Assembly (NCBI GenBank): GCA_965249625.1
Contig: OZ252246.1
Span: 2,706,236-2,770,235, forward strand
Origin: Nitrospinales bacterium
Lineage (GTDB): Bacteria > Nitrospinota > Nitrospinia > Nitrospinales > VA-1
Direction: 5' to 3'
Length of the DNA stretch: 64,000 bases
Part shown: positions 1 through 64,000 of the stretch, one piece after another
How the letters are laid out: each line of letters opens with the position of its first letter
Numbering within the stretch: position 1 is the first letter of the stretch
Program-made: the position numbers and the translations under genes
The notes under the pieces: model-generated
Told to the model about the DNA's origin: nothing
What the model saw: the letters and a program-made list of their open reading frames with translations, nothing else
The model's database searches: none

Positions 1-1341
1 CGAAGAACCGAGTTTGACTTAAAGAAGGCCCGCGAGAAAGAACATATCCTTGAAGGATTGGCCATCGCGTTGGATAACCTGGATGCAGTGGTTCAGCTTA
101 TCCGCAATGCCCAGGACCCGGCCGCGGCACGCGACAGGCTCATGGCAGAGTTAGTGTTGTCAGAAGTCCAGGCCAAAGCCATTCTTGAAATGCGCCTGCA
201 ACGTCTCACCGGACTGGAGCAGCAAAAAATAGTTGACGACCTGGAAGAAACCCGCAAACAGATCAAAGAATTGCAAAATGTTCTTGCCCACGAAGAAGTC
301 AAGCTTAAGATCATCAAAGCGGAATTGCTGGAAATTAAAAACAAGTATGGCAATGACCGGCGGACAGAAATCGCCGATACGGATGATGAGGGCGATATAG
401 ATATTGAAGACCTCATCGCCGATGAGGATGCAGTGGTCGTTTATACCCGAGGGGGTTATATCAAACGGCAAACCGTTGATAATTACCGGGCGCAAAGAAG
501 AGGCGGTAAGGGCATTCGGGGGATGAACCTCAAAGAAGAAGATGTTGTCGAAAAACTTTTCATCGCTTCAACGCTGAGCCATCTCCTGGTGTTTACCAGC
601 ATCGGAAAGATTCACGCATTGCGGGTTTATTCTATTCCGGAAGTGAGCCGGATAGCCAAAGGAAAATCCATCGCCAATCTTTTGCGTCTCCAGCCGGGAG
701 AGGCCATAGCCAGTATCCTTTCTCTCAGGGAATTTGAAGAAGACAAATTTGTCATGGTTGTCACAGAACGCGGTATCGTTAAAAAAACTTCTCTGATGGC
801 ATATAGGAAGCCTCGACAAGGCGGCATTATCGGGCTGACGATCGACGACGGAGACCGGGTTATCGGCGCAGAATTGTGTGACGGGAAAAGCGATATTTTA
901 CTCGCCACCGAAAGGGGTTTTTCCATTCGTTTTAACGAAGAAGAAGTACGTCCCATCGGTCGCACAGGTAGAGGGGTTCGCGGCATCCGTCTCAAAGACG
1001 GAGACCGGGTCGTGAGTGCGGAAATCGTTCAACCCGGCACCAAACTCCTCACGGTAACTTCAAACGGTTATGGCAAGCGAACGCCCATAGAAGAGTATCG
1101 TCAACAAGGTCGGGGTGGACTGGGTGTTATGACGATCCGTTGCAATGAAAAAACAGGAACCGTGGTGGGCGTGCAACAGGTAGATGAGGCAGATCAGCTC
1201 CTCGTCATCACTTCCGATGGTAATATTGTTCGCATGCGTGTCAGCGAAATATCCGTGATAGGCCGAAACACCCAGGGCGTTCGCGTAGTGGGTACCGGCG
1301 AAGGCAACCAGGTTGTCAGTATCGAAAAACTGGTCGAATAA
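1..1341 (+). CDS. gyrA: DNA gyrase subunit A, C-terminal portion (5' end lies upstream of the window)
   Basis: Frame 1 is open from nt 1 (RRTEFDLKKAREKEHILEGLAIALDNLD..., typical GyrA junction). It continues into repeated beta-pinwheel-like blades (GGYIKRQ, GIRGMNL, GVRGIRL, GVRVVG). The track start at 58 is an internal TTG. Confidence 0.92.
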   Translation, partial: RRTEFDLKKAREKEHILEGLAIALDNLDAVVQLIRNAQDPAAARDRLMAELVLSEVQAKAILEMRLQRLTGLEQQKIVDDLEETRKQIKELQNVLAHEEVKLKIIKAELLEIKNKYGNDRRTEIADTDDEGDIDIEDLIADEDAVVVYTRGGYIKRQTVDNYRAQRRGGKGIRGMNLKEEDVVEKLFIASTLSHLLVFTSIGKIHALRVYSIPEVSRIAKGKSIANLLRLQPGEAIASILSLREFEEDKFVMVVTERGIVKKTSLMAYRKPRQGGIIGLTIDDGDRVIGAELCDGKSDILLATERGFSIRFNEEEVRPIGRTGRGVRGIRLKDGDRVVSAEIVQPGTKLLTVTSNGYGKRTPIEEYRQQGRGGLGVMTIRCNEKTGTVVGVQQVDEADQLLVITSDGNIVRMRVSEISVIGRNTQGVRVVGTGEGNQVVSIEKLVE

Positions 1342-1352
1342 AATCCCTCCCT

Positions 1353-2192
1353 ATGGATGTGACCTCCCAGACTTGTCCTGCTCCAATATGGTCTAACCCG
1401 GCGGGTTGGAACAACTTGAGGGCGGGGGTTTTTTTTCTGGGGTGGATCTTCCTGGTTTCCTGTTCAGAACAGATGGCCCCTCTTCTGCAGAAGGCGAATG
1501 AAGAATGGATTCAAGGCCGAAACCATAGTGCTATCGAGATGTTCAATGAGGTGCTGAAAGAGCATCCCTCCGGCCCGCTGGCGGAAGAAGCCCTGTTTCG
1601 CCTTGGTGAAATCCACCACTTCAGCTTAAACAGTAGTTCACGGTCTCTGGTTTATTTCCAGGAGGTCCTGCAAATGAATCGAGGTGGAGAATTTGGTTAT
1701 CCAGCGCAAAAATACATTGCGGAAATCGCCGAATTTGGTTTGAAGGATTATGGTCAGGCGATCATCGAATACCAAAACTTAATCAATCATTACCCAGGTA
1801 AAAATGACACCGGCGATCATCAATACCGCATTGCCTCCATTTATTACAAAAAACAAAATTACGAGCAGGCTCTGGTAGAGCTGGAAATTTTATTGGAAAA
1901 CTATCCCAAGAGTTCCTGGGTGGAAGAATCCAAATTTAAAATTATTGAAATTCTTTATACGTTGAGCCGGTGTCCCGAGGCAAGAGAACAGTATCGGCAT
2001 TTTAATCTGGAATATTCAGAAAGCCGTTTTAAAGAAGACATGGGCTTTATTGTTGCCTCCTGCTTGGAGGAAGAGGGGCATTTACAAGAAGCTTACAACC
2101 GGTTTAAGGTTTTGGAAGGGCATTATATTTACCCCGCCATACTCAAAATGAAACTGGTGGGCATCGAAAAAAGGATGAAAAAGAAACACTGA
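1353..2192 (+). CDS. TPR-repeat protein with signal/lipobox-like N-terminus
   Basis: 279-aa ORF starting 12 nt after gyrA. The hydrophobic N-terminus ends in LVSC and the body shows TPR-like periodicity ([31 protein letters not shown]). Its stop overlaps the serS start by 1 nt (TGATG). Confidence 0.6.
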
Positions 2193-3475
2193 TGCTCGAT
2201 TTAAAAATTATTCGCGAAAATCCTGAGGCGGTGAAAATTCGTCTCAAACGTCGGGGCGGTGATTTCAAGGAACTGGATGAATTGCTCAAGCCCGAAGAAG
2301 ACCGGCGGTTGGGACTTCAGGAATCAGAATCGCTGAAAAATAAAAAAAAGAAACTTTCTGCAGAGGTCGGTCAGCTCAAACAAAAAGGCCGGGACGCTTC
2401 AGAACTTATGGAAGAGATCAAAGTCATTAACAGCTCCATAAAAGAGCTGGATGATAAAATCCGAACCCTGGAACACCAGGTGCAGGAGAAACTGCTTGGC
2501 ATCCCCAACACTCCTGATGACTCCATTCCTGATGGTGCCGATGAAAGCGCCAACCGAAAGGTGCGCGATTGGGGAACGAAGCCGAAACTTTCATTCAAAC
2601 CAAAAAATCATGTGGAAATTGGCGAACAGCTCGGCCTGATCGATTTAAAAAGAGCCGCAAAAATTTCCGGAGCCCGGTTCGCGGTCTATAAAGGACAAGG
2701 AGCAGGACTGTTGCGTGCTTTGATCAATTTTATGATCGATGTGCAAACCCGGGAAAACGGTTATGAGGAATTGTATCCACCCTTCTTGGTCAACAAGGAG
2801 AGCATGCAAGGCACCGGGCAATTGCCTAAATTTGAGGAAGAGTTATTCGTCATCCGCGACGACCCCCTTTACCTCATCCCCACTGCCGAAGTTCCTGTTA
2901 CCAATTTTCATCGTGATGAAATTCTGGAAGAGGAGTCGTTGCCCGTCTGTTATGCCGCTTACACCCCTTGTTTCAGGAGAGAAGCCGGGTCCTATGGCAA
3001 AGACACGCAGGGATTGATTCGGCAGCACCAGTTCGACAAAGTAGAGCTGGTCAAATTTAGCCGACCGGAGGAATCACCCGCAGAGCTTGAAGCTTTAGTC
3101 GAGAATGCGGAGGCCATCCTTAAAAAACTTGACTTGCATTACCGGGTGATGGAGCTATGTGCCGGTGACTTGGGTTTCTCTGCAGCTAAAACTTATGATC
3201 TGGAAGTGTGGCTTCCCAGTCAGGATACGTATCGGGAAATCTCATCTTGCAGCAATTTTACCGACTATCAGGCCCGGCGGGCTCGGATCCGCTGTAAAAA
3301 ACGCACGGGCAGTAAACCGGAGTTCGTCCACACCTTGAACGGTTCAGGCTTGGCCGCAGGCAGATTGTTTGTGGCCCTGCTGGAAAATTACCAGCAGGAA
3401 GACGGAACAGTTGTGGTGCCGGAAGTGTTGCGCCCCTACTTGCACGGGCGGGAAGTTTTAGCAGGGTATCCATAA
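2192..3475 (+). CDS. serS: seryl-tRNA synthetase
   Basis: 427 aa. N-terminal coiled-coil arm ([12 protein letters not shown]...) and class II core motifs ([25 protein letters not shown]). Confidence 0.95.
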
Positions 3476-3622
3476 ATCTATAATTTTCATTTTTGCCATT
3501 CGCGTAACCTTTTTTCAAAGGTCGTGTCAATGCTGAGAGCAGGTTTTCTGTTTCGTTATAAAGCATTGACTTAAAGCAGGAAACCGTCCCTTGACATTTT
3601 CCCGCAAGTAGATAAATATAAA
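3390..3622. repeat. 233-bp direct repeat, copy 1 (serS 3' end plus downstream promoter-like region)
   Basis: Co-linear with 6791-7023, with 5 substitutions visible by eye. Covers the last ~28 codons of serS and 147 nt downstream, including TTGACA at 3591-3596. Confidence 0.9.
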
Positions 3623-3641
3623 AATCAAATTATGAAAGAAA

Positions 3642-4718
3642 CTAAGTTTTAATCATTTCATAAAGTTCTACATTGTAATACAAGTGATGCCTTCCCAACC
3701 AAAGATCGCCCATGATTCCAGCTTCTTTGAGTTCGTGCAAATGCTTACTGGCGGTTTGAGGGTGAATTTTCAGGGCCGTGGAAAATTGGGTTGGCGTTGT
3801 AAAAAGAAATGAAAAAACATGACTCACAGTTTCAATCGCATTCATCTTAGAATGATTTTTGCGAATAGTTTCTGTCAACCTTTGATACAAACTCATCATT
3901 TGAAAAATTTTTGTTTTTGTTTTAATAGCTTCTGACCTGAATCCTTCCAGCACGAATAAAATATATGTTTCCCAATCCTCAGTTTCTGTTACTAGTTGTA
4001 GGGTTTGGTAATATTGAGGACGATTCCTGTTAAAATAAGCGCTGGTATACAAAACTGGAAAACCCAGTAAACCCTCCTGCACTAACTGAAGGACCAGTAA
4101 TATTCTTCCCGTCCTTCCGTTTCCATCGCCAAAGGGATGAATTGCCTCAAACTGATAATGGGCGATGGCACACCTGATCAGTGGGTCAATTTTCAGATTG
4201 TCCGACCTGTTGACAAAATTTTCCCAATTTTGTATTAACTCGCCTATCCTTGAAGCTATGGGTGGTGTATATGTAATCTCTCCGGTTTTTTTGTTTTGGA
4301 TCCCATTTTGTAGTTTCCTGTAACCAACTTTGGTTTGCATCAGTTTTTCGTGTATTCCCAAAACCAATCTTGTTGATATTGAAAAATCTTTGATATGCCG
4401 CATTGCCCAATTGATCGCCTCTTGATACCTCAAAGTTTCTCTGTCCGGGCCTTTTTGCTCCGACACCGGGATAACCTGGCTCTTCAAAACACTTTCTACA
4501 GTCGTATGGATTTCTTCAATACTTGAGCTTTCTACGGATTCCTTAGTCATGGCCACAGACATTAGAACTTTTGCCTCGGGGATACTAGTACAGTACCCCT
4601 TCAGTTCTCCTATCTCCCGGCTTGCAGAATTAAGCGCCTTTAGTATTGAAGTGGTGTCGAAATCTATCTGGGGTGGCAACAGCTTTAAATTATGTGGTTG
4701 ATTGGGATTAAAATTCAT
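3642..4718 (-). CDS. Fic-domain protein (AMPylase-type fold) with Fic_N-like N-terminus and C-terminal wHTH-like tail
   Basis: 358 aa with the canonical Fic motif HPFGDGNGRTGR. The N-terminal SSSIEEI resembles the [S/T]xxxE[G/N] inhibitory helix, with E in place of G/N. Confidence 0.85.
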   Translation of the reverse strand: MNFNPNQPHNLKLLPPQIDFDTTSILKALNSASREIGELKGYCTSIPEAKVLMSVAMTKESVESSSIEEIHTTVESVLKSQVIPVSEQKGPDRETLRYQEAINWAMRHIKDFSISTRLVLGIHEKLMQTKVGYRKLQNGIQNKKTGEITYTPPIASRIGELIQNWENFVNRSDNLKIDPLIRCAIAHYQFEAIHPFGDGNGRTGRILLVLQLVQEGLLGFPVLYTSAYFNRNRPQYYQTLQLVTETEDWETYILFVLEGFRSEAIKTKTKIFQMMSLYQRLTETIRKNHSKMNAIETVSHVFSFLFTTPTQFSTALKIHPQTASKHLHELKEAGIMGDLWLGRHHLYYNVELYEMIKT

Positions 4719-5051
4719 TGTTCTGGAAAATGACGTTTTCTTTGAAATATCCTACCAGAAATATCGAACATTTTGTAATATTTCGACATATTACAGCGAT
4801 GTATCGATTTTATTAGAATATTTCAACATATTGGAGGGTAATATATAGCAGGGGAATAAGATAAATTTCGATAGATTAGCAAAACACATCGAAGTTAAGT
4901 AAAAAATTCGACATAAAGCCACATATTTAAAACCTTTAATTTTAATATATTACCAATAGAAGGGTGAGGACAAGAGATGTTGTGTTAAGGATTAAAGAGC
5001 ATACAAAATTATAGAACTATTTGTGTTTCCTGCTAATTTTCCAGGTTCCCA

Positions 5052-5435
5052 TTAAATAGTTGCGATCAGCTTACAGTCTTTAATGGCCTCCTTGCCTTCC
5101 TCATTCCCAACCAAATAAATATCTAACCTCGCACTTATCCACCCTGTTTTTACTTCTTGTCTGACAAAATAAATTTTTCCGGTTTCAACCGTGTTCTCAA
5201 CTGTTGATTGAACCGTGTGACCTCCTGTATTGGCCTCGACCCTGAAAAAAGTCTGTGCAGCGGTTCTTCCAAGATATATCCCATCTAACATAATGTTCAT
5301 ACCGATAGCAGCCGCAAAAATTTCATCTCTGTAAATATAGATTGTTGCCTTATCGGGGTTTGCGATAAAGCTTTTTGCTTGCAAGTCCAATTTGGGAGAG
5401 GCAGTAGGAACTGTGGCACAACCTGAAAAAAACAT
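5052..5435 (-). CDS. DUF2846-like lipoprotein, probably with a broken or misassembled signal peptide
   Basis: The ORF begins MFFSGCA, a lipobox without an h-region. Upstream in-frame codons read SIFVILIV but lack a start. A GGGAGG SD plus GTG (5467-5465) lies one frame off. One extra nt in the run 5451-5455 would give MKVLFFVILIVMFFSGCA. The body motif ATIYIYRD...LDGIYLG is DUF2846-like. Confidence 0.5.
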   Translation of the reverse strand: MFFSGCATVPTASPKLDLQAKSFIANPDKATIYIYRDEIFAAAIGMNIMLDGIYLGRTAAQTFFRVEANTGGHTVQSTVENTVETGKIYFVRQEVKTGWISARLDIYLVGNEEGKEAIKDCKLIATI

Positions 5436-5625
5436 TACGATTAGAATGACAAAAATAGAACCTTCACTTGCTTCCTCCCGGTTTTAAGACCCGCTTAAAT
5501 GCCTATTAATCACTTGCCAAAAAAATTGACATCGGTAGCTTGGGAGTATACCATCCTCCAAATCGGATAACCTTAATTTTTAACGAATGCCAAATTGCGC
5601 CTGCTTTTAGGGAGGATTCAGGGAA

Positions 5626-6039
5626 ATGATAAAAAGGAGTCTAAAGTCATGGGTTGCTATGTTTGTCTGTTTTATGTTCGTAGTGTCGGGATGTGCTGGG
5701 CGAGCTGCTAATCCTGTAATGGTTGCTCAGTATGGGGATGACAGGAAATCCTGCGAAGCGCTCCAGATGGCAATGAGCCAAACACAGCAAGAAATTTCAA
5801 GGTTAATTCCTGATACTGAAAAAACAGGCTCGAACGTGGCACTCGGTGTTGCAGGATTATTTCTTATAGTTCCATTGTTTTTTATGGATTTCAGTGAATC
5901 GGAAAAAATAGAAGTTAATGCCTATCGACAACGCTACAATCATTTAGCTCTTATAGCGACAGATAAAAAGTGCGGGGATGACATAGCTCAGATACCCGGC
6001 TTCGAAAAACCAAAGGAAGAGGAAAAGAAAGAGGATTAG
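5626..6039 (+). CDS. small lipoprotein, paralog A
   Basis: 137 aa. Signal peptide with lipobox VSGC, then NPVMVAQ..DDRKSC, a hydrophobic segment and EVNAYRQRYNHL...KKCG. Confidence 0.6.
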   Translation: MIKRSLKSWVAMFVCFMFVVSGCAGRAANPVMVAQYGDDRKSCEALQMAMSQTQQEISRLIPDTEKTGSNVALGVAGLFLIVPLFFMDFSESEKIEVNAYRQRYNHLALIATDKKCGDDIAQIPGFEKPKEEEKKED

Positions 6040-6449
6040 GGGAAGATAGTTTTTACCTCTCTTACCGGCATAATGGAGTGCTCAAATCCACAACCATTTT
6101 GTCTTTCAGTTTTAACTAGATGATTGTTCCGTTTTTGTAGGGCATTTAGCTCTACAGCATCAGCCTTCTTGATATCGGAAAAGATTGAAAAAGGAATAAA
6201 TATTGGGAAGAGGCTCCCTACTACACCTACTCCAAGATTATAGTTCTCGGTATCTTTGATTTCTGGATACCGTTCCCAAATCTCCTCACTAATAGTTTTT
6301 AATTCCAAGGCTATCTCTTTGCAAGACTTCTTTTCGTCACTACTTTGAACTATTTGAATAGGATTCGGATGCCTGCCTGCACACCCGGTGGAGAGTAAAA
6401 GAATTACTAAAAGGAACGCATGACTGAAAGTCTGCAAATTGGTCATCAC
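6036..6449 (-). CDS. small lipoprotein, paralog B
   Basis: 137 aa. Lipobox STGC and the same motif order as paralog A (NPIQIVQ..DEKKSC, hydrophobic segment, ELNALQKRNNHL...NGCG). The stop codons of the two genes overlap (TTAG at 6036-6039). Confidence 0.6.
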   Translation of the reverse strand: MMTNLQTFSHAFLLVILLLSTGCAGRHPNPIQIVQSSDEKKSCKEIALELKTISEEIWERYPEIKDTENYNLGVGVVGSLFPIFIPFSIFSDIKKADAVELNALQKRNNHLVKTERQNGCGFEHSIMPVREVKTIFP

Positions 6450-6790
6450 CCTTCGCTCATTTAGAACTTATCCCAACCCATTATGAGACTTGAGTTTGCC
6501 TGCTAATTTTAAATGATGAGGTGAATGTGAAGAATAAAACACAGATCACTGTAAGAGGAACTAAGAGTTGAACTAGGGATTTCATTGAGTGACTCCTTTG
6601 ATGATTTGAAGGCGCGACCACTATATATCGGCAGAGGGAAATTGCGAAGTGAAATTTCTGGAAAGTATTGCTTGGGTATCAGCGTCTATCGCTCCATTTT
6701 TGGTCTTTCTCTTTTAAAGTGTGTGCATTGCTTCTCCTGCTGTGCCATTGAGTGTGCTATGGAGGTCTTTTGGCGACTTTGAGAGAGAGA

Positions 6791-7023
6791 ACCAGCAGGA
6801 AGACGGAACAGTTGTGGTGCCGGAAGTGTTGCGCCCCTATTTGCACGGGCAGGAAGTTTTAGCAGGGCATCCATAGATCTATAATTTTCATTTTTGCCAT
6901 TCGCGTAACCTTTTTTCAAAGGTCGTGTCAATGCTGAGAGCAGGTTTTCTGTTTCGTTATAAAGCATTGACTTAAAGCAGGAAACCGTCCCTTGACATTT
7001 TCCTGCAAGTAGATAAATATAAA
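6791..7023. repeat. 233-bp direct repeat, copy 2 (orphan serS 3' fragment plus tRNA-Ser promoter)
   Basis: Matches 3390-3622. The serS-derived part has no upstream reading frame. The repeat ends 17 nt before tRNA-Ser(UGA). Confidence 0.9.
6992..7020 (+). promoter_or_regulatory. sigma70-like promoter for the tRNA-Ser pair
   Basis: TTGACA (6992-6997), a 16-17 nt spacer, then TAAATA/AAATAT (7014-7020). This places the start about 15-20 nt before the tRNA at 7041. Confidence 0.5.
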
Positions 7024-7040
7024 CGGGTTCACAATATTCA

Positions 7041-7126
7041 GGAGGGATGGCCGAGTGGTTTAAGGCGGCGGTCTTGAAAACCGTTGAACGAAAGTTCCGT
7101 GGGTTCGAATCCTACTCCCTCCGCCA
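7041..7126 (+). tRNA. tRNA-Ser (anticodon UGA), CCA encoded
   Basis: Acceptor GGAGGGA/TCCCTCC, anticodon loop CTTGAAA, long variable arm, T-loop GGTTCGAATCC, 3' GCCA. Confidence 0.92.
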
Positions 7127-7219
7127 CTCGCTAACTTGGCTGCTGGCCGCAGGGGCAGGTTGCAATGGCCCCTCAGGCGGTCAGCGGGGTTTTGAGGGCA
7201 GGATAAAATATTACTTATT

Positions 7220-7310
<91 letters not shown>

Positions 7311-7582
7311 GAGACCTTTGCATAACCCCGGATTACCCCTTCGGGGCACGAGGGCTTGAGTTGAACATCACGTCTTCGTCACCTTGTTCCTCAGAATGAC
7401 AAATAGCCTTGTATTGTCATTCTGAATGCTTCGGCTTCGCTCAGCACAGGCTCCGTGAAGACGTGATATTTTTCCTTAACCTTCGTGCCCCGAAGGGGTA
7501 TGTGATATCCTCTTCCTTAAACTTCATGCCCCGCAGGGGTAATCTCGCTTTTCTGTTTTTTTTCGACTTACGCAAAGCTCCC
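7311..7582. mobile_element. MITE copy (long variant) inserted at the CCA end of tRNA-Ser(GCU)
   Basis: Starts GAGACCTTTGCATAACCCCGG immediately after the tRNA and ends CGCAAAGCTCCC. Carries the central CAGAATGACAA...TTGTCATTCTG hairpin and nested GCCCCGAAGGGG hairpins. Flanks are TCTCCGCCA and TCTCCGCTT (7/9 match). Confidence 0.7.
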
Positions 7583-7646
7583 TCTCCGCTTCGGGGCATG
7601 AAGGCTGATGAGGGGATCATAACATGGGGCCCAAAAGGTAAGAACT

Positions 7647-8246
7647 TTGAGACGTTTAAAATACATAACCATGCTGGCACTGGTTTTCATGGTGAGTTGC
7701 ACTTACGAAAGCAAGGAAGATATCGCTGGCCTGAAAGAGACCGACATCAGCAAACTGAATATTCCCGAAGGGTCCCGGTCCAAGCCCGTCCAGCAGATTG
7801 AAGCTTCATTGGAAGAAGGTTCAGACAGCTATGCGCCTGACGCAAGCCACCCCAATGTTCGGGAGGGGGTGAAAGTCCAGCGAGCGATTGTCGTGCCGGA
7901 GGAAGCAGAAGGCAAGTGGAAAGCGGTCAAGCTTCTGATCAAGAACAAGAAAGACGAGGGACGCAACGAAATGAAAACCATCACCCTGGGTTCCAGTTTT
8001 GAATTGGAAGATTCGGGAATCAGAATTACAGTGGGCCCGTTTTTACCAAATTTTGTGATGAGCCAGAAGGCTTATACATCTGGCGGAAACGAACTGACTA
8101 ACCCTGCTGTTCAATTAGTGGTTGAACAAAATGGCAAGACCATTTATACAGGGTGGGCATTCGCGAAATATCCCACGATGTATGCGTTCGAGCACGAAGA
8201 TTTTGCTCTGCAGTTGATGGATTACATACCCATCGATGTGTCCTGA
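7647..8246 (+). CDS. hypothetical lipoprotein
   Basis: 199-aa ORF with a TTG start. N-terminus MRRLKYITMLALVFMVSC (signal peptide plus Cys). I do not recognise the family. Confidence 0.55.
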   Translation: MRRLKYITMLALVFMVSCTYESKEDIAGLKETDISKLNIPEGSRSKPVQQIEASLEEGSDSYAPDASHPNVREGVKVQRAIVVPEEAEGKWKAVKLLIKNKKDEGRNEMKTITLGSSFELEDSGIRITVGPFLPNFVMSQKAYTSGGNELTNPAVQLVVEQNGKTIYTGWAFAKYPTMYAFEHEDFALQLMDYIPIDVS

Positions 8247-8360
8247 TCTGTTAGCCGCAGGGGCAGTGGGCAAGGGCTAATTGAGCCGAGAAGAATTATT
8301 GCTCGCCAGAAAGAGCGATTGCTATTTACCTGCGGAGGTACTCCGCTAAAACCCAATTAT

Positions 8361-8437
8361 GCGCCCATGGCTCAGCTGGATAGAGCGACGGTTTGCGGAA
8401 CCGTAGGTCGCAGGTTCGAGTCCTGCTGGGCGCACCA
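8361..8437 (+). tRNA. tRNA-Arg (anticodon GCG by my fold), CCA encoded
   Basis: Acceptor GCGCCCA/TGGGCGC, D-arm GCTCAGCTGGATAGAGC, anticodon stem ACGGT/ACCGT with loop TTGCGGA, T-arm GCAGGTTCGAGTCCTGC. Confidence 0.85.
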
Positions 8438-8446
8438 CATAAAATA

Positions 8447-8484
8447 AGCACTTAGAGAAACTTGTCTCTAGGTGCTTTTTATTT
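8447..8484 (+). terminator. rho-independent terminator after tRNA-Arg
   Basis: Stem AGCACTTAGAGA / TCTCTAGGTGCT (one G-T pair), 6-nt loop, followed by TTTTTATTT. Confidence 0.7.
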
Positions 8485-8877
8485 GTATGGTTATAGGTCT
8501 GTTATGGGCCCACTATAAATATAAAATCATATTTAGTATGGGATTTTTTTTATTTCTAGAAGAGTTGGGTTACATTTGGTTTATCAAACCTTTATCCAGC
8601 GCAACCCTGGAAAATGTTAGTATGGGATTTTTTAAAGGACCAAAATCGTGAAAACAGATTTATTTAAAGGGTTTAATAATATTTTGGGCCAAGAGTGAGT
8701 TCCAAGCAAGCCCTACCTTGCTAGGACCTGAGAAGAATGCCAGAAAAGCTGTTTCAGTGCAGTTGAGGGCAGGTTTCGTTGTTCAATGAAGCGTTTTCCA
8801 CAGAAAAATCATTTCACACCTGAGCGAACATATTTTGTAAAATAGAAATAGGCTTTTCTTCGGGAGTAAATTTCATT

Positions 8878-9831
8878 ATGGCAATAATTTTAGGTGATAG
8901 AGAACTTAAAAAGCTACTGGGCTCAGTAATAATCAATGGTGATGAAAGTTGTGTCCGTCCAAATGCCTATGTTTTGCGGTTAGGGGCTAAGGGAGAGTTT
9001 AAAAACACTAACATAGCCTTTAACATAGGAGGTCAAGATAAGAAAGGTATTAAACTGGCTTCAGGCCACGCCGCCGGTTTATCTTCCCATGAGCAACTGG
9101 ATTTTCGTCGTGAAACTGTACATAAAATTTATCCTAACTGCGATTTATTTGCATACTTGAGTCCGGTTACTGATTTATCCCGCGAAGGTATTACTACTCA
9201 CACCACACAGGTGGATGTTGGTTTTAATGGTATTTTATCTTGGACTATCAATAATACTTCCAATGAAGAAAATCAGTTTTTATTTAAGGAAAAATTATAT
9301 CGATTAACTATTTTTAAGTTGGACCAGGATGAGGAAATGCCTGAAAAGCCTTATGAGGGTGATTATCAAGGTAAGACGGATTACGTTCGCTCTACAAGGA
9401 AGGGCGCACCTCGTGGAATGAAAGAAAATGAATGGGCAACGAGTTATGTAGATGGCTCACCCGAGGACCATTTAAAAAACCTAATTAGTTCGGGTTTCCC
9501 ATGGAATATACTAGGAAAGCAACTCAAGGCAATAGATGGAGAATTAAAAACAGTGACGGAAGAGTATTCAAAAATTTATGATTCGTTACATAATTTGTCT
9601 AAAGAAATAGATGGTCTTCCAAAAATGGTCGAAGATAAAATCAATCAAAAGAAACCTGAGTTGGTATTAGCTTTGGGTGCCTTGATTTTTTTTCTTGTAG
9701 GGGGTGGAATTACTATTTTTACAAATGATAGGGCGGTTAATTTCCTAGATAATTTTGGTTCCTTTGTGGGTATAGGAATCATGGTTTTAGTACCAGGTTT
9801 ATTCTGGTTTACAAGAAAAAGAAAAAAGTGA
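8878..9831 (+). CDS. dCTP deaminase/dUTPase-fold domain fused to a coiled coil and two C-terminal TM helices
   Basis: The N-terminal ~180 aa align by eye to Dcd motifs in order: IILGDRELKKLL, VRPNAYVLRLG, DLSREGI, VDVGFNGILSWTINN. The position of the catalytic Glu (Dcd ...LEFYN) appears to be Thr/Trp. Residues ~215-255 look like coiled coil. The C-terminus has LVLALGALIFFLVGGGITIF and FVGIGIMVLVPGLFWF followed by RKRKK. Confidence 0.6.
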   Translation: MAIILGDRELKKLLGSVIINGDESCVRPNAYVLRLGAKGEFKNTNIAFNIGGQDKKGIKLASGHAAGLSSHEQLDFRRETVHKIYPNCDLFAYLSPVTDLSREGITTHTTQVDVGFNGILSWTINNTSNEENQFLFKEKLYRLTIFKLDQDEEMPEKPYEGDYQGKTDYVRSTRKGAPRGMKENEWATSYVDGSPEDHLKNLISSGFPWNILGKQLKAIDGELKTVTEEYSKIYDSLHNLSKEIDGLPKMVEDKINQKKPELVLALGALIFFLVGGGITIFTNDRAVNFLDNFGSFVGIGIMVLVPGLFWFTRKRKK

Positions 9832-9941
9832 TTTTTTGAATTAGAGTTCTCGGGAGGTTACATTTAGGCTCTGTTATGGTTGGTCTACTCCGTTGCAATT
9901 AGAATGTTGGATTGATTTTTTAAATATATAGGAGTGCGTTA

Positions 9942-10139
9942 ATGACTAAAAGAGAGAAACGGCCGAAAATGGTTTTCCGCAAGTTTTTACAGGACAACCA
10001 GAAGCAAATGACCGATTATATAGCACATGTCGAAGCTTCAGAAAAATATGAACGGGAACCCTGGATGTTAGGGTCCGACCCTGAAGGACTCGTCACCCCC
10101 GAATCCATTGTCGAACTCAACCAGCTCGGCGACGGCTAA
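9942..10139 (+). CDS. hypothetical small protein (65 aa)
   Basis: ATG ORF preceded by TAGGAG. No recognisable family. Followed immediately by the post-stop motif CGCTCGCCGCAGGGGCA. Confidence 0.3.
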   Translation: MTKREKRPKMVFRKFLQDNQKQMTDYIAHVEASEKYEREPWMLGSDPEGLVTPESIVELNQLGDG

Positions 10140-10343
10140 CCGCTCGCCGCAGGGGCAGAGTAGGGCTCATTTTCTGATGTTGATTTTCAGTAAAATATTC
10201 AAAAGGTTGAATTTAAAAATCGCAGGTGCTTTATTTTTTAATTATGTAAATTCAAAATTACCAAGGGTATAATTGTATTACACCTTAGCTTTAAGTATAT
10301 ATATGAGGTGTTGATAAATTTTTCTCTGTAAGAGCATTAAAAA

Positions 10344-11086
10344 ATGACCGAACACCCTAACCTTAAAAATGCACCGATAACGGAAGCGGCGATAGAGTTT
10401 AGGTTCCAAAATAAAATAGCAGAATTCCAAATCCTTGAGTCTGTTCATTCAGCATTTGAGAAGGACCTCCCTGAAAAAAAATAATTCACCGTGGTAAAGT
10501 AGACTTCGCTTTTGGGAAAGATAAGCCAGCCGCATCACAAGCCGAGTATCTGGGCCCAGAAGGTATTATTTTTTATTCTGTGGATAAGAAAAAAATAATT
10601 CAGTTAAAAAGGGATAGCTTTTCATTTGTCTGGGTAGGGAAATATTCTAAATGGGAAGAATTTTCATCTAAAGCTTTGGAACTTTGGAATAAAGCAGATA
10701 AAATATTGAAAAGAAATGCTTTAATTAGAATAGGCTCTAGATTTATTAATAATCTTAATATTCCTCACAATGTAGAATTAAAGGAAATTATAGTAAACTC
10801 ACCAACTCCTCCAAAAGGCGCCAGTTTTGAGATGGCAGGGTTTTTAAATCAAATGACCCTTTACGATGATGATAATTCTGTTTCTGCTATTGTTTATTTA
10901 GGTTTAGACCGTAATAGAATAAAAGAACCAAAACTCCCTGTTATCTTTGATATTGACGTGTTTAGCCTGGACGTAATTCAAAATGGAAATACTAAAATTA
11001 ATGAAAACTTGAATAAATTAAGAGTTTTTAAGAATTCAATATTTTTTAACTCCCTTACACCAAAGGGAATGGAGCTATATCAATGA
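10344..11086 (+). pseudogene. TIGR04255-like protein interrupted by a frameshift in an A8 run
   Basis: ATG 10344 encodes MTEHPNLKNAPITEAAIEFRF... (family-typical N-terminus as I recall it) and stops at 10482-10484. The continuation (KKIIHRGKVDFAFGK...; tracked from 10580) is in another frame. One extra A in the run 10474-10481 joins them. Confidence 0.5.
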
Positions 11087-11601
11087 TTACTCTGAAAGAA
11101 AGAAGCATGTTGCCTTTTGAGTCAGACGAAATTAGCTTTTCCGGTTCTTCAGTAGTTACAGTTGATTTAGAAGAATTGATTGAGGATTCCCCTGTTAGGG
11201 AGCCAAATTCATTTGCCGTTAGAGAAAAAATTCATTTGCTTCTTGAAGAAATTGATCAAGTTTATGCAGGTTCTCAAGGGGAAAATGCTGATAACTATGG
11301 AGGTAAAGCAGGTAATATTAATTCCTTTAGAAACATTCGCGCATTTATTCGTTTAATTCCCGAGTCGTTGTTAGAACTAATTCCTACAGTACTTTTAGAG
11401 CCAGATGGTTCTTTTGCCTTGGATTGGGAACATGAAAATGCAGATACTTCCTTCGCGGTCAGTTTTGGCTCAAACGATGAATTATTCTTTGCAGGGCTTT
11501 TTTTAAATGGGGCTAAACAAAGAGGTGTTGAAATTTTTAATAGATTTTGGTTTCCCGATCCCATTAGTAAAAATATATTAAGGGTCATAAAAGGGAAATA
11601 A
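11083..11601 (+). CDS. hypothetical protein (172 aa)
   Basis: ATG overlaps the upstream stop (ATGA at 11083-11086), which suggests translational coupling. No recognisable domain. Confidence 0.5.
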   Translation: MITLKERSMLPFESDEISFSGSSVVTVDLEELIEDSPVREPNSFAVREKIHLLLEEIDQVYAGSQGENADNYGGKAGNINSFRNIRAFIRLIPESLLELIPTVLLEPDGSFALDWEHENADTSFAVSFGSNDELFFAGLFLNGAKQRGVEIFNRFWFPDPISKNILRVIKGK

Positions 11602-11602
11602 T

Positions 11603-11881
11603 TTGAATTTTAGTTCAGTTTCAGATCAAGAAGAGTTGTCTAGATTTCTTTTTGACAATCAAGACTTTACAGAAAGCTCAGGAAATATCCGATGGAATAG
11701 GCTGATGCCAATATTTTGTGAGCAACTTGATAGATTAGAAACCTCAATATTCAGGACAGCTACTTTAAAGCAAGATAAAGAAATATGGGAGTTAGGGGAT
11801 GCTTTTGCAGGTTTAGAGCGAAAGCCCCCAAAAGCTATAGCTGTCCTACAAGCAGAACAAATTAGAAATAAGTCGAACTAG
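11603..11881 (+). CDS. hypothetical protein (92 aa)
   Basis: TTG start 1 nt after the upstream stop. Same strand and compact spacing. No recognisable domain. Confidence 0.35.
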   Translation: MNFSSVSDQEELSRFLFDNQDFTESSGNIRWNRLMPIFCEQLDRLETSIFRTATLKQDKEIWELGDAFAGLERKPPKAIAVLQAEQIRNKSN

Positions 11882-12171
11882 GGGTTCGATAAATATTGCT
11901 TCCAATTTAATTTTTTAGAATTGTTGGGGTCGGGACCAACGTCAGCAGCACTTTATTAGCGGACGTTTTCTCGACTTTTTTTGTTAGAATACCCCTTGGC
12001 AGGGGAGGCTGTGATATTCCCATCATTACCTTTATGCCCCAACGGGGTAAATTGAGTAAGCGTGTGAAACAATGCCGAGACAACTCTTTGCCAGCAAACA
12101 AGAGCTATTACCCCTCCAGGGAACGAAGGCTAAGGAGAGATATCACATGCACATTGGCCCTGCGCCTGGCA

Positions 12172-12261
<90 letters not shown>

Positions 12262-12426
12262 CCATTCGCCATGGAGGCAAATTGATATAGCCTGTTTGGC
12301 TGCGAGGGCAATTGGGCACGAGATAAAGATATTGCATTTTATTAGCGGAGATTCTCCGCCACTGCTCGCCGCAGGGGCAGGTTAAGCCGAAAGAACTTTG
12401 CTAAAGTGGTGCGTCACTTAGAAAAA

Positions 12427-12560
12427 GAGAGATCCTTCTTCGCCAAAGGCTCATCAGGATGACAAAATGGCGTTTCTTGTCATTCTGAACGTGTGATATT
12501 CCCAACACTAGCTTCATGCCCCGGAGGGGTATTAGTGAAGAATCTCGTTTTTAAGGTCTC
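12427..12560. repeat. degenerate MITE copy (both termini eroded)
   Basis: Contains CAGGATGACAAAATGGCGTTTCTTGTCATTCTGAAC, a GCCCCGGAGGGG hairpin and AGTGAAGAATCTCG...AAGGTCTC, but lacks the CTTTGCATAA terminal blocks. Confidence 0.55.
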
Positions 12561-12593
12561 ATATTTTTATTGGTTAAAATATTATTGGCAGTT

Positions 12594-12690
12594 TTGTTGG
12601 GCCTCACGCAACGTGGCTTTGTGAAACCCGTCAGATCCGGAAGGAAGCAGCGGTAGCAAAATCCCATATGTGCTGTGAGTTCCCCAACAA
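12594..12690 (+). ncRNA. ffs: signal recognition particle RNA (4.5S type)
   Basis: Terminal helix TTGTTGGG.../...CCCCAACAA encloses the conserved domain IV sequence GTCAGATCCGGAAGGAAGCAGC. It sits directly upstream of dnaX, a common arrangement. Confidence 0.85.
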
Positions 12691-12764
12691 TTCTGCCTTT
12701 GAATAATATCCCCGGGCGACCCGCGGTCAGCGGTTTGCCTGCAAATCGTCGGTCTTCTGAAATA

Positions 12765-14366
12765 ATGGAATTCCAGGTTTCAGCCCGAAAATGGCGCCCC
12801 CAGAAATTCAGCGAATTGATTGGGCAGGAGCATATTGTCCGAACCCTTTCCAACGCTATTGAACTGAACCGTGTTTCGCATGCGTTCCTGTTTTCCGGAA
12901 CACGCGGTGTGGGTAAAACCACCACGGCGCGGATTCTTGCGCGGGTGCTCAATTGCGAAAAAGGACCGACTATCGAGCCTTGCGGTACCTGCAGTTTTTG
13001 TGTGGAAATTACCGAAGGCCACTGCATTGATGTTCAGGAAATTGATGGGGCTTCCAATAATGGGGTGGCCGAGGTGCGCGATCTCATTGACAACGTGCAA
13101 TACGCCACGTCCTCTGCCCGTTACAAAGTCTATATTATCGATGAAGTTCATATGCTTTCAAAAAACGCGTTCAACGCATTGTTGAAAACGCTGGAAGAAC
13201 CACCCCCTCGCGTTATTTTCATTTTTGCCACCACCGAACTGATCAAGATTCCGGACACCATCCTTTCGCGTTGCCAATGTTTTGAGTTCAAACCGTTATC
13301 GAATGTCCAGATCACCAAACAACTGGAACTGATTTGCGGGCAGGAAGGAATTCAAATTGATGAAAAAGGGTTGGAAGAAATTTCCAAAGTTGGGGCTGGC
13401 AGTATGCGTGATGCGCAAAGTCTATTGGACCAGGTTATTGCTTACAGCGGCAAAAATATCGATACCGATTCGGTAGAGTCGGTGCTCGGTATTGTTGGGG
13501 ACACCACTCTTGAGCTTTTCGCCGAACGTCTCATAAAACGGGAACCGGCTGAACTGATCGCTCTGGTCCAGGAGGTCGCCAATCAGGGTAAAGACCTGGG
13601 CCTGTTTTGCCGGAGTGTGATGGAATATTTAAGAAACCTGCTGATGGTCAAAGTTTCGCGCAATCCGGAAAGCCTGATCAACGCGCATACCTGCAACATG
13701 GAGGCTTTGAAAAAACAGGCAGAGGGATTCGATGCCGATGAGTTGCAACAAATGTTCACCGTTCTTTCCCGTGCCGAAGCGGAAATGAAACGAAGTTCCC
13801 TGGCGCAGATGGTTTTTGAGATGGCTATTCTGAGGCTGACGGAAACCCGGCCTTTTAAAAATATTGATGACCTCATCCACAAGATCAACCAGGTTGAAGT
13901 TCAGCCAGCCCGACTGGTCACGCCGTCACCGACAGCGCAAAATGATTCGAGCGTAACACCCGCGAAAACCCAACCGGATAACGGTTCTTTCGATTCCTCG
14001 ATCTGGAACAAGATCCGCCAGGAAGTTTCCCGAAAACGACCGGCTTTCGAACATTATCTGGATAAATGCCAGGTTCTCGCGCTGAACGAAAAAGAAATTC
14101 AGTTAATGTTTTCAGATTCCTTCACCCTTGAAATGGTTGGGAGTCCGGAAAATGTTCAGTTCATCAAAGATATGGTCAAATCAGCCAGCGGCCATGAGGT
14201 ACAGGTGATCTTGAAGCAGGGCAAGGTGAAGCCCACTTCATCGGGCCCTTCTTCAAGTGCGCAGGAAAAAAAAAACTTAACTAACGAAAACCAGAGCAGG
14301 CAGAAAACAGAATCGGCAATTATTCAGGACGCTCTGGATATTTTCGGGGGCATTGTGGTGAAATGA
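12765..14366 (+). CDS. dnaX: DNA polymerase III subunit tau/gamma
   Basis: MEFQVSARKWRPQKFSELIGQEHI, Walker A GTRGVGKTT, a CxxC..CxxC zinc module, IDEVHML. The track start at 12675 would overlap the SRP RNA, so ATG 12765 is preferred. Confidence 0.93.
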   Translation: MEFQVSARKWRPQKFSELIGQEHIVRTLSNAIELNRVSHAFLFSGTRGVGKTTTARILARVLNCEKGPTIEPCGTCSFCVEITEGHCIDVQEIDGASNNGVAEVRDLIDNVQYATSSARYKVYIIDEVHMLSKNAFNALLKTLEEPPPRVIFIFATTELIKIPDTILSRCQCFEFKPLSNVQITKQLELICGQEGIQIDEKGLEEISKVGAGSMRDAQSLLDQVIAYSGKNIDTDSVESVLGIVGDTTLELFAERLIKREPAELIALVQEVANQGKDLGLFCRSVMEYLRNLLMVKVSRNPESLINAHTCNMEALKKQAEGFDADELQQMFTVLSRAEAEMKRSSLAQMVFEMAILRLTETRPFKNIDDLIHKINQVEVQPARLVTPSPTAQNDSSVTPAKTQPDNGSFDSSIWNKIRQEVSRKRPAFEHYLDKCQVLALNEKEIQLMFSDSFTLEMVGSPENVQFIKDMVKSASGHEVQVILKQGKVKPTSSGPSSSAQEKKNLTNENQSRQKTESAIIQDALDIFGGIVVK

Positions 14367-14393
14367 AAAATTTCTCGAACAACAGGTGTTTTG

Positions 14394-14717
14394 ATGAGTG
14401 ATGATAAAGGCTGGATCTCGTTATTCAAACAGGCTCAGGACATGCAGTCCAAGCTTGCCGAAATTCAGGAAGGCCTCGCTAAAAAAACGGTGGAAGTGTC
14501 TACCGGTGGCGGTATGGTGAAGGTGGTTGCTAATGGGCTCAACGAAATTATTTCGGTCCATGTTGATGACGAACTGATCAACATGAATGATCGGGAAGTG
14601 CTCGAAGACCTGATCACCGGTGCCATGAACGAAGTTCATAAGAAAGTGAAAGATCTGGCGCAGGGTGAAATGTCCAAATTGACCGGGGGCCTGAAAATTC
14701 CCGGACTTTTCACATAA
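14394..14717 (+). CDS. ybaB: YbaB/EbfC nucleoid-associated protein
   Basis: 107 aa with GGGMVKVVANGLNEIISVHVDDELI...DLITGAMNEV. Canonical dnaX-ybaB-recR order. Confidence 0.9.
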   Translation: MSDDKGWISLFKQAQDMQSKLAEIQEGLAKKTVEVSTGGGMVKVVANGLNEIISVHVDDELINMNDREVLEDLITGAMNEVHKKVKDLAQGEMSKLTGGLKIPGLFT

Positions 14718-14745
14718 TGGGCGCGTTGAATAAACACGGGAATTA

Positions 14746-15369
14746 TTGGGAGCGAACCGTCTCATCGTGAAAAGACCTCCCGCAGTTACAAACCTTATAG
14801 ATGAATTGAAGAGGCTTCCCGGCATTGGCCAGAAAACCGCTGAACGTTTGTCGTTTTTCCTGATGCGCGGAAAAGCCGAGCAGGCCAATAAACTCGCCAC
14901 AGCCATTCAGAATCTTAAGGAAAAGATTATCCTCTGTTCGATTTGCCATGGCATCACCGAGTCTGACCCCTGCGATATTTGTTCAGATACTTCCCGCGAC
15001 CATTCACAGATTTGCGTGGTGGAAGAACCACACGACGTTTATGTGATGGAAAACATGGGTTATTTCAAAGGCGTTTATCATGTGTTGATGGGGGTGATTT
15101 CTCCGCTGGATGGAATTGGCCCCGATGATCTGAACATCGAAGTGTTGAAAGAAAAAGTCAGCAAGCCGGGTATCCGGGAGGTCATCCTGGCTACCAACCC
15201 GGATATGGAAGGTGAATCCACCGCCGTGTATATCTCAAAAGTTTTGAAACCTCACGGTAAAGTTAAGGTCACACGCATTGCCCGGGGCCTGCCGGTGGGT
15301 TCAGATATTGAGTATGCCGACTCCGTGACCCTGTTGAAATCGCTGGAAGGGCGACTGGAAATGAGGTAA
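14746..15369 (+). CDS. recR: recombination protein RecR
   Basis: LIDELKRLPGIGQKTAERL HhH, a Cys4 zinc finger (CSICHG...CDICSD), Toprim ICVVEEPHD. The start is uncertain; an internal GTG giving MKRPPAV is possible. Confidence 0.9.
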   Translation: MGANRLIVKRPPAVTNLIDELKRLPGIGQKTAERLSFFLMRGKAEQANKLATAIQNLKEKIILCSICHGITESDPCDICSDTSRDHSQICVVEEPHDVYVMENMGYFKGVYHVLMGVISPLDGIGPDDLNIEVLKEKVSKPGIREVILATNPDMEGESTAVYISKVLKPHGKVKVTRIARGLPVGSDIEYADSVTLLKSLEGRLEMR

Positions 15370-15578
15370 CCACTCGGCGTGGGGCCAAGTAGCCGTGATA
15401 CCCTCTTCCACAAACTTCATGCCCCGCAGGGGTAAATGGCTTGATTTGGCTGGCAAAGATTTATCTCGGCTTGACTTGCCCGCGCGGCTGGCAGCCACGC
15501 CAAGTGGGGAAATCCACTTGACAATATGATACAAAACAATTAGATTTCGGTGTTTTAGTCCTATTCCAAAAAAACCAT

Positions 15579-15653
15579 TCCGGTGTGGCGCAATGGTAGC
15601 GCAATCGGCTGTTAACCGATGTGTTAGAGGTTCGAATCCTCTCACCGGAGCCA
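15579..15653 (+). tRNA. tRNA-Asn (anticodon GUU), CCA encoded
   Basis: Acceptor TCCGGTG/CACCGGA, anticodon stem-loop CGGCTGTTAACCG, T-arm AGAGGTTCGAATCCTCT. Confidence 0.9.
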
Positions 15654-15673
15654 GTTTTAGTCCTCTTTTTCAG

Positions 15674-15801
15674 GAGAGCTTTGCGTAAGTCGAAAAAAAC
15701 AGAAAGGCGAGATTCTTCACTGCGTTCAGAATGACAATACAAGGCTATTTGTCATTCTGAGGAACAAGGTGACGAAGAATCCGGGGTTATGCAAAGGTCT
15801 C
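15674..15801. mobile_element. MITE, 128-bp basic form with perfect 9-bp TSD
   Basis: TIRs GAGAGCTTTGCGTAA / TTATGCAAAGGTCTC. Central hairpin CAGAATGACAA-N11-TTGTCATTCTG. Identical CTTTTTCAG at 15665-15673 and 15802-15810. Confidence 0.85.
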
Positions 15802-15821
15802 CTTTTTCAGGGGCATAAAGA

Positions 15822-15853
15822 CCCTGTCGAACCCTCGACAGGGTTTTGTTTTT
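15822..15853 (+). terminator. rho-independent terminator
   Basis: CCCTGTCGA-ACCC-TCGACAGGG followed by TTTTGTTTTT. Confidence 0.65.
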
Positions 15854-15979
15854 ATACGTGTGAAACATACAAGGGGCTATTCACCAAGGGCAGCTCGTAT
15901 CTTTGAAATTTTTTTCTGATTGGTTTTATGGTTGTTGTATAGATGCCAAATTAGGTCATGAAGTTCATCGCCCAAGGCT

Positions 15980-16198
15980 TTACGGCCAGTTTTTTTTTGA
16001 ACAATCCACCAAAGCATTGAGACGATTGGTGATGGTTTTTTTTATTCCCAGTGAACTTTGCCCACCGCTATTATAAACTTCGAAATACACGTCGAAATAA
16101 TCCAAACCCGGAAAATCCTCATCAACTATCTTTGATATTTGCTTTCCCTCTTGAGCAAGTCGTTGCATCTTTTCTGAATCAGACTGAGATATTGACAT
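15980..16198 (-). CDS. hypothetical small protein (72 aa)
   Basis: ATG ORF in an AT-richer patch. No recognisable domain. Confidence 0.3.
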   Translation of the reverse strand: MSISQSDSEKMQRLAQEGKQISKIVDEDFPGLDYFDVYFEVYNSGGQSSLGIKKTITNRLNALVDCSKKNWP

Positions 16199-16343
16199 AG
16201 CATTTCCCTAAATTTGAGAGTGACAGGATAAGTTTTATTTGTTAATCCAAACGGCTTATCATCAAAGATGCAATTGTCAAAATAACTAATGTTCTGTGGC
16301 CATCGGCCTTGAAACCATATGACATTTGTATTACAATTGTAAT

Positions 16344-16844
16344 ATGATTGTTTTTGATGCTTCCACATTAATTCTGCTGGCCCGGACGGAAATGCTGGAG
16401 ATGTTTATTTCCAGTTACTCGGAGGATGTGCAAATTCCCGAGGCTGTTAAAAAAGAAGTCCTGGGGAAGGACAGTGAAGAGGCTCCACAATTGGATGCCA
16501 TGATTAAGGCAAAAAAAATCCATGTTTCAAAGGTAGTTAATAGAAAGATTTTAAAGAAACTCATTGAAGATTTTAATATCGATTTGGGCGAGGCAGAGGC
16601 AATAACTCTTGCGATGCAAAAAAAGGGAGCTGTGATTGCCACAGATGACAGGAATGCCATCCGGGCATGTAAGCTTTTAAAGATAGATTTTATTACCGCG
16701 ATTTCCATCTTGGTGAGGGCGGTAGAGAAAAAACTTCTCGATAAAAGAGAGGCTCTTTTAAAATTGGATAAGCTCAAATTGATAGGAAGGTATAAAATGA
16801 CCATAATTACTGATGCAAGAAGCCAGATCAGGGAGGCAGGTTGA
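16344..16844 (+). CDS. PIN-like nuclease (DUF3368/COG2405-type toxin)
   Basis: MIVFDASTLILLARTEML... and ATDDRNAIRACKLL, typical of the DUF3368 PIN family. ATG 16344 is preferred over the track start at 16326. Confidence 0.75.
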   Translation: MIVFDASTLILLARTEMLEMFISSYSEDVQIPEAVKKEVLGKDSEEAPQLDAMIKAKKIHVSKVVNRKILKKLIEDFNIDLGEAEAITLAMQKKGAVIATDDRNAIRACKLLKIDFITAISILVRAVEKKLLDKREALLKLDKLKLIGRYKMTIITDARSQIREAG

Positions 16845-16845
16845 C

Positions 16846-17145
16846 ATGCCTGCAAAAACCCTGAGTATACGCATGAACGAAGACGATTATCGCGCCCTCG
16901 TGTCCCTTGCCAAAGAGGGAAAAGAAGACATTTCCAAGACGGTGCGTGAACTTGTTGAGCTCGGACGCACCATGCTTGCCATAGAGAAGTATAAAAGAGG
17001 CGAGGCATCGGCTGAGAAGTCTGCCAGGATAGCGGGAGTATCCATCTCGAAGTTTCTCGACATACTTAGTGAAAATGGTGTTACCGCGAATCTTGAAGAA
17101 GAAGATTATTTGGGGAGCTTGAAGACGGCGAGAAAGATTTGGTGA
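16846..17145 (+). CDS. UPF0175-family antitoxin-like protein
   Basis: MPAKTLSIRMNEDDY... and the C-terminal ARIAGVSISKFLDILSENGV HTH. GGGAGG SD 9 nt upstream. Starts 1 nt after the PIN gene stop. Confidence 0.7.
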   Translation: MPAKTLSIRMNEDDYRALVSLAKEGKEDISKTVRELVELGRTMLAIEKYKRGEASAEKSARIAGVSISKFLDILSENGVTANLEEEDYLGSLKTARKIW

Positions 17146-17258
17146 AATAAACGCGTTGAAAGTATTCCGTCTTTTAAGGAAAGCTTGAAAAACTAAAAGG
17201 GTTTGGTTATTCTCTTTTGGTGAAACCAACTTTAATATCAGTGGGATAACGTAATTTT

Positions 17259-18230
17259 ATGATTCAAAGACCGCGCAGAAACAGATTGAATCCGGCTGTT
17301 CGTGGGCTGATCCAGGAATCGCAAGTGACCCCGGCCAACCTGGTCTGGCCCGCTTTCGTGCAGGAAGGCAAGAACCTTCGTACTCCAGTCGTGTCGATGC
17401 CGGGCATCTCAAGGCTTTCCATCGACCAGCTTGCCGCCGATTGCCAAAAGGCCTTTGAACTTGGAATCCCGGCGGTCGCCCTCTTCCCGGTTTTGGATGA
17501 ATCTTTAAAAAATTCCGAGGGCAAGGAAAGTCTTAATCCCAGCGGACTGCTGCAACGCGCGGTGAAGGAGTTAAAGAAAACCATCCCCGGTATGCTGGTG
17601 ATCACCGATGTGGCGCTGGACCCTTATTCCAGTGACGGGCATGACGGACTGGTTAAAGATGGAAAAATTTTAAACGATGAAACACTTCCCCTGCTTGCCG
17701 GTATGGCGGTGGCCCAGGCCGAAGCGGGAGCCGATGTGGTGGCGCCCTCCGACATGATGGACGGTCGGGTTGAGGCCATTCGCTGGGCCCTGGACGAGGC
17801 CGGGTTTGAGGATGTGTTGATCTGCAGTTACTCGGTGAAATATGCTTCGGCGTTTTACGGGCCGTTTCGCGACGCGCTCGATTCTGCTCCGAAAGAGGGC
17901 GATAAAAAAACCTATCAAATGGATCCAGCTAATGCCCGTGAAGCGATACGGGAAATCATATTGGATGAAGAAGAAGGGGCAGACTGGTTGCTGATCAAAC
18001 CGGGCCTGCCTTATCTGGATATCATCCGATTAACGCGTGAGCATTCGGCACTCCCCATTGCCGCCTACCACGTCAGCGGAGAATATGCCATGCTGAAAGC
18101 CGCCGCCGAAAAAGGCTGGCTCGATTATGACAGTTGTCTGATAGAGTCGCTCCTCAGTATGCGCCGTGCCGGAGCGGATATGGTCTTCACCTATGGTGCT
18201 ATCGACGCCGCAAAAATTTTAGCGAGATAA
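17259..18230 (+). CDS. hemB: porphobilinogen synthase (delta-aminolevulinate dehydratase)
   Basis: RPRRNRLNPAVRGLIQE..., active-site region SDMMDGRV, YHVSGEYAM. Confidence 0.93.
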   Translation: MIQRPRRNRLNPAVRGLIQESQVTPANLVWPAFVQEGKNLRTPVVSMPGISRLSIDQLAADCQKAFELGIPAVALFPVLDESLKNSEGKESLNPSGLLQRAVKELKKTIPGMLVITDVALDPYSSDGHDGLVKDGKILNDETLPLLAGMAVAQAEAGADVVAPSDMMDGRVEAIRWALDEAGFEDVLICSYSVKYASAFYGPFRDALDSAPKEGDKKTYQMDPANAREAIREIILDEEEGADWLLIKPGLPYLDIIRLTREHSALPIAAYHVSGEYAMLKAAAEKGWLDYDSCLIESLLSMRRAGADMVFTYGAIDAAKILAR

Positions 18231-18289
18231 GGCCCCCGACCAAGTTTCTATAGCTCATTCAGTCCAGCGTCACGCTGGTAAGAGGCACC

Positions 18290-19117
18290 GTGTCTAAAAC
18301 TGATTACTGGGTTCACGATCTGGACCCGTTTCTATTCCAATTCACAGAGACTTTTGGCATCCGTTATTACGGGCTGGCCTATGCGTTAGGTTTTCTCGCC
18401 GGGATGTGGTTGCTGCACCTTTTTTGCAAGCATGGTAAAGCAGCGCTCACGCCCGAACAACAGTCGCTCACCATCACTGCCATGATGGTCGGGGTTTTGC
18501 TGGGCGGACGTTTGGGGTACTCACTATTTTACGCGCTCGATGATACCTTGCGAAGACCCTGGATCATTTTCCAAATCTGGAAAGGGGGAATGGCCAGTCA
18601 CGGCGGGTTCATTGGTGTGCTTGTGGCCTGCTGGTGGGTGGCAAAAAAACTGAAGCTTTCTTTTCTGCAACTCGGAGACTTGTTGTGCCCTTTGGTGCCG
18701 CCGGGAATTTTGCTGGGACGCATCGCCAATTTCATCAACGGGGAACTGTGGGGCAAAGTCGCTCATGTTTCCTGGGCGGTGATCTTTCCACAAAGTGCGA
18801 TGCCGGGAACTCCTCTGGAACAAATTGCCCCGCGTCACCCCTCGCAACTTTATGAAGCCGGACTGGAAGGAGCCCTGTTGCTGATGTACAGCCAGTGGCG
18901 GTTGTGGAAAACCGATGCTCTGAATCACCCCGGCAGATTGACCGGCGAGTTTCTCATGATCTATGCGGTGGTGCGCGTTTTCGGCGAACAGTTCAGAGAA
19001 CCCGACGCCCCACTCATTATGGACCTCAGCCGAGGCAGTTTTTACAGCCTGTTCCTGCTCGCAGGAGGACTTTACCTGGTTCTGTGGTCCCGCCGGGCAA
19101 CGCCCGGTAGTAATTAG
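18290..19117 (+). CDS. lgt: prolipoprotein diacylglyceryl transferase
   Basis: GTG start. IRYYGLAYALGFLAG, GGRLGY, GGMASHGGFIG, GRIANFINGELWG. Confidence 0.92.
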   Translation: MSKTDYWVHDLDPFLFQFTETFGIRYYGLAYALGFLAGMWLLHLFCKHGKAALTPEQQSLTITAMMVGVLLGGRLGYSLFYALDDTLRRPWIIFQIWKGGMASHGGFIGVLVACWWVAKKLKLSFLQLGDLLCPLVPPGILLGRIANFINGELWGKVAHVSWAVIFPQSAMPGTPLEQIAPRHPSQLYEAGLEGALLLMYSQWRLWKTDALNHPGRLTGEFLMIYAVVRVFGEQFREPDAPLIMDLSRGSFYSLFLLAGGLYLVLWSRRATPGSN

Positions 19118-19164
19118 CAAAGCCACCTTTCTCTCGACAGGGAGAAGTTCAATCCCCCCCCCCG

Positions 19165-19294
19165 AGAGAGCTTTGCATAACCCGAGATCCTTCGTCGTTT
19201 TCGGCTCCTCAAGGATGACAAACCGGCGTTTCTTGTCATTCTGAACATAGTGAAGAATCTCGTCTTTACCCTTTTTCGACTTACGCAAAGGTCT
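19165..19294. mobile_element. MITE copy with 9-bp TSD CCCCCCCGA
   Basis: GAGAGCTTTGCATAA...TTACGCAAAGGTCTC with a central GGATGACAA...TTGTCATTC hairpin. Flanks 19156-19164 and 19295-19303 are identical. Confidence 0.8.
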
Positions 19295-19305
19295 CCCCCC
19301 CCGAG

Positions 19306-19635
19306 AGAGACCTTTGCATAACCCCGAGATTACCCTTGCGGGGCACGAGGGCTAAGGAAGAGGACATCACAGGCTCCTCAAGGATGACAAACTGGCGTTT
19401 CTTGTCATTCTGAATACTTCGGCTTCGCTCAGCACAGGCTCCGCTTTGTCATTCTGAACGCAGTGAAGAATCTCGGGGTTATGCAAGGCGAGATGCTTCG
19501 ACAGGCTCCGTGAAGACGTGATATTTTTCCTTAACCTTCGTGCCCCGCAGGGGTATGTGATATCCTCTTCATTAAACTTCATGCCCCGAAGGGGTAATCT
19601 CGCTTTTCTGTTTTTTTCGACTTACGCAAAGCTCT
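19306..19635. mobile_element. MITE copy (330-bp composite variant) with 9-bp TSD CCCCCGAGA
   Basis: GAGACCTTTGCATAA...TTACGCAAAGCTCTC. Carries extra hairpin submodules and an internal partial duplicate of the core. Flanks 19297-19305 and 19636-19644 are identical. Confidence 0.8.
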
Positions 19636-19818
19636 CCCCCCGAGAAGGGGGGTCAGGGGGGCTAAACATTCACTCAGCTTTGGACTTCATCCCCATCCGA
19701 TTGCAACCCCGTTATAAACCGATACCACAATAGTTATAATAAAAATTTTATATAGTTATAAATACTAAACATACCAGATATAGGGTAGTTTGATTAAAAT
19801 CTCCGCCGATGATCCCGG

Positions 19819-19847
19819 TTGACAACTATATTACCATTAGTTATAAT
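19819..19847 (+). promoter_or_regulatory. consensus sigma70 promoter upstream of the wHTH-GHKL-STAS gene
   Basis: TTGACA (19819-19824), a 17-nt spacer, then TATAAT (19842-19847), 34 nt before ATG 19881. The -10 lies inside the repeated motif TAGTTATAATAAA. Confidence 0.65.
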
Positions 19848-19880
19848 AAACTTTATAATTAGTGGTAATATAGGGTTAAA

Positions 19881-20912
19881 ATGGTCAAGAATCAGGCAGA
19901 AGAAATTTGCGCCTATCTTTTAGCGAAAATACCGGTGCACCCGAAAAATATCGTCGCCAAAGCCTCGAACGCTTTTTCGTGCAGTCGCACCACCGTCCAC
20001 CGGCACCTGAACCGGCTGCTCCGCGATGGAGCGATCATTAAAACCGGCACCACGAGGCAGGTGCAATACTTTTTAAAGTCGGAAAAAAACAAACAAATTC
20101 TTGTTCCTCTGGAACCGGGAGTTGAGGAGGATAAAGTCTGGAAAGAAAACTTTTTGCAGGACTTTGAAACACTCCCCAAAAACGTGCGGAATATTTGTGA
20201 ATACGGTTTTCTGGAAATGCTCAACAATGCCATCGACCATTCAGAGGGAACAGGAGTAGTGATAAAAACAGAGTGGGCATCTGACTCAATTATGCTAGCT
20301 ATTCGCGATGATGGTGTGGGCATTTTTAGAAAGATCAAGAACGCGCTGAGCTTGGAAGATGAGCGCGAAAGTGCCCTGCATCTCTCAAAGGGAAAGTTCA
20401 CCACCGACCCGGAAAACCATACCGGAGAGGGAATATTTTTTTCTTCCCGGGCCTTCGACACTTTTCACATAACATCAAGAGGAATGGGTTATGCAAGAAA
20501 TAATTGGGATGAAGACTGGTTTGTGGAAACGACGAAGGATGAGAATGTACCCGGAACAGGTTTGATAATGAAAATCGCTCTGGGCTCAAAAAGAAAAATG
20601 CAGGAAGTTTATGCAGAATACTCGAACGAAGGTTCTGATGGAATTCATAGCTTTGACAAGACCCATATTGCTGTGAGTCTGAGCAAATTGGGTGATGAAC
20701 GCTATGTCTCGCGCTCCCAGGCGCGGCGCATCTGTTTGGGGCTGGAAAAATTCAAACATGTGGTTTTAGATTTTAGAGATATATCTACTGTCGGCCAGGG
20801 TTTTGTCGATGAGGTGTTTCGTGTGTTTCGGTCCAAATATCCGAGAATAAAGATTGAATACACCAATACTAATGGCGATGTCCGGTTCATGATTAAACAT
20901 AGCTTGCCCTAA
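19881..20912 (+). CDS. wHTH + GHKL ATPase + C-terminal STAS-like (DUF4325-type) protein
   Basis: N-terminal SRTTVHRHLNRLLRDGAI (wHTH). GHKL N-box EMLNNAIDHS, G1 RDDGVGIF, G2 HTGEGIFF. The C-terminal VVLDFRDISTVGQGFVDEVF is typical of DUF4325/STAS-like domains. Confidence 0.7.
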   Translation: MVKNQAEEICAYLLAKIPVHPKNIVAKASNAFSCSRTTVHRHLNRLLRDGAIIKTGTTRQVQYFLKSEKNKQILVPLEPGVEEDKVWKENFLQDFETLPKNVRNICEYGFLEMLNNAIDHSEGTGVVIKTEWASDSIMLAIRDDGVGIFRKIKNALSLEDERESALHLSKGKFTTDPENHTGEGIFFSSRAFDTFHITSRGMGYARNNWDEDWFVETTKDENVPGTGLIMKIALGSKRKMQEVYAEYSNEGSDGIHSFDKTHIAVSLSKLGDERYVSRSQARRICLGLEKFKHVVLDFRDISTVGQGFVDEVFRVFRSKYPRIKIEYTNTNGDVRFMIKHSLP

Positions 20913-21005
20913 TAGTGGCAGCGGATAGAGCGGTGGTCTTCTTCATTCTCCGATAGATGATTTTGATAATTCACATAAACTTTACTGGCAGGCTGCTTGA
21001 AAGAC

Positions 21006-23576
21006 TCATATAACTATGTAGTTTCTATCTTTCCATAGTTGTTCAATCTTATGCTCATCTTTTAACCGCAATAAGAAATTATGTTTCCATTCATCGTGTT
21101 TTATTAAATGGCTTCCTTTAGGTTCAATGAAAACCTGATAATGAAACGAGGGTTTATTATCTCCAATTAAAAACAATACAAAATCGGGTTCAAATGCACG
21201 TCCATCATCAAAATTAAATAGTTTGAAGTGTCGTTCATTGCGTAGTAAATAAACCTCTGAATATTTTTTATTCAATTGATCTACTATCTTGTCAATATAC
21301 TTGACCAGATGTTTTTCCTCAGAGGTTCCGTAGTTCTCGTTAAATACAAACCAATCCTTGCTGGACAAATCCATATTTAAATCCTGATTGGTTGTTTTGC
21401 TTTGCGCAATACCATATTCCTGATCGCTCTCGCCATCGTTGACAATATTGAGTGTTTTGTCGGTAAAAGTTTGTTTGACCATATAAGGCTTGAATTCCCT
21501 CGTGCCTTTATGCTCAACATTTTCAACCTGTAATTGACGACTCAATTTATCCAGCAAACGGATCACAATATCCAATTTACTCTCCTGGGTTAGATGGTTC
21601 ACCACATCATTAGAACCTTCAACCTCTACTTTGATCCTCCCCAGATAGTCATCAGAGTCAACGAACTCGGACAGGCTGTGCAAATGTGGAAACAGGCGTT
21701 TTAAATTTGAAAACTGATATTCAGGGAATTGGGCCAGTGCTTTTTTGATGACGCAGGAACCAAATGATTTTATAGAATAATCTTTTTGTGTTTTGTTGGC
21801 TTGTCGCTTTCCTTCAAACTCAAACAGGGTTGACGATTGTGAGTAGCCCGATGGCAATGAGATTTTATGTGTCGTTTGAATAAATGAAGCGGTAATACCG
21901 ATCACATCTTCACGCGCATATTTCACCCGCTCATTCTTGAAAACAAAACCCGCCTTATAAAATGGTTTCTCTTTGAAATCTGGTTTTAGTGTTAATTGCA
22001 GCTCACGACTGGTTTTTGCTTTAATACCGATTTCTTCTAAAGCTGTGTGTAACTCTTGAATATATCTGGGATTATAAGCACTGTGATAATATAGCTCCTC
22101 GCACAATTTTAAGTCATGTTCCTTTTGATTATTGAAAATATCATATTTACGCTGATGAAGCGGTTGATCATCTTCTAACCTGAAAGGGCAATATCTCGCG
22201 CCGCGCCCGATTAACTGCGCCTCTGACAAGGTTGTTTTACCCGGTTTGCCAGATTTTGCGTCGCGCGTATCGTACAGGCGTACAATATCAAACAGATTAA
22301 GTACATCCCAGCCTTCGTTCAGCTTATCGACTGCAAAAATAGCACGGTATTCATTATCCTTGTCTTCCAATGTGTTGACCGCAATCTGTTTCCGCACTGA
22401 TTCATCTTTGGAATTGACAGAGATACACTTGTTTTCAGCGAATTCTTCCTGTAATTCTAAAGCCAGATTGTCCAGTGTAATTTGGTTCTCTTCAAAATAG
22501 CGAAACACTCCAGCTAAAACAGCATCCAGATCAGGATTGCTTGCGATTTTTGCCAGATCGTTTCCTTTCAAGCCCTTTATCCGGGCAATAAATTCATCAT
22601 AGAAGGCGTTAGATTCTGCAATTGTTTTTGACTTGAGCAAAATGACAGGTTTTATCAGCCAACCGTGCTTTTCAAATATTTTCCGCCTGAACTGGCTCAA
22701 TAAAATGGCCTGTAATGCTCGTTCAAACGACCGGACTTCGGATTGTAAAACCTTTACCTCTTTAGAATACCCATCCACTCGGAACACCTTTAGCGGATAG
22801 TCAAAAATTATCTTATCCCGGTATTTTTCAATAATCTGTTCATGGGTTAAGTCCATAGTAGCGGTAAATTCCAGCAGGATATTTTGATTGTTGGCCTTGA
22901 ATATTTTTTCAACCGTGGATTCCCAGCTTGTCAAATCAAACATTTCAGATTGATTCAAGTCTCTGGCTCTTTTGGTTTCTGCATTGATGTGATGCGCCTC
23001 ATCCGAAATCAAGACGATTTTCCCGCTTTCAAAGTCATCAAAAGTAATACTGTTTTCTCGCGGCGTATGTAGGCGGGTATGTAAGCCTTGAATGGTTGAA
23101 AACACGATATTTATATCATCAGGGTTGGCCGCTTGGAAATTATCGACCTCCTTGATGCGTATTGACTGATTATTGATTTGTACCGATTCACTAAACAGAT
23201 ATTTTGAAGCAATCGTATTCAGGAAATTATCACGGGTTTTATTGATGATATTGGTACTGTTTACAAAAAACAGGAAATTGCGATAACCCTGATCATATAG
23301 ATAGAGCATCAAACCCGCCATGATCAGCGTTTTACCGCTACCCGTTGCCATGTGAAATAAGGTTTGTGTCGGTACACTCTTCGGGCGAGCGGGATAACTC
23401 TCCATGTAATACTTGAAACGACCAAAGGCTTCAAGCTGGTAGGGCCGCAATTCAAAGTCAGGGTTGAGGTTGCTGGCGATGCAATCGGGAATATTTTGTT
23501 TATAATAATCATAGCCGCCTAAAAATTCTGCGCCTGTGGTTAGTTTTTCGTGGAGCATTTTTTGTTCAGCCATCAA
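21006..23576 (-). CDS. res: Type III restriction enzyme Res subunit (SF2 helicase + C-terminal PD-(D/E)xK nuclease)
   Basis: Motif I MATGSGKT, motif II SDEAHH, later helicase motifs QLIGRGAR. C-terminal EPDFVLFL...VFIEPKG nuclease motif. The first ATG is at 23573 (TTG at 23576). Confidence 0.88.
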   Translation of the reverse strand: MMAEQKMLHEKLTTGAEFLGGYDYYKQNIPDCIASNLNPDFELRPYQLEAFGRFKYYMESYPARPKSVPTQTLFHMATGSGKTLIMAGLMLYLYDQGYRNFLFFVNSTNIINKTRDNFLNTIASKYLFSESVQINNQSIRIKEVDNFQAANPDDINIVFSTIQGLHTRLHTPRENSITFDDFESGKIVLISDEAHHINAETKRARDLNQSEMFDLTSWESTVEKIFKANNQNILLEFTATMDLTHEQIIEKYRDKIIFDYPLKVFRVDGYSKEVKVLQSEVRSFERALQAILLSQFRRKIFEKHGWLIKPVILLKSKTIAESNAFYDEFIARIKGLKGNDLAKIASNPDLDAVLAGVFRYFEENQITLDNLALELQEEFAENKCISVNSKDESVRKQIAVNTLEDKDNEYRAIFAVDKLNEGWDVLNLFDIVRLYDTRDAKSGKPGKTTLSEAQLIGRGARYCPFRLEDDQPLHQRKYDIFNNQKEHDLKLCEELYYHSAYNPRYIQELHTALEEIGIKAKTSRELQLTLKPDFKEKPFYKAGFVFKNERVKYAREDVIGITASFIQTTHKISLPSGYSQSSTLFEFEGKRQANKTQKDYSIKSFGSCVIKKALAQFPEYQFSNLKRLFPHLHSLSEFVDSDDYLGRIKVEVEGSNDVVNHLTQESKLDIVIRLLDKLSRQLQVENVEHKGTREFKPYMVKQTFTDKTLNIVNDGESDQEYGIAQSKTTNQDLNMDLSSKDWFVFNENYGTSEEKHLVKYIDKIVDQLNKKYSEVYLLRNERHFKLFNFDDGRAFEPDFVLFLIGDNKPSFHYQVFIEPKGSHLIKHDEWKHNFLLRLKDEHKIEQLWKDRNYIVI

Positions 23577-24055
23577 TCACCCCCACAAATCTTTTCTAAT
23601 AATGTCCAGCGCGTTTTGCCGCACACTTATATACTGAGATAGAGAAATGCATGAAACCTTATACTCTCTACAGCAACCAACCAGATTCTTCTGCTTATTC
23701 GGATTTTCCTGAGTTACCACAGTTAGCTCTCTTGATTGTGCAAGCGCAATAATCACTGGGTCAGCATTAACTCTGCTTTGTTTTTTCACTAACTTTGGGC
23801 ATCTATTGGCAATATCCGCAATATTGCCTTGTAGCCCAGGTTGCGTAGGAATGAATAAATTGGATTGTTTCTTGACCCACTCGGTCAAGGAGTCATCCAT
23901 TTTTTTTCGAGTTCTTGTTTTACTTCCACTGGAGCCTGGATAAACTGGTTCTCAGTATCTTTTTCGATGAGCTTGAAAACATCTTCAAATGTTGCGGGAG
24001 CATAAATTTCATGCCACCAGGCAATAAACGCGCTGGTATCAAATAGATAGCTCAT
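23577..24055 (-). pseudogene. DUF4411-like PIN-domain protein split by a frameshift in an A8 (T8 on +) run
   Basis: ATG 24055 encodes MSYLFDTSAFIAWWHEIYAP...ELEKK, then terminates after 4 more codons. The tracked ORF 23577-23900 (MDDSLTEWVKK...VNADPVIIALA...) continues in another frame. One extra A at 23900-23907 restores a ~159-aa protein. Confidence 0.6.
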
Positions 24056-25242
24056 GACACCCATCTATGCAGTGGAAATTGCAGCCTTTTGGACAACTTA
24101 CCAAGGTGTTTGAGTTTCATCCCCAATACATCATAAATCTCGGTGGCATTAACACTCCCCTGCTCATAAGCGGCTAATACGGTTTGAGTGAGCAAATTTC
24201 CGCAACGGTCAAGTACCTGCTTATCGGGAGGAGCAGCTCTAACGAAATCGGACCTGTTTTCCAGCCCTTTCAGATAGTGCCGCTTGTATTCATCAAGCAA
24301 CGTATCCAGCGTTGCCTGGCCGATAAGGCCCAGCGCTTTCAATTTCACCGCAATTGCGCTATGGCTTATTTTAAGATTAGAGGCCAGGGCTTGAATAGTT
24401 TCTTCAGGATTGCCGCTATCATTCCATTGAGTTTGAAGATAACCGTCATCAATAAGCACTCCGGAAGCAACGCGATTACACATCGTTTCTACAGGGTCAT
24501 AGTCCGCAGCTTCCTGTCTAAAATTTATTTGGGATACGCCGCTATTATCATCCAGTAACAAATGCGCTAATTCATGCACCAGCGTAAAAATGCGTCGTGC
24601 GGGGCTGTCTGCGGGATTGAGAAGAATTAAGGGGGAGTAGTTATCATAAAGCACCAAACCACTGTATTCATTACGGTCAATTTTGTGTGCCGCGTGGGTT
24701 CCGTTAGCTGAAACAATAACGCGTTTGGCTTCAATCTTTTCTGTCCAATAAGACAGGGCTTGTTTATCGTTTTCCATCTTCGAAATTTTTTGCCTGTCAA
24801 TCTTCAGCCATTGCACGACCCAATCCGCAATATGTTTTACATTTTGTTGACCAGCGAATGAGCCTAACCAATTCAAGGGGTTCGCATTTTCATTTTGCAG
24901 GTATTCCCGCATCCATGATTGGCGTTCACGCGCATCTCGTATGGCAGAGCAAAGCGGGTGGCTGTAAGGCTCTCGGGTTTCGGGGCGGCGAAAATCTTTA
25001 GGTTTCTCCTGTTGCCATTCTTCGGGAATGACTTTCAGGTAAAGAACGGGTAAGGAAACTTTATATTTATCCGCCAGCTTCCTGGCATTGGATAAACCTA
25101 TGCCTTCTTGACCGGATTCCCAGGCGGTTATCTTCTCAACGGATTTATTCAGTTTTTTTGCGGCCTGTTCGATGGACAAGCCGATATCTTCCCGCGCCCA
25201 ACGCAAGGTAGCAGGATGAACAGGGACTGTTTTTATTGCCAT
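24052..25242 (-). CDS. XRE-family HTH fused to ImmA/IrrE-type zinc metallopeptidase (COG2856)
   Basis: N-terminal LSIEQAAKKLNKSVEKITAWESGQ HTH. HEXXH motif in FTLVHELAHLLLDD. ATGA overlap with the downstream DUF4411-like gene. Confidence 0.8.
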   Translation of the reverse strand: MAIKTVPVHPATLRWAREDIGLSIEQAAKKLNKSVEKITAWESGQEGIGLSNARKLADKYKVSLPVLYLKVIPEEWQQEKPKDFRRPETREPYSHPLCSAIRDARERQSWMREYLQNENANPLNWLGSFAGQQNVKHIADWVVQWLKIDRQKISKMENDKQALSYWTEKIEAKRVIVSANGTHAAHKIDRNEYSGLVLYDNYSPLILLNPADSPARRIFTLVHELAHLLLDDNSGVSQINFRQEAADYDPVETMCNRVASGVLIDDGYLQTQWNDSGNPEETIQALASNLKISHSAIAVKLKALGLIGQATLDTLLDEYKRHYLKGLENRSDFVRAAPPDKQVLDRCGNLLTQTVLAAYEQGSVNATEIYDVLGMKLKHLGKLSKRLQFPLHRWVS

Positions 25243-25245
25243 GAC

Positions 25246-27012
25246 CTAACCCCCATAAAACTGCTTATTCAGTTTTTTATCCTCATCCGATATTTGATAA
25301 TCTGCATCGTCAATTTCAGAATAATTGACATAAAGCTGGTTTTTGTCCAGCACGGCAATCAGGAATTGTTTTTGTTCTGCTATTGATAATCCGGCAAACG
25401 CATGGATATTTTTATTGATGGTTTCTGGTTTTATTTTGTGGCTGATAAAGTCGGTATTTTCCATTTCATGCCAGAGGGCAGTCAAGTCTTGGGTGGTCCC
25501 GGCTTGTTCGATTTTATCAATGATGTTGGCATTGTGTTGCGTAAGTTCGCAGTAAGTAAATGAGCCACCGCCTTGCCAGTTTATGCTTTTAGAGATACCT
25601 TTGTTATCCTTCCCTTTCACAACATTATGTAACCTTGGTATTAGCGTTTGAATCCCTCCCTCTAATTGCTCAACACCGATAAATGTTCTGCCTAACTTTA
25701 AACTGGTTACAGCAGTCGTTCCACTACCAAGAAAGAAGTCAAGTACTATATCGCCCGGTTCAGATGCGGCTTCAATGATTATTTTCAACAGACTTTCCGG
25801 CTTGGCTGTATCATAGCTTGCTTCCTTTGAGTTTTTAATTAGAGTATTCCCCCAAACATCTCCTAAAACAACATATTTAGCATCTGGTGCCGTTATGAGT
25901 TTTACAACTTTCTCTCTGTTAAGGTCGATTCTGTCAGAAACATATGTTTTTAGACCTGTTCCAGCTTCTAACTCCCATTCAGCGGGAGTTCTACCCATTC
26001 TACCTCTTGTGTAAAACCACCCCTTCGAATCTTTTTCAATTCTGTTAATAGTGGATGTTTTATATGGTCCTAATGGAGGAACCCAATACCTCGAAACCTT
26101 GTCTTTAGCATAAATAAATATATTCTGATACTCAGTAGGCATTGAAGAACTTTTTGAGTGCGACCTTGAACTCCCGCCCTCTCTCCCTTTATGCCAAATA
26201 ATTTCGTTAACAAAATTTGATCTTCCAAAAATCTCATCCAGCATAACTTTCATGTAGTGAGACTCGTTGTTGTCAACATGTATAAAAATATTTCCATCAA
26301 TACTTAAAATGTTTCTAGCAGTTAGCAGACGACTTCGCATAAAAGTCAACCAGGTAGAATGGTTAAAACTATCATTGTAAGTAAAGCTATCTCGTTCTGT
26401 GTTGAATGGCGGGTCAATATAAATCAGTTTGACCTTACCCGCATACTGCTTTTTCAAACAATGCAAAGCCAGCAGATTGTTGCCCTTGATAATCAAATTA
26501 TCATCAATGCCAATGCTTTCTACTTTATGCTCGCTTTCTTTATCGTATCTCTTGAAACTGGTTAATACCTTCGGGTCAAGCAAGCGGTCAATTTCATCCG
26601 AAGCGAGGGTTTCATTCCAGAATATTTCTTTGCGTTTCTGCTCCTCTTTAGTCTGCCCGCCTTCCAGCACACAATCTTTATACGGCCATGCTAAAACCAC
26701 CTCTCTGCTTTCCGTTAAATATTCCCCGTTCGCCGTTAAACCGATTTTGTTTTTGAATGCGGTGTAGCTGTCGGGTAAAAATTGTTTGTTGCTGACAAAA
26801 CTTTGAAACGCCACCTTATCAAATACCAGTACACCAGCTACATCCTTGAAAAACTGCTTTTTGACTGCCCCACTCCCCAACAACAAGGCAAGCAAACCTT
26901 CATCCATTGCAAGTGCCAGCTCAACAATTTTATTTTTCACCAACTCACCATCAACGACCAGACGCTCATCGCCTTGTAGTGTGGCTTTTAATTCTTCTAA
27001 TAAATTTTGCAT
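25246..27012 (-). CDS. mod: Type III R-M Mod subunit (N6-adenine DNA methyltransferase, beta class)
   Basis: Motif IV LIYIDPPFNT precedes motif I DFFLGSGTTAVTS. The N-terminal region (TAFKNKIGL) is typical of Mod proteins. Confidence 0.88.
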   Translation of the reverse strand: MQNLLEELKATLQGDERLVVDGELVKNKIVELALAMDEGLLALLLGSGAVKKQFFKDVAGVLVFDKVAFQSFVSNKQFLPDSYTAFKNKIGLTANGEYLTESREVVLAWPYKDCVLEGGQTKEEQKRKEIFWNETLASDEIDRLLDPKVLTSFKRYDKESEHKVESIGIDDNLIIKGNNLLALHCLKKQYAGKVKLIYIDPPFNTERDSFTYNDSFNHSTWLTFMRSRLLTARNILSIDGNIFIHVDNNESHYMKVMLDEIFGRSNFVNEIIWHKGREGGSSRSHSKSSSMPTEYQNIFIYAKDKVSRYWVPPLGPYKTSTINRIEKDSKGWFYTRGRMGRTPAEWELEAGTGLKTYVSDRIDLNREKVVKLITAPDAKYVVLGDVWGNTLIKNSKEASYDTAKPESLLKIIIEAASEPGDIVLDFFLGSGTTAVTSLKLGRTFIGVEQLEGGIQTLIPRLHNVVKGKDNKGISKSINWQGGGSFTYCELTQHNANIIDKIEQAGTTQDLTALWHEMENTDFISHKIKPETINKNIHAFAGLSIAEQKQFLIAVLDKNQLYVNYSEIDDADYQISDEDKKLNKQFYGG

Positions 27013-27417
27013 ATCTGTTTGTAGTTCTCTTTATGAATTTTATCCGCTGGATTGATACTTTCAAACGCATAGCACTTGAATTCAGAGAGTGATGCAACCG
27101 TCCGCTGGAGTAATTTATCAGGTTATTTTTTATTATATGCGATAATCTTCGGCCTAAGCGGTTATGGAATAGTTGGCTAACATTTTAGACCAAGGTAATT
27201 TTTTTCACAATAAAAGCCTCTACTTTTTCCTATCTACACGTAAAACTAAGAGAATAGAGCAAGTTTTTGTATTCCTTCTATTTTTACGGTTGGTTAAATA
27301 TCGCGTTTCACCCGTATTTCTTTTAACTTAAAATATCGCCGACTGTTCAAGATGCTTGCGGTTTAACACCCCATTGGTGTAAGCTGAGGGACTCTATAAC
27401 AAAAACGGTAATGAGTC

Positions 27418-28728
27418 ATGATTCCCGAATTATTGTCACCTGCTGGCAGCCCTGAGAAATTAAAATATGCTTTGGCGTATGGTGCGGATGCGGTCTATGC
27501 GGGCATTCCCAAGTTTTCCTTGCGGGCCAGAGAGAATCCTTTCAAAAACGATTTGCTTGAAGAAGCCATTGCCTACACCCACGATAAGGGCAAGAAGATT
27601 TATGTTACGGCCAATATTCTTCCGCCCAACCGGAAAATTGAATCCTTTAAAAAATCCCTGGCTCAACACGCTGCATTGGGGCCTGATGCATTCATCATGG
27701 CTGATCCGGGGATGATTCAGTTTGCTCTAAAGGAGTTTCCCCAGATTCCGGTTCATCTTTCGGTGCAAACCAATACTATGAATTGGTCCTCGGTGGAATT
27801 TTGGTACAACCTTGGAGTTAAGCGGGTCATTTTATCGAGAGAGCTTTCCCTGGAAGAGATTCAGGAGATCCATGACCGGGTTCCAGATATGGAACTGGAG
27901 GCTTTCGTGCACGGGTCAATTTGTATTGCTTATTCTGGCCGGTGCCTGTTATCCAATTATTTCAATCACCGCGATGCCAATCAGGGCACGTGCACCAACA
28001 GTTGCCGATGGGAATTTAATGTTAAGGAGGAAGTAGAAAAAGAAACCGAACAATATCAGCCGCTTAAGGGGCAGTATGCCATTGAGGAAACTTCGCGAAA
28101 AGGCGAAATGATGCCTGTCGATGAAGACGAGCACGGTACTTATATCATGAACTCGAAGGACTTGAGGGCGGTGGAATTTTTAAAACCGCTTCATGAAGCC
28201 GGTGTCATGTCATTTAAAATAGAGGGCCGATCGAAATCCATTTATTATTTGTCCATGGTCACCCGGGCTTACCGTAAGGCCATTAAAGATCTGGCAGAAG
28301 GACGTTCATTCGATCCCGAATTACTTGGAGAAATTGATAAGACGGCGAACCGGGGTTTCACATCCGCGTTTTTAATATCCGCCTCCAATCGGGACACCGA
28401 GCGGTTTGATTCACCGCAGGAGAAAGATCAGGCTCAGATTTTTGGTGGGCAGGTTGTGAATGAGCGGCCGGGTTGGATGGAGGTAGAAGTTAAAAACCGA
28501 ATCGAGCTGGGGGATGAGGTGGAATATATTTCCCCCAGCGGGCAATTCAAATTTTCCATTGATGCTATGGAAACAAGTACCGGGGAAAAAGCAACTGTCG
28601 CACACGGAGGCAATGGAACGATCTGGATTGGAATTGATCGGCAGGCAGAACCGTTCGCACTATTAAGCCTGTTGCAGAGAGAGCTTTGCATAACCCCGGA
28701 TTCTTCGTCACCTTGTTCCTCAGAATGA
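27418..28728 (+). CDS. U32-family peptidase-like protein, with the C-terminal 17 aa encoded by an inserted MITE
   Basis: MIPELLSPAGSPEKLKYALAYGADAVYAG, a U32 signature region and a Cys cluster. From codon AGA at 28678 the frame runs into the MITE (RELCITPDSSSPCSSE*). Confidence 0.85.
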   Translation: MIPELLSPAGSPEKLKYALAYGADAVYAGIPKFSLRARENPFKNDLLEEAIAYTHDKGKKIYVTANILPPNRKIESFKKSLAQHAALGPDAFIMADPGMIQFALKEFPQIPVHLSVQTNTMNWSSVEFWYNLGVKRVILSRELSLEEIQEIHDRVPDMELEAFVHGSICIAYSGRCLLSNYFNHRDANQGTCTNSCRWEFNVKEEVEKETEQYQPLKGQYAIEETSRKGEMMPVDEDEHGTYIMNSKDLRAVEFLKPLHEAGVMSFKIEGRSKSIYYLSMVTRAYRKAIKDLAEGRSFDPELLGEIDKTANRGFTSAFLISASNRDTERFDSPQEKDQAQIFGGQVVNERPGWMEVEVKNRIELGDEVEYISPSGQFKFSIDAMETSTGEKATVAHGGNGTIWIGIDRQAEPFALLSLLQRELCITPDSSSPCSSE

Positions 28729-28869
28729 CAAATAGCCTTGCATTGTCATTCTGAATGCTTCGGCTTCGCTCAGCACAGGCTCCGTGAAGACGTGATATTT
28801 TTCCTTAACCTTCGTGCCCCGAAGGGGTAATCTCGCTTTTCTGTTTTTTTCGACTTACGCAAAGGTCTC
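28679..28869. mobile_element. MITE copy (191 bp) inside the 3' end of the U32 gene, TSD TGTTGCAGA
   Basis: GAGAGCTTTGCATAA...TTACGCAAAGGTCTC. Identical TGTTGCAGA at 28670-28678 and 28870-28878. Confidence 0.85.
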
Positions 28870-28923
28870 TGTTGCAGAAGGCCAAAATGGCTGAAACCGT
28901 TTAAAGTCAACTGGGAATTTTAT

Positions 28924-29229
28924 TTACTTACGGTTGTTTTTGTCATGGTGGGTTTTGGTGATTTGCGCCCAGAACAGGGTGAGAACAACACCAATGGTCA
29001 AAGCCAGTCCTAACCAGCCAGACAGGGTATTGATTCCGTAATCGAAAATATCTTTAGCCAAGGCTCCATCAAAGGCTATTGCTGCCACAATAAAGATTAG
29101 GAAAAAAAGAAGTTTTTTCAAGATCGGTTTCCGATTAATGGGTCCCCTGCCAATATGGATTGATTTTACCAATATATTTGATGGATGTTGTCTTCCCGGC
29201 AGGGATAAAGTTCTTTGCTCCCCAAACAT
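28924..29229 (-). CDS. small two-TM membrane protein (start probably internal, TTG at 29121)
   Basis: The C-terminal 65 aa read (M)KKLLFFLIFIVAAIAF...LSGWLGLALTIGVVLTLFWA. The upstream part of the tracked ORF has no coding-like features. Confidence 0.35.
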   Translation of the reverse strand: MFGEQRTLSLPGRQHPSNILVKSIHIGRGPINRKPILKKLLFFLIFIVAAIAFDGALAKDIFDYGINTLSGWLGLALTIGVVLTLFWAQITKTHHDKNNRK

Positions 29230-29336
29230 ACGGGTCCCATAATCATAATGAGGTTCTCTTGTTCTGGAATTTTAGCAAGAAATTTTGTTGGTGCAATTGA
29301 TAAAATTTTTAAACAATTTAATCGGTATTTAATTTC

Positions 29337-30344
29337 ATGTCTGTCCCGCTGATGCAAGCGTTAAAAATTGGGTCTTATGTCTTTCGGCAAAAATTAAAGG
29401 GCAACAAGCGGTATCCTCTGGTGATGATGCTGGAGCCTTTATTCCGTTGCAATTTAGAGTGTATTGGCTGTGGAAAAATTCAAAAACCCAATGAAATATT
29501 GAAACAGAATATGACTCCGGAGCGGTGCTTTAAAGCCGCCAGAGAATGTGGCGCCCCTGTAGTTTCCATAGCGGGCGGCGAACCATTAATGCATCCGGAA
29601 ATTGTACAAATCGTTGAAGGCCTGGTTGCTATGAAGCGTTTTATTTATTTGTGCACCAACGCCATTCTGCTTAAAAAACATCTGGATCGACTGCCAGTAA
29701 GCCCTTATTTGACCCTTTCCGTTCATCTGGATGGAATGGAAGAGGAGCATGATCGCATTGTTGATCAGAAGGGAACTTTCAAACTGGCTATCGAGGCGGT
29801 TCGAGAAGCGAAGAAAAGAGGATTCCGGGTTACCAGTGCTACCACCTTTTTCGAAGATACGACTGTAGAGATGGCCGAGGAATTTTTGGATTATTTAGCC
29901 TCTTCTGGGATAGACGGAGTGACCATGGCTTCGGCATTTCGTTACCCGGACGCTCCCGATCAGGATCATTTTTTCGGACGTCGGCGCACATTTGAATTTT
30001 TCGACAAATTGCTGGCGAAAAATAAAAAGGGCCGTTGGGATTTGAATCATTCGCCGCTTTATTTAGAATTTTTGCGCGGGAAAAAGGATTATTCCTGTAC
30101 GCCCTGGGGGAACCCGAATTATTCCGTGCTGGGTTGGCAGAAGCCCTGTTACCTTTTGGATGACGGTTATGCGGAAACTTATACGGAATTGATGGAAACC
30201 ACCGAGTGGGAAAACTATGGTCATCAAAATAACCGGAAATGCGCGGACTGTACGGCTCATTGTGGTTATGAGGCCACAGCGGTTGAGGATGCGACATCCA
30301 GTTTAAAAGGTATGTTTGATTCCGCTAAAGTGGTTTTTCAATAA
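29337..30344 (+). CDS. hpnH: radical SAM adenosyl-hopene transferase
   Basis: LEPLFRCNLECIGCGKIQ (CxxxCxxC) and overall HpnH-like length and sequence (YPLVMMLEPL..., WGNPNYSVLGWQKPCYLL). Confidence 0.85.
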   Translation: MSVPLMQALKIGSYVFRQKLKGNKRYPLVMMLEPLFRCNLECIGCGKIQKPNEILKQNMTPERCFKAARECGAPVVSIAGGEPLMHPEIVQIVEGLVAMKRFIYLCTNAILLKKHLDRLPVSPYLTLSVHLDGMEEEHDRIVDQKGTFKLAIEAVREAKKRGFRVTSATTFFEDTTVEMAEEFLDYLASSGIDGVTMASAFRYPDAPDQDHFFGRRRTFEFFDKLLAKNKKGRWDLNHSPLYLEFLRGKKDYSCTPWGNPNYSVLGWQKPCYLLDDGYAETYTELMETTEWENYGHQNNRKCADCTAHCGYEATAVEDATSSLKGMFDSAKVVFQ

Positions 30345-30889
30345 CTACGAGGCGTAGGGCCGACTAGCAAGGGCTCGTTGAGCCGTCTACGTCTCCCGCT
30401 CGGCACTCGCTCCCGTGAGAAGGAACTGGGCAAAGGCTCATTCAGCCGAGACAAGTTTTTGTTTGCCGAGGAAAGTTATTGCGCACTGGCTCCACGCCTG
30501 ATGGGAGTAGCCGAACCCAATCAAAAATAATCGAAGATTGCCCGCAAGTGTGGCTTCGTCCTGGGTTCCGTCCATGTACCAGCCTGATTCCCAAGCCAGG
30601 ACTTTCTAATAAAGATAAAACTCTGTTTGCAAATTCCCCTGCTTTATGAGGGCAACATTTTATGACGGGAATAGGCCGGAATTCTATCACCCATTTGTAT
30701 TTCCGCAAAAAAACATCTTTCCTATACAAGTATTCCAGTAAGAACCTCTTATTAAACAGACCTCCCCCACCTTTAAATTACAATCTTGAAAAGAACTGTG
30801 ATTTGTCCGAGAATGTCAGATTAACGTTTGTTCGCGTTAAACTTTCCTGTTCCTTGAATAATGCCAAAACTAATCGGGTTTTAAAAAAA

Positions 30890-32467
30890 ATGGGTTTATT
30901 TACCGCCAGACCTTCTTCTGCCCAATTCCTTGTGGAAGATCCCTGTTTTCTCGATGTCGGTGAACACCTGGACTGGCAAGGTCAATTCGGAAACGGCCAG
31001 CCGATAAAACTGGAAATCGGTTTTGGAATGGGAGATTTCCTGATTGAAATGGCGACCCGGGAACCCCATAGCAATTTTGTCGGGATAGATTTTTCCCAAG
31101 ATGGTATCCGCAAATTATTGGTCCGGATTAAAGACCTTCACATAAAGAATATTCGTGTTGTCTATGGCGATGTCCGGGAAAAAGTCCCTCTCATTTTCCA
31201 TGATGGCGAATTGGATACAGTCTATATCAATTTCCCCGACCCCTGGCCGAGAAAAAGGCATTTTAAACGACGGCTGATCAAACCAGCATGGGTCACGCTG
31301 ATCGCCAGGAAGCTGACTCTGGAAGGTCACGTTTATCTGGCCACCGACAGCGAACCCTATGCCCATGAAATTCTTAAATATTTTAATGCTGAGCCCTTGT
31401 TGCAGAATAAAAGTCAGGAGCCTGGTTTTCTTTTTCGCCGTGACCAACTGCCCAAAACGAAATACGAAAAAAGTTTTATTTACGCTGGGGATAAAATCCA
31501 TTACCTGGAATATTCCCGACAAGCGGCAAAGGGACAACCCGGGGGAATTGTTTCTTCTGTACAAGAAGAAACCAATGAGCTTGCAGAGGAAAAAACCTTG
31601 AGCAATGACGAAATGATTAAAAAATTTGAACGTGCTGAAGCGAAAGCTAAAGATGCCTGTGACCTTCAACAGCTTGGCGGCCATTTAGCCTGTGCAGGAG
31701 ACAGGCAGTGGGCCGAAAAAGTTTATCAAAAAGCCGAAGCCATGGCCGAAGACAGTCTGGATTTGAATTGGCTGGCCTACAGTGTTTCTGAAACACTGGG
31801 TGATAAAGACTGGGCGAAAAAATTATACGATAAAGCCGAAGCCATGGCCGAAAGCAGTCTGGACTTGAACTGGCTGGCCTACAGTGTTTCAGAAACACTG
31901 GGCGATAAAAACCGGGCAAGAAAACTCTATGAGAAAGCTGAGAACAACCCCCAAAACATTCGTGAACTCTGTGATCTCGCTGACAGCATTTCCGAAACAT
32001 TGGGCGATCAGGAATGGCAAATAAAAGTTTATAAGAAAGCCGAAGCTATGGCGAAAGAGCATTCCGACTTCTACGAACTTGCCGACAGCGTCTGTGCAAA
32101 GCTTGGCGACAAAAAATGGGCCAGAGAACTCTATGAGAAAGCCGAAGACACGGCCCAAGACAGCAGCGACCTCCATAGTCTGGTCGAGTGCCTTGCAGAA
32201 AAGCTGGGCGATCAGGAATGGGCTAAAAAAGTTTATTTAAAGGCCGAAAGCATGGCCCAGGACAGCACTGATTTCTGCTGTCTGGCCGAGAGCCTGTTGC
32301 AAAATTTGAGTGATGAGGAATGGGCCAGGAAGTTATATAAAAAAGCTGAAGACCAAGCTGAGGAAAATTTTGAATACCGCTGGCTGGCCGACAGCCTGAG
32401 TGAATTACTGGGTGATAAAGAATGGGCTGAACGGGTATGTCAGAAAGCGAAAAACCTTTTTAGCTGA
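30890..32467 (+). CDS. trmB: tRNA (guanine-N7)-methyltransferase fused to eight 34-residue TPR-like repeats
   Basis: From ATG 30890: LEIGFGMGDFLIEMA, VGIDFS, INFPDPWPRKRHFKRRL (TrmB motifs). This is followed by a ~270-aa repeat domain. The track start at 30662 adds 76 non-homologous residues. Confidence 0.85.
   Translation: MGLFTARPSSAQFLVEDPCFLDVGEHLDWQGQFGNGQPIKLEIGFGMGDFLIEMATREPHSNFVGIDFSQDGIRKLLVRIKDLHIKNIRVVYGDVREKVPLIFHDGELDTVYINFPDPWPRKRHFKRRLIKPAWVTLIARKLTLEGHVYLATDSEPYAHEILKYFNAEPLLQNKSQEPGFLFRRDQLPKTKYEKSFIYAGDKIHYLEYSRQAAKGQPGGIVSSVQEETNELAEEKTLSNDEMIKKFERAEAKAKDACDLQQLGGHLACAGDRQWAEKVYQKAEAMAEDSLDLNWLAYSVSETLGDKDWAKKLYDKAEAMAESSLDLNWLAYSVSETLGDKNRARKLYEKAENNPQNIRELCDLADSISETLGDQEWQIKVYKKAEAMAKEHSDFYELADSVCAKLGDKKWARELYEKAEDTAQDSSDLHSLVECLAEKLGDQEWAKKVYLKAESMAQDSTDFCCLAESLLQNLSDEEWARKLYKKAEDQAEENFEYRWLADSLSELLGDKEWAERVCQKAKNLFS
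31628..32443 (+). repeat. 8 x 102-bp in-frame tandem repeats within the trmB 3' half
   Basis: Units of 34 aa with consensus KAEamAedS.Dl..LA.SvsE.LGDkeWAkKlY. Units 2 and 3 (31730-31831, 31832-31933) are nearly identical at the DNA level. Confidence 0.85.
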
Positions 32468-32719
32468 GATACCGCAGTTGCAGTTAAGAGTGGGGTCCGC
32501 TCACTTGCACTACGCTACATTTGTGTTTACAAGTTTTGTAAAAACTTTTCTAAACTAGAAGAAGGGAAATTGGCCCTAATCTGCCTATTGGCTTGTGGAA
32601 AACTGCTACGCAGTTTACCCACAGGGCCAACAGGCCCGACAACTACTGCTATTAGTATAAATGTTAATGGTTTAAGGCCGTTTACAAACTTTGTACAAGC
32701 AAATAGTGACTATCCCAGC

Positions 32720-33244
32720 TCACTCGTGACATTCTTCAATGCAGGCCTCTAAACCTTTGCCAATGACTTCTATGATTTCATTTTTCAGGGTTTCACCTAA
32801 CTCATTAATTCCGCCCTCATCGCAAGTTTCTATTTTCCACTCATAACCTTCAGATAGATCTTTTTCGGTGCACATTTTTTTGACTTCGGCAATAGCCTCT
32901 TCCTTTGTGTCAGATTTCAATGGAGCTTCCAGATTGGTGTTAACTGGAATATGTCCGACATTTAAATCATAATGAGCAGTGAATCCATCCCAGAAGATAT
33001 TTTCATCTGTTTCATCCTGTTCGAGTCGTTCTATGATGTTGTCTGTTAATTTATCATCAAAAGTGTTGATTCCCCCGTGCTCACATCCTTCAATTTTCCA
33101 CTCATAACCTTCGAATAATTTTTTTTTGTCTATCATTCTTTCAACTTCTTTGTTGGCTTCTTCTTTAGTGGTTCTGGATTTCAATCGTACTTCCAGATTT
33201 GTATATACATAAATATTGCGAATTTTTAATTTCAAACTACTCAT
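32720..33244 (-). CDS. hypothetical protein with an internal tandem duplication
   Basis: ATG 33244 with AGAGGA SD. Two ~80-aa halves share L(K/E)..LKS.T.EEA..EV..M...K.L.EGYEWKIE.C..GGIN. Confidence 0.5.
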   Translation of the reverse strand: MSSLKLKIRNIYVYTNLEVRLKSRTTKEEANKEVERMIDKKKLFEGYEWKIEGCEHGGINTFDDKLTDNIIERLEQDETDENIFWDGFTAHYDLNVGHIPVNTNLEAPLKSDTKEEAIAEVKKMCTEKDLSEGYEWKIETCDEGGINELGETLKNEIIEVIGKGLEACIEECHE

Positions 33245-33647
33245 TTTTAATCCTCTATTAGCGGTTCCTGCCAAAAGGCTTTATATTATTTAATTTTCGA
33301 TCCTGTTTTCAAGGGATTAGAGTTGGAAATTAAGATAAGGATTTAATATATACTGAAGAATATTACGGGGACCTCTAAAAATTGCTGTTGGCCAGGAACC
33401 GCCCTTATGAATTCTGGACACGAATAGGTATCCACAAGGACGCCGTGAGAGTTGCCCCGGACCGGAATCTTAAATTATTAGAGGCCCCCTTTTTTATTGA
33501 GCCGCTTTTACCCTTTCCACCATTCAAATTCCTTCAAAAATGTGAAGCAAAGAAAAAAACCTCCCGCGACTCTCTAGGAAAGGGGCACCGGGGAGGTTTT
33601 TATTTAAATCAATATAATCACTAAATTAATAACTCTACCAAAAGCTT

Positions 33648-34190
33648 ATGACTCTAGATAATTTCTTTTTAGCAACAATTAAAGACGTTACAGCCCGAAT
33701 AAGGTCAGACGACGAATATAAATTAATAAGAATGGCAGGGTTGCTAAGACACTTAGTTCTAGACGGCCCAAAAAGCTTAATTCATCAAGTCAATAAAGAG
33801 AGGAAAATAAAACTTCAGTTTACGGTTAGACAAATTGATGCCAAGAATAGAAAAGGTGAGAGTATAAATTATTGGGGCTATAGGGGCTTTAAAACTTATA
33901 AGGCATATCCTAAGATTGTTTCATTGAATGGTTTTTTAAATCACCCCTTTGGCTTTGACATAATCCATAAAAGAAACTTAATGATTAAAGATTACATTAA
34001 ACATTTTGCCCATGTTCAAGGTGGGGTTCATTCTGGCAAAGCTAAACAAGCTCAAGATATATGCTTATCGTTTTATATTCAGATGTCAAAAAATGAGTCA
34101 ATACCATTGGACCTCAAAACATTACCGTTGATAGCAAAAACAATTCTTACAGGTCTTAAGCCATTAAAATTGGCCGTTCAAAAAAAATAA
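33648..34190 (+). CDS. hypothetical protein (180 aa)
   Basis: ATG ORF in AT-rich DNA. No recognisable domain. Confidence 0.45.
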   Translation: MTLDNFFLATIKDVTARIRSDDEYKLIRMAGLLRHLVLDGPKSLIHQVNKERKIKLQFTVRQIDAKNRKGESINYWGYRGFKTYKAYPKIVSLNGFLNHPFGFDIIHKRNLMIKDYIKHFAHVQGGVHSGKAKQAQDICLSFYIQMSKNESIPLDLKTLPLIAKTILTGLKPLKLAVQKK

Positions 34191-34413
34191 GCAACAAAAC
34201 TTTTAACGGACCCCCCCCCTGCTTTTTGAAGGGGAGCCGCACTAATTCATTAAAAAAAACCTCGCCTTCATCAAAACCTCAACCCTCTTTCCTTTTCCTC
34301 ACCAAACAGTTAAAATTCAATCGTAAGACCGCAAACGACCCAAAGCGATCATTGAATATTACAAAGGATAACCTAACCATTTTAGACAATCCAATACTTT
34401 TGAATAGCTGGAT

Positions 34414-36075
34414 ATGGATAACAAAAAATTAGAATTATCAGCGCGGTATTATGTTGCTGAAACTGTAATTGGGCTTTTAGGTGCTATTCTAATCGTCTCA
34501 CGTTTTGTCGGTCTGGATGCATCACAGCGTGTACCGGTTCTGAAAATAGTACTTGAGGACATGCAGAATTACCCGCGTGTTGTCGCAGCATTACTTATGG
34601 CCTCTACGTTGTATCTCTTATTTGAATGGAAACAATCACCTAAAGAATCACGCAAATCTTACTGGTCACAAGCCCGTGCTGGTATCACAACTGTTTTTGC
34701 ATTTACATCTCTATGGTTATCCTACCCGGTCATCACAATAAATACAGGTTTTGCAATTTATTCACCGGGATGGTTTTTAGGTTTCCTATTAATCGGATTT
34801 ATACTAGGTGAGTTTATCTCGATTCTGGTATTTTCTTCCTTTATGATTCGAACACAAGAGGAAGCCCGAAACCTTAATCTTCCACGAATACCTGTAGCTA
34901 CTCGCGCTCAATACACAATGTGTATACCAATAGTTATCCTGCTTTTGGTTGCCTTCTTTATACTTCGGCACTACTCTCCAGAAATCATTAAAGAATTTAG
35001 AATTGAGTTTATCTTAATCTGTTTAACTTCCTTTTTTGTAATAGGCGAACAGATTGCTGTCCTGTTCTTAAGCCAGGATGAAAGCGGAAATCGCATTCCT
35101 CTAGCAAAGAAAATTAAAAATATTAAAGAAGCGCATAATGTCCACGATTATTCTTATGACGTTTTTAATATTGGGAAAAAGATAATCGATGAAAAAGTCA
35201 TTGATCTAAAAGCACCACCTCAAGAGATTCAAAAGGCTTTACAGAAAATGAACGCTGAAGAGCCTCAAGCTAGTCCTTATAGAGGCAAACTACTAGAAAC
35301 AATTCAACTTGCCCTTTACTACAAATACAAAGACGGTGATCAAAAAAATAAATCTCCTGAGAACCGGGGGCTAAAAATTGAAAAACAACAAGGAAAGAAA
35401 GACTTGCTTCGTGTGCTCATCACCTTTAAAGACGCAGATAAAGACGCAGAAAAGGAATCTCAAGAGTTAGAGATTCCAATAGACCTTATCGAATCGTGTG
35501 CTGAGGAATATCTTGCGACAAATACCTCCGATGACGATGATTTAGAGTTGGAGAAATTTTTTCCCGTGGCGCTAAATCAGGCAATCGATCAGACCATTTC
35601 TAAAGAGGCTGAACCTTTCTTGTTGCTGATGGCAGCATTGAGAGGTTTAGAGGATCAGGTGGTAGGATTACTGAAGCAGGACATCGATGTCAATAAATCA
35701 CAGAATGGATGGACATCCCTTCTCCATGCCTCGGCAAATGGCTATCCCAGGATTTGTCGAATTTTACTTGATGCTGCAGCAAACCCAGACATTGGGAATA
35801 TCAACAGCATTACACCACTTATGTACGGTGCTCGTTACGGCAATTTGGAGATATGCAAGATCCTACTTGATTTTGGTGCTAATACCGACTTAAAAGATGT
35901 ATATGGAGACACGGCATTAATAATTGCCTCTAGTGGCGGGCATGTAAATATAGTTGATAAACTTCTAGAAGCTGGAGCCGATACAACTATCAAAAATCGC
36001 AATGATATGACAGCCTTAGATATCGCCCATAAGAACAAACAAGGAGAGATCGCGAAAAGACTTCGATTAAGATAA
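34414..36075 (+). CDS. polytopic membrane protein with C-terminal ankyrin repeats
   Basis: The N-terminal ~220 aa contain about six hydrophobic helices. The C-terminus has about four ANK units (GWTSLLHASANGYPRICRILLDAAANPD, ITPLMYGARYGNLEICKILLDFGANTD, GDTALIIASSGGHVNIVDKLLEAGAD, MTALDIAHKN). Confidence 0.7.
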   Translation: MDNKKLELSARYYVAETVIGLLGAILIVSRFVGLDASQRVPVLKIVLEDMQNYPRVVAALLMASTLYLLFEWKQSPKESRKSYWSQARAGITTVFAFTSLWLSYPVITINTGFAIYSPGWFLGFLLIGFILGEFISILVFSSFMIRTQEEARNLNLPRIPVATRAQYTMCIPIVILLLVAFFILRHYSPEIIKEFRIEFILICLTSFFVIGEQIAVLFLSQDESGNRIPLAKKIKNIKEAHNVHDYSYDVFNIGKKIIDEKVIDLKAPPQEIQKALQKMNAEEPQASPYRGKLLETIQLALYYKYKDGDQKNKSPENRGLKIEKQQGKKDLLRVLITFKDADKDAEKESQELEIPIDLIESCAEEYLATNTSDDDDLELEKFFPVALNQAIDQTISKEAEPFLLLMAALRGLEDQVVGLLKQDIDVNKSQNGWTSLLHASANGYPRICRILLDAAANPDIGNINSITPLMYGARYGNLEICKILLDFGANTDLKDVYGDTALIIASSGGHVNIVDKLLEAGADTTIKNRNDMTALDIAHKNKQGEIAKRLRLR

Positions 36076-36172
36076 TTGTTCAAACGTCCGCTTATGGCCG
36101 ATAGCAGACCTTTTGCGCGTGCCCGCTTTTTGGTGCAAAAAGGATTTCAGTGACCAGCGAGAGTTCTCTGCG

Positions 36173-37534
36173 TTAGTGAAGGACCTTAGCGATGAAGACG
36201 ATGCCCACTGCCACAGGGGCGATGTAGCGGATGAGGAATTCCCAGCTTTGCGCCCAGGGAAAGCCGAAAGCGTTTTCGTTTTTTTCGATTTCTTCATGCG
36301 CGTTTTTAGTGCCCCAGACCCAGCCGACGAAAATCGCCGTCAACATGCCGCCCAGCGGCAGTAAATAATTGGAAGCGAGGTTATCGATATGATCGAAAAA
36401 GTTCATGCCGAGAAACTTAACATCTGCCATGACTCCGAACGAAAGCCCTGATGGAATGCCAAACGCAAAAATGGCGGACCCGACAACCAGCACGGCTCTT
36501 TTTCGTTGCCATCCACGCTGGTCGATGAAGTAGGCCACGACCACCTCCAGCAGGGAAATCCCCGAGGTGATGGCGGCAATGGCCAGCAGGACAAAAAAGA
36601 TCACGGCCACGCCATGGCCGAGAGGCATGCTGGCAAATACGGTAGGCAGAACGCTGAAGACCAGTCCCGGGCCTTCGGTAGGTTCGAGGCCCATGGCGAA
36701 CACTGCTGGGAAGATGACCATGCCGACCAGAAGAGCGATGAGCGTGTCGAACATTACGACATAAACGGTGGAAGAGGTCAGGCTTTCCTTTTCCGACAGG
36801 TAACTGCCGTAAGTGATCATGCACCCCATCCCCAGGCTGAGTGAAAAGAAGGCGTGCCCTAAAGCAGTCAGCACTACGTTGGCACTGATCTTACTGAAGT
36901 CGGGAGTTAAATAAAAGGCCACGCCTTCCATCGCTCCATCGAGAGTGAGGGAGCGAATCATCAGCAGAATCAGGATGATGACCAGAGTCGGCATGAGGAT
37001 GTCGCAGACTTTTTCGATGCCGCCATGCACGCCTCTTAAGACGATGGCGATGCAGGTTCCCATGAACAGCGCATGATAGAAAAGCACTTCCCCGGTATTT
37101 CCTGTAAAACTTGCAAAAAACTCGCCCGCTTCCTTAGGGGAGGGGAACGCCAGCACGGAACCGGTGATGGATTTCGCGACATAAGCGAAAGTCCAACCGC
37201 CCACCACACCATAAAAGGAAAGGATGAAGAATCCGGCGAGCACACCCATATAGCCAATGCTGGTCCACGGAGATTTGGGTTGCAGTTGTTCAAAAGCACC
37301 GACCGGATTGCGATTGGTTTTTCGGCCCAGAATGAACTCGGCCAGCACGATGGGGGTGCCGATCACGAAGATGCAGACCAGATAAATGAGCACAAACGCC
37401 CCACCGCCATTCTGCCCCACTATATATGGAAACTTCCAGACATTACCGAGCCCCACAGCAGAACCGGAGGCGGCCAGGATGAACCCCCAGCGACTGCCCC
37501 AGGACCCGCGCTGATTATTGCTTTCGGTCTTCAT
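36173..37534 (-). CDS. sodium-dependent transporter, SNF (neurotransmitter:sodium symporter) family
   Basis: GSRWGFILAASGSAVGLGNVWKFPY, the hallmark NSS N-terminal motif. About 12 TM segments. Confidence 0.9.
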   Translation of the reverse strand: MKTESNNQRGSWGSRWGFILAASGSAVGLGNVWKFPYIVGQNGGGAFVLIYLVCIFVIGTPIVLAEFILGRKTNRNPVGAFEQLQPKSPWTSIGYMGVLAGFFILSFYGVVGGWTFAYVAKSITGSVLAFPSPKEAGEFFASFTGNTGEVLFYHALFMGTCIAIVLRGVHGGIEKVCDILMPTLVIILILLMIRSLTLDGAMEGVAFYLTPDFSKISANVVLTALGHAFFSLSLGMGCMITYGSYLSEKESLTSSTVYVVMFDTLIALLVGMVIFPAVFAMGLEPTEGPGLVFSVLPTVFASMPLGHGVAVIFFVLLAIAAITSGISLLEVVVAYFIDQRGWQRKRAVLVVGSAIFAFGIPSGLSFGVMADVKFLGMNFFDHIDNLASNYLLPLGGMLTAIFVGWVWGTKNAHEEIEKNENAFGFPWAQSWEFLIRYIAPVAVGIVFIAKVLH

Positions 37535-37538
37535 CTAG

Positions 37539-39425
37539 ATGGGAGTATACTTTCAAGATGACTCGTTGCTGGCAACCGGGAGGTTTCCTCTGAAAAAAGT
37601 AGTCGATGATATCATAGAAAATATTCCCAAGCTACCCGGAATTTATATCATGAAGGATTCCCGGTCGGAAATTCTTTATATCGGCAAGGCTAAAATCCTG
37701 AGAAACCGGGTGCGTTCTTATTTCCAGAATTCCCGCACCCTCCACCCCAGGACGAGGATGTTTTTGGACAAAGTCCGCAACATCAAGTTTTTGACCACCA
37801 AGACCGAAGCCGAAGCACTGATCCTGGAAAGTAATTTCGTTAAGAAGCATCAACCCCGCTATAACGTCCTGCTCAAGGACGACAAGCATTACCCTTATTT
37901 GCGTTTGACCACGCAGGAGAAATTTCCAAGGCTGGAGGTGGTGCGCCGGGTACGAAAAGACAAGGCGGTCTATTTCGGTCCTTATACCATGGTCAAGGAA
38001 GTCCGTGAAACGATCCGGCTGATTTATAAAATCTTTCCGCTTCGCCAGAGCAAAGACAAGCTGAGTGGAGAACCCATGCGCCGTCCTTGCCTCAACCACC
38101 AGATGGGCCGGTGCCTGGCCCCGTGCGCCGGAAAGGTTTCTCCCGACGAATACAAGAAAGTGGTTGAGGATGTGGAGCTGTTCCTCAAAGGCAAAAACAC
38201 GTCGCTCTTGAAAAACCTGAAGGCGGGCATGGAAGCGGCGTCTGCAGAGACGCGCTACGAAGAAGCCGCGATTTTCCGGGATAAAATCCAGGCTGTGCAA
38301 ACGGTGCTCGACAAACAGAAAATCATCTCTACCTCTCTGCAGGATCAGGATGTCATTGCCTATTGTTCCGAAAAGGATCAGGCCATGGCACAGGTGCTGA
38401 TCATCCGTGATGGAAAAATGCTGAGTGAAAAAATATTCAAGATGAAATCGCTCAACGAAATGGAAGAAGATGAAACCCTGTCCTCTTTTCTCAAACAGTA
38501 TTACGCTGAAGAGGTGGTTCTGCCCACTGAAATTTTATTGCCCCATCCTGTTGAAGATTCCGATTTGATCGCCGACTGGCTGTCAGAAAAAAAAGGAACC
38601 CAGGTGAGGCTCGAAACTCCTGTAATCGGTAAAAAACGCGATCTTGTGAGAATGGCGGAAGAAAACGCCCGCTTTGCCATGAGAATGGAGCGCGACAAGG
38701 GCAATGTTGGCACCCGCTCGCTGGAAGAACTGCAAACGGCTCTCGGCCTGAACCATTTTCCGGAAGTGATTGAAGGGTTTGATTTGTCCAATATATCGGG
38801 AAGCCACGCGGTGGGTTCAATGGTGGTGTTTGAAAACGCCCTGGCAGAAAAATCTAAATACCGCCGCTACAAAATTGCCACGGTAAAAGGAATTGACGAT
38901 TACGCCATGCTGAGAGAGGTGATGACCCGCCGTTATCGCCGCCTCCTCAACGAGGGCAGTCCGTTGCCCAATCTGGTGCTCATCGACGGGGGTAAAGGCC
39001 ATTTGAACTCCGGCCGGGAAGTTTTTGAGGCCTTGGGACTTCTTGACCGGGTTGATCTGGCCTGCATCGCCAAGGGGAAATATCGCAACAATCTTGATAC
39101 GGATGAGGTTTATTTATTGCACAAAAAAGAACCGGTGCTTTTTAAAGAGAACTCCCCTTCCCGGTTTCTCATGCAACGGATTCGCGATGAGGCGCACCGG
39201 TTTGCCATTTCCCATCACCGTCGATTACGCGACAAGGAGGCTTTGAGTTCGCCGTTGGAAAACATTCCGGGTATCGGCAAAAAACGCCGATTGCTGCTTT
39301 TAAAGCAATTTGGTAGTCTGGAAAATATCCGCAATGCTTCGGTGCAGGAACTGACCACCCTGCCGGGCATCACCCTGTCTCTGGCAGAAAAACTCCGCCA
39401 CCGGCCAGCGGCCAAGGGCAACTAG
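37539..39425 (+). CDS. uvrC: excinuclease ABC subunit C
   Basis: GIY-YIG (PGIYIMKD..ILYIGKAKILRNRVRSYF), a UVR domain, the endonuclease region and a C-terminal (HhH)2. The start is uncertain: ATG 37539 lies 4 nt from the divergent transporter start. An in-frame CTG at 37590 has a GGGAGG SD 6 nt upstream. Confidence 0.9.
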   Translation: MGVYFQDDSLLATGRFPLKKVVDDIIENIPKLPGIYIMKDSRSEILYIGKAKILRNRVRSYFQNSRTLHPRTRMFLDKVRNIKFLTTKTEAEALILESNFVKKHQPRYNVLLKDDKHYPYLRLTTQEKFPRLEVVRRVRKDKAVYFGPYTMVKEVRETIRLIYKIFPLRQSKDKLSGEPMRRPCLNHQMGRCLAPCAGKVSPDEYKKVVEDVELFLKGKNTSLLKNLKAGMEAASAETRYEEAAIFRDKIQAVQTVLDKQKIISTSLQDQDVIAYCSEKDQAMAQVLIIRDGKMLSEKIFKMKSLNEMEEDETLSSFLKQYYAEEVVLPTEILLPHPVEDSDLIADWLSEKKGTQVRLETPVIGKKRDLVRMAEENARFAMRMERDKGNVGTRSLEELQTALGLNHFPEVIEGFDLSNISGSHAVGSMVVFENALAEKSKYRRYKIATVKGIDDYAMLREVMTRRYRRLLNEGSPLPNLVLIDGGKGHLNSGREVFEALGLLDRVDLACIAKGKYRNNLDTDEVYLLHKKEPVLFKENSPSRFLMQRIRDEAHRFAISHHRRLRDKEALSSPLENIPGIGKKRRLLLLKQFGSLENIRNASVQELTTLPGITLSLAEKLRHRPAAKGN

Positions 39426-39637
39426 CAATGGCTTTCATCTGCCAGCAAAGAGTTGTCTCGGCTGATAAGACTATTGCCAGTTTCCTCCCACGGGAGTGGG
39501 TGGCTTTTATCTGCGCTCAATCGTGTATGGGTGATATTTCAAAAATAACGGGTTGTCTTTTGGGCACGATGTTTTTGCTGGTTGCTGTCTCCGAAAAAAG
39601 TTGGGGGGGGGCAGGTGTCCGATATGGGGGAAATTAA

Positions 39638-40003
39638 ATCTCAATAAATGTTAACCTGCCGTTTCATAAAGCCTGGCTGGAGGAAGAGGAACACCGGGAA
39701 GTTGAAGATACCCTGAACTCCGGCTGGCTGACCACGGGTCCCAAAACCCAAAAATTTGAAGAGGCATTCAAAGACTATATAGGGTGCAAGCACACGGTGG
39801 CCTTGAACTCCTGCGCGGCAGGATTGAACCTGGCCCTGCACCTGCAACCTTATTATGTGAAAAACTTCAACACCAAGCCTCAGGATTTCCCCGTCGCTTC
39901 AAATTATTCCGAACGGGTCACCAGCCTGCCCCTGTATCCGAAAATGTCTCCCGATGATGTGGAACGAGTGATCGGAACCGTGAAGGTTCTCGCCTTGCAC
40001 TAA
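39638..40003 (+). pseudogene. DegT/DnrJ/EryC1-type aminotransferase remnant with a large internal deletion and no start codon
   Basis: The N-terminal ~65 aa (LPFHKAWLEEEEHREVEDTLNSGWLTTGPKTQKFEEAFKDYIGCKHTVALNSCAAGLNLALHL) are joined directly to the C-terminal ~50 aa (QPYY...DFPVASNYSERVTSLPLYPKMSPDDVERVI). The PLP-lysine core is missing. Confidence 0.75.
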
Positions 40004-40046
40004 CCTGGGGATTCTTCACTGCGTTCAGAATGACAAGAAACGCCAG

Positions 40047-40181
40047 ATGCCGCTTGCAGACAAGCAATATAGCGGAAAATTTATGGTGCGTATTCTGCCG
40101 GAGCAACACAGAAACCTGGTGATGCAGGCGACAGAACAAGGCATCAGCCTGAACCGTTATATTTCCAGCAAACTCCACTAG
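40047..40181 (+). pseudogene. HicB-family antitoxin C-terminal (RHH) fragment
   Basis: 44 codons: ...YSGKFMVRILPEQHRNLVMQATEQGISLNRYISSKLH*. This matches the conserved HicB C-terminal DNA-binding tail. The N-terminal HicB fold and hicA are absent, and a MITE fragment abuts its 5' side. Confidence 0.6.
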
Positions 40182-40401
40182 GCGTGGGGCCAGCGTGACC
40201 GCCGAAAAGCTTCAATGTTCCCCTCACTTCATAGAGAAGGGCTAGGGGAGGGGGTTGTGTGGTACGCCCTCTTTTTAAAGTACCCCTGTGGGGCAATGAG
40301 GCTAATGTTGGGGATACCACATACACGTTCCGGGCATGAAGGTAGTTGAAGAAATATCACAAGGACTGAGGTAATTTGCATTATTCATATTTTATATTTT
40401 T

Positions 40402-41121
40402 TTGCATAAGATGAAGAATCAATATTTTGGGGATATAAATGATTATCGCAAATATGGCCTAATTCGTATTCTGGCTAATGATGGAATTATAAGAACAGGA
40501 GTTTGTTGGATGCTTACTCCAGACGATACCAGAGCGGATGGAAAATTTACTGAGTACCTTGCTGAACCCAAAAAATATAGAGAGTTTGATCCAGGTTTGT
40601 ATGATTTTCTAGGCCAATGTTTAAAAGCAAATTTAAGAGATATACATGAAATCTCTGGTTCTGATAAATTTCCTAATGCTATTTTTTATAACCCAATATT
40701 AGAAGATGATGTTGCTCGGAGAGAACAATATTTTTCGAGTATGTTTAAGTTGTTTCAAGATGCTGATTTGATATTTTTTGATCCAGACAATGGCCTGGAA
40801 ATTAAATCCAGGTCTCTAGGGCAGAAAGACTCTTCAAAATATCTGTACTGGTTTGAAGTTGCTGAATGTTATGAAGCGGGTCATTCTATTTTGATATATC
40901 AGCATTTCATTCGCGAAAATAGAGATGATTTTATATCAAAAAAATTAAGAAAGATTCATATAGAAACAGGCAGTAAAAATATTATTTCCCTCCAAACGCC
41001 TCATGTTGTGTTTTTTCTCGTTCCCCAAGACAAACATAATGAGTACTTTTTGAAAAGAACTGAAATGGTTTCAAAAGTTTGGAATGGGCAAATTAAGGTG
41101 TCCTTTCATTCTTTTTCCTGA
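40402..41121 (+). CDS. hypothetical protein (239 aa) with conserved-looking acidic motifs
   Basis: AT-rich ORF with motifs YFGDINDYRKYGLIRIL and LIFFDPDNGLEIKS...YQHF. I cannot assign a family. Confidence 0.55.
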   Translation: MHKMKNQYFGDINDYRKYGLIRILANDGIIRTGVCWMLTPDDTRADGKFTEYLAEPKKYREFDPGLYDFLGQCLKANLRDIHEISGSDKFPNAIFYNPILEDDVARREQYFSSMFKLFQDADLIFFDPDNGLEIKSRSLGQKDSSKYLYWFEVAECYEAGHSILIYQHFIRENRDDFISKKLRKIHIETGSKNIISLQTPHVVFFLVPQDKHNEYFLKRTEMVSKVWNGQIKVSFHSFS

Positions 41122-41401
41122 TTTACGCTGTCAATAAAGAGACAAAGAACGGGTGTCAGGCCGAGTTGGCCAAAAAAATGTAAATTACCCCAACCCTCTT
41201 TAACAAAGAGGGAGTTAAAACCCAAATCGCTTTTGCCCGTCATCGCGAACCGCAAAACGGTGTGGCGATCTAGGTTCTGGATTGCTTCGTCATCTTGTTC
41301 CTCGCAACGACAGCAACCCCCTCAGTCCTCCTTGTCAGGGGGAAGATCAAACATCTTCTCATCCGTGTTTATCCGTGTTCATCTGTGGTTGGTCAGGGGT
41401 T

Positions 41402-42373
41402 TCATATGTTCTGGAATATCCTTATCAACTTCTTCACCGAGCCGGATTGCAGAGCTTTGAAAATTTTTTCTACTTGTACGGATAATTCTTTTTCGCTCTG
41501 GAACTTCAGTTCCAGTTTCAATTCGTTACTCTCAAACGTATCCTGAAACCGGAGCTTGGTTTTGTCGTCCAGTTCCATTTCATTGAGAGCGCGGGCGACC
41601 CGCTTTCTCATGTCTGACAGGACCGGATAACGCAGGCCATAAAGTATTTTGTGGATCTGTTCATATTGCTGGGGAGCCGGTAAGTCCGATGCCGCCAGGG
41701 TTTTTTGAAGTTCGTCGCGGGATAAAATTTCTCCCGGTGTGGTGTTTTCCCGTGTCGCGACTTCGTCGACGAGTTCCAGCAGGTCCCGCCATTTGTTGAC
41801 CCCCGGTTTGAGGGCAGAAAACAAATTTTCGGCTTCTTCCAGACGGTCCCATTTATAAAAATTGCTGAAGGTTTTAACCGGAACTCCGGCACGGTGCAGC
41901 AGGATTTGCATCTTGGGGCTTAAGGATTTGACGCTGGACAAGTCCAAAAATATTTTTTTACTGCGTTCCAATTCCAGTAAAGGCATATACTCTTCAATAA
42001 TGGTTTCATCAGAAATTCTAGAATGCTTGAGTTTGTTAAGGATGATTCCCTTTTCAATGTCGCTATAATGCCGCTGCCCGAAATTTTCGTTCAGGTTTAT
42101 GACCAATCGAGATGCATTATCTATTTCAGGTATGATGAAGGCGGGGATGCTGGTTAAGCCTGACCGGGGGGCCGCCTGGAAACGTTTATGTCCGCTGACG
42201 ATTGCATAGCGATTCCCGGATAGGCAGACCGAAATAGGGTGCCGGATGCCGATCACTTTGATTGAGTCCATTAACTTTTCCGGACAGCCGTCCAGCGAGA
42301 AATCCGTCAACTGGTCTTCAGGGTCGATATCTGTTATCGGGATTTCGGAAACATCAGAAAGTTTGATTTTCAT
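41402..42373 (-). CDS. ParB/Srx-fold N-terminal domain protein
   Basis: N-terminal IRHPISVCLSGNRYAIVSGHKRFQAA (ParB box GxxR-type). The long helical C-terminal region has no obvious HTH. Confidence 0.65.
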   Translation of the reverse strand: MKIKLSDVSEIPITDIDPEDQLTDFSLDGCPEKLMDSIKVIGIRHPISVCLSGNRYAIVSGHKRFQAAPRSGLTSIPAFIIPEIDNASRLVINLNENFGQRHYSDIEKGIILNKLKHSRISDETIIEEYMPLLELERSKKIFLDLSSVKSLSPKMQILLHRAGVPVKTFSNFYKWDRLEEAENLFSALKPGVNKWRDLLELVDEVATRENTTPGEILSRDELQKTLAASDLPAPQQYEQIHKILYGLRYPVLSDMRKRVARALNEMELDDKTKLRFQDTFESNELKLELKFQSEKELSVQVEKIFKALQSGSVKKLIRIFQNI

Positions 42374-42424
42374 GCAATCGATCCAATCAAAATTAAGTTG
42401 TGTCCCATTGAGACCTTTACAGAA

Positions 42425-42538
42425 GTTGAAAAAACAGAACGGCGAGATTCTTCACTTCGTTCAGAATGAGAAGAAGAGACCGCTTTGTCATTCTGAGGAG
42501 CGTTTGCGACGAAGAATCTCGGGTTTTGCAAAGGTCTC
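42425..42538. mobile_element. 5'-truncated MITE copy overlapping the predicted start of the FGE-like gene
   Basis: GTTGAAAAAACAGAACGGCGAGATTCTTCAC...TTTTGCAAAGGTCTC. The left terminal block is missing. Confidence 0.65.
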
Positions 42539-43403
42539 TTTATGCCTGCTTTTTGTTTTCATTCTTTCCGGTTGTCTGGAAGAAATTCCTCAAGGCATGG
42601 TTTTGATTCCTTCAGGAGAGTTTACCATTGGAACCGACCAGACGGATGAGGAAAACCACGCGCTTTCTTTAGGGCTAAACAAGCCTTGGTTTGCCGACGA
42701 GTCGCCGGAGCGGCGTATCGACATCCCCGATTATTATATTGACCGGTTTGAGGTGACCAACCTGCAATATTTTATTTTTTGCCAGGCCAGCGACCACAAA
42801 CCGCCACGTTATTGGAAGGGCGAAAAATTTCCCGAAGGGCAGGAGCTCTTCCCAGTCACGGAAGTGAATTATTTTGACGCCAGCGCCTACGCCAAATGGG
42901 CCGGCAAGCGCTTGCCTAATGAAAAGGAGTGGGAAAAAGCGGCGAGGGGTCGGGCGGGATTCATCTATCCCTGGGGCGATGATTTTTTACCAGGCGTTGC
43001 CAACCTAAGTCTTTCCCCCAGAACAAAAACAGGACAGGGATTGAAACCGGTCGGCAGTTTTCCTAAAAGCGCCAGTCCTTACAGGGTGCACGATATGATC
43101 GGCAACGCCTGGGAATGGGTCTGGGAATATTATCAGCCTTATCCTGGCAACAGGCTTAAAAACCCGGCCTATGAAAAAAAAGAGATCGTGGTGCGGGGCT
43201 TGTCGTATATGGGTGTGGGGCATTTCAGTAACAAGGATTATTTAAAGGTTGTCTCGCTCAAGGCCCGGGCTTCTTACCGCGCGCGCCTCAATCCGCTGGC
43301 ACGGAAAAAGGATGTCGGTTTTCGTTGCGCCAAAGATCGCCCGTCATTTATGGAAAGGGTTTTTGGCATCAAATCCGCCGAGCCGAAAGAAACGGCAGTA
43401 TAA
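42504..43403 (+). CDS. formylglycine-generating enzyme (SUMF1/FGE) family lipoprotein
   Basis: FGE-sulfatase domain motifs (FEVTNLQY, YPWGDDF, GNAWEWV, VVRGLSY). A TTG at 42504 gives MRRRISGFAKVSLCLLFVFILSGC (signal peptide plus lipobox). The longer tracked ORF (42246) overlaps the ParB-like gene. Confidence 0.75.
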   Translation: MRRRISGFAKVSLCLLFVFILSGCLEEIPQGMVLIPSGEFTIGTDQTDEENHALSLGLNKPWFADESPERRIDIPDYYIDRFEVTNLQYFIFCQASDHKPPRYWKGEKFPEGQELFPVTEVNYFDASAYAKWAGKRLPNEKEWEKAARGRAGFIYPWGDDFLPGVANLSLSPRTKTGQGLKPVGSFPKSASPYRVHDMIGNAWEWVWEYYQPYPGNRLKNPAYEKKEIVVRGLSYMGVGHFSNKDYLKVVSLKARASYRARLNPLARKKDVGFRCAKDRPSFMERVFGIKSAEPKETAV

Positions 43404-43525
43404 AAAATTGCTTGGAATGGTGGTTGTTTTCACTGATTTTAATGGAGTAGTATAATATTATCGTCCTGTTTAATTCCCCGTTTTGTTCGGAATGTTAACC
43501 CGCAATTTTAAGGTTAGAAAACGTT

Positions 43526-46500
43526 TTGAAATTTGAAGATGTATTGGGAACCCAGGTTCTTTTTCTGGATGGCGCCATGGGCACCATGGTCCAGAACCTG
43601 GAGTTGGAAGATTCTGCTTTTGGCGGTCCCGCGTTTAAAATGCTGACCGATCTGTTGATCTTTTCCCGCCCGGATGATCTGGAAGGCATCCACCTGAAAT
43701 ATTTAGAGGCCGGGGCCAACCTGATCGAGACCGATACCTTCGGCGCTTCTCCTTTCCGTCTGGCCGAATTCGATTTTAAGGATATCGACCTGGCCGATAT
43801 CAAGGCTATCCCGCAAGCACTCGATTTAAAAAAATCCGATTATGATGCGATCACTCACCATTTGAATGTTGAGGGTTGCCGCATCGCCAGAAAGGCGATC
43901 AACCGCTATAAAGCTTCGCCGGATTATGACGACCGGCCCTTGTTTGTTGCCGGTTCCATCGGGCCTTCCAACTATGTTCTTTCCAAGACCGAAGCCGATC
44001 TCAAAAAAGCGACCTGGCCGCAGATTGTTGATAACAACAAAAAGCAGGTGTTGAGTTTGATCGAAGGTGGTGCCGATGTACTTTTGTTTGAAACGCAGCA
44101 GGACATTCTGGAGCTAAAAGCTTCACTGGTCGGTGCCCGCGAGGCATTCAAGGAAACCGGAAAAAAAGTCCCTATTATCGCCCAGGTCACAGTGGACGGG
44201 TTTTCCAAAATGCAGATTTTCAATACCGATATTCATGCGGCCTATGTGGCGGTGCAGGGCATGGGGATTTCCGCCTTTGGCATCAACTGTAATACCGGCC
44301 CGGAGCTGATGGAAAAAACGGTGGAAAAACTAAGCCAGTTTTGCCATCACCCGATATCCATCGTGCCCAATGCCGGGCAACCCGTCTCCGAAGACGGCAA
44401 AACCTGTTACAAGCTTCAGCCTGAAGAGATGACAGATTATGTCGAACGGTTTGTGAAAGATTCTGGAGTCGCCATTATCGGCGGTTGTTGCGGAACCACG
44501 CCGGACCATATTCGCGCCTTGTCGAACCGTTTGAAAGGCGTAGTCCCCAATAGAAAAAAAATAGAGAAGCAGGTTTATGTCTCCGGCCCGCAGGAGGCGG
44601 TGGTTCTCGACAGTTCTGGAGCATTGCTCCGCATTGGTGAAAGGCTGAACGTCAGGGGCAGTAAAAAGGTTCGCGAAGCGGTGGAGCGCGACGATGGTAT
44701 CCAGATGTCGACGCTGGAAGAGGTGGTCGAAGAGCAGGTCAAGGATTTGGGAATCGAAATCATCGATGTTTGTATGGACAGCAACATCGTTGAAACCGAA
44801 GCGGCATTGATCAAAACCATTTATGAGCTGACCAGCGATTTCAAGGGTGTCATGTGCATCGACTCGTTTTCGGTTGAGGCGCTCAAGATGGCCATCGAAG
44901 TTTATCCGGGCAGGCCGATCATCAACTCCATCAGTCTTGAAGAATATGAGGCTGGGGTGAGCAAGCTTGATGCCGTGTTGTCTCAAACGGCGGAACATAA
45001 TCCGGTCTACATCGCTTTGGTGAACGGACCGGAGGGACCGGGCCAGACCGCTGACGAAAAATATGAGTTGGCTGCAGAAATTGTGAAACAGGCAGGGGAA
45101 AAATTTAATGTTCTGCCCGACCAGATTATTATTGATGTCAATGCTTATCCCATTGGCTCGGAGTCCGTCGAGGGTCTCAACTTTTGCGCGGAGACTTTAA
45201 AATGTCTGCCGCGTATCAAAGCCATTCACCCGGATCTTAAAACCAGTATGGGTGTGGGCAACCTGACCAACGGGCTTGCCGCAAAGCCCTATATGCGCAA
45301 AGTGCTGACCAGTGTGTTTCTCGATGAGGCTGGAAAGGCCGGGTTGGACTGTGCCATTTTGAATCCGCATCATTACGTGCCACTTGAAAGCCTGCCGGAA
45401 AGTGATGTGGTTCTGGCCCGAAAGGTTATTCTCGGTCACGACATGACCTCCTTTGAAGAATTGGAGGAGATTGCGTTGACCAAGAAAACAGGAGTCCAGG
45501 CCAAAAAGGTTGTGTACGAAGACCTTCCTCTGGAAGAAAGTATTTGCCAGCGCATCAAGGACGGGTTCAAGCAAAAGCAGGAAGGAAACATTGAAAAAGC
45601 GGGCGGGATTTTCCCCTATCAAGACCGCATTGTGGAAGACGTTGCCAAAGCCATCGAAACCCACGCACCTTTGGAATTTATAAGCGACCATCTCATGATT
45701 GCCATGCGTGAATTGGGCGATGCTTTTGGTCGTGGGGAAGTGAGCCTGCCGCATCTTTTAAAGAGTGCCGATGTCATGCGCCATGTGATGCAGTTTCTCG
45801 AAAGTTTCATGCGTTTTCAAAGTGGTATCGAGCCCGGTGCCGAGATTGACTATAAAGGGGTGGTGGTGATTGGCACGGTCTATCAGGATGTGCACAGCAT
45901 CGGTAAAGACCTGGCGAAAACCTTGCTTGAAAATTATGGTTACCGGGTGATTGACCTGGGCGTGCAGGTTCCGCTGGACCGGTTCATCGACACGGCCAGG
46001 CAGGAAAATGCCGATGCCATCGGACTGAGCGCATTACTGGTGCAAACCTCCAACCATATGATAACGATCAGCCGAATGTTGCTCGACCAGAAATATTCCA
46101 TTCCCATTCTCATTGGCGGGGCTCCGGTTAGCTCCCGGCACGCCGGGTATGTGGCCATGCATGGCGGAGATGATGTGCAAGCGATTCTGGATAATATTTT
46201 TTATTGCGGCAGTGGAATGGATGGTGTCAACACCATGGGACTTCTCATGGACAAAAATCAGCGTTCCGGTCTGCTGAAAGAAAATAAGGAAAAGTTGTTG
46301 CGTGAATATCAAAAGGCAAAAGGAATTCGGGAAGAGAAAGACAGACTATTGCAGACCCTGCCCAGAAGAAAAGTCAATTTCAGGCATCATGAAAGTCCTT
46401 CAGACGGATACGGAATTCACAAGGTCGAGTTCAAACTGCATAAGCTTGCAGGAAATATGGATCGCAAAAGTTTGTATTCGCTGAATTGGAAGTTCGGTAA

Positions 46501-47143
46501 AAAATCAAGCTGGATCCATAAGGGAGTGACCCTGCAACAACTTCAGGCTTTGGAAAAAACCTGGATAGAAAAAGCCGAGCAGAGAGGGTGGGTCGTTCCT
46601 AAAGCCCGGTTTGCACTATTCCCGGCGCAATCGGATGGCGATGAAGTCATTATTTATGATCCGAAAAACCGGGAGAAAGAATTGGCCCGGCTCCGATTCG
46701 ATGTCTGCATTGGCAGGGGAAGAAAAGATATCTTTTCGGTGGGGCAGTATTTTTATAGCAAAGCTTCTGGACAGTGGGATGTGATTGGATTGCAGATATC
46801 GACCGCAGGCGACAAGGTTGAAGCGGGCGTCGAAGAGTTCAAGGCGCAGAATGACAGCGAATCGGCGTTATACCTTCAGGGTTTGAGCGATCGGGTGGCT
46901 GAAGACCTGGCCGAATACATCCATCAATTGCTGCGTCAGCGGGTTGGGGTGAACAAAGACAACCGGGGCCAGCGCTACAGTCCGGGTTACCCGGCCATCA
47001 CCGACCTGACTTACAATCGTGTTATCTGGGAACTTCTGGGTGCCGAGGATATTGGTGTGACCCTGACCTCGGCGAACGAGTTTTACCCGCCCAGTACCAC
47101 TGCCGCAGTGATCTGTTTTCACAAAGATGCTGGATACAGTTGA
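43526..47143 (+). CDS. metH: cobalamin-dependent methionine synthase
   Basis: 1205 aa. Hcy-binding, pterin-binding, B12-binding (DVHSIG = DxHxxG) and AdoMet-activation modules appear in order. TTG start. Confidence 0.95.
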   Translation: MKFEDVLGTQVLFLDGAMGTMVQNLELEDSAFGGPAFKMLTDLLIFSRPDDLEGIHLKYLEAGANLIETDTFGASPFRLAEFDFKDIDLADIKAIPQALDLKKSDYDAITHHLNVEGCRIARKAINRYKASPDYDDRPLFVAGSIGPSNYVLSKTEADLKKATWPQIVDNNKKQVLSLIEGGADVLLFETQQDILELKASLVGAREAFKETGKKVPIIAQVTVDGFSKMQIFNTDIHAAYVAVQGMGISAFGINCNTGPELMEKTVEKLSQFCHHPISIVPNAGQPVSEDGKTCYKLQPEEMTDYVERFVKDSGVAIIGGCCGTTPDHIRALSNRLKGVVPNRKKIEKQVYVSGPQEAVVLDSSGALLRIGERLNVRGSKKVREAVERDDGIQMSTLEEVVEEQVKDLGIEIIDVCMDSNIVETEAALIKTIYELTSDFKGVMCIDSFSVEALKMAIEVYPGRPIINSISLEEYEAGVSKLDAVLSQTAEHNPVYIALVNGPEGPGQTADEKYELAAEIVKQAGEKFNVLPDQIIIDVNAYPIGSESVEGLNFCAETLKCLPRIKAIHPDLKTSMGVGNLTNGLAAKPYMRKVLTSVFLDEAGKAGLDCAILNPHHYVPLESLPESDVVLARKVILGHDMTSFEELEEIALTKKTGVQAKKVVYEDLPLEESICQRIKDGFKQKQEGNIEKAGGIFPYQDRIVEDVAKAIETHAPLEFISDHLMIAMRELGDAFGRGEVSLPHLLKSADVMRHVMQFLESFMRFQSGIEPGAEIDYKGVVVIGTVYQDVHSIGKDLAKTLLENYGYRVIDLGVQVPLDRFIDTARQENADAIGLSALLVQTSNHMITISRMLLDQKYSIPILIGGAPVSSRHAGYVAMHGGDDVQAILDNIFYCGSGMDGVNTMGLLMDKNQRSGLLKENKEKLLREYQKAKGIREEKDRLLQTLPRRKVNFRHHESPSDGYGIHKVEFKLHKLAGNMDRKSLYSLNWKFGKKSSWIHKGVTLQQLQALEKTWIEKAEQRGWVVPKARFALFPAQSDGDEVIIYDPKNREKELARLRFDVCIGRGRKDIFSVGQYFYSKASGQWDVIGLQISTAGDKVEAGVEEFKAQNDSESALYLQGLSDRVAEDLAEYIHQLLRQRVGVNKDNRGQRYSPGYPAITDLTYNRVIWELLGAEDIGVTLTSANEFYPPSTTAAVICFHKDAGYS

Positions 47144-47188
47144 CCCCCACTCGCCGCGGGGGCAAATAGCACCCACTCCCGTGGGAGG

Positions 47189-47430
47189 GAGACCTTTGCG
47201 TAAGTCGAAAAAAACAGAAAAGCGAGATTCTTCACTGCGTTCAGAATGACAGACAACGAGATTACCCCTTCGGGGCATGAAGTTTAAGGAAGAGGATATC
47301 ACATACCCCTTCGGGGCACGAAGGTTAAGGAAAAATATCACGTCTTCGCTGCGTTCAGAATGACAATACAAGGCTATTTGTCATTCTGAGGAACAAGGTG
47401 ACGAAGAATCCGGGGTTATGCAAAGCTCTC
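47189..47430. mobile_element. MITE copy (242-bp composite) with 9-bp TSD CGTGGGAGG
   Basis: GAGACCTTTGCGTAA...TTATGCAAAGCTCTC. Identical CGTGGGAGG at 47180-47188 and 47431-47439. An internal block of CCCCTTCGGGG hairpins lies between two GCGTTCAGAATGACA segments. Confidence 0.85.
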
Positions 47431-47868
47431 CGTGGGAGGGCGTGATATTTTTCCTAAGTTTTCCACCCGTTCCGGGCATGAAAACAAACGAAGAGGACAT
47501 CACACGTACCCCCCGCAGGGGTAAAAAAAGCTCTTGCCATTTTCCACCCGGCGTGGCCCGGCATTTTTGCTCAAACCTTTGCTCAAACCAAGGTTTCAAG
47601 CCCTTTCAATTTTTAGCCAATAAGAAAACACTCGCCGGATCGGGATTTGCTGGTTTGGCGGGTTGCGGAATGATAAGGTAAACCCATGAAATGTAAGGTC
47701 TTGGCCGATAGAAGCTGGGAGGGAATAAAACCTTTGTATAATTGACATCATTTGTTAGAATTAACGAGAGCATTTACCCAAATAGAACAGAGATGTTGCC
47801 TGTCAGTTTTTACCCCTGCAGGCCTCTTTTCAGATTATAAATCCGCTATTTTTGAGGCAAGTTGAATC

Positions 47869-50298
47869 ATGTTTAAGCGATTCACAGAGAGGGCGCGAAG
47901 AGTCATCATCCTTGCTCGCGAGGAAGCTGAGCTTTACCGCCATGAATATCTAGGAACAGAACATATTTTGCAGGGTGTTATTAAAGATGGCGGGGGTATT
48001 GCTGTTGCCATCGTTCAAAAAAGCGGAGTGGATCTGGTTCAGTTGAAAAAGGAACTGGAGAAAAACCTGCCCCGCAGTTCAAACTCCCTGATCATTGGGG
48101 ACATCCCCTTCACCTCCCGTGCCAAGAAAGTTTTGGAATTCGCGGTGGAGGAGGCGCGAGCCCTGAATCATAACTATATCGGCACCGAGCATCTTCTTCT
48201 GGGACTTTTGAAGGAAAAAGAAGGCGTTGCTTGCCGGGTACTGAATAGTTTCGGCATGTTCTTTGATGATGTCCGGGAAAAAATTGTGGAAATGTTCAAA
48301 GAACCCACCGAGAGCAGCCGCGAAGTGGGCAAAACCCCGACGCTGGATGAATTCAGCCGTGACTTGACGAAGATGGCAATAGACGGGAAGTTGGATCCGA
48401 TCATTGGCCGAGCCAAGGAGATCGAACGGGTGATTCAGATTCTCAGCCGTCGCACCAAAAACAATCCGGTATTGATTGGCGAACCCGGTGTCGGTAAAAC
48501 CGCAATCGTCGAAGGTCTGGCCCAGCTTATTGTGGAACGGGAAGTGCCGGATACGCTTTTTGAGAAACGCGTGGTCTCTCTGGATTTGGGTTCCCTGATT
48601 GCGGGCACCAAGTATCGCGGTCAGTTTGAAGCTCGCCTCAAAGGCATCATGAAAGAAATCATCCAGAATGACAGCGTTATTTTGTTTGTTGACGAGTTGC
48701 ATACTCTGGTAGGAGCGGGAGCCGCCGAGGGTTCGGTGGATGCTTCCAATATGCTCAAGCCGGCTCTTTCCCGTGGTGAGATCCAGTGCATCGGTGCCAC
48801 CACTCTGGAAGAGTATCGTAAATACATTGAGAAGAACGGCGCGTTGGAAAGACGTTTTCAGCCCATCATTGTGAATCCGCCAACAGTGGAAGAAACAATT
48901 GAGATCATCAAGGGGCTGAGGGTTCCGTATGAACTGCACCACAGAGCAAAAATCTCCGATGAAGCGATTGTCACTGCGGTCCGGTTTGCCGAGCGGTACA
49001 TCAGCGACCGGTTCCTCCCTGATAAAGCTATTGATGTGATCGATGAGGCGGGGTCCCGGGTGCGTCTGCGTGAGATCACCCAATCTCCCGAGATGAAAAA
49101 AATTCAGCGCGATATAGATGTTGTCATTCGCGACAAGAAAATCTGCATCGAAAATCAGGAATTTGAAAAGGCTGTTGAGTTGCGCGATAAGGAAGAAGAG
49201 TTACGCGATAAGCTGGATGCGGTGAAGGCAGACTGGGATAAAGGCCGCGATACCAGTGAACCCAGTATTACAGAAGATGATATCGCCGATGTTGTTTCCA
49301 GCATGACCGGAATACCGCTCTCTAGAATTGAGGAGAAAGAAAGTGCCCGCCTGATGAATATGGAAAAAGAACTGGCTGGTAAAGTGGTTGGGCAGGGTGA
49401 GGCCATCAAAGTTTTGACTAAGGCGATTCGCCGGTCCCGCTCAGGCTTGAAAGATATGAAAAGGCCGATTGGCACTTTTCTTTTTCTTGGCCCTACCGGT
49501 GTTGGTAAAACCGAGCTGGCAAAAGTTCTGGCCGAATTTCTGTTTGGCAATGAGGACGCGCTCATCCGGTTGGATATGTCGGAGTATATGGAAAAATTCA
49601 ACGTGTCCCGTTTGACAGGAGCACCTCCAGGATATGTCGGCTATGAGGAAGGCGGCCAGTTGACAGAAAAGGTACGCCGTAAACCTTATTCGGTGGTCCT
49701 CTTTGACGAGATCGAAAAAGCCAATCCGGATATCTACCATCTCCTGCTGCAGATCATGGACGATGGTCGATTGACCGATAGCTATGGTCGGGTGGTGGAT
49801 TTCAAGAATACAGTTGTGATTCTTACCTCCAATATCAGTTCCCGGATGCTGGAAAAGGGAACCAGTCTTGGATTTCACAAGGATGACGATGAACTGAACT
49901 ACGACAAGATGCAAAAGGAATTGAAGCAGGACTTGAAAAAGACCTTCAATCCTGAGTTTCTCAACCGGTTGAGTGAGACGGTGGTCTTCCGTCCCTTGGA
50001 ATTGGAAAATATTGTCGAGATTCTCGATGTTCAGTTGAATATTCTCAACGAGCAATTGATTCAGCAGGGATTGACCATTGATGTGACTCCTGATGCGAAA
50101 AAATGGCTGGCTAAAAAGGGCTTCGATGCTAATTTCGGTGCTCGGCCCTTGAAACGAGCAATTCAAAAACATTTGGAAGATGTCTTGTCCGACGAAATGC
50201 TCAAAGGTCGATTCAAAAACGATGGGTTCATTGAGGTTAGCTTGCAGGATGACGCCCTGGTGTTTGTTGAGAAGTCCGAGGCTCTCAATGTTGGCTGA
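47869..50298 (+). CDS. clpC: ClpC-type AAA+ chaperone (Clp ATPase with N-domain repeats and UVR motif)
   Basis: Two Clp_N repeats, Walker A GEPGVGKT and GPTGVGKT, and a middle UVR-like [18 protein letters not shown]. Confidence 0.9.
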
Positions 50299-50459
50299 TG
50301 GATTTTTCTTTGCTTAAACGGAAGCAAAACAACAAAAAATATTTAAGGTATTAAGTTTAAGTAGGTTGTACTGCTGAAGCTTAATACTTTTTTTTGCCTG
50401 GAAATGCAGGCGGGGTTTTACCTCTGATAACTCGAAAAAATTTAGATAGTTCTGGCCGA

Positions 50460-52724
50460 ATGTTGAAAAAAAACCACATTTTTTTTGCGGCCCTGATTGG
50501 TTTTACTCTTCTTATCTCGGCCCCCTTTGTGTCTGCTCAAGAAGGTGAAAACATCCAGTCCGTGAAGGTGCAAGGGAACAAGCGGATTGACGAGTCAACG
50601 ATCCTCTATTACATCAAATCCAAGCCCGGCACCGTTCTCTCCAAAAAACAAATCCGTGAGGATATCGAGCAAATATACAGCCTGGGGCAATTCAAGGACA
50701 TCCGTGTTGAAACGCGAGAGACCCTGAAGGGGCTGGAGGTTGAATTTTTTGTCGAAGAGATTCCTTCAATTGGGGATGTTGAAATCGTGGGTACTGACAA
50801 GGTTGACGCGAATGACATCCGGGAAAAAATTGGGCTCAAGCGGGGAGCGACTTTTAGTGATCACCTGGTTCTGGAAAACAGTGAGGAAATCCTCAAGCTT
50901 TATCGTGAGAAAGGATACTTTTTTGCCCAAGTAAATATCGATACCCAGTCCGGTCAGGAAAACCTGGTTAACGTTACCATCAGGATCAAGGAAGGAGAAA
51001 AGGTGAAAATTGAAAAGATCCGTTTTTCAGGAAACAGATCCTTTCCGGATAAAGAACTCCGTGAACAGATGGAAACCCGGGAAAGGACCTGGTATTCCTT
51101 TCTGGATGATTCAGGAGTGTACCAAAAAGATATCTTGAAGCTGGATATGTTCCGGGTAGAAGGTTTTTACCACGATCACGGTTTTCTCAGGATCAAAGTA
51201 TTGGAGCCTCGTATAGAGATCAACAAAAAATCCAGGGAAGTTCATATTGCTATCCCGGTTGAGGAAGGCCCGCAGTTTCGCGTGAAGACTTTGGACTTGA
51301 GTGGTGATGGTTCGGTTTCTCCGGATAAAATTCAAAAAAGCATTCGGACGAAGGTTGGCGACGTCTACAATGTGTCCCAGCTTCGTCAGGATATTTTAAC
51401 GATCACTGATTTGTACTCCCAAAAAGGTTATGCCTATGCTGACGCGAACCCGATATCCAAGTTAAACGATGAAGATCGCACCGTTGATTTGTCCATTGAA
51501 GTCGATAAAGGCAAAAAGGTTTATGTTGGCAATATTGAAATTCTGGGAAATATTAAAACCCGGGACAATGTTATCCGCCGTGAATTCCGGCTGAAGGAAG
51601 GGGAGTTGTTTGACGGTTCCAAATTGAAGCGGAGTAAACAACGGCTCAACAACCTCAACTTTTTTGAAGATATCAAGATTGATACCCATAGGGGCCAGGA
51701 TCCTGACCTCATTGATATCCTCACGACAGTGACGGAAAGGCCGACCGGGTCGTTTTCGGTAGGTGCTGGTTTCAGCTCGGTCGAGAATTTGATTTTTACT
51801 ACCTCCATCACCCAGAACAACCTGCTCGGAAATGGTCAGAGGTTGAACTTGACTGCCCAGTTGTCCTCTATCCGTTCAGATTTTAGTTTAAGCTTTACTG
51901 AGCCACGTTTGTTTGATTCCGAAATATTATTGGGAGTCGATGTGTTTAATGAGGATCAGGATTTTCTCAGCTTCGATTCCCAATCAATCGGAGGCGGTAT
52001 TCGCCTGGGTAAAAATATTTCTGAGTATGATGCAGTTAACCTCAGATACCGATTTGAGAATGTAGAGGTGACGGGGCTGGCTGATGAAACGGAATTTTTT
52101 AAGAATGAGACCCGCGTGACCAGCAGAATTGCTCCCACCTATGTTCATGATTCGCGGGATAATTTTTTAAATCCTTCCAGGGGATGGAGGCATGTGGTAG
52201 GACTTGAACTCGCTGGTCTGGGAGGTGCTAAATTCACCAAATCCTCTTATGAAGTGACGTACTACCACCCCCTTTTTGGAAAGCTTGTTGGTGCGGCGCA
52301 TGCCCGGATTAATTACGCGGCGGGGTATGGTGGAGAAAAACTTCCGGGTTTTGAAAGGTACTTCATGGGAGGGCCGACTTCCCTCAGAGGCTTTACGATT
52401 GAAGATGTCGGGCCAAAAGATAGTGATGACAAGCCAGTAGGGGGTGAACAGGCACTTCTTTTGAATTTGGAATTGCAGTACCCCTTTACCAAATCTTTTC
52501 GCGGGTTTGTGTTTTATGACCGTGGTAATGTTTATGGCAGTGGTTCTGACACCAGTAATACATCCGATAATTTTGACTTGGGAAAAATGCGTAGCAGCAT
52601 AGGTGCTGGTATTCGTTTTATCAGTCCTTTTGGCCCACTGGGTTTTGCTTATGGCATCAAGCTGGACAAGGAAACTGACGAAGAGGCGGCAGAATTTCAT
52701 TTCTCAGCGGGAAGCGCATTTTAA
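50460..52724 (+). CDS. bamA: outer membrane protein assembly factor BamA
   Basis: ATG 50460 gives the signal peptide MLKKNHIFFAALIGFTLLISAPFVSAQEG. POTRA repeats and a C-terminal beta-barrel ending FHFSAGSAF. Confidence 0.92.
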   Translation: MLKKNHIFFAALIGFTLLISAPFVSAQEGENIQSVKVQGNKRIDESTILYYIKSKPGTVLSKKQIREDIEQIYSLGQFKDIRVETRETLKGLEVEFFVEEIPSIGDVEIVGTDKVDANDIREKIGLKRGATFSDHLVLENSEEILKLYREKGYFFAQVNIDTQSGQENLVNVTIRIKEGEKVKIEKIRFSGNRSFPDKELREQMETRERTWYSFLDDSGVYQKDILKLDMFRVEGFYHDHGFLRIKVLEPRIEINKKSREVHIAIPVEEGPQFRVKTLDLSGDGSVSPDKIQKSIRTKVGDVYNVSQLRQDILTITDLYSQKGYAYADANPISKLNDEDRTVDLSIEVDKGKKVYVGNIEILGNIKTRDNVIRREFRLKEGELFDGSKLKRSKQRLNNLNFFEDIKIDTHRGQDPDLIDILTTVTERPTGSFSVGAGFSSVENLIFTTSITQNNLLGNGQRLNLTAQLSSIRSDFSLSFTEPRLFDSEILLGVDVFNEDQDFLSFDSQSIGGGIRLGKNISEYDAVNLRYRFENVEVTGLADETEFFKNETRVTSRIAPTYVHDSRDNFLNPSRGWRHVVGLELAGLGGAKFTKSSYEVTYYHPLFGKLVGAAHARINYAAGYGGEKLPGFERYFMGGPTSLRGFTIEDVGPKDSDDKPVGGEQALLLNLELQYPFTKSFRGFVFYDRGNVYGSGSDTSNTSDNFDLGKMRSSIGAGIRFISPFGPLGFAYGIKLDKETDEEAAEFHFSAGSAF

Positions 52725-52745
52725 ATTTTAAAAAGGATCAGATTT

Positions 52746-53288
52746 ATGCGATTAACAATTTTTCGGAAGTTCAGAATCATCTGCCCACTACTCATTTTGG
52801 GTTTTTTAATTTGCGGACCTTTTGCAGTTTCGTCTTTTGCTGCGGATAGCCGGATAGGGTTTTTGAATATTCAAAAAGCGGTTTCCAGTACCAAGGAGTG
52901 GAAAACCAAGTTTAAAAAATTTAAAGCGGATTTCACTAAAGAGAAGAAAAGAATCAAGGTTAAGGAACGGAAGATCAAAAAAATGTTGGAGGATTTGAAT
53001 AAACAAAGCTTTGTTCTGGATCCGGAGCTGAAAAAGAAAAAAGAAGATACATTTAGAAAAGAAAAAGTTGCTTTTGAAAGATATGTCCAGGACCAGAACG
53101 CGGAGTTCGGTAAAAAAGAAAAAGAAATGACCCAAAAAATCCTGCTTAAAATGATGGAGATCATAAAGAAAATCGGCAAAGAAAAGAAATATACAATGAT
53201 CCTGGAGCAGAAGGTGGTTCTATATCATGATAAAGGAAACGATTTGACGGGCATTGCGACCCGGGCCTATAACAGGGCTAATAAATAG
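52746..53288 (+). CDS. skp: OmpH/Skp periplasmic chaperone
   Basis: Signal peptide, a Lys/Glu-rich helical body, and the position after bamA. Confidence 0.8.
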   Translation: MRLTIFRKFRIICPLLILGFLICGPFAVSSFAADSRIGFLNIQKAVSSTKEWKTKFKKFKADFTKEKKRIKVKERKIKKMLEDLNKQSFVLDPELKKKKEDTFRKEKVAFERYVQDQNAEFGKKEKEMTQKILLKMMEIIKKIGKEKKYTMILEQKVVLYHDKGNDLTGIATRAYNRANK

Positions 53289-53395
53289 TTTCTGGTTATG
53301 CTCCAGCTAAAATAACCTGCTCGACTCCCGCGCTTGAACTCGCTGAAATTTCCAGAAAAGCCATAGGCATTCAACAGTAAGAATGGGCTCCTGAT

Positions 53396-53827
53396 ATGAT
53401 GGATATTAATGAAATCAAGAAGATCATACCCCATAGATATCCTTTTCTACTGGTTGATAAGATTATCGAATGTGATATGGACTCCCGAATTGTCGGCATC
53501 AAAAATGTGACAATCAATGAACCTTTTTTTCAGGGTCATTTCCCGGAGTTTCCCGTCATGCCCGGTGTGCTGATTATCGAGGCCCTTGCTCAGGTCGCCT
53601 GCATCTTGGGAATTAAAATTATGAACAAGGAGGGCCAGACTTCTGTGTTCTTCACTGGTATTGATAAGGCCAAATTCAGGAAGCCTGTGGTCCCGGGAGA
53701 TCAATTACGGCTGGAGTTGACTAAAATCAAGCAAAGGGGAACGCTTTTCCGGTTCGAAGGCAAAGCCTATGTAGGCGATGCTTTGGCTACTGAATGTACT
53801 ATTCAGGCAATGCTCGGTAAAGACTGA
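53396..53827 (+). CDS. fabZ: 3-hydroxyacyl-ACP dehydratase
   Basis: IPHRYPFLLVDKI, FFQGHFP..PVMPGVL hot-dog motifs. Confidence 0.93.
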   Translation: MMDINEIKKIIPHRYPFLLVDKIIECDMDSRIVGIKNVTINEPFFQGHFPEFPVMPGVLIIEALAQVACILGIKIMNKEGQTSVFFTGIDKAKFRKPVVPGDQLRLELTKIKQRGTLFRFEGKAYVGDALATECTIQAMLGKD

Positions 53828-53905
53828 TATTGTAGGGCGGGCTTCACCATTTTTCATTCGCGTCTTTTCCTGGCCAATCAGTAAGATGGCTTTATCCTTT
53901 AGAAC

Positions 53906-54676
53906 GTGAGCATTCATTCCAGCGCAATCATTCATCCAGATGCCGAATTGGCCCAAGGGGTTGGAGTGGGTCCTTTCACCACCATTGGCCCCAAGGCCCG
54001 GATCCGCGAGGGAACGGTTATAGGCCCCAACGTATTGATTGAAGCGGGGACGATCATTGGCAGGAACTGTAGGATTTTTCATGGTGCCTCGCTGGGCGGA
54101 GAACCTCAGATTCTTAACTTTAAAAACGTTCCGGCCTCACTGGAAATTGGTGATGGAACTGTAGTGCGGGAATATGTCACTGCTCATCGATCGGGTTTCG
54201 AAAATGGTGTTACCCGTGTCGGCAAGGGTTGCCTGCTCATGGCCTATTCACATGTGGGCCATGACTGTGAAATAGGTGACGGGGTGGTGATTGTAAATAG
54301 CACGGCTTTATCCGGTCATGTTACGGTGGAAGACAAAGCGTTTATTTCGGGCTTGGTGGGTATCCATCAGTTTGTCCGAATAGGCAGACATGCTATGGTT
54401 GGGGGAATGGCCCGGGTGAATCAGGATGTACTGCCCTTTTCCACCGTGGAAGGAAATCCGGGCCGGCTTTACAGCACCAACGCAGTGGGACTCAAACGTG
54501 CAAACTTCAAACCGGATGTTCGGGCTGCGATAAAAAAAGCTTTGAAATTCATTGCCCAACCAGAATTAAATACCAGGCAGGCTGTGGAAAAGATCGCAGC
54601 TGAAATTGAAATGTTTGACGAAATCAAGCACTTCATCGACTTTATAAATAATTCCTCCAGAGGAGTGACCAAATAG
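53906..54676 (+). CDS. lpxA: UDP-N-acetylglucosamine O-acyltransferase
   Basis: GTG start. Left-handed beta-helix hexapeptide repeats, MAYSHVGHDC, and a C-terminal helical domain. Confidence 0.9.
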   Translation: MSIHSSAIIHPDAELAQGVGVGPFTTIGPKARIREGTVIGPNVLIEAGTIIGRNCRIFHGASLGGEPQILNFKNVPASLEIGDGTVVREYVTAHRSGFENGVTRVGKGCLLMAYSHVGHDCEIGDGVVIVNSTALSGHVTVEDKAFISGLVGIHQFVRIGRHAMVGGMARVNQDVLPFSTVEGNPGRLYSTNAVGLKRANFKPDVRAAIKKALKFIAQPELNTRQAVEKIAAEIEMFDEIKHFIDFINNSSRGVTK

Positions 54677-55641
54677 TGGCAAAGGTAAGAGCTGGTGTGG
54701 TTGGAGTAGGCAGAATGGGTGAATATCATGTTGGAGTACTATCCGAGATGCAGGGGGTAGATCTTGCCGGAGTGGTGGATGTCGATCCTCAGCGCCGAAA
54801 GGCCATCCAGGATACCTACCACATCCCCAACTATGCGAACCACAAGGATCTTTTTGGCCAGATTGATTTCGCAGTAGTCGCAGTACCGACAAAGTTGCAT
54901 TATCCTATTACCAAAGACCTGCTTAATAATGGCATTCATGTTCTACTGGAAAAACCCTGTTCCAACAACCTCAATCACGCCCGCGAGCTTTTTCAGTTGG
55001 CTCAGGATAAGAGCCTGACTTTGCACATTGGTCATGTGGAACGTTTTAATGGGGCGGTGCAGGAACTCCACAAAATTGTTGAAGCTCCACTTTTTGTAGA
55101 GTGCAAGCGCATGGGGCCTTTCACCGAAAGAATCATTGATGATGGAGTGGTCTTGGATATCATGATCCATGATATAGATATTATTCTTAACCTGATCAAA
55201 TCCAAGGTGGTCACATGCCATGTTCTTGGGGCTTCGGTTTTTTCTGAAAAAGATGACCTGGTGAGCGCCCAGCTCGAATTTGAAAATGGGTGCATCGCCA
55301 ATATCGTTGCCAGCCGGGCTTCGCAGAATAAGGTCCGAACCTTGTCAGTCACTCAGAAAGATTCTTTCGTGGTTTTGGACTACACTGATCAGGAAATTTA
55401 TGTTCATCGCAAATCGTCTTCGGAGCATCAAGTGGGCAAGGGCTCACTGCGGTACAAGCAGGAATCGCTGATCGAAAGAATTTTTGTCCACAAAGATAAT
55501 CCCCTTAAGCTGGAGCTCCAGCATTTCATTGATTGCGTGAAAAATGGAAGCACTCGGAATGTTGCGGTGGATGATGAACTTTATTCGCTGGAAATCGCCT
55601 TGGATATTCTGGATCAGTTCAATAAAAAAAGAAAAAATTAG
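54676..55641 (+). CDS. Gfo/Idh/MocA-family NAD-dependent oxidoreductase embedded in the lpx cluster (GnnA-like by context)
   Basis: N-terminal Rossmann VGVVGVGRMGEYH and EKP motif LLEKPCS. GTG start overlaps the lpxA stop (TAGTG). Confidence 0.75.
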   Translation: MAKVRAGVVGVGRMGEYHVGVLSEMQGVDLAGVVDVDPQRRKAIQDTYHIPNYANHKDLFGQIDFAVVAVPTKLHYPITKDLLNNGIHVLLEKPCSNNLNHARELFQLAQDKSLTLHIGHVERFNGAVQELHKIVEAPLFVECKRMGPFTERIIDDGVVLDIMIHDIDIILNLIKSKVVTCHVLGASVFSEKDDLVSAQLEFENGCIANIVASRASQNKVRTLSVTQKDSFVVLDYTDQEIYVHRKSSSEHQVGKGSLRYKQESLIERIFVHKDNPLKLELQHFIDCVKNGSTRNVAVDDELYSLEIALDILDQFNKKRKN

Positions 55642-55743
55642 TTTCGCAGCCTGTACAAATATCGCATCGCATTCCCATATATTACTGCTAACCTATAGCG
55701 GCAACGGTCGCACCTTCTATAAATCTTCTTTTTGCCCATCATT

Positions 55744-56550
55744 ATGGATGCCACCCATGGGAAAATAGGTCTTGTCGCTGGAGCGGGAGAAGTTCCCGTA
55801 TATTTTGCGCGCAAAGCCAGCCAGGTGGGGATAAAAATTATCAGCGTGGGTTTCACAGAGGAAATCAAAAATGGTCTTGCGCCATTTTCGGAAATGAGTT
55901 ATTCGATTGGAGTCGGCCAGGCGGGGAAAATTCTTGAGACCTTTAAAAAGAACAATGTCAAAGATCTGTTGATTCTCGGCAAGGTTGAAAAAAGCGTCAT
56001 TTTTAAATTGCAGAAATTTGATCTTAAGGCCCTTCAATTTTTAAAAAATATTGTGACCTATGAAGACAAGGTTTTATTGTTGGGAATGATTAATGAGCTT
56101 GCAAAGGAAGGTTTCAGAGTTTTAAGTCAAAAAGAATTTTTGTCGGATATTTTTCCGCCAAAAGGAAATCTGGCTAACCGAGCACCCAGCAAACAGGAGT
56201 TGGCCGATATAGAATTTGGACTGCCCATTGCCCGAAAACTGGCGGATATGGAAATCGGCCAGACTCTCATAGTAAAAAACAAAACGGTGGTGGCCGTTGA
56301 AGCTCTGGAAGGAACAGATGAGGCCATTCAAAGAGGTTGTGAACTAGCCCATGGAAAATGTGTGGTGATCAAGGTCAGCAGAACCAATCAGGATTACCGT
56401 TATGACAGCCCTGGCATTGGACCGCAAACCATTCGTATGCTGAGCGAGGGATCGGTTCTGGCACTGGAGGCAGAGCGAGTTATGGTGGTGGAACAGGAGA
56501 AAGTTCTTGAACTGGCTGATGCGGCAAAAATCGTCGTGACCTGTTACTAG
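55744..56550 (+). CDS. lpxI: UDP-2,3-diacylglucosamine pyrophosphatase LpxI (DUF1009)
   Basis: GKIGLVAGAGEVPVYFARKA at the N-terminus and GQTLIVKNKTVVAVEALEGTDEAIQRG at the C-terminus. Lies between lpxA and lpxB. Confidence 0.85.
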   Translation: MDATHGKIGLVAGAGEVPVYFARKASQVGIKIISVGFTEEIKNGLAPFSEMSYSIGVGQAGKILETFKKNNVKDLLILGKVEKSVIFKLQKFDLKALQFLKNIVTYEDKVLLLGMINELAKEGFRVLSQKEFLSDIFPPKGNLANRAPSKQELADIEFGLPIARKLADMEIGQTLIVKNKTVVAVEALEGTDEAIQRGCELAHGKCVVIKVSRTNQDYRYDSPGIGPQTIRMLSEGSVLALEAERVMVVEQEKVLELADAAKIVVTCY

Positions 56551-56717
56551 GTCTGGCGAGCCGCCGGTGGCAAAATGCAATATCTTTAACTTCCGGGCAA
56601 AAAGTTATCTCGGCCTGAGATGCTGATTGAGAACAAAATAAAGATAATGGAAATTACCAGCGGAGGTTCTCCGCCCACTAGCCGTGGAGGCAGGAGCAAT
56701 GCCCATGGAGCGAGAGC

Positions 56718-57923
56718 ATGATTGATAGCAGTAACAAGACATTGCATCCTGAGTCCAGCGTCACGCTGGAGTTTTTAGTTATTGCTGGCGAGGCCTCCGG
56801 AGACTTGCATGGCTCGAATCTGGTATCGGCTTTAAAGGCTCTTTTGCCGCAGGTCCGTTTCAGCGGAATGGGTGGGTCGAGAATGCGGCAGGCTGGGGTG
56901 GAAACACTCTTTGGTATTGAGCGTATGGGCGCAGTCGGGGTGGTTGAGGTGCTGGGAGAATTCGGTTATTACTACAAGGTCTATCGGACATTGATGAAGG
57001 AAATCGCCTCGCACCGTTATGATGCGGTGATTCTCATCGACTATCCCACACTGAATCTTAGGTTGGCAAAACAGGCACGACGTTTTGATTGCCCGGTATT
57101 CTTTTTCATCAGCCCGCAGATTTGGGCCTGGAGGAAAGGGAGGATCCGGGATATCCGGGAGTCTGTGAGCAAGATGTTCGTCATTCTCCCGTTTGAAGAA
57201 AAACTGTATCTCAATGCCGGGGTGGACGCAGAATTTCTGGGGCATCCGTTTGTGGACATGGTCCATCCTAGCCGGACTCGTGAAGAGAGCCGGGTAAAAT
57301 ATTCCTTGAATTCCAAGATCAAGACTATCGGGCTCTTGCCCGGAAGCAGGATAAACGAGATCAACTCCCTTTTAGATGTGATGGTTCAGGCGGGAGAAAA
57401 AATTCGCGATGAACTGGGTTCCTGCCAGTTTCTTCTTCCCGTTGCCGACTCCATCGATCCCGATCTGATCCGTCAGCGTCTGGGTACCAACCCGCTTGGC
57501 ATCCAATTGGTTGAGGGAGAACCTTATGATGTGATGAATAGTTGTGACATGCTGATCATTGCATCCGGTTCCGCCACGCTGGAAGCGGGAATTCTTGGAT
57601 GCCCCATGGTCATCATCTACAAGTTGAATCCCTTGACCTACTTGCTGGCACAGTTGTTAGTTGATGCCCCATTGGTAGGTCTGGTGAATATTGTGGCGGA
57701 GGAAGAGGTGGTGCCCGAATTAATACAGGATAAAGTGACAGCAGAAAATATCTCTGCCGAAGTGCTTGCAGTTTTGCGGGTTTCTGGAAAGGAACAGGCT
57801 GTTCGCGAGCGTCTTCTTGAAACCAGAAAAACTCTGGGAAAACCTGGGGTCATGAAGGTTGTCGCGAAACGCATTGCCGATTTTATGGATAAATTGAACA
57901 CCAATGAAAAAACTCCTGTTTAA
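56718..57923 (+). CDS. lpxB: lipid-A-disaccharide synthase
   Basis: VIAGEASGDLHGSNL, IDYPTLNLRLA, LLPGSRINEI. Confidence 0.9.
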   Translation: MIDSSNKTLHPESSVTLEFLVIAGEASGDLHGSNLVSALKALLPQVRFSGMGGSRMRQAGVETLFGIERMGAVGVVEVLGEFGYYYKVYRTLMKEIASHRYDAVILIDYPTLNLRLAKQARRFDCPVFFFISPQIWAWRKGRIRDIRESVSKMFVILPFEEKLYLNAGVDAEFLGHPFVDMVHPSRTREESRVKYSLNSKIKTIGLLPGSRINEINSLLDVMVQAGEKIRDELGSCQFLLPVADSIDPDLIRQRLGTNPLGIQLVEGEPYDVMNSCDMLIIASGSATLEAGILGCPMVIIYKLNPLTYLLAQLLVDAPLVGLVNIVAEEEVVPELIQDKVTAENISAEVLAVLRVSGKEQAVRERLLETRKTLGKPGVMKVVAKRIADFMDKLNTNEKTPV

Positions 57924-58548
57924 ATACGCACTCCCGTATCTCCTTTTTGGATTGGTGTATCTCTGGTGCCTGACTCTTCGCTCAAGAAACCTGAACGAGG
58001 AAGAAGAAAACCATTTTAAGGATCTTACCGGACCCTATATCCTCGCCTTGTGGCATGGAAGAATCTTTTACCTGTTTTATTATCTTCGCCGACACCCGGA
58101 TTATTTCCTGCTGATCAGCCCAAGTGAAGATGGCGATCTTCTGGCCCGGCTCGCGCAATTGATGGGCTATTCCGTGATACGGGGATCGACCTTTAAAAAA
58201 GCTGTTCCCGCAGCCCGATCCCTGATTAAAGTTTTGCGCAGGAACCAGAGGATTATTATAATTGCCGATGGTTCCCGCGGCCCGCGATGTGTGGCTCAAT
58301 CGGGATCGGTGCAATTGGCCGGAATAACCGGAGCGCCCATTTTCCCCATGACCTTCGGAGCCCAAAATAAAATGGTCTTAAATAGCTGGGACCGGTTTGT
58401 CATCCCCTGGCCTTTTGCCCGTTGTGCTCTTAACTTCTCATCACCCATTTCTTTGCCCCGCAAATCGTCTGAGCAAAGTATCGAGGAAAAGCGATTGGAG
58501 CTGGAAAGTGCCCTCAATCTTATAACCCAAGCCAGCGACGAAAGCTAA
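57904..58548 (+). CDS. DUF374-family (lysophospholipid acyltransferase-like) protein
   Basis: ILALWHGRIF, ISPSEDGDLLARL...IRGS, DGSRGP. The 20-nt overlap with lpxB indicates the same operon. Confidence 0.8.
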   Translation: MKKLLFKYALPYLLFGLVYLWCLTLRSRNLNEEEENHFKDLTGPYILALWHGRIFYLFYYLRRHPDYFLLISPSEDGDLLARLAQLMGYSVIRGSTFKKAVPAARSLIKVLRRNQRIIIIADGSRGPRCVAQSGSVQLAGITGAPIFPMTFGAQNKMVLNSWDRFVIPWPFARCALNFSSPISLPRKSSEQSIEEKRLELESALNLITQASDES

Positions 58549-58561
58549 AAAACGCTTTCCT

Positions 58562-61348
58562 CTAACTACCGTGATATTCCAGTTTCTCACAAATGTCGGA
58601 AGGCGTAAGCGATACGTCCCATGCCCATTTACCAAACCCGCCGTGCTGGTTTACAGCCTTAACCCACTCATCTAAGGAATTTCTTTTAGCTTGATTCTGT
58701 TCGTTATCCTGTCCCTTAACCTCCAACACAAGCATAGTTTCGTTGGCTAATTTGATTAAGAAATCCGGCCGGTATTTGTGCACGATACCCCTGTAAATAT
58801 AAAGAATTTCAAACCCCAGATGATCGTTCTTGACCCACGAGGAAACATTTTTTTCATCTTTATCAATGCGGAAAGCTTCGACCGCTTCCCATGTGCTGTC
58901 AAATATGCAAAAGTTAATATGGGACCTTTTGGTATGTTCGCAGGCTCTTCCGCTATACCAGGGCAACATATCTCCGGTAGACCGTATCGGTTTTTCCGCG
59001 TCAAATATTGGAGTCAACTGTAATGAATTTTCATAACGAACCGCCTGCAAAACATGGCGGACCAGCCTGCTCATATTCAGGGTGAGCAATACCCGCTTGT
59101 TCATTGCAAGTCGATAAAAAGAAGGGCTGATTTCTATACGGTCCGAGTCAATGAATTTTTCCACTGACCGAATGACCTGGCCCAGCAGGTACTCCCGGTT
59201 TCCCTTCCAGTTTAATTTCATCTGGTCAAATACATCGGCAGAGGTTCTAAATATAATTTTCTGCAATCGGGATTCCAGGCCCAGCTTCTTCAAACTAATT
59301 TCAGTCAATTTAGACACATCCGGTTTGCCGCTGATGACAGGAGCCATCTCTACCAGTTTCATGTTTTCCGTGGCATCCATCTTAAAGGGTTCTACCTTAT
59401 CCAGGTCAAGCTCTAACACAGGTTTGTACACGTGATCGATCCTGATTATATTGGGCCATGAAATTTCATAACATTTCTTCTTCGGAGCCGGTTCAATTTT
59501 GGTCTTGGGCGATGGGGGAGGAGGGGGCGGGCCGTCTCCTTCTTCATGAGGAAGAAAAGTGAATGGGATGCCAAAAATGTTAACATGTTCCGCCTGAAAT
59601 AATTCTGTTATCGGGTCTACTTCATAAGAAGTTCTTCTTAAACCACGCCCTACGACCTGCTCGCATAATAACTGGCTGGAAAATGCCCGCAAGCCCATGA
59701 TATGGGTAACGGTTTTGGTGTCCCATCCCTCTGAAAGCATGCCAACGGAAATTACATTTTGAATCTTTTCGCCGGGCTTCCCGATATTCCCAATCGTGTT
59801 AACTTGCAGGCGAAGCTTTTCCGCCATTTTCTGCTTGGTAAGTTTTGGTTTAGCCCCATCTCCCTCAGAATCCCGATCACTGCCATTGACCGTAACGGGT
59901 TCCTCAACCTCTTCCGCCTTTTTCAATACATTTGAATCAATGTGAAGGGTTAAATCAGGATTTGATAATTCTTCAATATTAATTTTTGATTTATCGAACG
60001 CGTATTTTACTCGTGCAGCCGTTTCGGTTCTGTTGGCTATGGTTATCATTACCGGTGGAACTTTAAACCCATTCTTTTGCCAATCCTGTGCGGTTTCCCT
60101 CCAGTCCAGCCCCAATAAATAATACGCGTTCAATACCAGGTCGGGCAGTGGCTCATGCTCCTCGGCTTTTCTGTTCAAATCATCTTTAACTTCGGATGCC
60201 ATATAAAGATGATATAGCTTTGATTTAAAAGTTTTGGTGTCGGGCAGGGCATCATCACGCACAACCACTCTGGGCGTCTTGACCAGTCCGGACTCTATCG
60301 CATCGTTCAATCCGAAATCGCTGATAACCCATGAAAATAACGCCTCTTCTTGCGCTTTTTTTCCGGAAGGAGCAAAAGGAGTGGCCGAAAGATCGTAGCA
60401 GGTCATGATGCTGCGGGCGTTATGAATGCGGTCCAGGCCTCCTACCCATTTAGTGGCCTCCTCAATATCTTCCTTTTTGATACCCGCCATTTTGGATTCT
60501 GCGGGAACCCGCCAGGCATGATGAGCCTCGTCATTTATTACAAGAATATTACGTGCATTTGCCATGTTGCCCAAAACTTTCCTGACATAGGCCTCATCGC
60601 TTTTGGCACCCCTCTTGTCTACACCCTTTTTCTTTTTAATTTTTTCCGCGTCTTCCCAATTAAGCGTATGCCAGTTATGAATCAGTATTTTCCCCTGTCT
60701 CAGCTTTTCAAGAAGGCCGAGAGGAACAATATTGAACTCGCCATAATAATTGTCTTCACCGGAATGATTTAAAACCCGCAACCGGTTTTTGACCGTCAAA
60801 CCGGGAGCTACGATAAAAATATGTTTTGAGAATCGTTTGTCCTGCGGATAGGTGATTTTGTTGATGACCTGCCAGGCAATCAGCATTGCCATGACAATCG
60901 TTTTTCCGGAACCGGTCGCCATCTTGGAACAAAGGCGCGTGAATGGCCCGCCGTCACCAGGAATGTCAATTCCCTGTTTTTCTGCGGATGAGGCTTCGCG
61001 GAGCCAAATTAATGTTTCTATGGCTTCAATTTGACAGAAAAAGAATTTTCGATACTCCCTTTCCTCCTCATTTTGCCAATGGTCCAGCAACCGTTTGGTT
61101 ATTCCAGTAATCCCGGGATATCCAGCTTCCTTCCATGCTCTGACGCGGGGGCGAATTTTATTGACCAATGGAAGTGGAACAAACTGCCCGGGATCATCAA
61201 AGGATTTAGAACCGGGAGTGGCAACAACATATCCGGCAGGCCGCCGTCCCTCTTCCTTGGAGAACAAGCGGCTTTCACGATCATATTTCCAATAATGAGA
61301 GGGTTCTTCATAAGGAGAGTTGATAATGAGTTGGTCTATGCTTTCCAT
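58562..61348 (-). CDS. Res-like SF2 helicase fused to a C-terminal PD-(D/E)xK nuclease (Type III restriction-like)
   Basis: 928 aa. N-terminal INSPYEEPSHYW...FFFCQIEAIETLIWL, motif I MATGSGKT, motif II INDEAHHAW, motif VI VVGRGLRR, a poly-Pro linker (GPPPPPPSP), and C-terminal RPDFLIKL...LVLEVKG. Confidence 0.85.
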   Translation of the reverse strand: MESIDQLIINSPYEEPSHYWKYDRESRLFSKEEGRRPAGYVVATPGSKSFDDPGQFVPLPLVNKIRPRVRAWKEAGYPGITGITKRLLDHWQNEEEREYRKFFFCQIEAIETLIWLREASSAEKQGIDIPGDGGPFTRLCSKMATGSGKTIVMAMLIAWQVINKITYPQDKRFSKHIFIVAPGLTVKNRLRVLNHSGEDNYYGEFNIVPLGLLEKLRQGKILIHNWHTLNWEDAEKIKKKKGVDKRGAKSDEAYVRKVLGNMANARNILVINDEAHHAWRVPAESKMAGIKKEDIEEATKWVGGLDRIHNARSIMTCYDLSATPFAPSGKKAQEEALFSWVISDFGLNDAIESGLVKTPRVVVRDDALPDTKTFKSKLYHLYMASEVKDDLNRKAEEHEPLPDLVLNAYYLLGLDWRETAQDWQKNGFKVPPVMITIANRTETAARVKYAFDKSKINIEELSNPDLTLHIDSNVLKKAEEVEEPVTVNGSDRDSEGDGAKPKLTKQKMAEKLRLQVNTIGNIGKPGEKIQNVISVGMLSEGWDTKTVTHIMGLRAFSSQLLCEQVVGRGLRRTSYEVDPITELFQAEHVNIFGIPFTFLPHEEGDGPPPPPPSPKTKIEPAPKKKCYEISWPNIIRIDHVYKPVLELDLDKVEPFKMDATENMKLVEMAPVISGKPDVSKLTEISLKKLGLESRLQKIIFRTSADVFDQMKLNWKGNREYLLGQVIRSVEKFIDSDRIEISPSFYRLAMNKRVLLTLNMSRLVRHVLQAVRYENSLQLTPIFDAEKPIRSTGDMLPWYSGRACEHTKRSHINFCIFDSTWEAVEAFRIDKDEKNVSSWVKNDHLGFEILYIYRGIVHKYRPDFLIKLANETMLVLEVKGQDNEQNQAKRNSLDEWVKAVNQHGGFGKWAWDVSLTPSDICEKLEYHGS

Positions 61349-62529
61349 AGTGTTACTTTGAAATGGTCTTCAGTGGATTTAAAATCGGGCTCCCTGCCGT
61401 TGTGCTCCAACATCAATGGAATGACCTTGAGCCGAATGCCCATTCCTTGCTGTTCCAGATAGCCGTAATCTCTGAAAATTCTGGCTGACAATGGATTGCG
61501 TGGTACAGACTCGCCACTTTTTATTTTCTCCACTGTCATACCGTTGGGTAATGCGCCGGGGCTGGTTATTTCAAAGCGGTTGGCATAAATAACAACGCGC
61601 ACATAATCCTGCTTTGTCCAGTCTCGATGAATGAGCGCATTGATGACTAATTCCCTGATTACTTCCTGGGGATAGTCCCATACTCTCTTACGAGTCATGC
61701 CTTCCAGCCTCTCTTGGATAATATATTCTGCAAAATGTATATTTTCATGCAACGCAGTTTCAACAGGGTTAGTTATCTGGTTTGAACCTCGATACTCCAC
61801 CATCGGCATATCAAAGTCTCTATCAAACCGGGTGTTGTAATCCTTGTCTTCCCCATCATAAACGGTGAGTCTTAGTCCAGCCTGTGGCAACCTTACTTGG
61901 GGTGTTTTCGCAAACAGGGCATAGGCAAAATAGCTACAGCTTAAATTTGGAGACTCGCCCACCAGAAAGCCACGGTCAATAAGCAACTTTTGCAAATCAT
62001 CTACTGACGGATGTTTTAGGACATTGTAGAAATATTCTTTGTAGCGTCGTTTATCCAAATCTGCAATTGTGGAACCATGTACAGGAAATTTTTCTGCCGA
62101 CAGAAGACCGCCGGTATCAAACAGCCTGGCTTGTTGTTCGCGTGTTGCCAGTTGGCAGGTGTTCCCATAACGAACATAGATATCCTCGCGGTCGTTGAGT
62201 CTGAGCACATATGGCTTGTTATTACCCTGGGGAATTTTCACAACTGCTATTTTTTTGTCTTTAAAGGTGACTTCTTCATAGTCTGGCAAGATAAAAGGGT
62301 GAACATATCTACCGACAACCGTATCCATCAACCATTCGTGAAAGTTATCTCTTTGAATGCCACTGACGCTGCCATCGTCTTCAATACCCATTAAAATTTG
62401 ACCGCCATTCATATTGGCAAAGCCAACTATTTCTTTCGCTAACGACTCAGGGCGGATATTATCCTGCTTATATTCAAGCTTGGGACCCTCTCCCTGGTTA
62501 AGAAGTTCTAATAGTTCACTTTTTAACAT
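61336..62529 (-). CDS. AlbA_2/Schlafen-type DNA-binding domain + HATPase_c_4-like protein (COG2865 family)
   Basis: N-terminal EGPKLEYKQ...LAKEIVGFANMNGGQILMGIEDDG (AlbA_2). C-terminal EVIRELVINALIHRDW...ITSPG (GHKL-like). 13-nt overlap with the downstream helicase gene. Confidence 0.8.
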   Translation of the reverse strand: MLKSELLELLNQGEGPKLEYKQDNIRPESLAKEIVGFANMNGGQILMGIEDDGSVSGIQRDNFHEWLMDTVVGRYVHPFILPDYEEVTFKDKKIAVVKIPQGNNKPYVLRLNDREDIYVRYGNTCQLATREQQARLFDTGGLLSAEKFPVHGSTIADLDKRRYKEYFYNVLKHPSVDDLQKLLIDRGFLVGESPNLSCSYFAYALFAKTPQVRLPQAGLRLTVYDGEDKDYNTRFDRDFDMPMVEYRGSNQITNPVETALHENIHFAEYIIQERLEGMTRKRVWDYPQEVIRELVINALIHRDWTKQDYVRVVIYANRFEITSPGALPNGMTVEKIKSGESVPRNPLSARIFRDYGYLEQQGMGIRLKVIPLMLEHNGREPDFKSTEDHFKVTLWKA

Positions 62530-62544
62530 TTCATGCCCGCATCC

Positions 62545-64000
62545 TTAAAAACCATACTTGTCTTTGCGTATATTAAAAGCCGCTTTGCCGCCTTCCAGTA
62601 TTTCTGCTGCCTGACTACTCACTTCTGGTTTATCAATAGATCCGATATTTTTAACCGATCCCGTGCCCTGGTTACTATCTAACACAACGATTAACTCGGC
62701 ATCACCAAACACGGGGATATTGGCATTGTGAGTGGCAAACAAAAATTGCCGGTTGGTTTTGAATTGCCTTAAATCCTGCACAATGCGTTCGGCGATAAAG
62801 GCATTGTCCAAATTATCTTCTGGCTGATCGATAATCAAAGGATCATCGCAGCTTAATAATAGTAAATTTAAGATAGCCGTACATTTTTGACCAGTGGACA
62901 GATCTTCAAGCGGTACATAGCGAACGTCATTGCCCTCGTGTGCTGTATTTAGCTCAATGTTAACTTTGTCTTTTAATTCAATCTCTTCTAATTCCAATCG
63001 CTTAGATAAATTTAAACTGATTAGTTTTGCAACAGTACCTTGAGCCAATCCGGATGCTTTGTACTCATCCATGAAAGCACTTGCATTTTGTTTCTTTATC
63101 CATTGTGACCATTGCACTAAATCCAATTCTATGTTGTCCTGTTCCAGCCATTGTATTTTGGACCGACCAATGCCGTCAATATCGTGCAGAAAGTCTTTTA
63201 AAGATGCCGAGTTCCCACAACGCTCCACGCTGATTTTCACCTTGCCCTTTAAGTCCCCTTTGTTCAATTTTTGTACTGATTTATTCATAGCTTCATAATG
63301 ATTAAATGCAGTAGTACGATACTCTTCCAGCAGGGTCATTCTCTCTAACTCAATCTCAGTCATGATTCTTTGCTGATTTTTGTGTGCCTGTTTTTGTTTT
63401 TTTATCAGCGTCAATTGTTTAATGATGGTTGTATATCCCTCCCCTAATTCTTTGCCGGTCTTACCCGCTTGCTCGGGCAGTTGGGCAATCGCCTGATTTA
63501 ATGCGTCTCGAATCTTGTTTGATGATTCTTGCCATGCCGGTTGCATGGCTTGATAGCTGCTCCTGGCTTTTTGTAGTGCTTTGCTGGCTTGTTCAGCTAG
63601 ATTCCCGAGTGTTTTTTGTAAATCCTCAAGAATTTTCCGTGTTTCGACTATGCTTGCCTTATTGGGAAGCTCTGCAAGATGAGTGTCTTGTAAAAACGCC
63701 AAATCAAATATTTCTTGATAATCCATTATCCATTTTTCAACCAAATCAAACTGTTCTTTAATTTTTATTTGAATGGCCTTTTCTCTTTCAAGCAGTGGGG
63801 TGTTTTTTAATTTATCCTCTATGCCTAGCTTCCTAAATTGCGTCGCTTTTTCTTTAAGTGTATATTCTTTGCTGACTGCTTCATCTAACAGTTCAAACTC
63901 CTCATTCGCTCTTATCAATTTATCTCTGTTGATTTCTAACATGCGTTTAATTTTAGCCATGTCGGCATCAAATTGAGAACTGTCTGGTAGAAAGTTATTG
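62545..64000 (-). CDS. SMC/RecF/SbcC-like ABC ATPase, C-terminal ~485 aa (5' end beyond the window)
   Basis: Long coiled-coil region, then signature LSTGQK and Walker B/D-loop LIIDQPEDNLD, and FATHNANIPVFGDAELIVV. The frame stays open upstream of the tracked ATG (63960) to the window edge, and no Walker A is seen, so the N-terminus lies outside. Confidence 0.75.
   Translation of the reverse strand, partial: NNFLPDSSQFDADMAKIKRMLEINRDKLIRANEEFELLDEAVSKEYTLKEKATQFRKLGIEDKLKNTPLLEREKAIQIKIKEQFDLVEKWIMDYQEIFDLAFLQDTHLAELPNKASIVETRKILEDLQKTLGNLAEQASKALQKARSSYQAMQPAWQESSNKIRDALNQAIAQLPEQAGKTGKELGEGYTTIIKQLTLIKKQKQAHKNQQRIMTEIELERMTLLEEYRTTAFNHYEAMNKSVQKLNKGDLKGKVKISVERCGNSASLKDFLHDIDGIGRSKIQWLEQDNIELDLVQWSQWIKKQNASAFMDEYKASGLAQGTVAKLISLNLSKRLELEEIELKDKVNIELNTAHEGNDVRYVPLEDLSTGQKCTAILNLLLLSCDDPLIIDQPEDNLDNAFIAERIVQDLRQFKTNRQFLFATHNANIPVFGDAELIVVLDSNQGTGSVKNIGSIDKPEVSSQAAEILEGGKAAFNIRKDKYGF

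Follow-up and report, generated by a model that had tools for sequence, protein, structure and literature searches.

The question raised by this locus is what a solitary, foreign-looking gene does in a Nitrospinales bacterium, and in particular whether it serves defence, as a preliminary description of the DNA had proposed. The window, that is, the whole stretch of DNA analysed, is 64,000 nucleotides long. The gene occupies positions 8878..9831 of the forward strand as an open reading frame of 317 amino acids plus stop with an ATG start, as previously described. At least 253 full-length homologs support it, and the AF2 model of its product has an overall pLDDT of 86.8 (>90 over residues 1-150). 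It is held in a low-GC islet (8440..12170; GC 0.367 against 0.449 in the whole window) flanked by a tRNA-Arg (8361-8437) and a tRNA-Ser (12172-12261), which agrees with the AT-rich, tRNA-adjacent setting reported before.

The first step towards an answer is the fold of the N-terminal domain (residues 1-175, including a C-terminal lid; 8878..9402, forward strand). The ordered Dcd/dUTPase motifs that had been recognized by eye are all present in the translation of 8878..9831: IILGDRE (residues 3-9), VRPNAYVLRLG (26-36), DLSREG (99-104), VDVGFNG (112-118) and the strand SWTINN (121-126). The TIGR02274 dCTP_deam profile matches residues 4-172 over profile positions 1-178 of 180 (E = 1.1e-8), with a score of 35 bits that is below the equivalog cutoff of 92.8. 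Similarly, the Pfam DCD family (PF22769) gives the window protein a sub-threshold 15.9 bits (GA = 27), a threshold passed by divergent members of the same family (P0138, 46.6 bits; P0160, 52.3 bits; P0143, 40.2 bits). A profile built from the family finds the S. tokodaii dUTPase 2yzj with E = 3.5e-13. The best Foldseek matches of the AF2 model are the archaeal dUTPases 9ln0 and 8y1w (E = 1e-12, TM = 0.92-0.93, rmsd = 1.7 Å), the bifunctional DCD-DUT enzymes and E. coli Dcd ranking below them; 70 PDB chains were matched at E ≤ 1e-3, and the best 50 of these 70 are all Dcd/dUTPase enzymes. Given the profile, family-profile and AF2/Foldseek matches, membership in the Dcd/dUTPase fold (Pfam PF22769 for DCD, PF00692 for dUTPase) is not due to chance, and the fold assignment of the preliminary description stands.

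Homologs of this protein are named "deoxycytidine triphosphate deaminase" by JGI pipelines. This name and the weak TIGR02274 match would suit a membrane-bound deaminase that starves phages by using up dCTP, in a manner analogous to DcdV/AvcD. Nevertheless, the position of the catalytic glutamate of Dcd (E138 in E. coli, E145 in M. jannaschii) is occupied by Thr123 in the alignment, confirming the earlier suspicion that this residue is not a glutamate. Among 171 relatives, the same position holds threonine in 149, glycine in seven, serine in five, leucine in two and glutamate once. Since the catalytic glutamate is replaced by threonine, dCTP deamination is not expected; judging from its residues, the gene product is not a dCTP deaminase and the automatic label is wrong for the family. 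The distance between 35 bits and the equivalog cutoff also argues against a deaminase, as does the unrelated fold of DcdV/AvcD. The latter are soluble proteins in which a Zn-dependent CDA-fold deaminase is joined to an N-terminal P-loop kinase, and in Vibrio they are under the control of the AvcI RNA. Neither a CDA-deaminase nor a P-loop kinase domain was found in the window protein with Pfam, NCBIfam or PADLOC. The parallel that had been drawn with nucleotide depletion by dCTP deaminases therefore does not extend to homology: the likeness is one of concept, in that the pool of deoxynucleotides would be the target of one protein. Membrane-bound dCTP depletion is thus so improbable as to be nearly discounted.

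What the domain has kept is more informative. As in Dcd and bifunctional DCD-DUT enzymes (E. coli 1xs1, M. tuberculosis 2qxx, M. jannaschii 1ogh), with which it has in common the superfamily and a trimer-type fold, the window protein has an arginine (R102, aligned with R115 of E. coli Dcd), an aspartate (D113, aligned with D128) and a C-terminal lid, but it differs from them in the loss of the glutamate, in scoring below the TIGR02274 and Pfam DCD cutoffs and in being membrane-anchored. Conservation of these residues is nearly complete among the 171 relatives (Asp113 in 168, Arg102 in 170, Thr98 in 167), and extends to the lid (Tyr159 in 166, Tyr163 in 161, Gln164 in 159), which also includes S172 and R174. 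An aromatic residue (F/Y116) occupies the sugar-discriminating position in 168 of the 171, which suggests deoxyribose specificity. The closest counterparts are the Dcd-type monofunctional dUTPases of archaea (Pyrococcus/Thermococcus P45, T. pacificus 8y1w, 9ln0, S. tokodaii 2yzj/2zdc). They have the same beta-fold (TM = 0.81-0.93) and the same order of motifs (SxxRxG, (V/I)DxG(F/Y/W)xG, YxGxYQG), and they likewise lack the deaminase glutamate, with alanine or methionine in its place, while keeping the aspartate. Since the closest relatives are these Glu-less archaeal dUTPases, the chemistry to be expected is specifically that of a dUTPase-like pyrophosphatase. The preliminary description had left the chemistry open between binding, hydrolysis and sensing; hydrolysis is now the expected one, and the other two are not on an equal footing with it. 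Most probably, the product is a trimer that is tethered to the membrane and acts as a deoxynucleotide pyrophosphatase; the trimer, with active sites at its interfaces, is suggested by the Dcd/dUTPase family and by the heptad stalk described below.

The conservation pattern also bears on whether catalysis matters at all. dUTPases are known as moonlighting signalling proteins, and phage dUTPases derepress the SaPI Stl repressor in this way. The fold could in principle be a scaffold for protein-protein signalling, or a membrane decoy for phage dUTPase-binding proteins, in which catalysis is irrelevant. Several family-specific invariant surface residues (E103, W122, E138, W186 and SGYPW) do exceed the minimal catalytic set, as such a role would predict. 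Yet the full set of catalytic and lid residues is under strong purifying selection and no conserved partner gene accompanies the family, which makes a purely structural role very unlikely. Phage dUTPases are also mentioned in PMC11846896.

The rest of the protein sets it apart from its enzymatic relatives. The domain is followed by a family-specific linker (residues 176-208; 9403..9501, forward strand) with invariant alignment columns (GAPxGM, EW, PE, SG[YF]P); the mean top-residue frequency over residues 176-215 is 0.75, against 0.76 in the catalytic domain. Then comes a heptad coiled-coil stalk (residues 209-258; 9502..9651, forward strand), in which 81% of the a/d positions are hydrophobic over residues 209-262 and which AF2 models as part of one continuous helix (209-282). 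Stalk lengths in the family cluster at 53, 57, 64 and 68 residues. The membrane helices were predicted from Kyte-Doolittle hydropathy and AF2 helices only: the first covers residues 262-282 (9661..9723, forward strand; peak of 2.52 at 262-280) and the second residues 292-312 (9751..9813, forward strand; peak of 1.97 at 293-311, AF2 helix 284-316). Of 120 homologs, 115 have both hydrophobic segments (262-280 and 293-311). The protein ends in TRKRKK, of which the polybasic tail RKRKK (residues 313-317; 9814..9828, forward strand) is predicted to be cytoplasmic; the median net charge of the tail is +3 across homologs. The coiled coil, the two helices and the basic tail that had been read from the sequence are thus recovered, as is the unusual character of their combination with a Dcd/dUTPase domain in 317 amino acids. 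By comparison, the archaeal dUTPases are soluble housekeeping enzymes of ~155-170 amino acids, without the 140-aa linker, coiled coil and 2-TM anchor; members of the present family occur in bacteria, are rare and mobile, have a foreign GC content and are only 20-25% identical to them. This is a real new architectural form of the fold, with a function that can only be proposed. A second family of ~218 amino acids, with a DCD domain, a coiled coil and one TM helix, has glycine at the Glu position in 40 of 44 sequences and the aspartate in all 44; it repeats the Glu-less, membrane-tethered theme of the ~320-residue family.

Several roles may explain this architecture. The lid of Dcd/dUTPase enzymes becomes ordered as it covers a bound nucleotide, and C-terminal TM hairpins are common effectors among defence proteins. 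One possibility is therefore a nucleotide-gated effector of abortive infection: the dUTPase-fold trimer would sense a phage- or infection-specific deoxynucleotide or a phage dUTPase-binding protein, and closure of the lid would be relayed via the linker and then the trimeric coiled coil to a six-helix bundle that depolarises or permeabilises the membrane. That the lid continues directly into a linker matching the core in conservation, with the stalk and TM hairpin following, is what this mechanism would predict, and the tolerated constitutive co-transcription of some homologs with nuo genes is as expected of a latent effector. In one relative, P0132, the coiled coil and TM region are replaced by a TIR_2 domain (E = 8.5e-18), which would be a classic TM/TIR effector swap; nevertheless, this sequence occurs only once, on a contig of 1.7 kb, and the fusion could be chimeric, so that it amounts to a weak hint. 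Moreover, conservation within the protein is lowest in the TM helices (0.40-0.49), as a simple anchor would predict, and the invariant catalytic aspartate argues for turnover rather than binding alone. A gated effector of this kind is unlikely on balance. Its complete version, a stand-alone immune protein in which lid closure opens the six-helix bundle and the cell is killed or arrested, is decidedly unlikely; its trigger may be dUTP, hydroxymethyl-dUTP/dCTP or a similar nucleotide that is bound or turned over, or a phage dUTPase-binding protein. If true, the Dcd/dUTPase fold would for the first time underlie a defence, one in which deoxynucleotide sensing is coupled directly to a membrane effector.

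The distribution of the family is that of a rare, horizontally mobile single gene. Only 306 clusters were found at E ≤ 1e-3 among 1.84 billion representatives (1.84e9), and 48 of 185,579 species genomes carry the locus, a lower bound owing to a pattern-limited search. These 48 loci span at least 12 phyla and all come from MAGs of uncultured bacteria. The gene is foreign in composition, with a GC lower than in the flanking DNA at 38 of 40 loci (mean difference of -7.4 points, p = 1.4e-7), and it is solitary: an all-vs-all BLAST of 818 ORFs from the 48 loci recovered no neighbour cluster in more than three loci. The absence of a conserved neighbour in this set rules out a multi-gene system or a toxin-antitoxin pair, and the single-gene, foreign-looking character noted in the preliminary description holds across the family. 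Synteny is absent even with an 84%-identical homolog. In another Nitrospinales locus (L001), the DNA common with the window is limited to the gene and ~76 bp upstream, in one blastn block of 86% identity (window 8802-9836, L001 9924-10957). This leader (8802..8877, forward strand) is the only non-coding DNA common to the two loci. It includes a conserved 31-mer (8821-8851), a promoter-like pair TTCACA/TAAAAT (8813-8818 and 8838-8843) that was assigned by eye and is absent from the list of the consensus scan, and the ribosome binding site GGGAG (8862-8866), all on the forward strand. The gene would then move horizontally as a single unit with its own short leader.

Other vehicles and controls were considered. 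Searches with tblastn of 50,697 phage genomes and 72,556 plasmids returned no homolog. A single one, the informative case L057 described below, occurs among 2.9 million viral contigs of IMG/VR, which rules out prophages or plasmids as the main habitat. Neither an integrase nor a tRNA-derived att repeat was found in the window; the repeats that might have delimited an integrated element are paralogous tRNA-Ser genes and short REP-like elements, so that such an element is not supported. Rfam returned only tRNAs and SRP RNA, with no upstream RNA resembling AvcI or a riboswitch; this blank, together with the fact that the nuo-operon homologs start 3 nt after nuoF, rules out such a control. Some copies are disrupted (L041, L044-L047 and L026), although some of the frameshifts may be errors of long-read assembly. 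Two further relatives have the appearance of chimeric or disrupted genes: P0131 (integrase-N, DCD and Nudix) and P0160 (IS1-like tail).

The surroundings of the gene are where the defence question could be expected to be decided, and they are mixed. In the window, a SoFic gene lies 4 kb upstream. Elsewhere the homolog is found between HmaB and HmaC (L022), directly after a Type IIG RM gene (L043), two genes from a Type I REase (L002), in an ICE-like region with TrwC, IS1 and an integrase, and, on a phage contig (L057), between the large terminase and portal genes, a moron position. A member of the ~218-residue family lies between a Type ISP RM/SIR2 and a Fic gene. Neighbours within two genes on either side also include a CBASS cyclase and E2, AbiEii, PbeA, mad2 and PDC families. 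Some homologs have inserted into nuo operons, which are also invaded by MNT and DUF4160/DUF2442 pairs. Many other neighbours are ordinary housekeeping genes, with copies between gyrB/parE-like and gyrA/parC-like genes or between ffh and rpsP. The protein itself matches no PADLOC-DB v2 family at E ≤ 1. When nearby ORFs were compared with those more than 6.5 kb away by aggregate counts of PADLOC families, there was no discrimination (the 144 near ORFs gave 159 families, the 97 far ones 196). The counts are dominated by generic models, such as IscS matching SspA/DndA and PolA matching a DRT model. A rough count of bona fide defence genes within two genes of the homolog gives ~8-10 of 43 loci, against ~2 of 23 in the far set; the difference is not significant, and its direction is suggestive of a defence link. 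The preliminary description is upheld as regards the foreign-looking islet, and the survey of homolog neighbourhoods that it called for did return cases with HmaB/HmaC, RM, CBASS and AbiEii genes, but its proposed defence role finds no PADLOC match, no demonstrated near/far enrichment and partly housekeeping flanks.

The nuo and gyrase/topoisomerase placements fit a benign, housekeeping-like enzyme equally well. In that case, the protein would be an alternative, "house-cleaning" Dut that keeps dUTP low around the membrane-attached replisome and is occasionally transferred, without any role in conflicts. The bona fide archaeal dUTPases that are its nearest structural relatives, the conserved catalytic residues, the nuo, topoisomerase and ffh-rpsP surroundings and the dispensability of a partner gene are all congruent with this view. 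Nevertheless, a housekeeping enzyme would hardly be so extremely rare and patchy (the 48 species genomes again being a lower bound), so consistently foreign in GC, devoid of synteny with a close homolog, often decaying, and found inside defence systems, in an ICE-like region and at a moron position of a phage. This makes a housekeeping dUTPase rather unlikely. An accessory conflict gene fits the insertion contexts, and phage defence is reasonable but unproven.

Known systems provide partial precedents. PMC13001434 describes a stand-alone defence gene in which a nucleotide-hydrolysing cytoplasmic domain is fused to membrane helices; that domain is a P-loop one, whereas the window protein has a dUTPase beta-fold, and with no sequence relationship the possible functional analogy is conceptual only. 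DefensePredictor (PMC13092281) lists a dUTPase domain among the nucleotide-modifying domains predicted to be defensive, none of them validated experimentally; the text does not state whether that candidate is anchored or of the Dcd-like subfamily. Literature searches yielded no description of a membrane-anchored Dcd/dUTPase defence.

The explanation that we tentatively favour, at a confidence somewhat short of even, is a self-contained mobile gene for a tethered, Glu-less dUTPase-type hydrolase with an accessory role in conflicts. Of this, the fold, the residues, the architecture, the solitary and foreign nature of the gene and its insertion contexts have been observed; the trimer, the topology, the activity with its substrate and the part played in defence are inferred. 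Its product would be a cytoplasm-facing homotrimer of the Dcd/dUTPase beta-fold, which has lost the deaminase glutamate while keeping the dUTPase-type catalytic aspartate, the phosphate-binding Thr/Arg pair and the lid at the C-terminal end of the domain. The enzyme would be spaced from the inner membrane by a parallel coiled-coil stalk of ~45-65 residues, and a C-terminal two-helix hairpin with a basic cytoplasmic tail would anchor it there. The enzyme would hydrolyse a deoxynucleoside triphosphate (dUTP, or a non-canonical or phage-type dNTP) to dNMP and PPi, leaving dCTP undeaminated, and would probably act in anti-phage defence or in exclusion between mobile elements rather than in housekeeping nucleotide metabolism.

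Manipulation of the nucleotide pool is a major theme in bacterial immunity, and the validated enzymes of this kind are CDA-fold deaminases, HD dGTPases and nucleosidases; to our knowledge, no protein of the Dcd/dUTPase fold has been validated as a defence. The present analysis defines two related, sharply bounded families of Glu-less, Dcd-like, membrane-tethered proteins (~320 amino acids with two TM helices and ~218 with one), both of which behave like mobile accessory genes and sometimes lie within defence systems, an ICE-like region or a phage. The gene is small, single and readily tested. If it is defensive, it would add a new enzymatic fold to bacterial immunity and possibly a new spatial logic, with a dNTP hydrolase held ~7-10 nm from the membrane; if it is not, it would represent an unrecognised form of dUTPase.

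The ORF at 8878..9831 (+) starts with ATG and encodes a 317-aa product whose N-terminal part had been assigned by eye, in the preliminary description, to the Dcd/dUTPase superfamily. All the motifs named there are found, in the order given, and three lines of evidence agree with the assignment. At the profile level, the protein alone scores 15.9 bits against Pfam DCD (gathering score 27) and 35 bits (E = 1.1e-8) against NCBIfam TIGR02274 (dCTP_deam), below the cutoff of 92.8, the latter alignment running end to end (residues 4-172 against profile positions 1-178 of 180). A phmmer search of the PDB retrieved dUTPases, namely the thermostable archaeal P45 (9ln0, E = 6e-6) and that of S. tokodaii (2yzj, E = 1e-5), the latter improving to E = 3.5e-13 over residues 3-163 with a 42-member family profile. 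The AlphaFold2 model, built on 120 homologs (mean pLDDT 86.8, >90 across the first 150 residues), has as its top Foldseek matches in the PDB the archaeal dUTPases 9ln0 and 8y1w (E ~1e-12, TM 0.92-0.93 on the target, rmsd 1.7 Å), followed by the S. tokodaii dUTPase, bifunctional DCD-DUT and E. coli Dcd, with classical dUTPases lower. Finally, more divergent members of the main family (~320 aa, two TM helices) exceed the Pfam DCD threshold outright. Taken together, these profile, structure and divergent-member matches make membership of the superfamily secure.

The alignment with Dcd from the annotated E. coli K-12 genome places Thr123 opposite the catalytic Glu138, in line with the earlier suspicion that this residue is not Glu. 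Glu138, the equivalent of E145 in M. jannaschii 2hxd and 3gf0, is the residue mutated in PDB 1xs4, 2j4q and 2v9x; in the S. tokodaii dUTPase, Ala stands at this place. Arg115 and Asp128 of E. coli Dcd correspond to Arg102 and Asp113. Among 171 full-length relatives, the divergent subfamily included, the Glu position is occupied by Thr in 149, Gly in 7, Ser in 5, Leu in 2, four other residues once each and Glu once, while Asp113 is kept in 168, Arg102 in 170, Thr98 in 167, an aromatic residue at 116 in 168, and each of the lid residues Tyr159, Tyr163, Gln164, Ser172 and Arg174 in 159-166. Judged by its residues, this is the pattern of a Glu-less, Asp-retaining Dcd-type dUTPase. Since the Glu is lost and the Asp, Arg and lid are kept, dCTP deamination would not be expected, and the likely activity would be the conversion of a deoxynucleoside triphosphate to dNMP and PPi, the substrate not being readable from sequence. 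Membership of the dCTP deaminase equivalog was rejected because the catalytic Glu is absent and the score falls below the cutoff. The closest known proteins are the archaeal monofunctional dUTPases, which have the fold and the Glu-less active site in common with the window protein but, unlike it, are soluble, small and housekeeping.

The rest of the protein sets it apart. Residues 176-208 form a family-specific linker (GAPxGM…EW…PE…SG[YF]PW) as conserved as the catalytic core (mean top-residue frequency 0.75 vs 0.76). The proposed coiled coil is borne out by residues 209-262, which keep a clean heptad register and are hydrophobic at 81% of a/d positions; stalk lengths over the main family group at 53, 57, 64 and 68 residues. 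The two C-terminal TM helices of the preliminary description correspond to Kyte-Doolittle hydrophobic segments at 262-280 and 293-311, separated by a ~10-residue loop and followed by a basic tail, a pattern found in 115 of 120 homologs; the first 260 residues contain no hydrophobic segment by the same measure. AlphaFold2 predicts a single long helix (209-282) and a second one (284-316). As there is no signal peptide and the tail is positive, an N-in/C-in topology is expected from hydropathy and the modelled helices, which would place the enzyme in the cytoplasm on a stalk ~7-10 nm from the membrane. Conservation is lowest in the TM helices (top-residue frequency 0.40-0.49), which suits an anchor and is also compatible with an effector role. 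The latter is the alternative that we find most interesting: the protein could be a sensor-effector in which nucleotide-dependent closure of the C-terminal lid is relayed via linker and stalk to the membrane helices. The lid does run straight into the conserved linker and then the stalk, and in one relative (P0132, at 625-1671 of locus L059) the Dcd-like domain, extending to about residue 190, is followed by a TIR_2 domain (E = 8.5e-18) where the coiled coil and TM anchor would otherwise be. Nevertheless, P0132 is a single occurrence on a 1.7 kb contig and could be a true effector swap or an assembly chimera, so it is given little weight.

The main family is small and sharply bounded. A word-indexed search returned 253 proteins, nearly all of 315-390 aa and aligned over their full length at 45-57% identity. 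Among 1.84 billion cluster representatives, an exhaustive profile search gave 306 matches at E<=1e-3, many of them fragments, and 65 at E<=1e-30, and did not reach ordinary Dcd enzymes. The sole name given to homologs, if any, is 'deoxycytidine triphosphate deaminase' (JGI); automatic pipelines thus misname the family. One genome from each of 185,579 species yielded at least 48 loci, all in MAGs, from Nitrospinales, Verrucomicrobiota, Bacteroidota, Gamma- and Alphaproteobacteria, NC10/Methylomirabilota, Planctomycetota, Acidobacteriota, Calditrichota, Sumerlaeota, Hydrogenedentota, Desulfobacterota, Binatia and Lachnospiraceae. Searches of 50,697 phage genomes and 72,556 plasmids gave no homolog, and the 2.9 million contigs of IMG/VR gave one. 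A separate short family of ~218 aa (P0254, P0293-P0335; loci L064 and L065), seen in metagenomes only, combines a DCD domain above the Pfam threshold with a short coiled coil and a single TM helix at the C terminus; in its 44 clusters, Gly occupies the Glu position in 40 and the Asp is always kept. As this family repeats both the anchor and the Glu loss, membrane tethering of Glu-less Dcd-like domains is a recurring design.

In the window, the gene (GC 0.369, against 0.449 for the entire window) belongs to a GC-poor stretch (500-bp values of 0.33-0.39 over 8500-12000, ~0.45-0.53 on both sides) bounded by tRNA-Arg (8361-8437) and tRNA-Ser (12172-12261). The surrounding cluster of stable-RNA genes includes two further tRNA-Ser genes upstream and a bacterial small SRP RNA at 12595-12692 (+; Rfam 70.7 bits, E = 1e-14), directly before dnaX-ybaB-recR. 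Because the maximal dnaX ORF (12675..14366) overlaps the SRP RNA at its 5' end, the real dnaX start must lie downstream of the listed GTG. A full-length SoFic homolog (3642-4718, -; PADLOC SoFic E = 2.7e-99; Pfam Fic_N, Fic and SoFic-like_C) is found 4 kb upstream, where GC is 0.35-0.42. Three ORFs that abut or overlap occupy the second half of the islet (10580-11881, +): a TIGR04255-family protein (E = 4.6e-20), which looks N-terminally truncated as only profile positions 75-247 of 252 are covered, then ORFs of 172 aa (11083-11601, +) and 92 aa (11603-11881, +) that match no family in Pfam, NCBIfam or PADLOC. The trio could form a module that is uncharacterised or in decay. A short GC-rich element with consensus ..GCCGCAGGGGCAG occurs at 7139-7158, 8247-8266, 10139-10158 and 12361-12380, each time directly after a gene or tRNA end and once inside the islet, directly 3' of a 65-aa ORF; REP-like or terminator-like in appearance, it may mark the borders of insertions. 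Dense nested inverted repeats built on CCCCTTCGGGGCA lie at 7331-7625, between tRNA-Ser(GCT) and the next gene, and a 35-39-nt palindrome (TCAGAATGACAA…TTGTCATTCTGA) follows both tRNA-Ser(GCT) (7388-7426) and tRNA-Ser(GGA) (12451-12489), two tRNAs that are 91% identical across 74 nt. Two 137-aa lipoprotein-like ORFs (5626-6039, +, and 6036-6449, -) converge with a 4-bp end overlap and, by eye, look like paralogues, both with ..GCAGR..NP..V/Q..KSC...

The gene travels alone. When the 818 flanking ORFs of the 48 loci were compared all-vs-all, each neighbour family occurred in at most three loci. Gene GC is below flank GC in 38 of 40 loci (mean -7.4 points; Wilcoxon p = 1.4e-7), by more than 5 points in 32. 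The closest genomic homolog (locus L001, a Nitrospinales MAG; 84% protein identity) has in common with the window only 8802-9836, i.e. the gene and 76 bp upstream (86% nt identity), and no match was found beyond this block between its 21 kb and the 64 kb of the window. The common leader includes a block of 31 identical nt (8821-8851) and, 11 nt 5' of the ATG, a GGGAG ribosome-binding site; a TTCACA/TAAAAT pair read by eye appears promoter-like and was not reported by a consensus promoter scan. Disrupted copies are known, one truncated (L041) and others split or frameshifted (L044-L047), some of which could be assembly errors, and the C-terminal end of P0160 is IS1-like sequence. In Ca. Foliamicus (L026), two copies lie 3 kb apart (6124-6916 and 10001-10978), one intact and the other nearly identical with its central third deleted, which points to a recent duplication followed by decay.

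The genomic contexts are diverse. In a Verrucomicrobiia MAG (L022), the gene (9282-10232) sits inside an Hma-type defence system, between the HmaB methylase (6190-9231, E = 6e-116) and the HmaC ATPase (10103-13036, E = 2e-88); elsewhere it directly follows a Type IIG RM enzyme (L043, E = 1e-188) or lies two genes from a Type I restriction subunit (L002). The 144 ORFs within two genes, from 43 loci, also include a CBASS cyclase with E2, AbiEii, PbeA (twice), mad2 (twice), Type IV restriction enzymes (twice), PDC-S01 and PDC-M38A. Other surroundings comprise an ICE-like region (L063) with TrwC relaxase, IS1, integrase and an SLFN/AlbA_2 protein, a locus with IS and eCIS_core proteins (L061) and a small insertion between ffh/MFS and the rpsP operon (L062). 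The sole viral contig (L057) is a real phage, in which the gene occupies a typical moron slot, flanked by the large terminase (5642-7567) and the portal (9279-10922). One short-family member sits within an RM/SIR2/Fic island, with Type ISP RM and SIR2 on one side and Fic on the other, and another between gyrB/parE-like and gyrA/parC-like topoisomerase genes; at L064, a Fic gene (6774-7952) adjoins the short-family gene. In L049-L056, the main-family gene lies between nuoF and nuoG of complex I operons. These operons, from two related metagenomic lineages, are interrupted between nearly every gene pair (e.g. L053, 8735-20954) by small genes that look selfish: apart from the Dcd-like-TM gene itself, these are nucleotidyltransferases of the MNT type and their 150-aa partners, recurrent DUF4160/DUF2442 pairs and, in one of the lineages, a Lcl_C protein of 897 aa.

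The survey bears out a defence neighbourhood at individual loci (L022, L043, L002), but many neighbours are plain housekeeping genes and the PADLOC control does not separate near from far: 97 ORFs more than 6.5 kb away give 196 family matches, the 144 near ORFs 159, with generic models included (IscS matches SspA/DndA, PolA a DRT model). By a rough count, a bona fide defence gene lies within two genes at ~8-10 of 43 loci, against ~2 of 23 in the far set, a difference that is suggestive only. The parallel formerly drawn with anti-phage dCTP deaminases is one of concept and not of homology, as the validated DcdV/AvcD are unrelated proteins of the Zn-dependent CDA fold fused to a P-loop kinase. 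Literature searches turned up no account of a defence role for a membrane-anchored Dcd/dUTPase protein, the nearest statement listing a dUTPase domain among predicted, unvalidated defence domains (PMC13092281).

It can be held with high confidence that the encoded protein joins a Dcd/dUTPase-fold domain lacking the deaminase Glu to a conserved linker, a coiled coil and a two-helix membrane anchor, and that the gene is a solitary, horizontally acquired accessory gene. With moderate confidence, the product would be an active, trimeric, cytoplasm-facing dNTP pyrophosphatase. Since the loci compared have no conserved antitoxin or regulator and co-transcription with nuo is tolerated, the protein either does no harm at rest, its specificity being a benign one (dUTP or non-canonical dNTPs, for instance), or stays latent until triggered. 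A role in conflict with phages or other mobile elements is proposed with lower confidence: as regards the defence role first suggested, the circumstantial traits of a mobile conflict gene make a good case that falls short of being conclusive, and no PADLOC model matches the protein. The feature itself is real and reproducible; it adds a new architectural variant to a known enzyme superfamily, and its appeal lies in being a single, small and directly testable gene.

Follow-up and report, generated by a model that had tools for sequence, protein, structure and literature searches.

A modular MITE family with copy-specific 9-bp target duplications in Nitrospinales

The window (the whole stretch of 64,000 nucleotides analyzed here, from a Nitrospina-type bacterial chromosome) contained seven copies of an element of 128-330 bp, each bounded by 15-bp terminal inverted repeats (GAGASCTTTGCRTAA), as well as a copy whose ends are eroded and several fragments (Table 1). 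The family covered ~2.4% of the window. The best explanation is a Nitrospinales-specific family of non-autonomous DNA transposons (MITEs) moved by a DDE transposase acting in trans, to which we give a probability of roughly 0.85. A preliminary description of this DNA had proposed a MITE family with 9-bp duplications, and the family is real: its members are small, sharply bounded, multi-copy and non-coding, and two of the insertion sites were found empty in relatives. It is apparently undescribed, and it is an example of a well-known type of mobile DNA, not a new type.

Table 1. Copies, fragments and solo R modules in the window (positions numbered from its first letter)
Position	Strand	Feature	Flanking duplication	Remarks
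7311-7582	-	Complete copy, 272 bp, three 40-nt R modules	TCTCCGCCA / TCTCCGCTT, 7/9	Both inverted repeats
7586-7625	+	Partial solo R module		Immediately after the 7311 copy
12011-12049	-	Solo R module
12109-12148	+	Solo 40-nt R module (TACCCCTCCAGGGAACGAAGGCTAAGGAGAGATATCACA)	None
12427-12560	-	Eroded-end copy: core hairpin, one R module, GAGAG / GGTCTC tips only	None	Missing from relatives L035 and L036
15395-15434	-	Solo R module		Just downstream of recR; missing from L035 and L037
15674-15801	+	Type copy, 128 bp	CTTTTTCAG at 15665-15673 and 15802-15810	A-end (GAGAGCTTTGCGTAAGTCGAAAAA...) at left
19166-19295	-	Subfamily 2 copy, 130 bp	CCCCCCCGA at 19157-19165 and 19296-19304
19307-19636	-	Composite copy, 330 bp	CCCCCGAGA at 19298-19306 and 19637-19645	Interior: remnant B-end inverted repeat and three R modules
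28679-28869	-	Copy, 191 bp	TGTTGCAGA at 28670-28678 and 28870-28878	In last 8 codons of trhP
39990-40046	+	Fragment: junction module (CTCGCCTTGCACTAACCTGGG) and one arm (GATTCTTCACTGCGTTCAGAATGACAA)
40281-40359	+	Two solo R modules in tandem
41279-41312	+	Arm-like variant fragment GATTGCTTCGTC...CTCGCAACGACA		Followed by target-type hairpin CCCCC...TTGTCAGGGGG
42410-42538	+	Older, diverged copy, 129 bp	None	Both inverted repeats recognizable; neighbors are divergent parB-like and FGE-sulfatase-family genes
47189-47430	+	Copy, 242 bp	CGTGGGAGG at 47180-47188 and 47431-47439	R modules, two in tandem; one arm duplicated
47444-47512	.	Palindromic pair of R tails round one small hairpin, GTGATAT...CCCGTTCCGGG...ACATCAC		Adjoins the 47189 copy

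The boundaries, termini, hairpin and identical 9-bp flanks of the type copy were all as first described. Its termini (GAGAGCTTTGCGTAA...TTATGCAAAGGTCTC) are complementary at 13 of 15 positions, and its central hairpin is CAGAATGACAA-N11-TTGTCATTCTG. It lies after tRNA-Asn (15579-15653) and before the tRNA-Asn terminator (15818-15847), and its folding energy as a single DNA strand is -25.7 kcal/mol (z = -6.2). Each copy of the family is a long imperfect palindrome with two slightly different ends, distinguished by the subterminal sequence that follows the inverted repeat (GTCGAAAAAAACAG in the A-end, CCCCGGAT in the B-end), and its core hairpin has the form GATTCTTC...TCAGAATGACAA-loop-TTGTCATTCTGA...GAAGAATC. 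In an alignment of 11 minimal copies, drawn from the window and from six Nitrospina loci, conservation began at GAGA and ended at TCTC, and the flanks were unrelated. The elements folded into long hairpins with z-scores from -3.6 to -6.2, except for one copy that folded no better than shuffled sequence (z = -1.4). Coding capacity was absent, the only ORFs in the copies being spurious ones of the MYCHSERSEE type. The proposal that the family accounts for all such ORFs held in a six-frame translation, where every CHSERSEES-type peptide mapped to a copy or a fragment.

Five of the seven window copies are flanked by perfect, copy-specific 9-bp duplications, one by a duplication matching at 7 of 9 positions, and one by none. 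The four perfect duplications previously noted besides that of the type copy were all recovered, with the coordinates of the two copies near 19.2 kb corrected upward by one base. Two copies that had been classed as eroded or truncated are complete with both inverted repeats, namely the one beginning at 7311 and one placed at 42425-42538, which actually begins at 42410. The classification was right for the 12427 copy and for a fragment placed at 40005-40046, whose true span begins at 39990. The left duplication of the 7311 copy is the 3' CCA end of tRNA-Ser(GCT). The two copies near 19.2 kb share one C10-GAGAA-G6 hairpin downstream of lgt; their duplications are of low complexity and overlap each other by 7 bases, and the pair fits two successive insertions into this hairpin with a 2-bp offset. 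The site of the 47189 copy is a CTCCC-GT-GGGAG hairpin, 45 nt downstream of metH.

A search for the exact 21-mer of the A-end among 185,579 species-representative genomes returned 34 stretches, 33 of which belonged to Nitrospina, Nitrospinales or Nitrospinae assemblies. The family, which is restricted to Nitrospinales, is common to at least nine species assemblies of this group, and a single Nitrospina assembly, LS_NOB, gave 18 exact A-end matches. Among its carriers are the complete Nitrospinales chromosomes OZ253496.1, OZ242182.1 and OZ253582.1. Copies in the loci reached 405 bp. Those of the CG22 Nitrospinae assembly have the ends of the family with a different core, and locus L030 holds an A-end/A-end copy with a perfect duplication; by these two cases, the ends are the part that is mobilized. 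The closest relatives of the window were metagenome contigs, with protein identities of 91% (RecR) and 94% (TrhP). Inter-copy identity was 97.7%, and tblastx between the window and the LS_NOB loci yielded no orthologous genes for its calibration.

The window and the 34 Nitrospinales loci contained 33 inverted-repeat pairs, and 22 of these were flanked by a 9-bp duplication with at most one mismatch, a match expected by chance for ~1e-4 of 9-mer pairs. All 22 differed in sequence; the flanking 9-mers are thus copy-specific, as had been argued, and not part of the element consensus. Among the 11 pairs that had no clean 9-bp duplication, three (in L001, L007 and L033) had a 6-bp repeat within CCC...GGG flanks and eight had none. 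The target consensus is symmetric, CCC-CYTNNNARG-GGG, with the duplicated nonamer in the middle. In 13 of the 22 reconstructed sites, a perfectly paired stem of 4 bp or more was centered on the duplication, compared with 20% of controls (p = 6e-5). The duplications are non-random, and a symmetric, hairpin-like target fits them. The unoccupied target motifs CCYTNTCAGGGG and CCCYTNNNNARGGG had one match each in the window, which is not above chance; looser C-rich/G-rich hairpins were over-represented in Nitrospina loci.

Insertion was proven by two orthologous empty sites in metagenome contigs, L035 (sample Ga0316190) for the tRNA-Asn copy and L116 (ERZ27251024) for the trhP copy. Contig L035 has one CCTTTTCAG between tRNA-Asn and the terminator, where the window has CTTTTTCAG, the 128-bp element and CTTTTTCAG again. 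Contig L116 has a single TATTACAGA at the 3' end of trhP, and its BLAST segments on the two sides of the trhP element overlap by 13 nt. In the window, the C-terminal KAKMAETV of TrhP is replaced with 16 element-encoded residues; the orthologous TrhP is 428 aa, exactly the length of the window protein reconstructed without the element. Real genes are thus altered by the family, in the replaced C-terminus of TrhP and in the lengthened trailer of tRNA-Asn, and such changes might affect the host. The copy pair near 19.2 kb is absent from L037 and L038; in that region the divergence of L037, L038 and L116 is too great for its exact empty site to be aligned.

The 47 window ORFs of at least 120 aa that were tested included no transposase, in agreement with the preliminary description, and it is therefore reasonable to call the family non-autonomous. 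A full-length autonomous insertion sequence (IS) with matching inverted repeats, for which a search had been proposed, was found neither in the window nor in the 34 genome loci or the metagenome loci. In the 34 genome loci there were no inverted-repeat pairs more than 900 bp apart, only short copies. Odd interiors at the contig ends of L011 and L014 were examined as candidate IS and proved to be other short copies. The transposase of IS102 (IS903 group) from pSC101, used as a tblastn query on the window and the Nitrospina loci, gave only noise, and no homolog of it was detected in ~400 kb of Nitrospina DNA.

Judged by its sequence (GAGAC..TTGCA), the inverted repeat belongs with those of the IS5 family. 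We propose that a DDE transposase supplied in trans would bind the inverted repeats and integrate the element, presumably by a cut-and-paste reaction, through cuts staggered by 9 bp, and that gap repair would then produce the 9-bp duplication. Integration would prefer the symmetric consensus, which is usually the loop in a small C-rich/G-rich hairpin lying downstream of a gene or tRNA. The enzyme most likely belongs to the IS5 family, as suggested by the inverted-repeat tip of the ISNme1/ISPg type and by a duplication length like that of the IS903 subgroup. This assignment is tentative, because elements with the same tip duplicate ~4 bp and the ends of IS903 and IS102 are only loosely similar. 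Within the IS5 family, the IS903 group, including IS903 and IS102, duplicates 9 bp of target and the IS5 group 4 bp. IS903 reportedly prefers a symmetric target centered on the duplication, a finding said to date from Hu and Derbyshire in 1998. IS102 has a loosely similar end motif, GCTTTG..TAA.TCGAA (L115, 6916-7972). IS903/IS102, however, is 1057 bp long and encodes a transposase, and its inverted repeat (GGCTTTGTTGAATAAATC) aligns with that of the Nitrospinales family only with gaps.

A literature search on Nitrospina repeats and on sequence strings found no Nitrospina MITE; the sole result was a paper on P. gingivalis. In the passages of that paper considered here, BrickBuilt and MITEPgRS/MITE464 of Porphyromonas gingivalis are IS5-family-related MITEs (Klein et al. 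2015, PMC4596501). The 12-nt inverted-repeat tip of BrickBuilt, as given in Table 2 of the paper, is identical to that of the Nitrospinales family at 12 of 12 positions (GAGACCTTTGCA / TGCAAAGGTCTC). According to the same passages, the P. gingivalis MITEs are also non-autonomous without a transposase remnant, their mobility is seen from filled and empty sites, and short units of 23 nt and 41 nt are tandemly repeated in their interiors (PMC4596501), much as the R modules of 40-41 nt described below. They differ in that the duplication, that of BrickBuilt included, is ~4 bp instead of 9 bp and in that their parents (ISPg1, ISPg4 and ISPg9) are known, whereas none is for the Nitrospinales family; a preference for hairpin-loop targets is not mentioned in these passages (PMC4596501). 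Their host belongs to another phylum, and no similarity of internal sequence was seen. The inverted repeat of ISNme1, an IS5-family element of Neisseria meningitidis, matches the B-end (GAGACCTTTGCAAAA and GAGACCTTTGCATAA, respectively) at 14 of 15 positions, as given in Table 2 of PMC4596501. ISNme1 differs in being an autonomous element of a proteobacterial host; the comparison covered the inverted repeat. It is the proposed parent of the ATR MITE in Neisseria meningitidis.

Other known repeats are more distant. Also small and abundant are the Correia (NEMIS) elements of Neisseria and the pneumococcal BOX elements, which lie between genes, form hairpins and are co-transcribed with their neighbors; they have no sequence similarity to the Nitrospinales family. 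Correia elements duplicate TA, measure ~100-155 bp and end in 26-bp inverted repeats, and the Nitrospinales family differs from them in its 9-bp duplication and its inverted repeats. BOX elements are built of modules (A-Bn-C), the internal units of ~45 nt varying in number, and have no inverted repeats or duplications. IS1397 and ISKpn1 of the IS3 family insert in the loops of small palindromes, targeting REP hairpins. They are autonomous and make 3-4-bp duplications; the targets of the Nitrospinales MITE are diverse C-rich/G-rich hairpins and not one REP family. CRISPR, integron attC sites, group II introns and Rickettsia palindromic elements were also considered, and their anatomy does not fit.

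The interior of the element varies through a 40-nt unit, the R module (TACCCC-UNCG-GGGGCAYGAAG...GATATCAC), which has a stem of 4-5 bp and a 25-nt tail. GC-hairpin modules had been reported both inside the copies and alone, and solo occurrences were indeed found at the positions starting at 12011, 12109, 15395, 40281 and 47444. Comparison with L035 shows the module at 12109 as a precise insertion of 39 nt between GAGCTAT and TGCNCA. Nested submodules of this kind had been held to account for the size variants; the modules stand, but by their behavior they are a repeat class apart, 40 nt long and able to insert alone without a duplication, and some long copies are fusions of two copies. In the preferred reading, size variants arise secondarily by two routes: gain, loss or duplication of 40-nt modules, which takes place in both arms at the symmetric GAT^TCTTC site, and fusion of adjacent copies. 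The R modules, and only these, resemble REP/BIME/REPIN repeats in being short GC-rich hairpins that occur solo, in tandem or in inverted pairs outside genes without a duplication. REPs and REPINs are imperfect palindromes of 20-40 nt that carry a conserved terminal tag, GTAG or CGTC, and are associated with a RAYT gene, and to our knowledge they produce no duplication. R modules differ from them in having no such tag next to the stem, in the 4-5-bp stem and in the 25-nt tail, and no RAYT gene was seen; the full element differs in its inverted repeats and duplications, neither of which REPs have.

Could the whole element be a REP/BIME-type extragenic palindrome, structural or regulatory in role and spread by RAYT or recombination instead of being a DDE-type MITE? 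The copies are intergenic, hairpin-forming, mosaic-modular and downstream of genes, and the arm motif of the core hairpin occurs without inverted repeats in a Nitrospina-like contig (L046) and in unrelated soil-metagenome contigs (L058, L060 and L061). Copy-specific 9-bp duplications with two empty sites are, however, the signature of staggered-cut integration, and the conserved ends are IS-type 15-bp inverted repeats. We consider this explanation very improbable, and give slightly less credence still to a structured RNA gene, or an RNA regulating in cis, that is kept for its function (as small RNA, terminator or processing signal) and only seems to be repeated. The stable folds, the UNCG-type loops and the position of the type copy inside the tRNA-Asn transcription unit would suit such an RNA. 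Against it, copies are found in either orientation and amid unrelated surroundings, one of them inside a coding region, orthologous loci function without the element, and the copy with z = -1.4 lacks a fold better than shuffled sequence. Against Rfam 15, the window gave no match at the gathering threshold, and the interval 47100-47600 gave none even at E <=1.

With the non-autonomous MITE as the preferred reading of the whole, its interior may still be composite. One possibility, which we hold tentatively and below even odds, is that two independent mobile layers are present, the inverted-repeat element being the vehicle and the R modules a separate REP-like mobile unit; this opposes an origin of the size variants solely by internal duplication and deletion. 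The R module would insert 3' of AT/GAT without duplication, possibly via a Y1 enzyme (RAYT or IS200/IS605-type), and would repeatedly have entered both arms at their symmetric GAT^TCTTC sites. The precise, duplication-free solo insertion at 12109 points to this, as does the presence or absence of other solo modules among close relatives. GAT precedes 26 of the 54 best modules, and junctions within the element are always GAGAT-R-(G)TCTTC, with the orientation mirrored between the arms. The loop is C(UNCG)G, or C(GNA)G on the other strand, in 36 of the 54, and variant stems (CCCG...CGGG) keep their pairing. Yet the 47 tested ORFs of the window included no Y1 transposase, the module has no typical REP tag, and the precise solo insertion is alignable at one site only. 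Tandem R2-R1 pairs and copy-number shifts among copies of 97-99% identity are explained equally well by minisatellite slippage or recombination. Rather more doubtful is a nested system of three repeat layers in place of one MITE. The first layer would be the core hairpin, whose arm motif has the distribution given above. The second would be the C(UNCG)G / C(GNA)G module, moving by itself without duplication and invading both arms at the mirror-image GAT^TCTTC sites. The third would be IS5-type ends that mobilize any interior and whose integration recognizes the structure of a hairpin loop, not its sequence. If this were true, the MITE would be a vehicle for REP-like modules, and a DDE transposase would pick its targets by hairpin structure.

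Nitrospina and its relatives are the main marine nitrite oxidizers and have small genomes. In these bacteria, the hairpin-centered symmetric target and the modular interior of the MITE family offer case material for IS5-like target choice and for the growth of MITEs; both extend known themes and open no new one. The copies are usable as polymorphic markers for strain tracking. In practice, the family creates spurious MYCHSERSEE ORFs in annotations and breaks metagenome assemblies, with some copies lying at contig ends (L005, L011 and L014).

The element is a transposon, and two orthologous empty sites in metagenome contigs related to the window settle the question. In contig L035, the sequence runs tRNA-Asn...AGTCC-CCTTTTCAG-GGGCAT...terminator, with a single 9-mer and without the element. 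In contig L116, the end of trhP reads ...GCCTATTACAGAAAGCCGAAACGGCTGAAGCTGTTTAG, where the window has TGTTGCAGA-(191 bp)-TGTTGCAGA, and the BLAST segments on either side of the 191-bp element overlap by 13 nt.

The exact 21-nt A-end pattern was found in 34 stretches among 185,579 species-representative genomes. All except one were in Nitrospina, Nitrospinales or Nitrospinae assemblies (33/34, at least nine species); the sole outside match, in Neolewinella, had no other element part in its flanking sequence. The A-end loci had no detectable similarity to the window outside the element, and when 11 minimal copies (127-132 bp) were aligned, conservation ended exactly at GAGA... and ...TCTC. Among the 33 inverted-repeat pairs counted in the window and the A-end loci at a spacing of 60-900 bp, 22 were flanked by 9-bp repeats with at most one mismatch, a match expected by chance at about 1e-4 per pair. 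As had been claimed, the flanking 9-mers were copy-specific, with a different sequence at each of the 22 duplicated pairs.

When the window was re-read, the type copy appeared as first described, including its central hairpin CAGAATGACAA-N11-TTGTCATTCTG. Four more copies with perfect 9-bp flanking repeats also stood, but the coordinates of the first two, at 19.2 kb, had been one base low. Two copies described as eroded proved to be complete, one of them with the CCA end of tRNA-Ser(GCT) as its left duplication, so that the tRNA stays intact. Bounded copies make up 2.4% of the window (about 1.55 kb in total), and six-frame translation placed every CHSERSEES-type peptide within copies, in agreement with the preliminary description, which had ascribed all such ORFs to the family.

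Coordinates of the element copies and other features (window positions unless a contig or locus is named)
Feature	Position	Remark
Type copy	15674-15801	start GAGAGCTTTGCGTAA, end TTATGCAAAGGTCTC; CTTTTTCAG on each side
Copy	19166-19295	perfect 9-bp duplication CCCCCCCGA
Copy	19307-19636	perfect 9-bp duplication CCCCCGAGA
Copy	28679-28869	perfect 9-bp duplication TGTTGCAGA
Copy	47189-47430	perfect 9-bp duplication CGTGGGAGG
Copy	7311-7582	both inverted repeats; 7/9 duplication
Copy	42410-42538	both inverted repeats; no duplication
Remnant	12427-12560	only terminal GAGAG / GGTCTC tips left
Fragment	39990-40046	
Fragment	41279-41312	
trhP (tRNA U34 hydroxylase gene)	27418-28728	MITE in coding region, 28670-28878 including duplications
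Promoter-like site	15518-15546	tRNA-Asn unit
Intrinsic terminator	15818-15847	tRNA-Asn unit
SRP RNA	12595-12692	
Copies with 6-bp repeat	L001 7336-7503; L007 6905-7033; L033 3622-3750	
Hairpin ACCCCTTGGCAGGGGAGGC	11992-12005; L003 1112; L017 1456; L046 427	recurrent
Arm motif GTGTCATTCCGAAGCGAAGCGAGGAATC	L058 3607; L060 578 (minus strand); L061 996	just after recR
Repeat CTGCTSGCCGCAGGGGCAG	7140-7169; 8248-8277; 12362-12391; L035 322-341, 422-441	adjoins tRNA genes

Most copies follow closely on the 3' end of a gene or tRNA. In the tRNA-Asn transcription unit, the type copy separates the tRNA from the intrinsic terminator and would therefore be expected to form part of the transcribed trailer; the element had no Rfam match. 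One copy replaced the last eight codons of the conserved gene trhP, because TrhP orthologues are 428 aa long and end in ...LLSLLQKAETAEAV (also given as ...LLQKAETAEAV), the window ORF ends in ...LLSLLQ-RELCITPDSSSPCSSE and a stop, and the displaced frame beyond the element still reads KAKMAETV and a stop. Sixteen element-encoded residues stand in for the eight lost codons.

Reconstructed empty sites gave the symmetric target consensus CCC|CYTNNNARG|GGG, and CTTATCAGG-like 9-mers occurred five times among them. At 13 of the 22 sites, the midpoint of the duplication lay no more than 3 nt from the centre of a perfect stem of 4 bp or longer, whereas only 20% of positions drawn at random from these sequences had such a stem (resampling p = 6e-5); stems were as long as 9 bp in locus L014 and 7 bp in locus L021. 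The hairpin after tRNA-Asn, whose loop is occupied by the window copy, is retained with differing sequences in the related contigs L035, L037, L038 and L039. The copies near 19.2 kb fit two insertions, 2 bp apart, into what would have been one C10-GAGAA-G6 hairpin downstream of lgt. In the Nitrospina loci, C-rich/G-rich hairpins (e.g. CCCTCCC-N6-GGGAGGG; CTCCC-N4-8-GGGAG) were enriched about ten times (13 against 1.35 expected), and the hairpin ACCCCTTGGCAGGGGAGGC recurs in the window and in the Nitrospina-type loci L003, L017 and L046. Hairpins of the CTCCC-N4-8-GGGAG type may supply the element with its natural insertion sites. Three copies have a 6-bp instead of a 9-bp repeat inside CCC...GGG flanks, as in CCTCCC-TTCATA(element)TTCATA-GGGAGG, and L014 has an unoccupied CCCTCCCTTCATAGGGAGGG hairpin.

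In its minimal form, the element makes one long imperfect palindrome, which folded as single-stranded DNA at -25.7 kcal/mol (z = -6.2; other copies, -1.4 to -4.4). There are two subfamilies, distinct in arm and loop (TACAAGGCTAT or GAAACGCCGG); the window and Nitrospina sp. LS_NOB each have both, and copies from the two genomes are up to 97.7% identical. The attribution of size variants to GC-hairpin submodules largely held: long and short copies differ mainly by 40-nt R modules (TACCCC-TNCG-GGGGCAYGAAG...AAGGAAGAGGATATCAC). One module or a tandem R2-R1 pair is inserted at GAGAT|...|(G)TCTTC, with the two arms as mirror images in this respect, and outside the modules copies are 97-99% identical. 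Copy 19307-19636 is a fusion of two copies, since it holds an internal B-end inverted-repeat remnant.

An nhmmer profile detected 73 R modules in the window and Nitrospina loci, with C(UNCG)G loops in 36 of the best 54 (TTCG 20, TGCG 12, TACG 2, TCCG 2). C(UNCG)G is a very stable RNA tetraloop, and the other strand has the C(GNA)G triloop of DNA. Solo R modules are present too, as had been noticed. Compared with L035, the window has the solo module at 12109-12148 as an exact 39-nt insertion without duplication, and other solo modules vary between close relatives, which suggests a second repeat class, independently unstable or mobile; minisatellite-type slippage is a possible source of the same variation. 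L046 and three unrelated soil-metagenome contigs have the core-arm motif (GTCATTCYGA...CGARGAATC) but no inverted repeats with it; in the soil contigs, whose RecR is about 52% identical, the motif lies just after recR, where about 0.005 occurrences would be expected by chance. The core may thus be older and more widespread than the inverted-repeat-bounded element, and the soil matches hint at a much wider repeat superfamily that includes the core hairpin.

The claim that the window lacks a transposase held, with none among 47 tested ORFs of at least 120 aa (Pfam or NCBIfam), and the fetched A-end loci contained no long inverted-repeat pair that could mark a full-length parent IS. Within the IS5 family, duplications of 9 bp characterise the IS903 subgroup. 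The ends of IS102 from pSC101 (GGCTTTGTTGAATAAATCGAA) showed only a loose likeness to the A-end (GCTTTG..TAA.TCGAA), and the IS102 transposase had no homologue in roughly 400 kb of Nitrospina DNA. In comparison with the ends published in the BrickBuilt report (PMC4596501), the inverted-repeat tip GAGACCTTTGCA is identical to the IS5-family ends of that Porphyromonas gingivalis MITE, and the ISNme1 end (GAGACCTTTGCAAAA) equals the element's repeat at 14/15 positions; the published elements with this tip have duplications of about 4 bp. An IS5-family parent is our best inference. Two observations support the view that it is the ends that are mobilised: the same ends enclose a different core in the CG22 Nitrospinae assembly, and an A-end/A-end copy in locus L030 has a perfect duplication.

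By anatomy, the closest described relatives are the IS5-related P. gingivalis MITEs BrickBuilt and MITEPgRS. Their inverted-repeat tip is the same, and their interiors contain tandem repeats of 23 or 41 nt; duplication length, interior, host and target set them apart. REP/BIME, Correia and BOX elements each have single traits in common with the Nitrospina element, but the features that define each class did not apply to it. The literature searched gave no account of MITEs or comparable repeats in Nitrospina, and the Nitrospina group is absent from a 2024 review of prokaryotic MITEs. The element is a real MITE family, apparently previously undescribed. It is useful for annotation and assembly of Nitrospinales genomes and as a case of hairpin-centred target choice, but the family would not surprise specialists.

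This bacterial chromosome segment has an SRP RNA gene, five tRNA genes that encode their CCA ends, dnaX, recR, lgt, trhP, metH, bamA, a clpB-like gene and lipid A genes. Among named sequences, those closest to its TrhP are homologues from Nitrospina, Nitrospinaceae and Nitrospinales, and its nearest relatives are metagenome contigs (protein identity 91% for RecR, 94% for TrhP). A 233-bp direct repeat, 98% identical (3390-3622, overlying the serS 3' end, and 6791-7023), sits just upstream of tRNA-Ser(TGA) at 7041. The ~3.2-kb segment between the repeats, with a Fic/DOC gene (3642-4718), a DUF2846 gene and unknown ORFs, resembles an inserted island whose attachment sequence has been duplicated; no integrase was seen. 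Between the tRNA-Asn terminator and hemB, ~1.4 kb (15850-17250) is missing in L035 to L039, where the spacer is 115-135 bp; ORFs 16326-16844 (plus), 16415-17008 and 16828-17229 (both minus) matched no Pfam or NCBIfam family. A variable island at 20900-27320 holds res (21006-23576) and mod (25246-27012), which form a type III restriction-modification pair, and an HTH/M78 peptidase gene, and the syntenic L116 (1378-5898) has SNase, sigma-54 response regulator and cNMP-binding genes instead. Seven tandem 102-nt units at 31709-32422 (62-86% identity to the first) fall within ORF 30662-32467 (TrmB-like methyltransferase, weak TPR hit), so a 34-aa repeat array is encoded. The short repeat CTGCTSGCCGCAGGGGCAG comes directly after tRNA-Ser(GGA) in L035, where the repeat is itself doubled. 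Read by eye only, 39660-40180 appears to be gene debris, in which an aminotransferase-resembling fragment (DegT-like reading) is joined via a MITE fragment to a short ORF, whose end, ...KFMVRILPEQHRNLVMQATEQGISLNRYISSKLH and a stop, resembles a HicB-type antitoxin C-terminus.

Follow-up and report, generated by a model that had tools for sequence, protein, structure and literature searches.

Gene order and junctions of the operon

Canonical Type III restriction–modification (RM) systems, such as EcoP1I, EcoP15I and HI_1054-56 of H. influenzae, are arranged as mod and then res. Why, then, does a Nitrospinales bacterium carry two additional genes between a mod and a res with the same domains, and do these genes work together with restriction or merely travel with it? 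We addressed this question in a 64,000-nt stretch of contig OZ252246.1 (assembly GCA_965249625.1), hereafter called the window. According to the open reading frames of the window, the four genes follow each other on the minus strand in the order mod, an XRE-HTH/M78 peptidase gene, a split DUF4411 PIN-like gene and res, all at the positions given in the first-pass annotation of this DNA (Table 1). Neighbouring genes are separated by 0–3 nt or overlap. The TAG stop of mod is followed by 3 nt and the ATG of the peptidase (ImmA) gene, an ATGA is common to the stop of the latter and the start of the toxin gene, and the toxin TGA is followed by TTG and an ATG at 23573. The spacers and the ATGA overlap had been described correctly, but res had been started at 23576; this TTG, proposed by the ORF lister, is probably not a real start and the ATG at 23573 is the likelier one.

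Table 1. Features of the mod–res locus, in window coordinates
Feature	Position	Strand	Remarks
mod	25246..27012	−	588 aa; Pfam and PADLOC matches
VapB52-like antitoxin (XRE/ImmA)	24052..25242	−	396 aa; Pfam, PADLOC and 9vzy_A profile match
DUF4411 toxin, N-terminal fragment	23885..24055	−	catalytic D6 and E48; premature TGA from frameshift
A8 run	23900..23907	−	1-nt deletion relative to intact relatives
DUF4411 toxin, C-terminal fragment	23577..23900	−	107-aa ORF; catalytic D99 and E117
Two-tier RNA stem-loop	23853..23899	−	MFE −17.4 kcal/mol, z = −2.9
res	21006..23573	−	855 aa; ResIII and REase_III matches
Candidate operon promoter, sigma-70-like	27037..27064	−	TTGAAA-16-TAAAAT, 10/12 match

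The best sigma-70-like match of the region lies 25 nt ahead of the start codon of mod; promoter-like matches were no more frequent in this region than in shuffled sequences, and the candidate serves as a lead only. No terminator or promoter above chance was found within the operon, so that co-transcription of the four genes is plausible. The block shared with relatives at the DNA level extends exactly from 27020 to 21012. Its RM genes have a GC content of 39–40% and the antitoxin gene one of 46%, compared with 45–54% for the flanks.

The product of mod matched the Pfam families TypeIII_RM_meth (9.6e-24) and N6_N4_Mtase (5e-45) as well as the PADLOC model MTase_III (6e-170), its translation contains the motifs IYIDPPFN and FFLGSGTT, and the gene is apparently intact. 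Res, which belongs to the HI_1054-like Type III restriction subunits, matched ResIII (6e-30) and PADLOC REase_III (1.9e-134, over residues 5-849) and carries the helicase motifs MATGSGKT and DEAH together with a PD...EPK nuclease motif (EPDF...IEPKG). The window therefore encodes, on one strand, a Mod with the domains and motifs of a Type III methyltransferase and a Res with a helicase and a PD-(D/E)xK nuclease, yet res does not directly adjoin mod. When compared with five close relatives (loci L001, L082, L083, L165 and L167), Res is 80–86% identical, whereas Mod is only about 59% identical at the amino acid level, and the central target-recognition part of mod (about 25600-26190) has no DNA-level conservation with relatives. 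In contrast to these relatives, the window Res lacks about 22 C-terminal residues (WGMPFYNETETKPEFEKEF..) that are kept in 5/5 of them, and DNA homology at the end of res breaks off at 21012.

Homology of the inserted pair to VapBC52

The larger of the two inserted genes encodes a protein that matched HTH_3 (3e-12) and Peptidase_M78 (1.3e-14) and is laid out as an N-terminal XRE HTH, a DFRR motif (residues 83-86), an M78/IrrE peptidase and a C-terminal helical domain. The zinc site of the peptidase consists of H223-E224-x-x-H227 plus E252, with H223, E224, H227 and E252 being invariant; the ‘FR’ self-cleavage motif has an invariant D83, followed by F84 and R85 with a conservation of 90% or more. 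A profile of this antitoxin matched the structure chain 9vzy_A with E = 9.5e-104, profile positions 9-391 aligning with chain residues 2-388, and the window antitoxin alone matched 9VZY at 9.7e-23. Adding one A at the A8 run joins the two fragments of the second gene into a single 159-aa protein that matched Pfam DUF4411 at 6.7e-27, so that the DUF4411/PIN and ImmA assignments of the first-pass annotation both held in HMM searches. The toxin profile matched 9VZY at 1.8e-40 and the window toxin alone at 7.3e-14.

By these matches the middle pair belongs to one family with VapBC52 of M. tuberculosis (Rv2515c/Rv2514c), for which PDB entries 9VZY, the complex, and 9VZZ are available (Singh et al., NAR 2026, PMC13273310). 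Both pairs have the same two-gene architecture and order. The antitoxins share the XRE HTH, the FR motif, the HExxH M78/IrrE peptidase and the helical C-terminal domain over a near full-length match, and both toxin genes encode the four acidic residues of a DUF4411 PIN protein. Pairwise identity is low, however, and VapBC52 is a stand-alone chromosomal locus, whereas the window pair lies between a Type III mod and res and its toxin gene is frameshifted. A further difference concerns the ‘cysteine switch’ (C229 of VapB52), where the window clade has Ser (..NSGVSQ..) while distant homologues keep G-[IL]-C-D. Given that Ser replaces the zinc-binding Cys, activation of the antitoxin may differ from that of VapB52 and CapP.

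In M. tuberculosis, VapB52 cleaves itself upon meeting ssDNA, which frees the tRNA-cleaving toxin, and overexpression of VapC52 protects against phage D29 (PMC13273310). Of this family, the M. tuberculosis pair is the only one for which these activities, toxicity and its neutralisation are known. By analogy with this homologue, the large antitoxin would clamp the dimeric DUF4411 PIN toxin; ssDNA would activate the peptidase, which would then cut the chain to which it belongs, at the conserved FR motif that follows the HTH; and the freed toxin would cut tRNAs and thereby stop translation. The homology thus speaks for the original proposal that the pair is a protease-gated toxin–antitoxin or abortive-infection module.

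Two other systems with related peptidases provide comparisons. RosmerTA (RmrT/RmrA; Millman et al. 2022; Ernits et al. 2023), like the window pair, combines a Zn-peptidase (ImmA) antitoxin, often with an N-terminal HTH, with a toxin, which is variable in that system. Fourteen PADLOC RmrA models matched the window antitoxin, the best at 2.3e-13 (about 48 bits, a weak match), whereas none of the RmrT models matched the repaired toxin, for which HEC-01A at 0.0049 was the only match. Owing to the lack of an RmrT match, the locus would not be annotated as RosmerTA with current tools. The antitoxin also matched PADLOC capP (1.5e-13), and its profile matched PDB 7T5T. It is akin to the ssDNA-activated IrrE/M78 peptidase of CapH/CapP from CBASS (Lau et al. 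2022), which cleaves an HTH partner. CapP, however, cuts a separate repressor and so induces transcription, while in VapB52 and the window protein HTH and peptidase form one chain and the predicted output is toxin release. The PADLOC check envisaged in the first-pass annotation gave matches to MTase_III, REase_III, RmrA and capP but none to RmrT.

A frameshift in the toxin gene

As first annotated, the PIN-like gene is split at the A8 run; one added A restores its 159-aa frame. All four invariant acidic residues are still encoded, divided between two ORFs, and the C-terminal fragment is open and conserved in the restored frame. An intact toxin would be made only if the run were an error or were bypassed. 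Relatives read CTTGAAGAAAAAGTGGATGA at this site and the window is one base shorter, so that the A8 run is the product of a 1-nt deletion. Since the public record annotates the C-terminal fragment as a gene, it contains the same frameshift. Toxin genes are also broken in L001, through the insertion of a palindromic element of about 150 nt, and in L084, which has a 1-nt deletion at 99x coverage, while in the window the ‘antidote’ genes mod and antitoxin are intact. Judging from these sequences, the toxin layer in the window genome is probably switched off or decaying; given the 1-nt deletion in the toxin gene and the loss of about 22 conserved C-terminal residues from Res, the locus as a whole may be decaying.

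Alternatively, the toxin could be truly intact and the A8 run a homopolymer assembly error for A9, in which case the operon would be a fully functional two-layer system. Indeed, a single base is missing from an 8-base homopolymer, the restored frame runs open to the normal stop with about 76% identity to intact relatives and 4/4 catalytic residues, and the sequence comes from one contig of 2.86 Mb that may have been assembled from long reads; two further A8 runs of the window (10474 and 34180) would likewise lengthen ORFs if they differed by one base. Yet the reading frame is maintained through at least 10 other A/T runs of 8–10 bases in long conserved ORFs, and relatives read GAAGAAAAAG, for which the simplest history is a lost G and not a miscounted A9. 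The independent toxin lesions in L001 and L084 and the truncation of Res at the same locus likewise argue against an assembly error, which we regard as possible but doubtful.

The run could also serve regulated leakiness, either as a phase-variable switch or through −1 ribosomal frameshifting or transcriptional slippage, and thereby supply a small, tunable amount of full-length toxin. In the mRNA, the zero frame divides the run as A_AAA_AAA, slippage by −1 or an allele with A9 would give exactly the full-length toxin, and a stem-loop whose stability was equalled in only 2/200 shuffles begins directly after the run (Table 1). Against this, the run and the stem-loop are kept in no relative, and the window-specific stem, created by synonymous differences, is possibly due to chance. 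We consider such a switch quite improbable.

Recurrence of the cassette and of the mod–res slot

The arrangement mod–antitoxin–toxin–res was found in all five close relatives, which have different flanks and different hosts. In L005 and L009, the same cassette sits between mod and res genes with an unrelated Type III Res (antitoxin 37% and 30% identical, respectively). The survey for mod–ImmA–DUF4411–res synteny that had been suggested for this locus therefore yielded 7 further Type III loci. Five Type I operons likewise contained the same cassette, which there separates the M/S genes from hsdR. This brings the synteny within RM systems to 8 Type III and 5 Type I loci, and the RM-embedded copies were scattered on the antitoxin tree.

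The mod–res junction itself accepts other genes. Within the HI_1054-like Res family, 6 of 10 Res-based samples had cargo between the two RM genes, with alternative cargo seen across L168–L173. L168, which is from the same sample as the cassette-bearing L001 and has a Res 95% identical to the L001 protein, carries HEC-06 and PD-T4-4 in this position, L169 carries PD-T4-4 alone and L170–172 carry SoFic, while a Chryseobacterium plasmid has a gene for 145 aa. In L166 (Res 83% identical), mod and res are 2 nt apart, which represents the empty site. The Mod C-terminus and the Res N-terminus are conserved across the cassette, other-cargo and empty states. With unrelated cargo in the same slot, the junction may just tolerate insertions without functional coupling.

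The adjacency of mod and res in L166 agrees with the first-pass annotation in that the cassette was inserted into a Type III operon, although the arrangement is less unusual than it was taken to be, given the frequency of cargo within this Res family. Because of the recurrence, the alternative cargo and the empty site, we interpret the mod–res junction of the HI_1054-like Type III family as a slot in which defence cargo can be exchanged. The genetic embedding of some defence systems in others has been described under the term ‘guilt-by-embedding’ (Payne et al. 2024 preprint). As in those systems, the window shows co-directional nesting in a multi-gene defence operon; same-strand nesting, stand-alone homologues, alternative cargo and an empty site, by which embedded cargo is recognized sensu Payne et al. 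2024, were all found, and HEC-06 in the L168 slot is itself one of their embedded systems. Embedding has been published for Type I RM, BREX, DISARM and Hma systems, and our literature search found no published report of it in Type III RM. The slot described here thus extends the phenomenon to Type III.

A probable composite defence operon

We consider it fairly probable that the locus is a horizontally acquired composite defence operon, in which a Type III RM backbone carries VapBC52-family cargo in a mod–res docking slot. Through its placement between mod and res, the pair is probably transcribed and inherited with the RM genes. It could then act in synergy with restriction, as a second layer while restriction is under way or after it has been bypassed, with ssDNA, arising either during phage replication or when restricted DNA is processed, as a plausible trigger. 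A tRNA nuclease nested among RM genes also occurs in the Type IC EcoprrI locus; this nuclease, PrrC, associates directly with its RM partner and thereby senses when the partner is inhibited, a contact that is not known for the window pair.

The pair might instead be a selfish addiction module that settled in a permissive junction and stabilizes itself and, incidentally, the RM genes, with neither a second line of defence nor a link to restriction. In two samples of 80 loci each, about 8 were RM-linked and most homologues were stand-alone, so that an association with RM is not obligatory; the stand-alone homologues lie in unrelated contexts, with 126 Pfam families among their neighbours. Beside the stand-alone cassette of L084, remnants of both RM genes persist, some 25 codons from res and the final codons from mod, and these scars indicate that it outlived its RM system. 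Unrelated cargo in the same slot fits a hitch-hiker as well. On the other hand, every identifiable slot cargo comes from experimentally validated defence families (HEC-06, PD-T4-4, SoFic and the VapBC52/RosmerTA type), the cassette entered two RM types repeatedly and always between modification and restriction genes with overlapping start and stop codons, and VapC52 guards against phage D29 when overexpressed. We therefore judge a purely selfish role rather unlikely and favour the composite defence operon.

That the antitoxin is a control switch for Res, as the first-pass annotation had also suggested, its HTH timing or gating res expression like an RM C-protein until the peptidase lifts control, is highly improbable: the gene precedes res on the same strand, its HTH profile matches the RM controllers C.BclI (1.1e-4) and C.Csp231I (2.5e-3), and the N-terminal domain of VapB52 superposes on C.Csp231I at 0.96 Å (PMC13273310), but the 3 nt between the toxin stop and the res start leave no room for an operator, the antitoxin nearly always comes with a DUF4411 partner and in most cases lies far away from RM systems, the empty-site relative and those with cargo not annotated as HTH (HEC-06 with PD-T4-4, PD-T4-4 or SoFic) do without it, and L170 has its own separate small C-protein-like gene upstream of mod.

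An antitoxin-toxin pair between mod and res of a Type III restriction-modification operon

The four co-directional genes described in the first-pass annotation lie on the minus strand at window positions 21006-27012, and domain searches supported the ImmA and DUF4411 identities that had been proposed for the two genes between mod and res. The reported split of the PIN-like gene at a run of eight adenines was also located, and the addition of one A restores a 159-aa protein with a Pfam DUF4411 match of 6.7e-27. The genes are tightly packed, their junctions being, in order, TAG-3 nt-ATG, an ATGA overlap and TGA-3 nt-ATG. Inside the operon no terminator or promoter scored above the level of shuffled sequences, and the best promoter-like site of the region is just 5' of mod.

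At the DNA level the window and its relatives share an exactly delimited homologous segment, which starts 8 nt 5' of the mod ATG, stops 6 nt short of the window res stop and has its sole break at the Mod target-recognition region. The restriction-modification (RM) genes have a GC content of 39–40%, the antitoxin gene of 46% and the flanks of 45–54%. These sharp limits, the break within Mod and the GC contrast fit a mosaic unit that would have been gained horizontally. As judged by a single hemB cluster of 90% identity, the host is probably Nitrospinaceae-like. The 3' end of mod (..CAGTTTTATGGGGGTTAG) resembles that of the toxin gene (..GATTTGTGGGGGTGA), so that similar short sequences bracket the cassette; they could be a recombination footprint or merely two G-rich ribosome-binding sites. 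Convergent to res is a gene for a 343-aa protein, the arrival of which may have truncated res at its 3' end.

Features of the window (positions in nt)
Feature	Position	Strand	Description
mod	25246-27012	-	Pfam TypeIII_RM_meth and N6_N4_Mtase; PADLOC MTase_III 6e-170
Antitoxin gene	24052-25242	-	XRE HTH fused to M78/IrrE peptidase; domain matches
Toxin gene		-	Split by A8 run at 23900-23907
res	21006-23573	-	ResIII; PADLOC REase_III 1.9e-134
Similar 3' ends of mod and toxin gene	25246-25270; 23577-23600		Bracket the cassette
343-aa protein gene	19881-20912	+	N-terminal HTH-like region, histidine-kinase-type ATPase domain, C-terminal STAS-like DUF4325 (3e-15)
Further A8 run	10474-10481		1-base change lengthens frame from 47 to 248 aa
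Further A8 run	34180-34187		1-base change lengthens frame from 185 to 266 aa
Five tRNA genes	7041-15653		Three Ser, one Arg, one Asn
601-aa protein gene	30662-32467	+	N-terminal part resembles tRNA (m7G) methyltransferase region
Dispersed intergenic repeats	7390-7577; 12477-12489; 15679-15761; 19164-19641; 28677-28874; 40024-40036; 42460-42497; 47194-47390		Look like REP/MITE-type elements

The cassette resembles the VapBC52 system

The pairing of an HTH-peptidase protein with DUF4411 was predicted to form a three-component toxin-antitoxin system in 2009 and 2017, and the RosmerTA defence systems use the same antitoxin type as the window pair. Our antitoxin-family profile matched, over nearly its full length, chain A of PDB 9VZY, the M. 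tuberculosis VapBC52 complex (PMC13273310), at 9.5e-104, and the toxin profile matched chain D at 1.8e-40; the single window proteins gave 9.7e-23 (antitoxin) and 7.3e-14 (toxin). In VapBC52 a toxin dimer is held by one antitoxin, the peptidase of which is activated by single-stranded DNA (ssDNA) and cuts itself at an 'FR' motif that follows the HTH domain at the N-terminus, and the freed VapC52 PIN toxin cleaves tRNA in the anticodon or variable loop; overexpression of VapC52 protected M. smegmatis from phage D29 (PMC13273310). The window antitoxin has kept the DFRR and HExxH motifs as well as the third zinc ligand, and the window toxin has kept the four invariant acidic residues. VapB52 and CapP share a zinc-capping 'cysteine switch', whereas the window clade carries a serine at this position throughout.

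Recurrence of the operon and variable cargo at the mod|res junction

The mod-ImmA-DUF4411-res synteny highlighted in the first-pass annotation is not a one-off: when surveyed among homologous loci from other genomes and metagenomes, the same order was found in L001, L082, L083, L165 and L167, in differing hosts and between differing flanking genes, with Res 80–86% and the antitoxin 54–85% identical to those of the window. L005 and L009, Type III systems that are only very distantly related, have the same gene order with start/stop overlaps throughout, and in another locus (L034) the antitoxin-toxin pair is just 5' of mod-res. The operon is fully intact in L165 and in L167; since the latter has 796× coverage, the broken mod or res genes seen at the same locus on the low-coverage contigs (3–4×) of L082 and L083 are probable assembly errors. 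In the antitoxin tree, RM-embedded copies are scattered among stand-alone copies.

Relatives were also picked by Res instead of by the cassette, as listed in the table below. Six of these ten samples, mainly the closer relatives, carry cargo between mod and res, and all of it except a 145-aa gene belongs to validated defence families. Irrespective of the cargo, Mod ends in a conserved C-terminus (..QFYGG) and Res begins with a conserved N-terminus (M..MLHEKLTTGAEFLGG). Judged from sequence, the junction thus behaves like a slot whose cargo can be exchanged. The Res of L168 is 95% identical to that of the cassette-bearing L001, and both come from one sample.

Content of the mod|res junction in relatives chosen by Res
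Locus	Res identity to window	Between mod and res
L165	84%	VapBC52-like cassette
L166 (Methylomarinum MAG)	83%	Nothing, 2 nt apart
L167	82%	VapBC52-like cassette
L168	80%	HEC-06 (GmrSD-like) and PD-T4-4 A/B
L169	70%	PD-T4-4 A/B
L170-172	65%	SoFic
Chryseobacterium plasmid	54%	145-aa gene
Thioclava, Streptococcus and E. coli plasmids	36–45%	Nothing

The marine metagenome loci with SoFic (L170 2292-10711; also L171 and L172) comprise a C-protein-like HTH gene, a Type III mod, SoFic, res and, directly 3' of res, a Piwi-domain (prokaryotic Argonaute, pAgo) gene.

Stand-alone cassettes and traces of lost RM genes

We examined a wider sample of 160 more distant antitoxin loci, 80 of them from species-representative genomes and 80 from metagenomes; a scan of JGI metagenomes, in which no match exceeded 31% identity and close relatives were thus absent, was used as a second sample for the frequency of RM linkage only. 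The pairing of the antitoxin with DUF4411 is almost universal, with a toxin match in 150 of 164 loci. The apparent lack of a toxin gene in L177 was ruled out, as an intact gene is present there that public gene calls omit, the opposite strand having been chosen. Most copies of the cassette are stand-alone in unrelated neighbourhoods, and five are located inside Type I operons, between hsdM/hsdS genes and hsdR (L008, L062, L086, L104 and L151). Coupling of PIN toxin-antitoxin systems to Type I RM has been noted before in the literature.

A tblastn search for mod/res remnants beside stand-alone cassettes found none; short scars were visible only by direct DNA alignment and translation. The stand-alone cassette of L084 is accompanied by approximately 25 res codons from the 5' end (..ILHEKLTSLGELSEVGYYQKK, then a stop) and the last mod codons (8559-8700 and 6975-7000), and L002 has kept a mod scar (7975-8003), the mod remnant reading AAACAGTTTTAC... 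These scars indicate that both cassettes descend from RM-embedded ancestors that lost the RM genes.

Apparent lesions in the window locus

At the frameshift site the relatives read CTTGAAGAAAAAGTGGATGA and the window, one base shorter, reads CTCGAAAAAAAATGGATGA, which parts the catalytic residues D6/E48 from D99/E117. Apart from this, the restored frame is open and conserved, so that the missing base reflects either a recent loss or an error. Several findings argue that the lesion is real: at least ten other A/T runs of 8–10 bases in long window ORFs are in frame; the toxin genes of L001 and L084 are independently damaged, by a palindromic insertion of about 150 nt (L001 9424-9577) and by a 1-nt deletion at 99× coverage, respectively; and the window Res ends 22 residues short of a tail (WGMPFYNETETKPEFEKEF..) kept in five out of five close relatives. 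Against certainty stands that a single homopolymer base is concerned, on a metagenome-derived contig of 2.86 Mb. Both 'poison' genes (toxin and res) are hit and both 'antidote' genes (mod and antitoxin) are intact, a pattern that the decay of selfish modules would be expected to leave. The run also contains an in-frame −1 slippery heptamer (A_AAA_AAA), from which the shifted product would be the full-length toxin, and a stem-loop (z = −2.9) follows directly 3'; neither is conserved in relatives.

The L001 insertion is rich in G/C-run palindromes (..CCCCCCTTATCAGGGGGGG..CCCCCTGATAAGGGGG..) and looks like a miniature mobile element. Two further A8 runs in low-GC, island-like segments of the window could mark additional frameshifted genes or homopolymer errors.

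Possible functions of the composite operon

The best-supported reading of these data is a composite operon that would combine restriction with an embedded VapBC52-type pair in a generic cargo slot. Type III restriction would form the first layer, and the embedded pair the second, through ssDNA-triggered abortive infection by tRNA cleavage; in this genome the pair is probably inactive. A further step, attractive but in our view rather unlikely, is that the two layers are mechanistically wired via ssDNA and that the junction is a dedicated plug-in site for second-line effectors. Here, ssDNA would arise during the processing of unmethylated invading DNA by the Type III enzyme and host exonucleases, or from restriction of the host's own DNA. 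It would trigger the antitoxin's self-cut and release the tRNase, such that restriction would double as the sensor of the abortive-infection effector; VapBC52-like, PD-T4-4, HEC-06 and SoFic cargo would be exchanged by recombination between the conserved 3' end of mod and 5' end of res.

Alternatively, the cassette might be a hitch-hiker with no functional link to RM, which stays plausible because the slot accepts unrelated cargo and stand-alone cassettes are in the majority. C-protein-like control by the antitoxin HTH, one form of the switch for Res suggested in the first-pass annotation, is poorly supported, since an operator could not be accommodated before res and relatives whose junction is empty, or holds cargo without HTH annotation, manage without it. 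In a search for an HTH operator in seven loci, the 160 nt 5' of the antitoxin gene showed no conserved palindrome.

Regarding the composite operon, Type III RM, VapBC52/RosmerTA-type pairs and the nesting of defence genes in other defence systems are already known. New is a whole Type III family in which defence cargo, interchangeable and mostly validated, occupies the exact mod-stop/res-start junction; the literature that we searched does not describe cargo at this position in Type III systems. Whatever lies between mod and res can therefore be screened for undiscovered defence genes, as a simple new search site, and the suggested synergy of a DNA-cutting system with an ssDNA-triggered tRNase is concrete and testable. 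Intact operons, operons with a broken toxin and lone cassettes with RM scars form a natural decay series, which bears on the gain and loss of selfish 'poison-antidote' modules.

Other features of the window

The dispersed repeats share a core, TTGTCATTCTGAA, with 16 matches in the window versus 0.2 expected, and a second core, TTTTTCGACTTACGCAAAG, with six exact copies; they often form inverted pairs, and several are at the edges of low-GC segments. We considered those at 19.2–19.6 kb and 28.7–28.9 kb as island boundaries and rejected this, because these motifs recur in at least eight further intergenic positions of the window, as expected for dispersed REP/MITE-like elements and not for module ends. 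The five tRNA genes are interspersed with a segment of 36% GC (~8.5–12 kb) holding genes of no assigned function, and the region looks like a tRNA-associated island. Finally, in the 601-aa protein the methyltransferase-like part is followed by approximately nine tandem copies of a ~36-aa motif (..LGDKxWAxKxYxKAEAMAE..).
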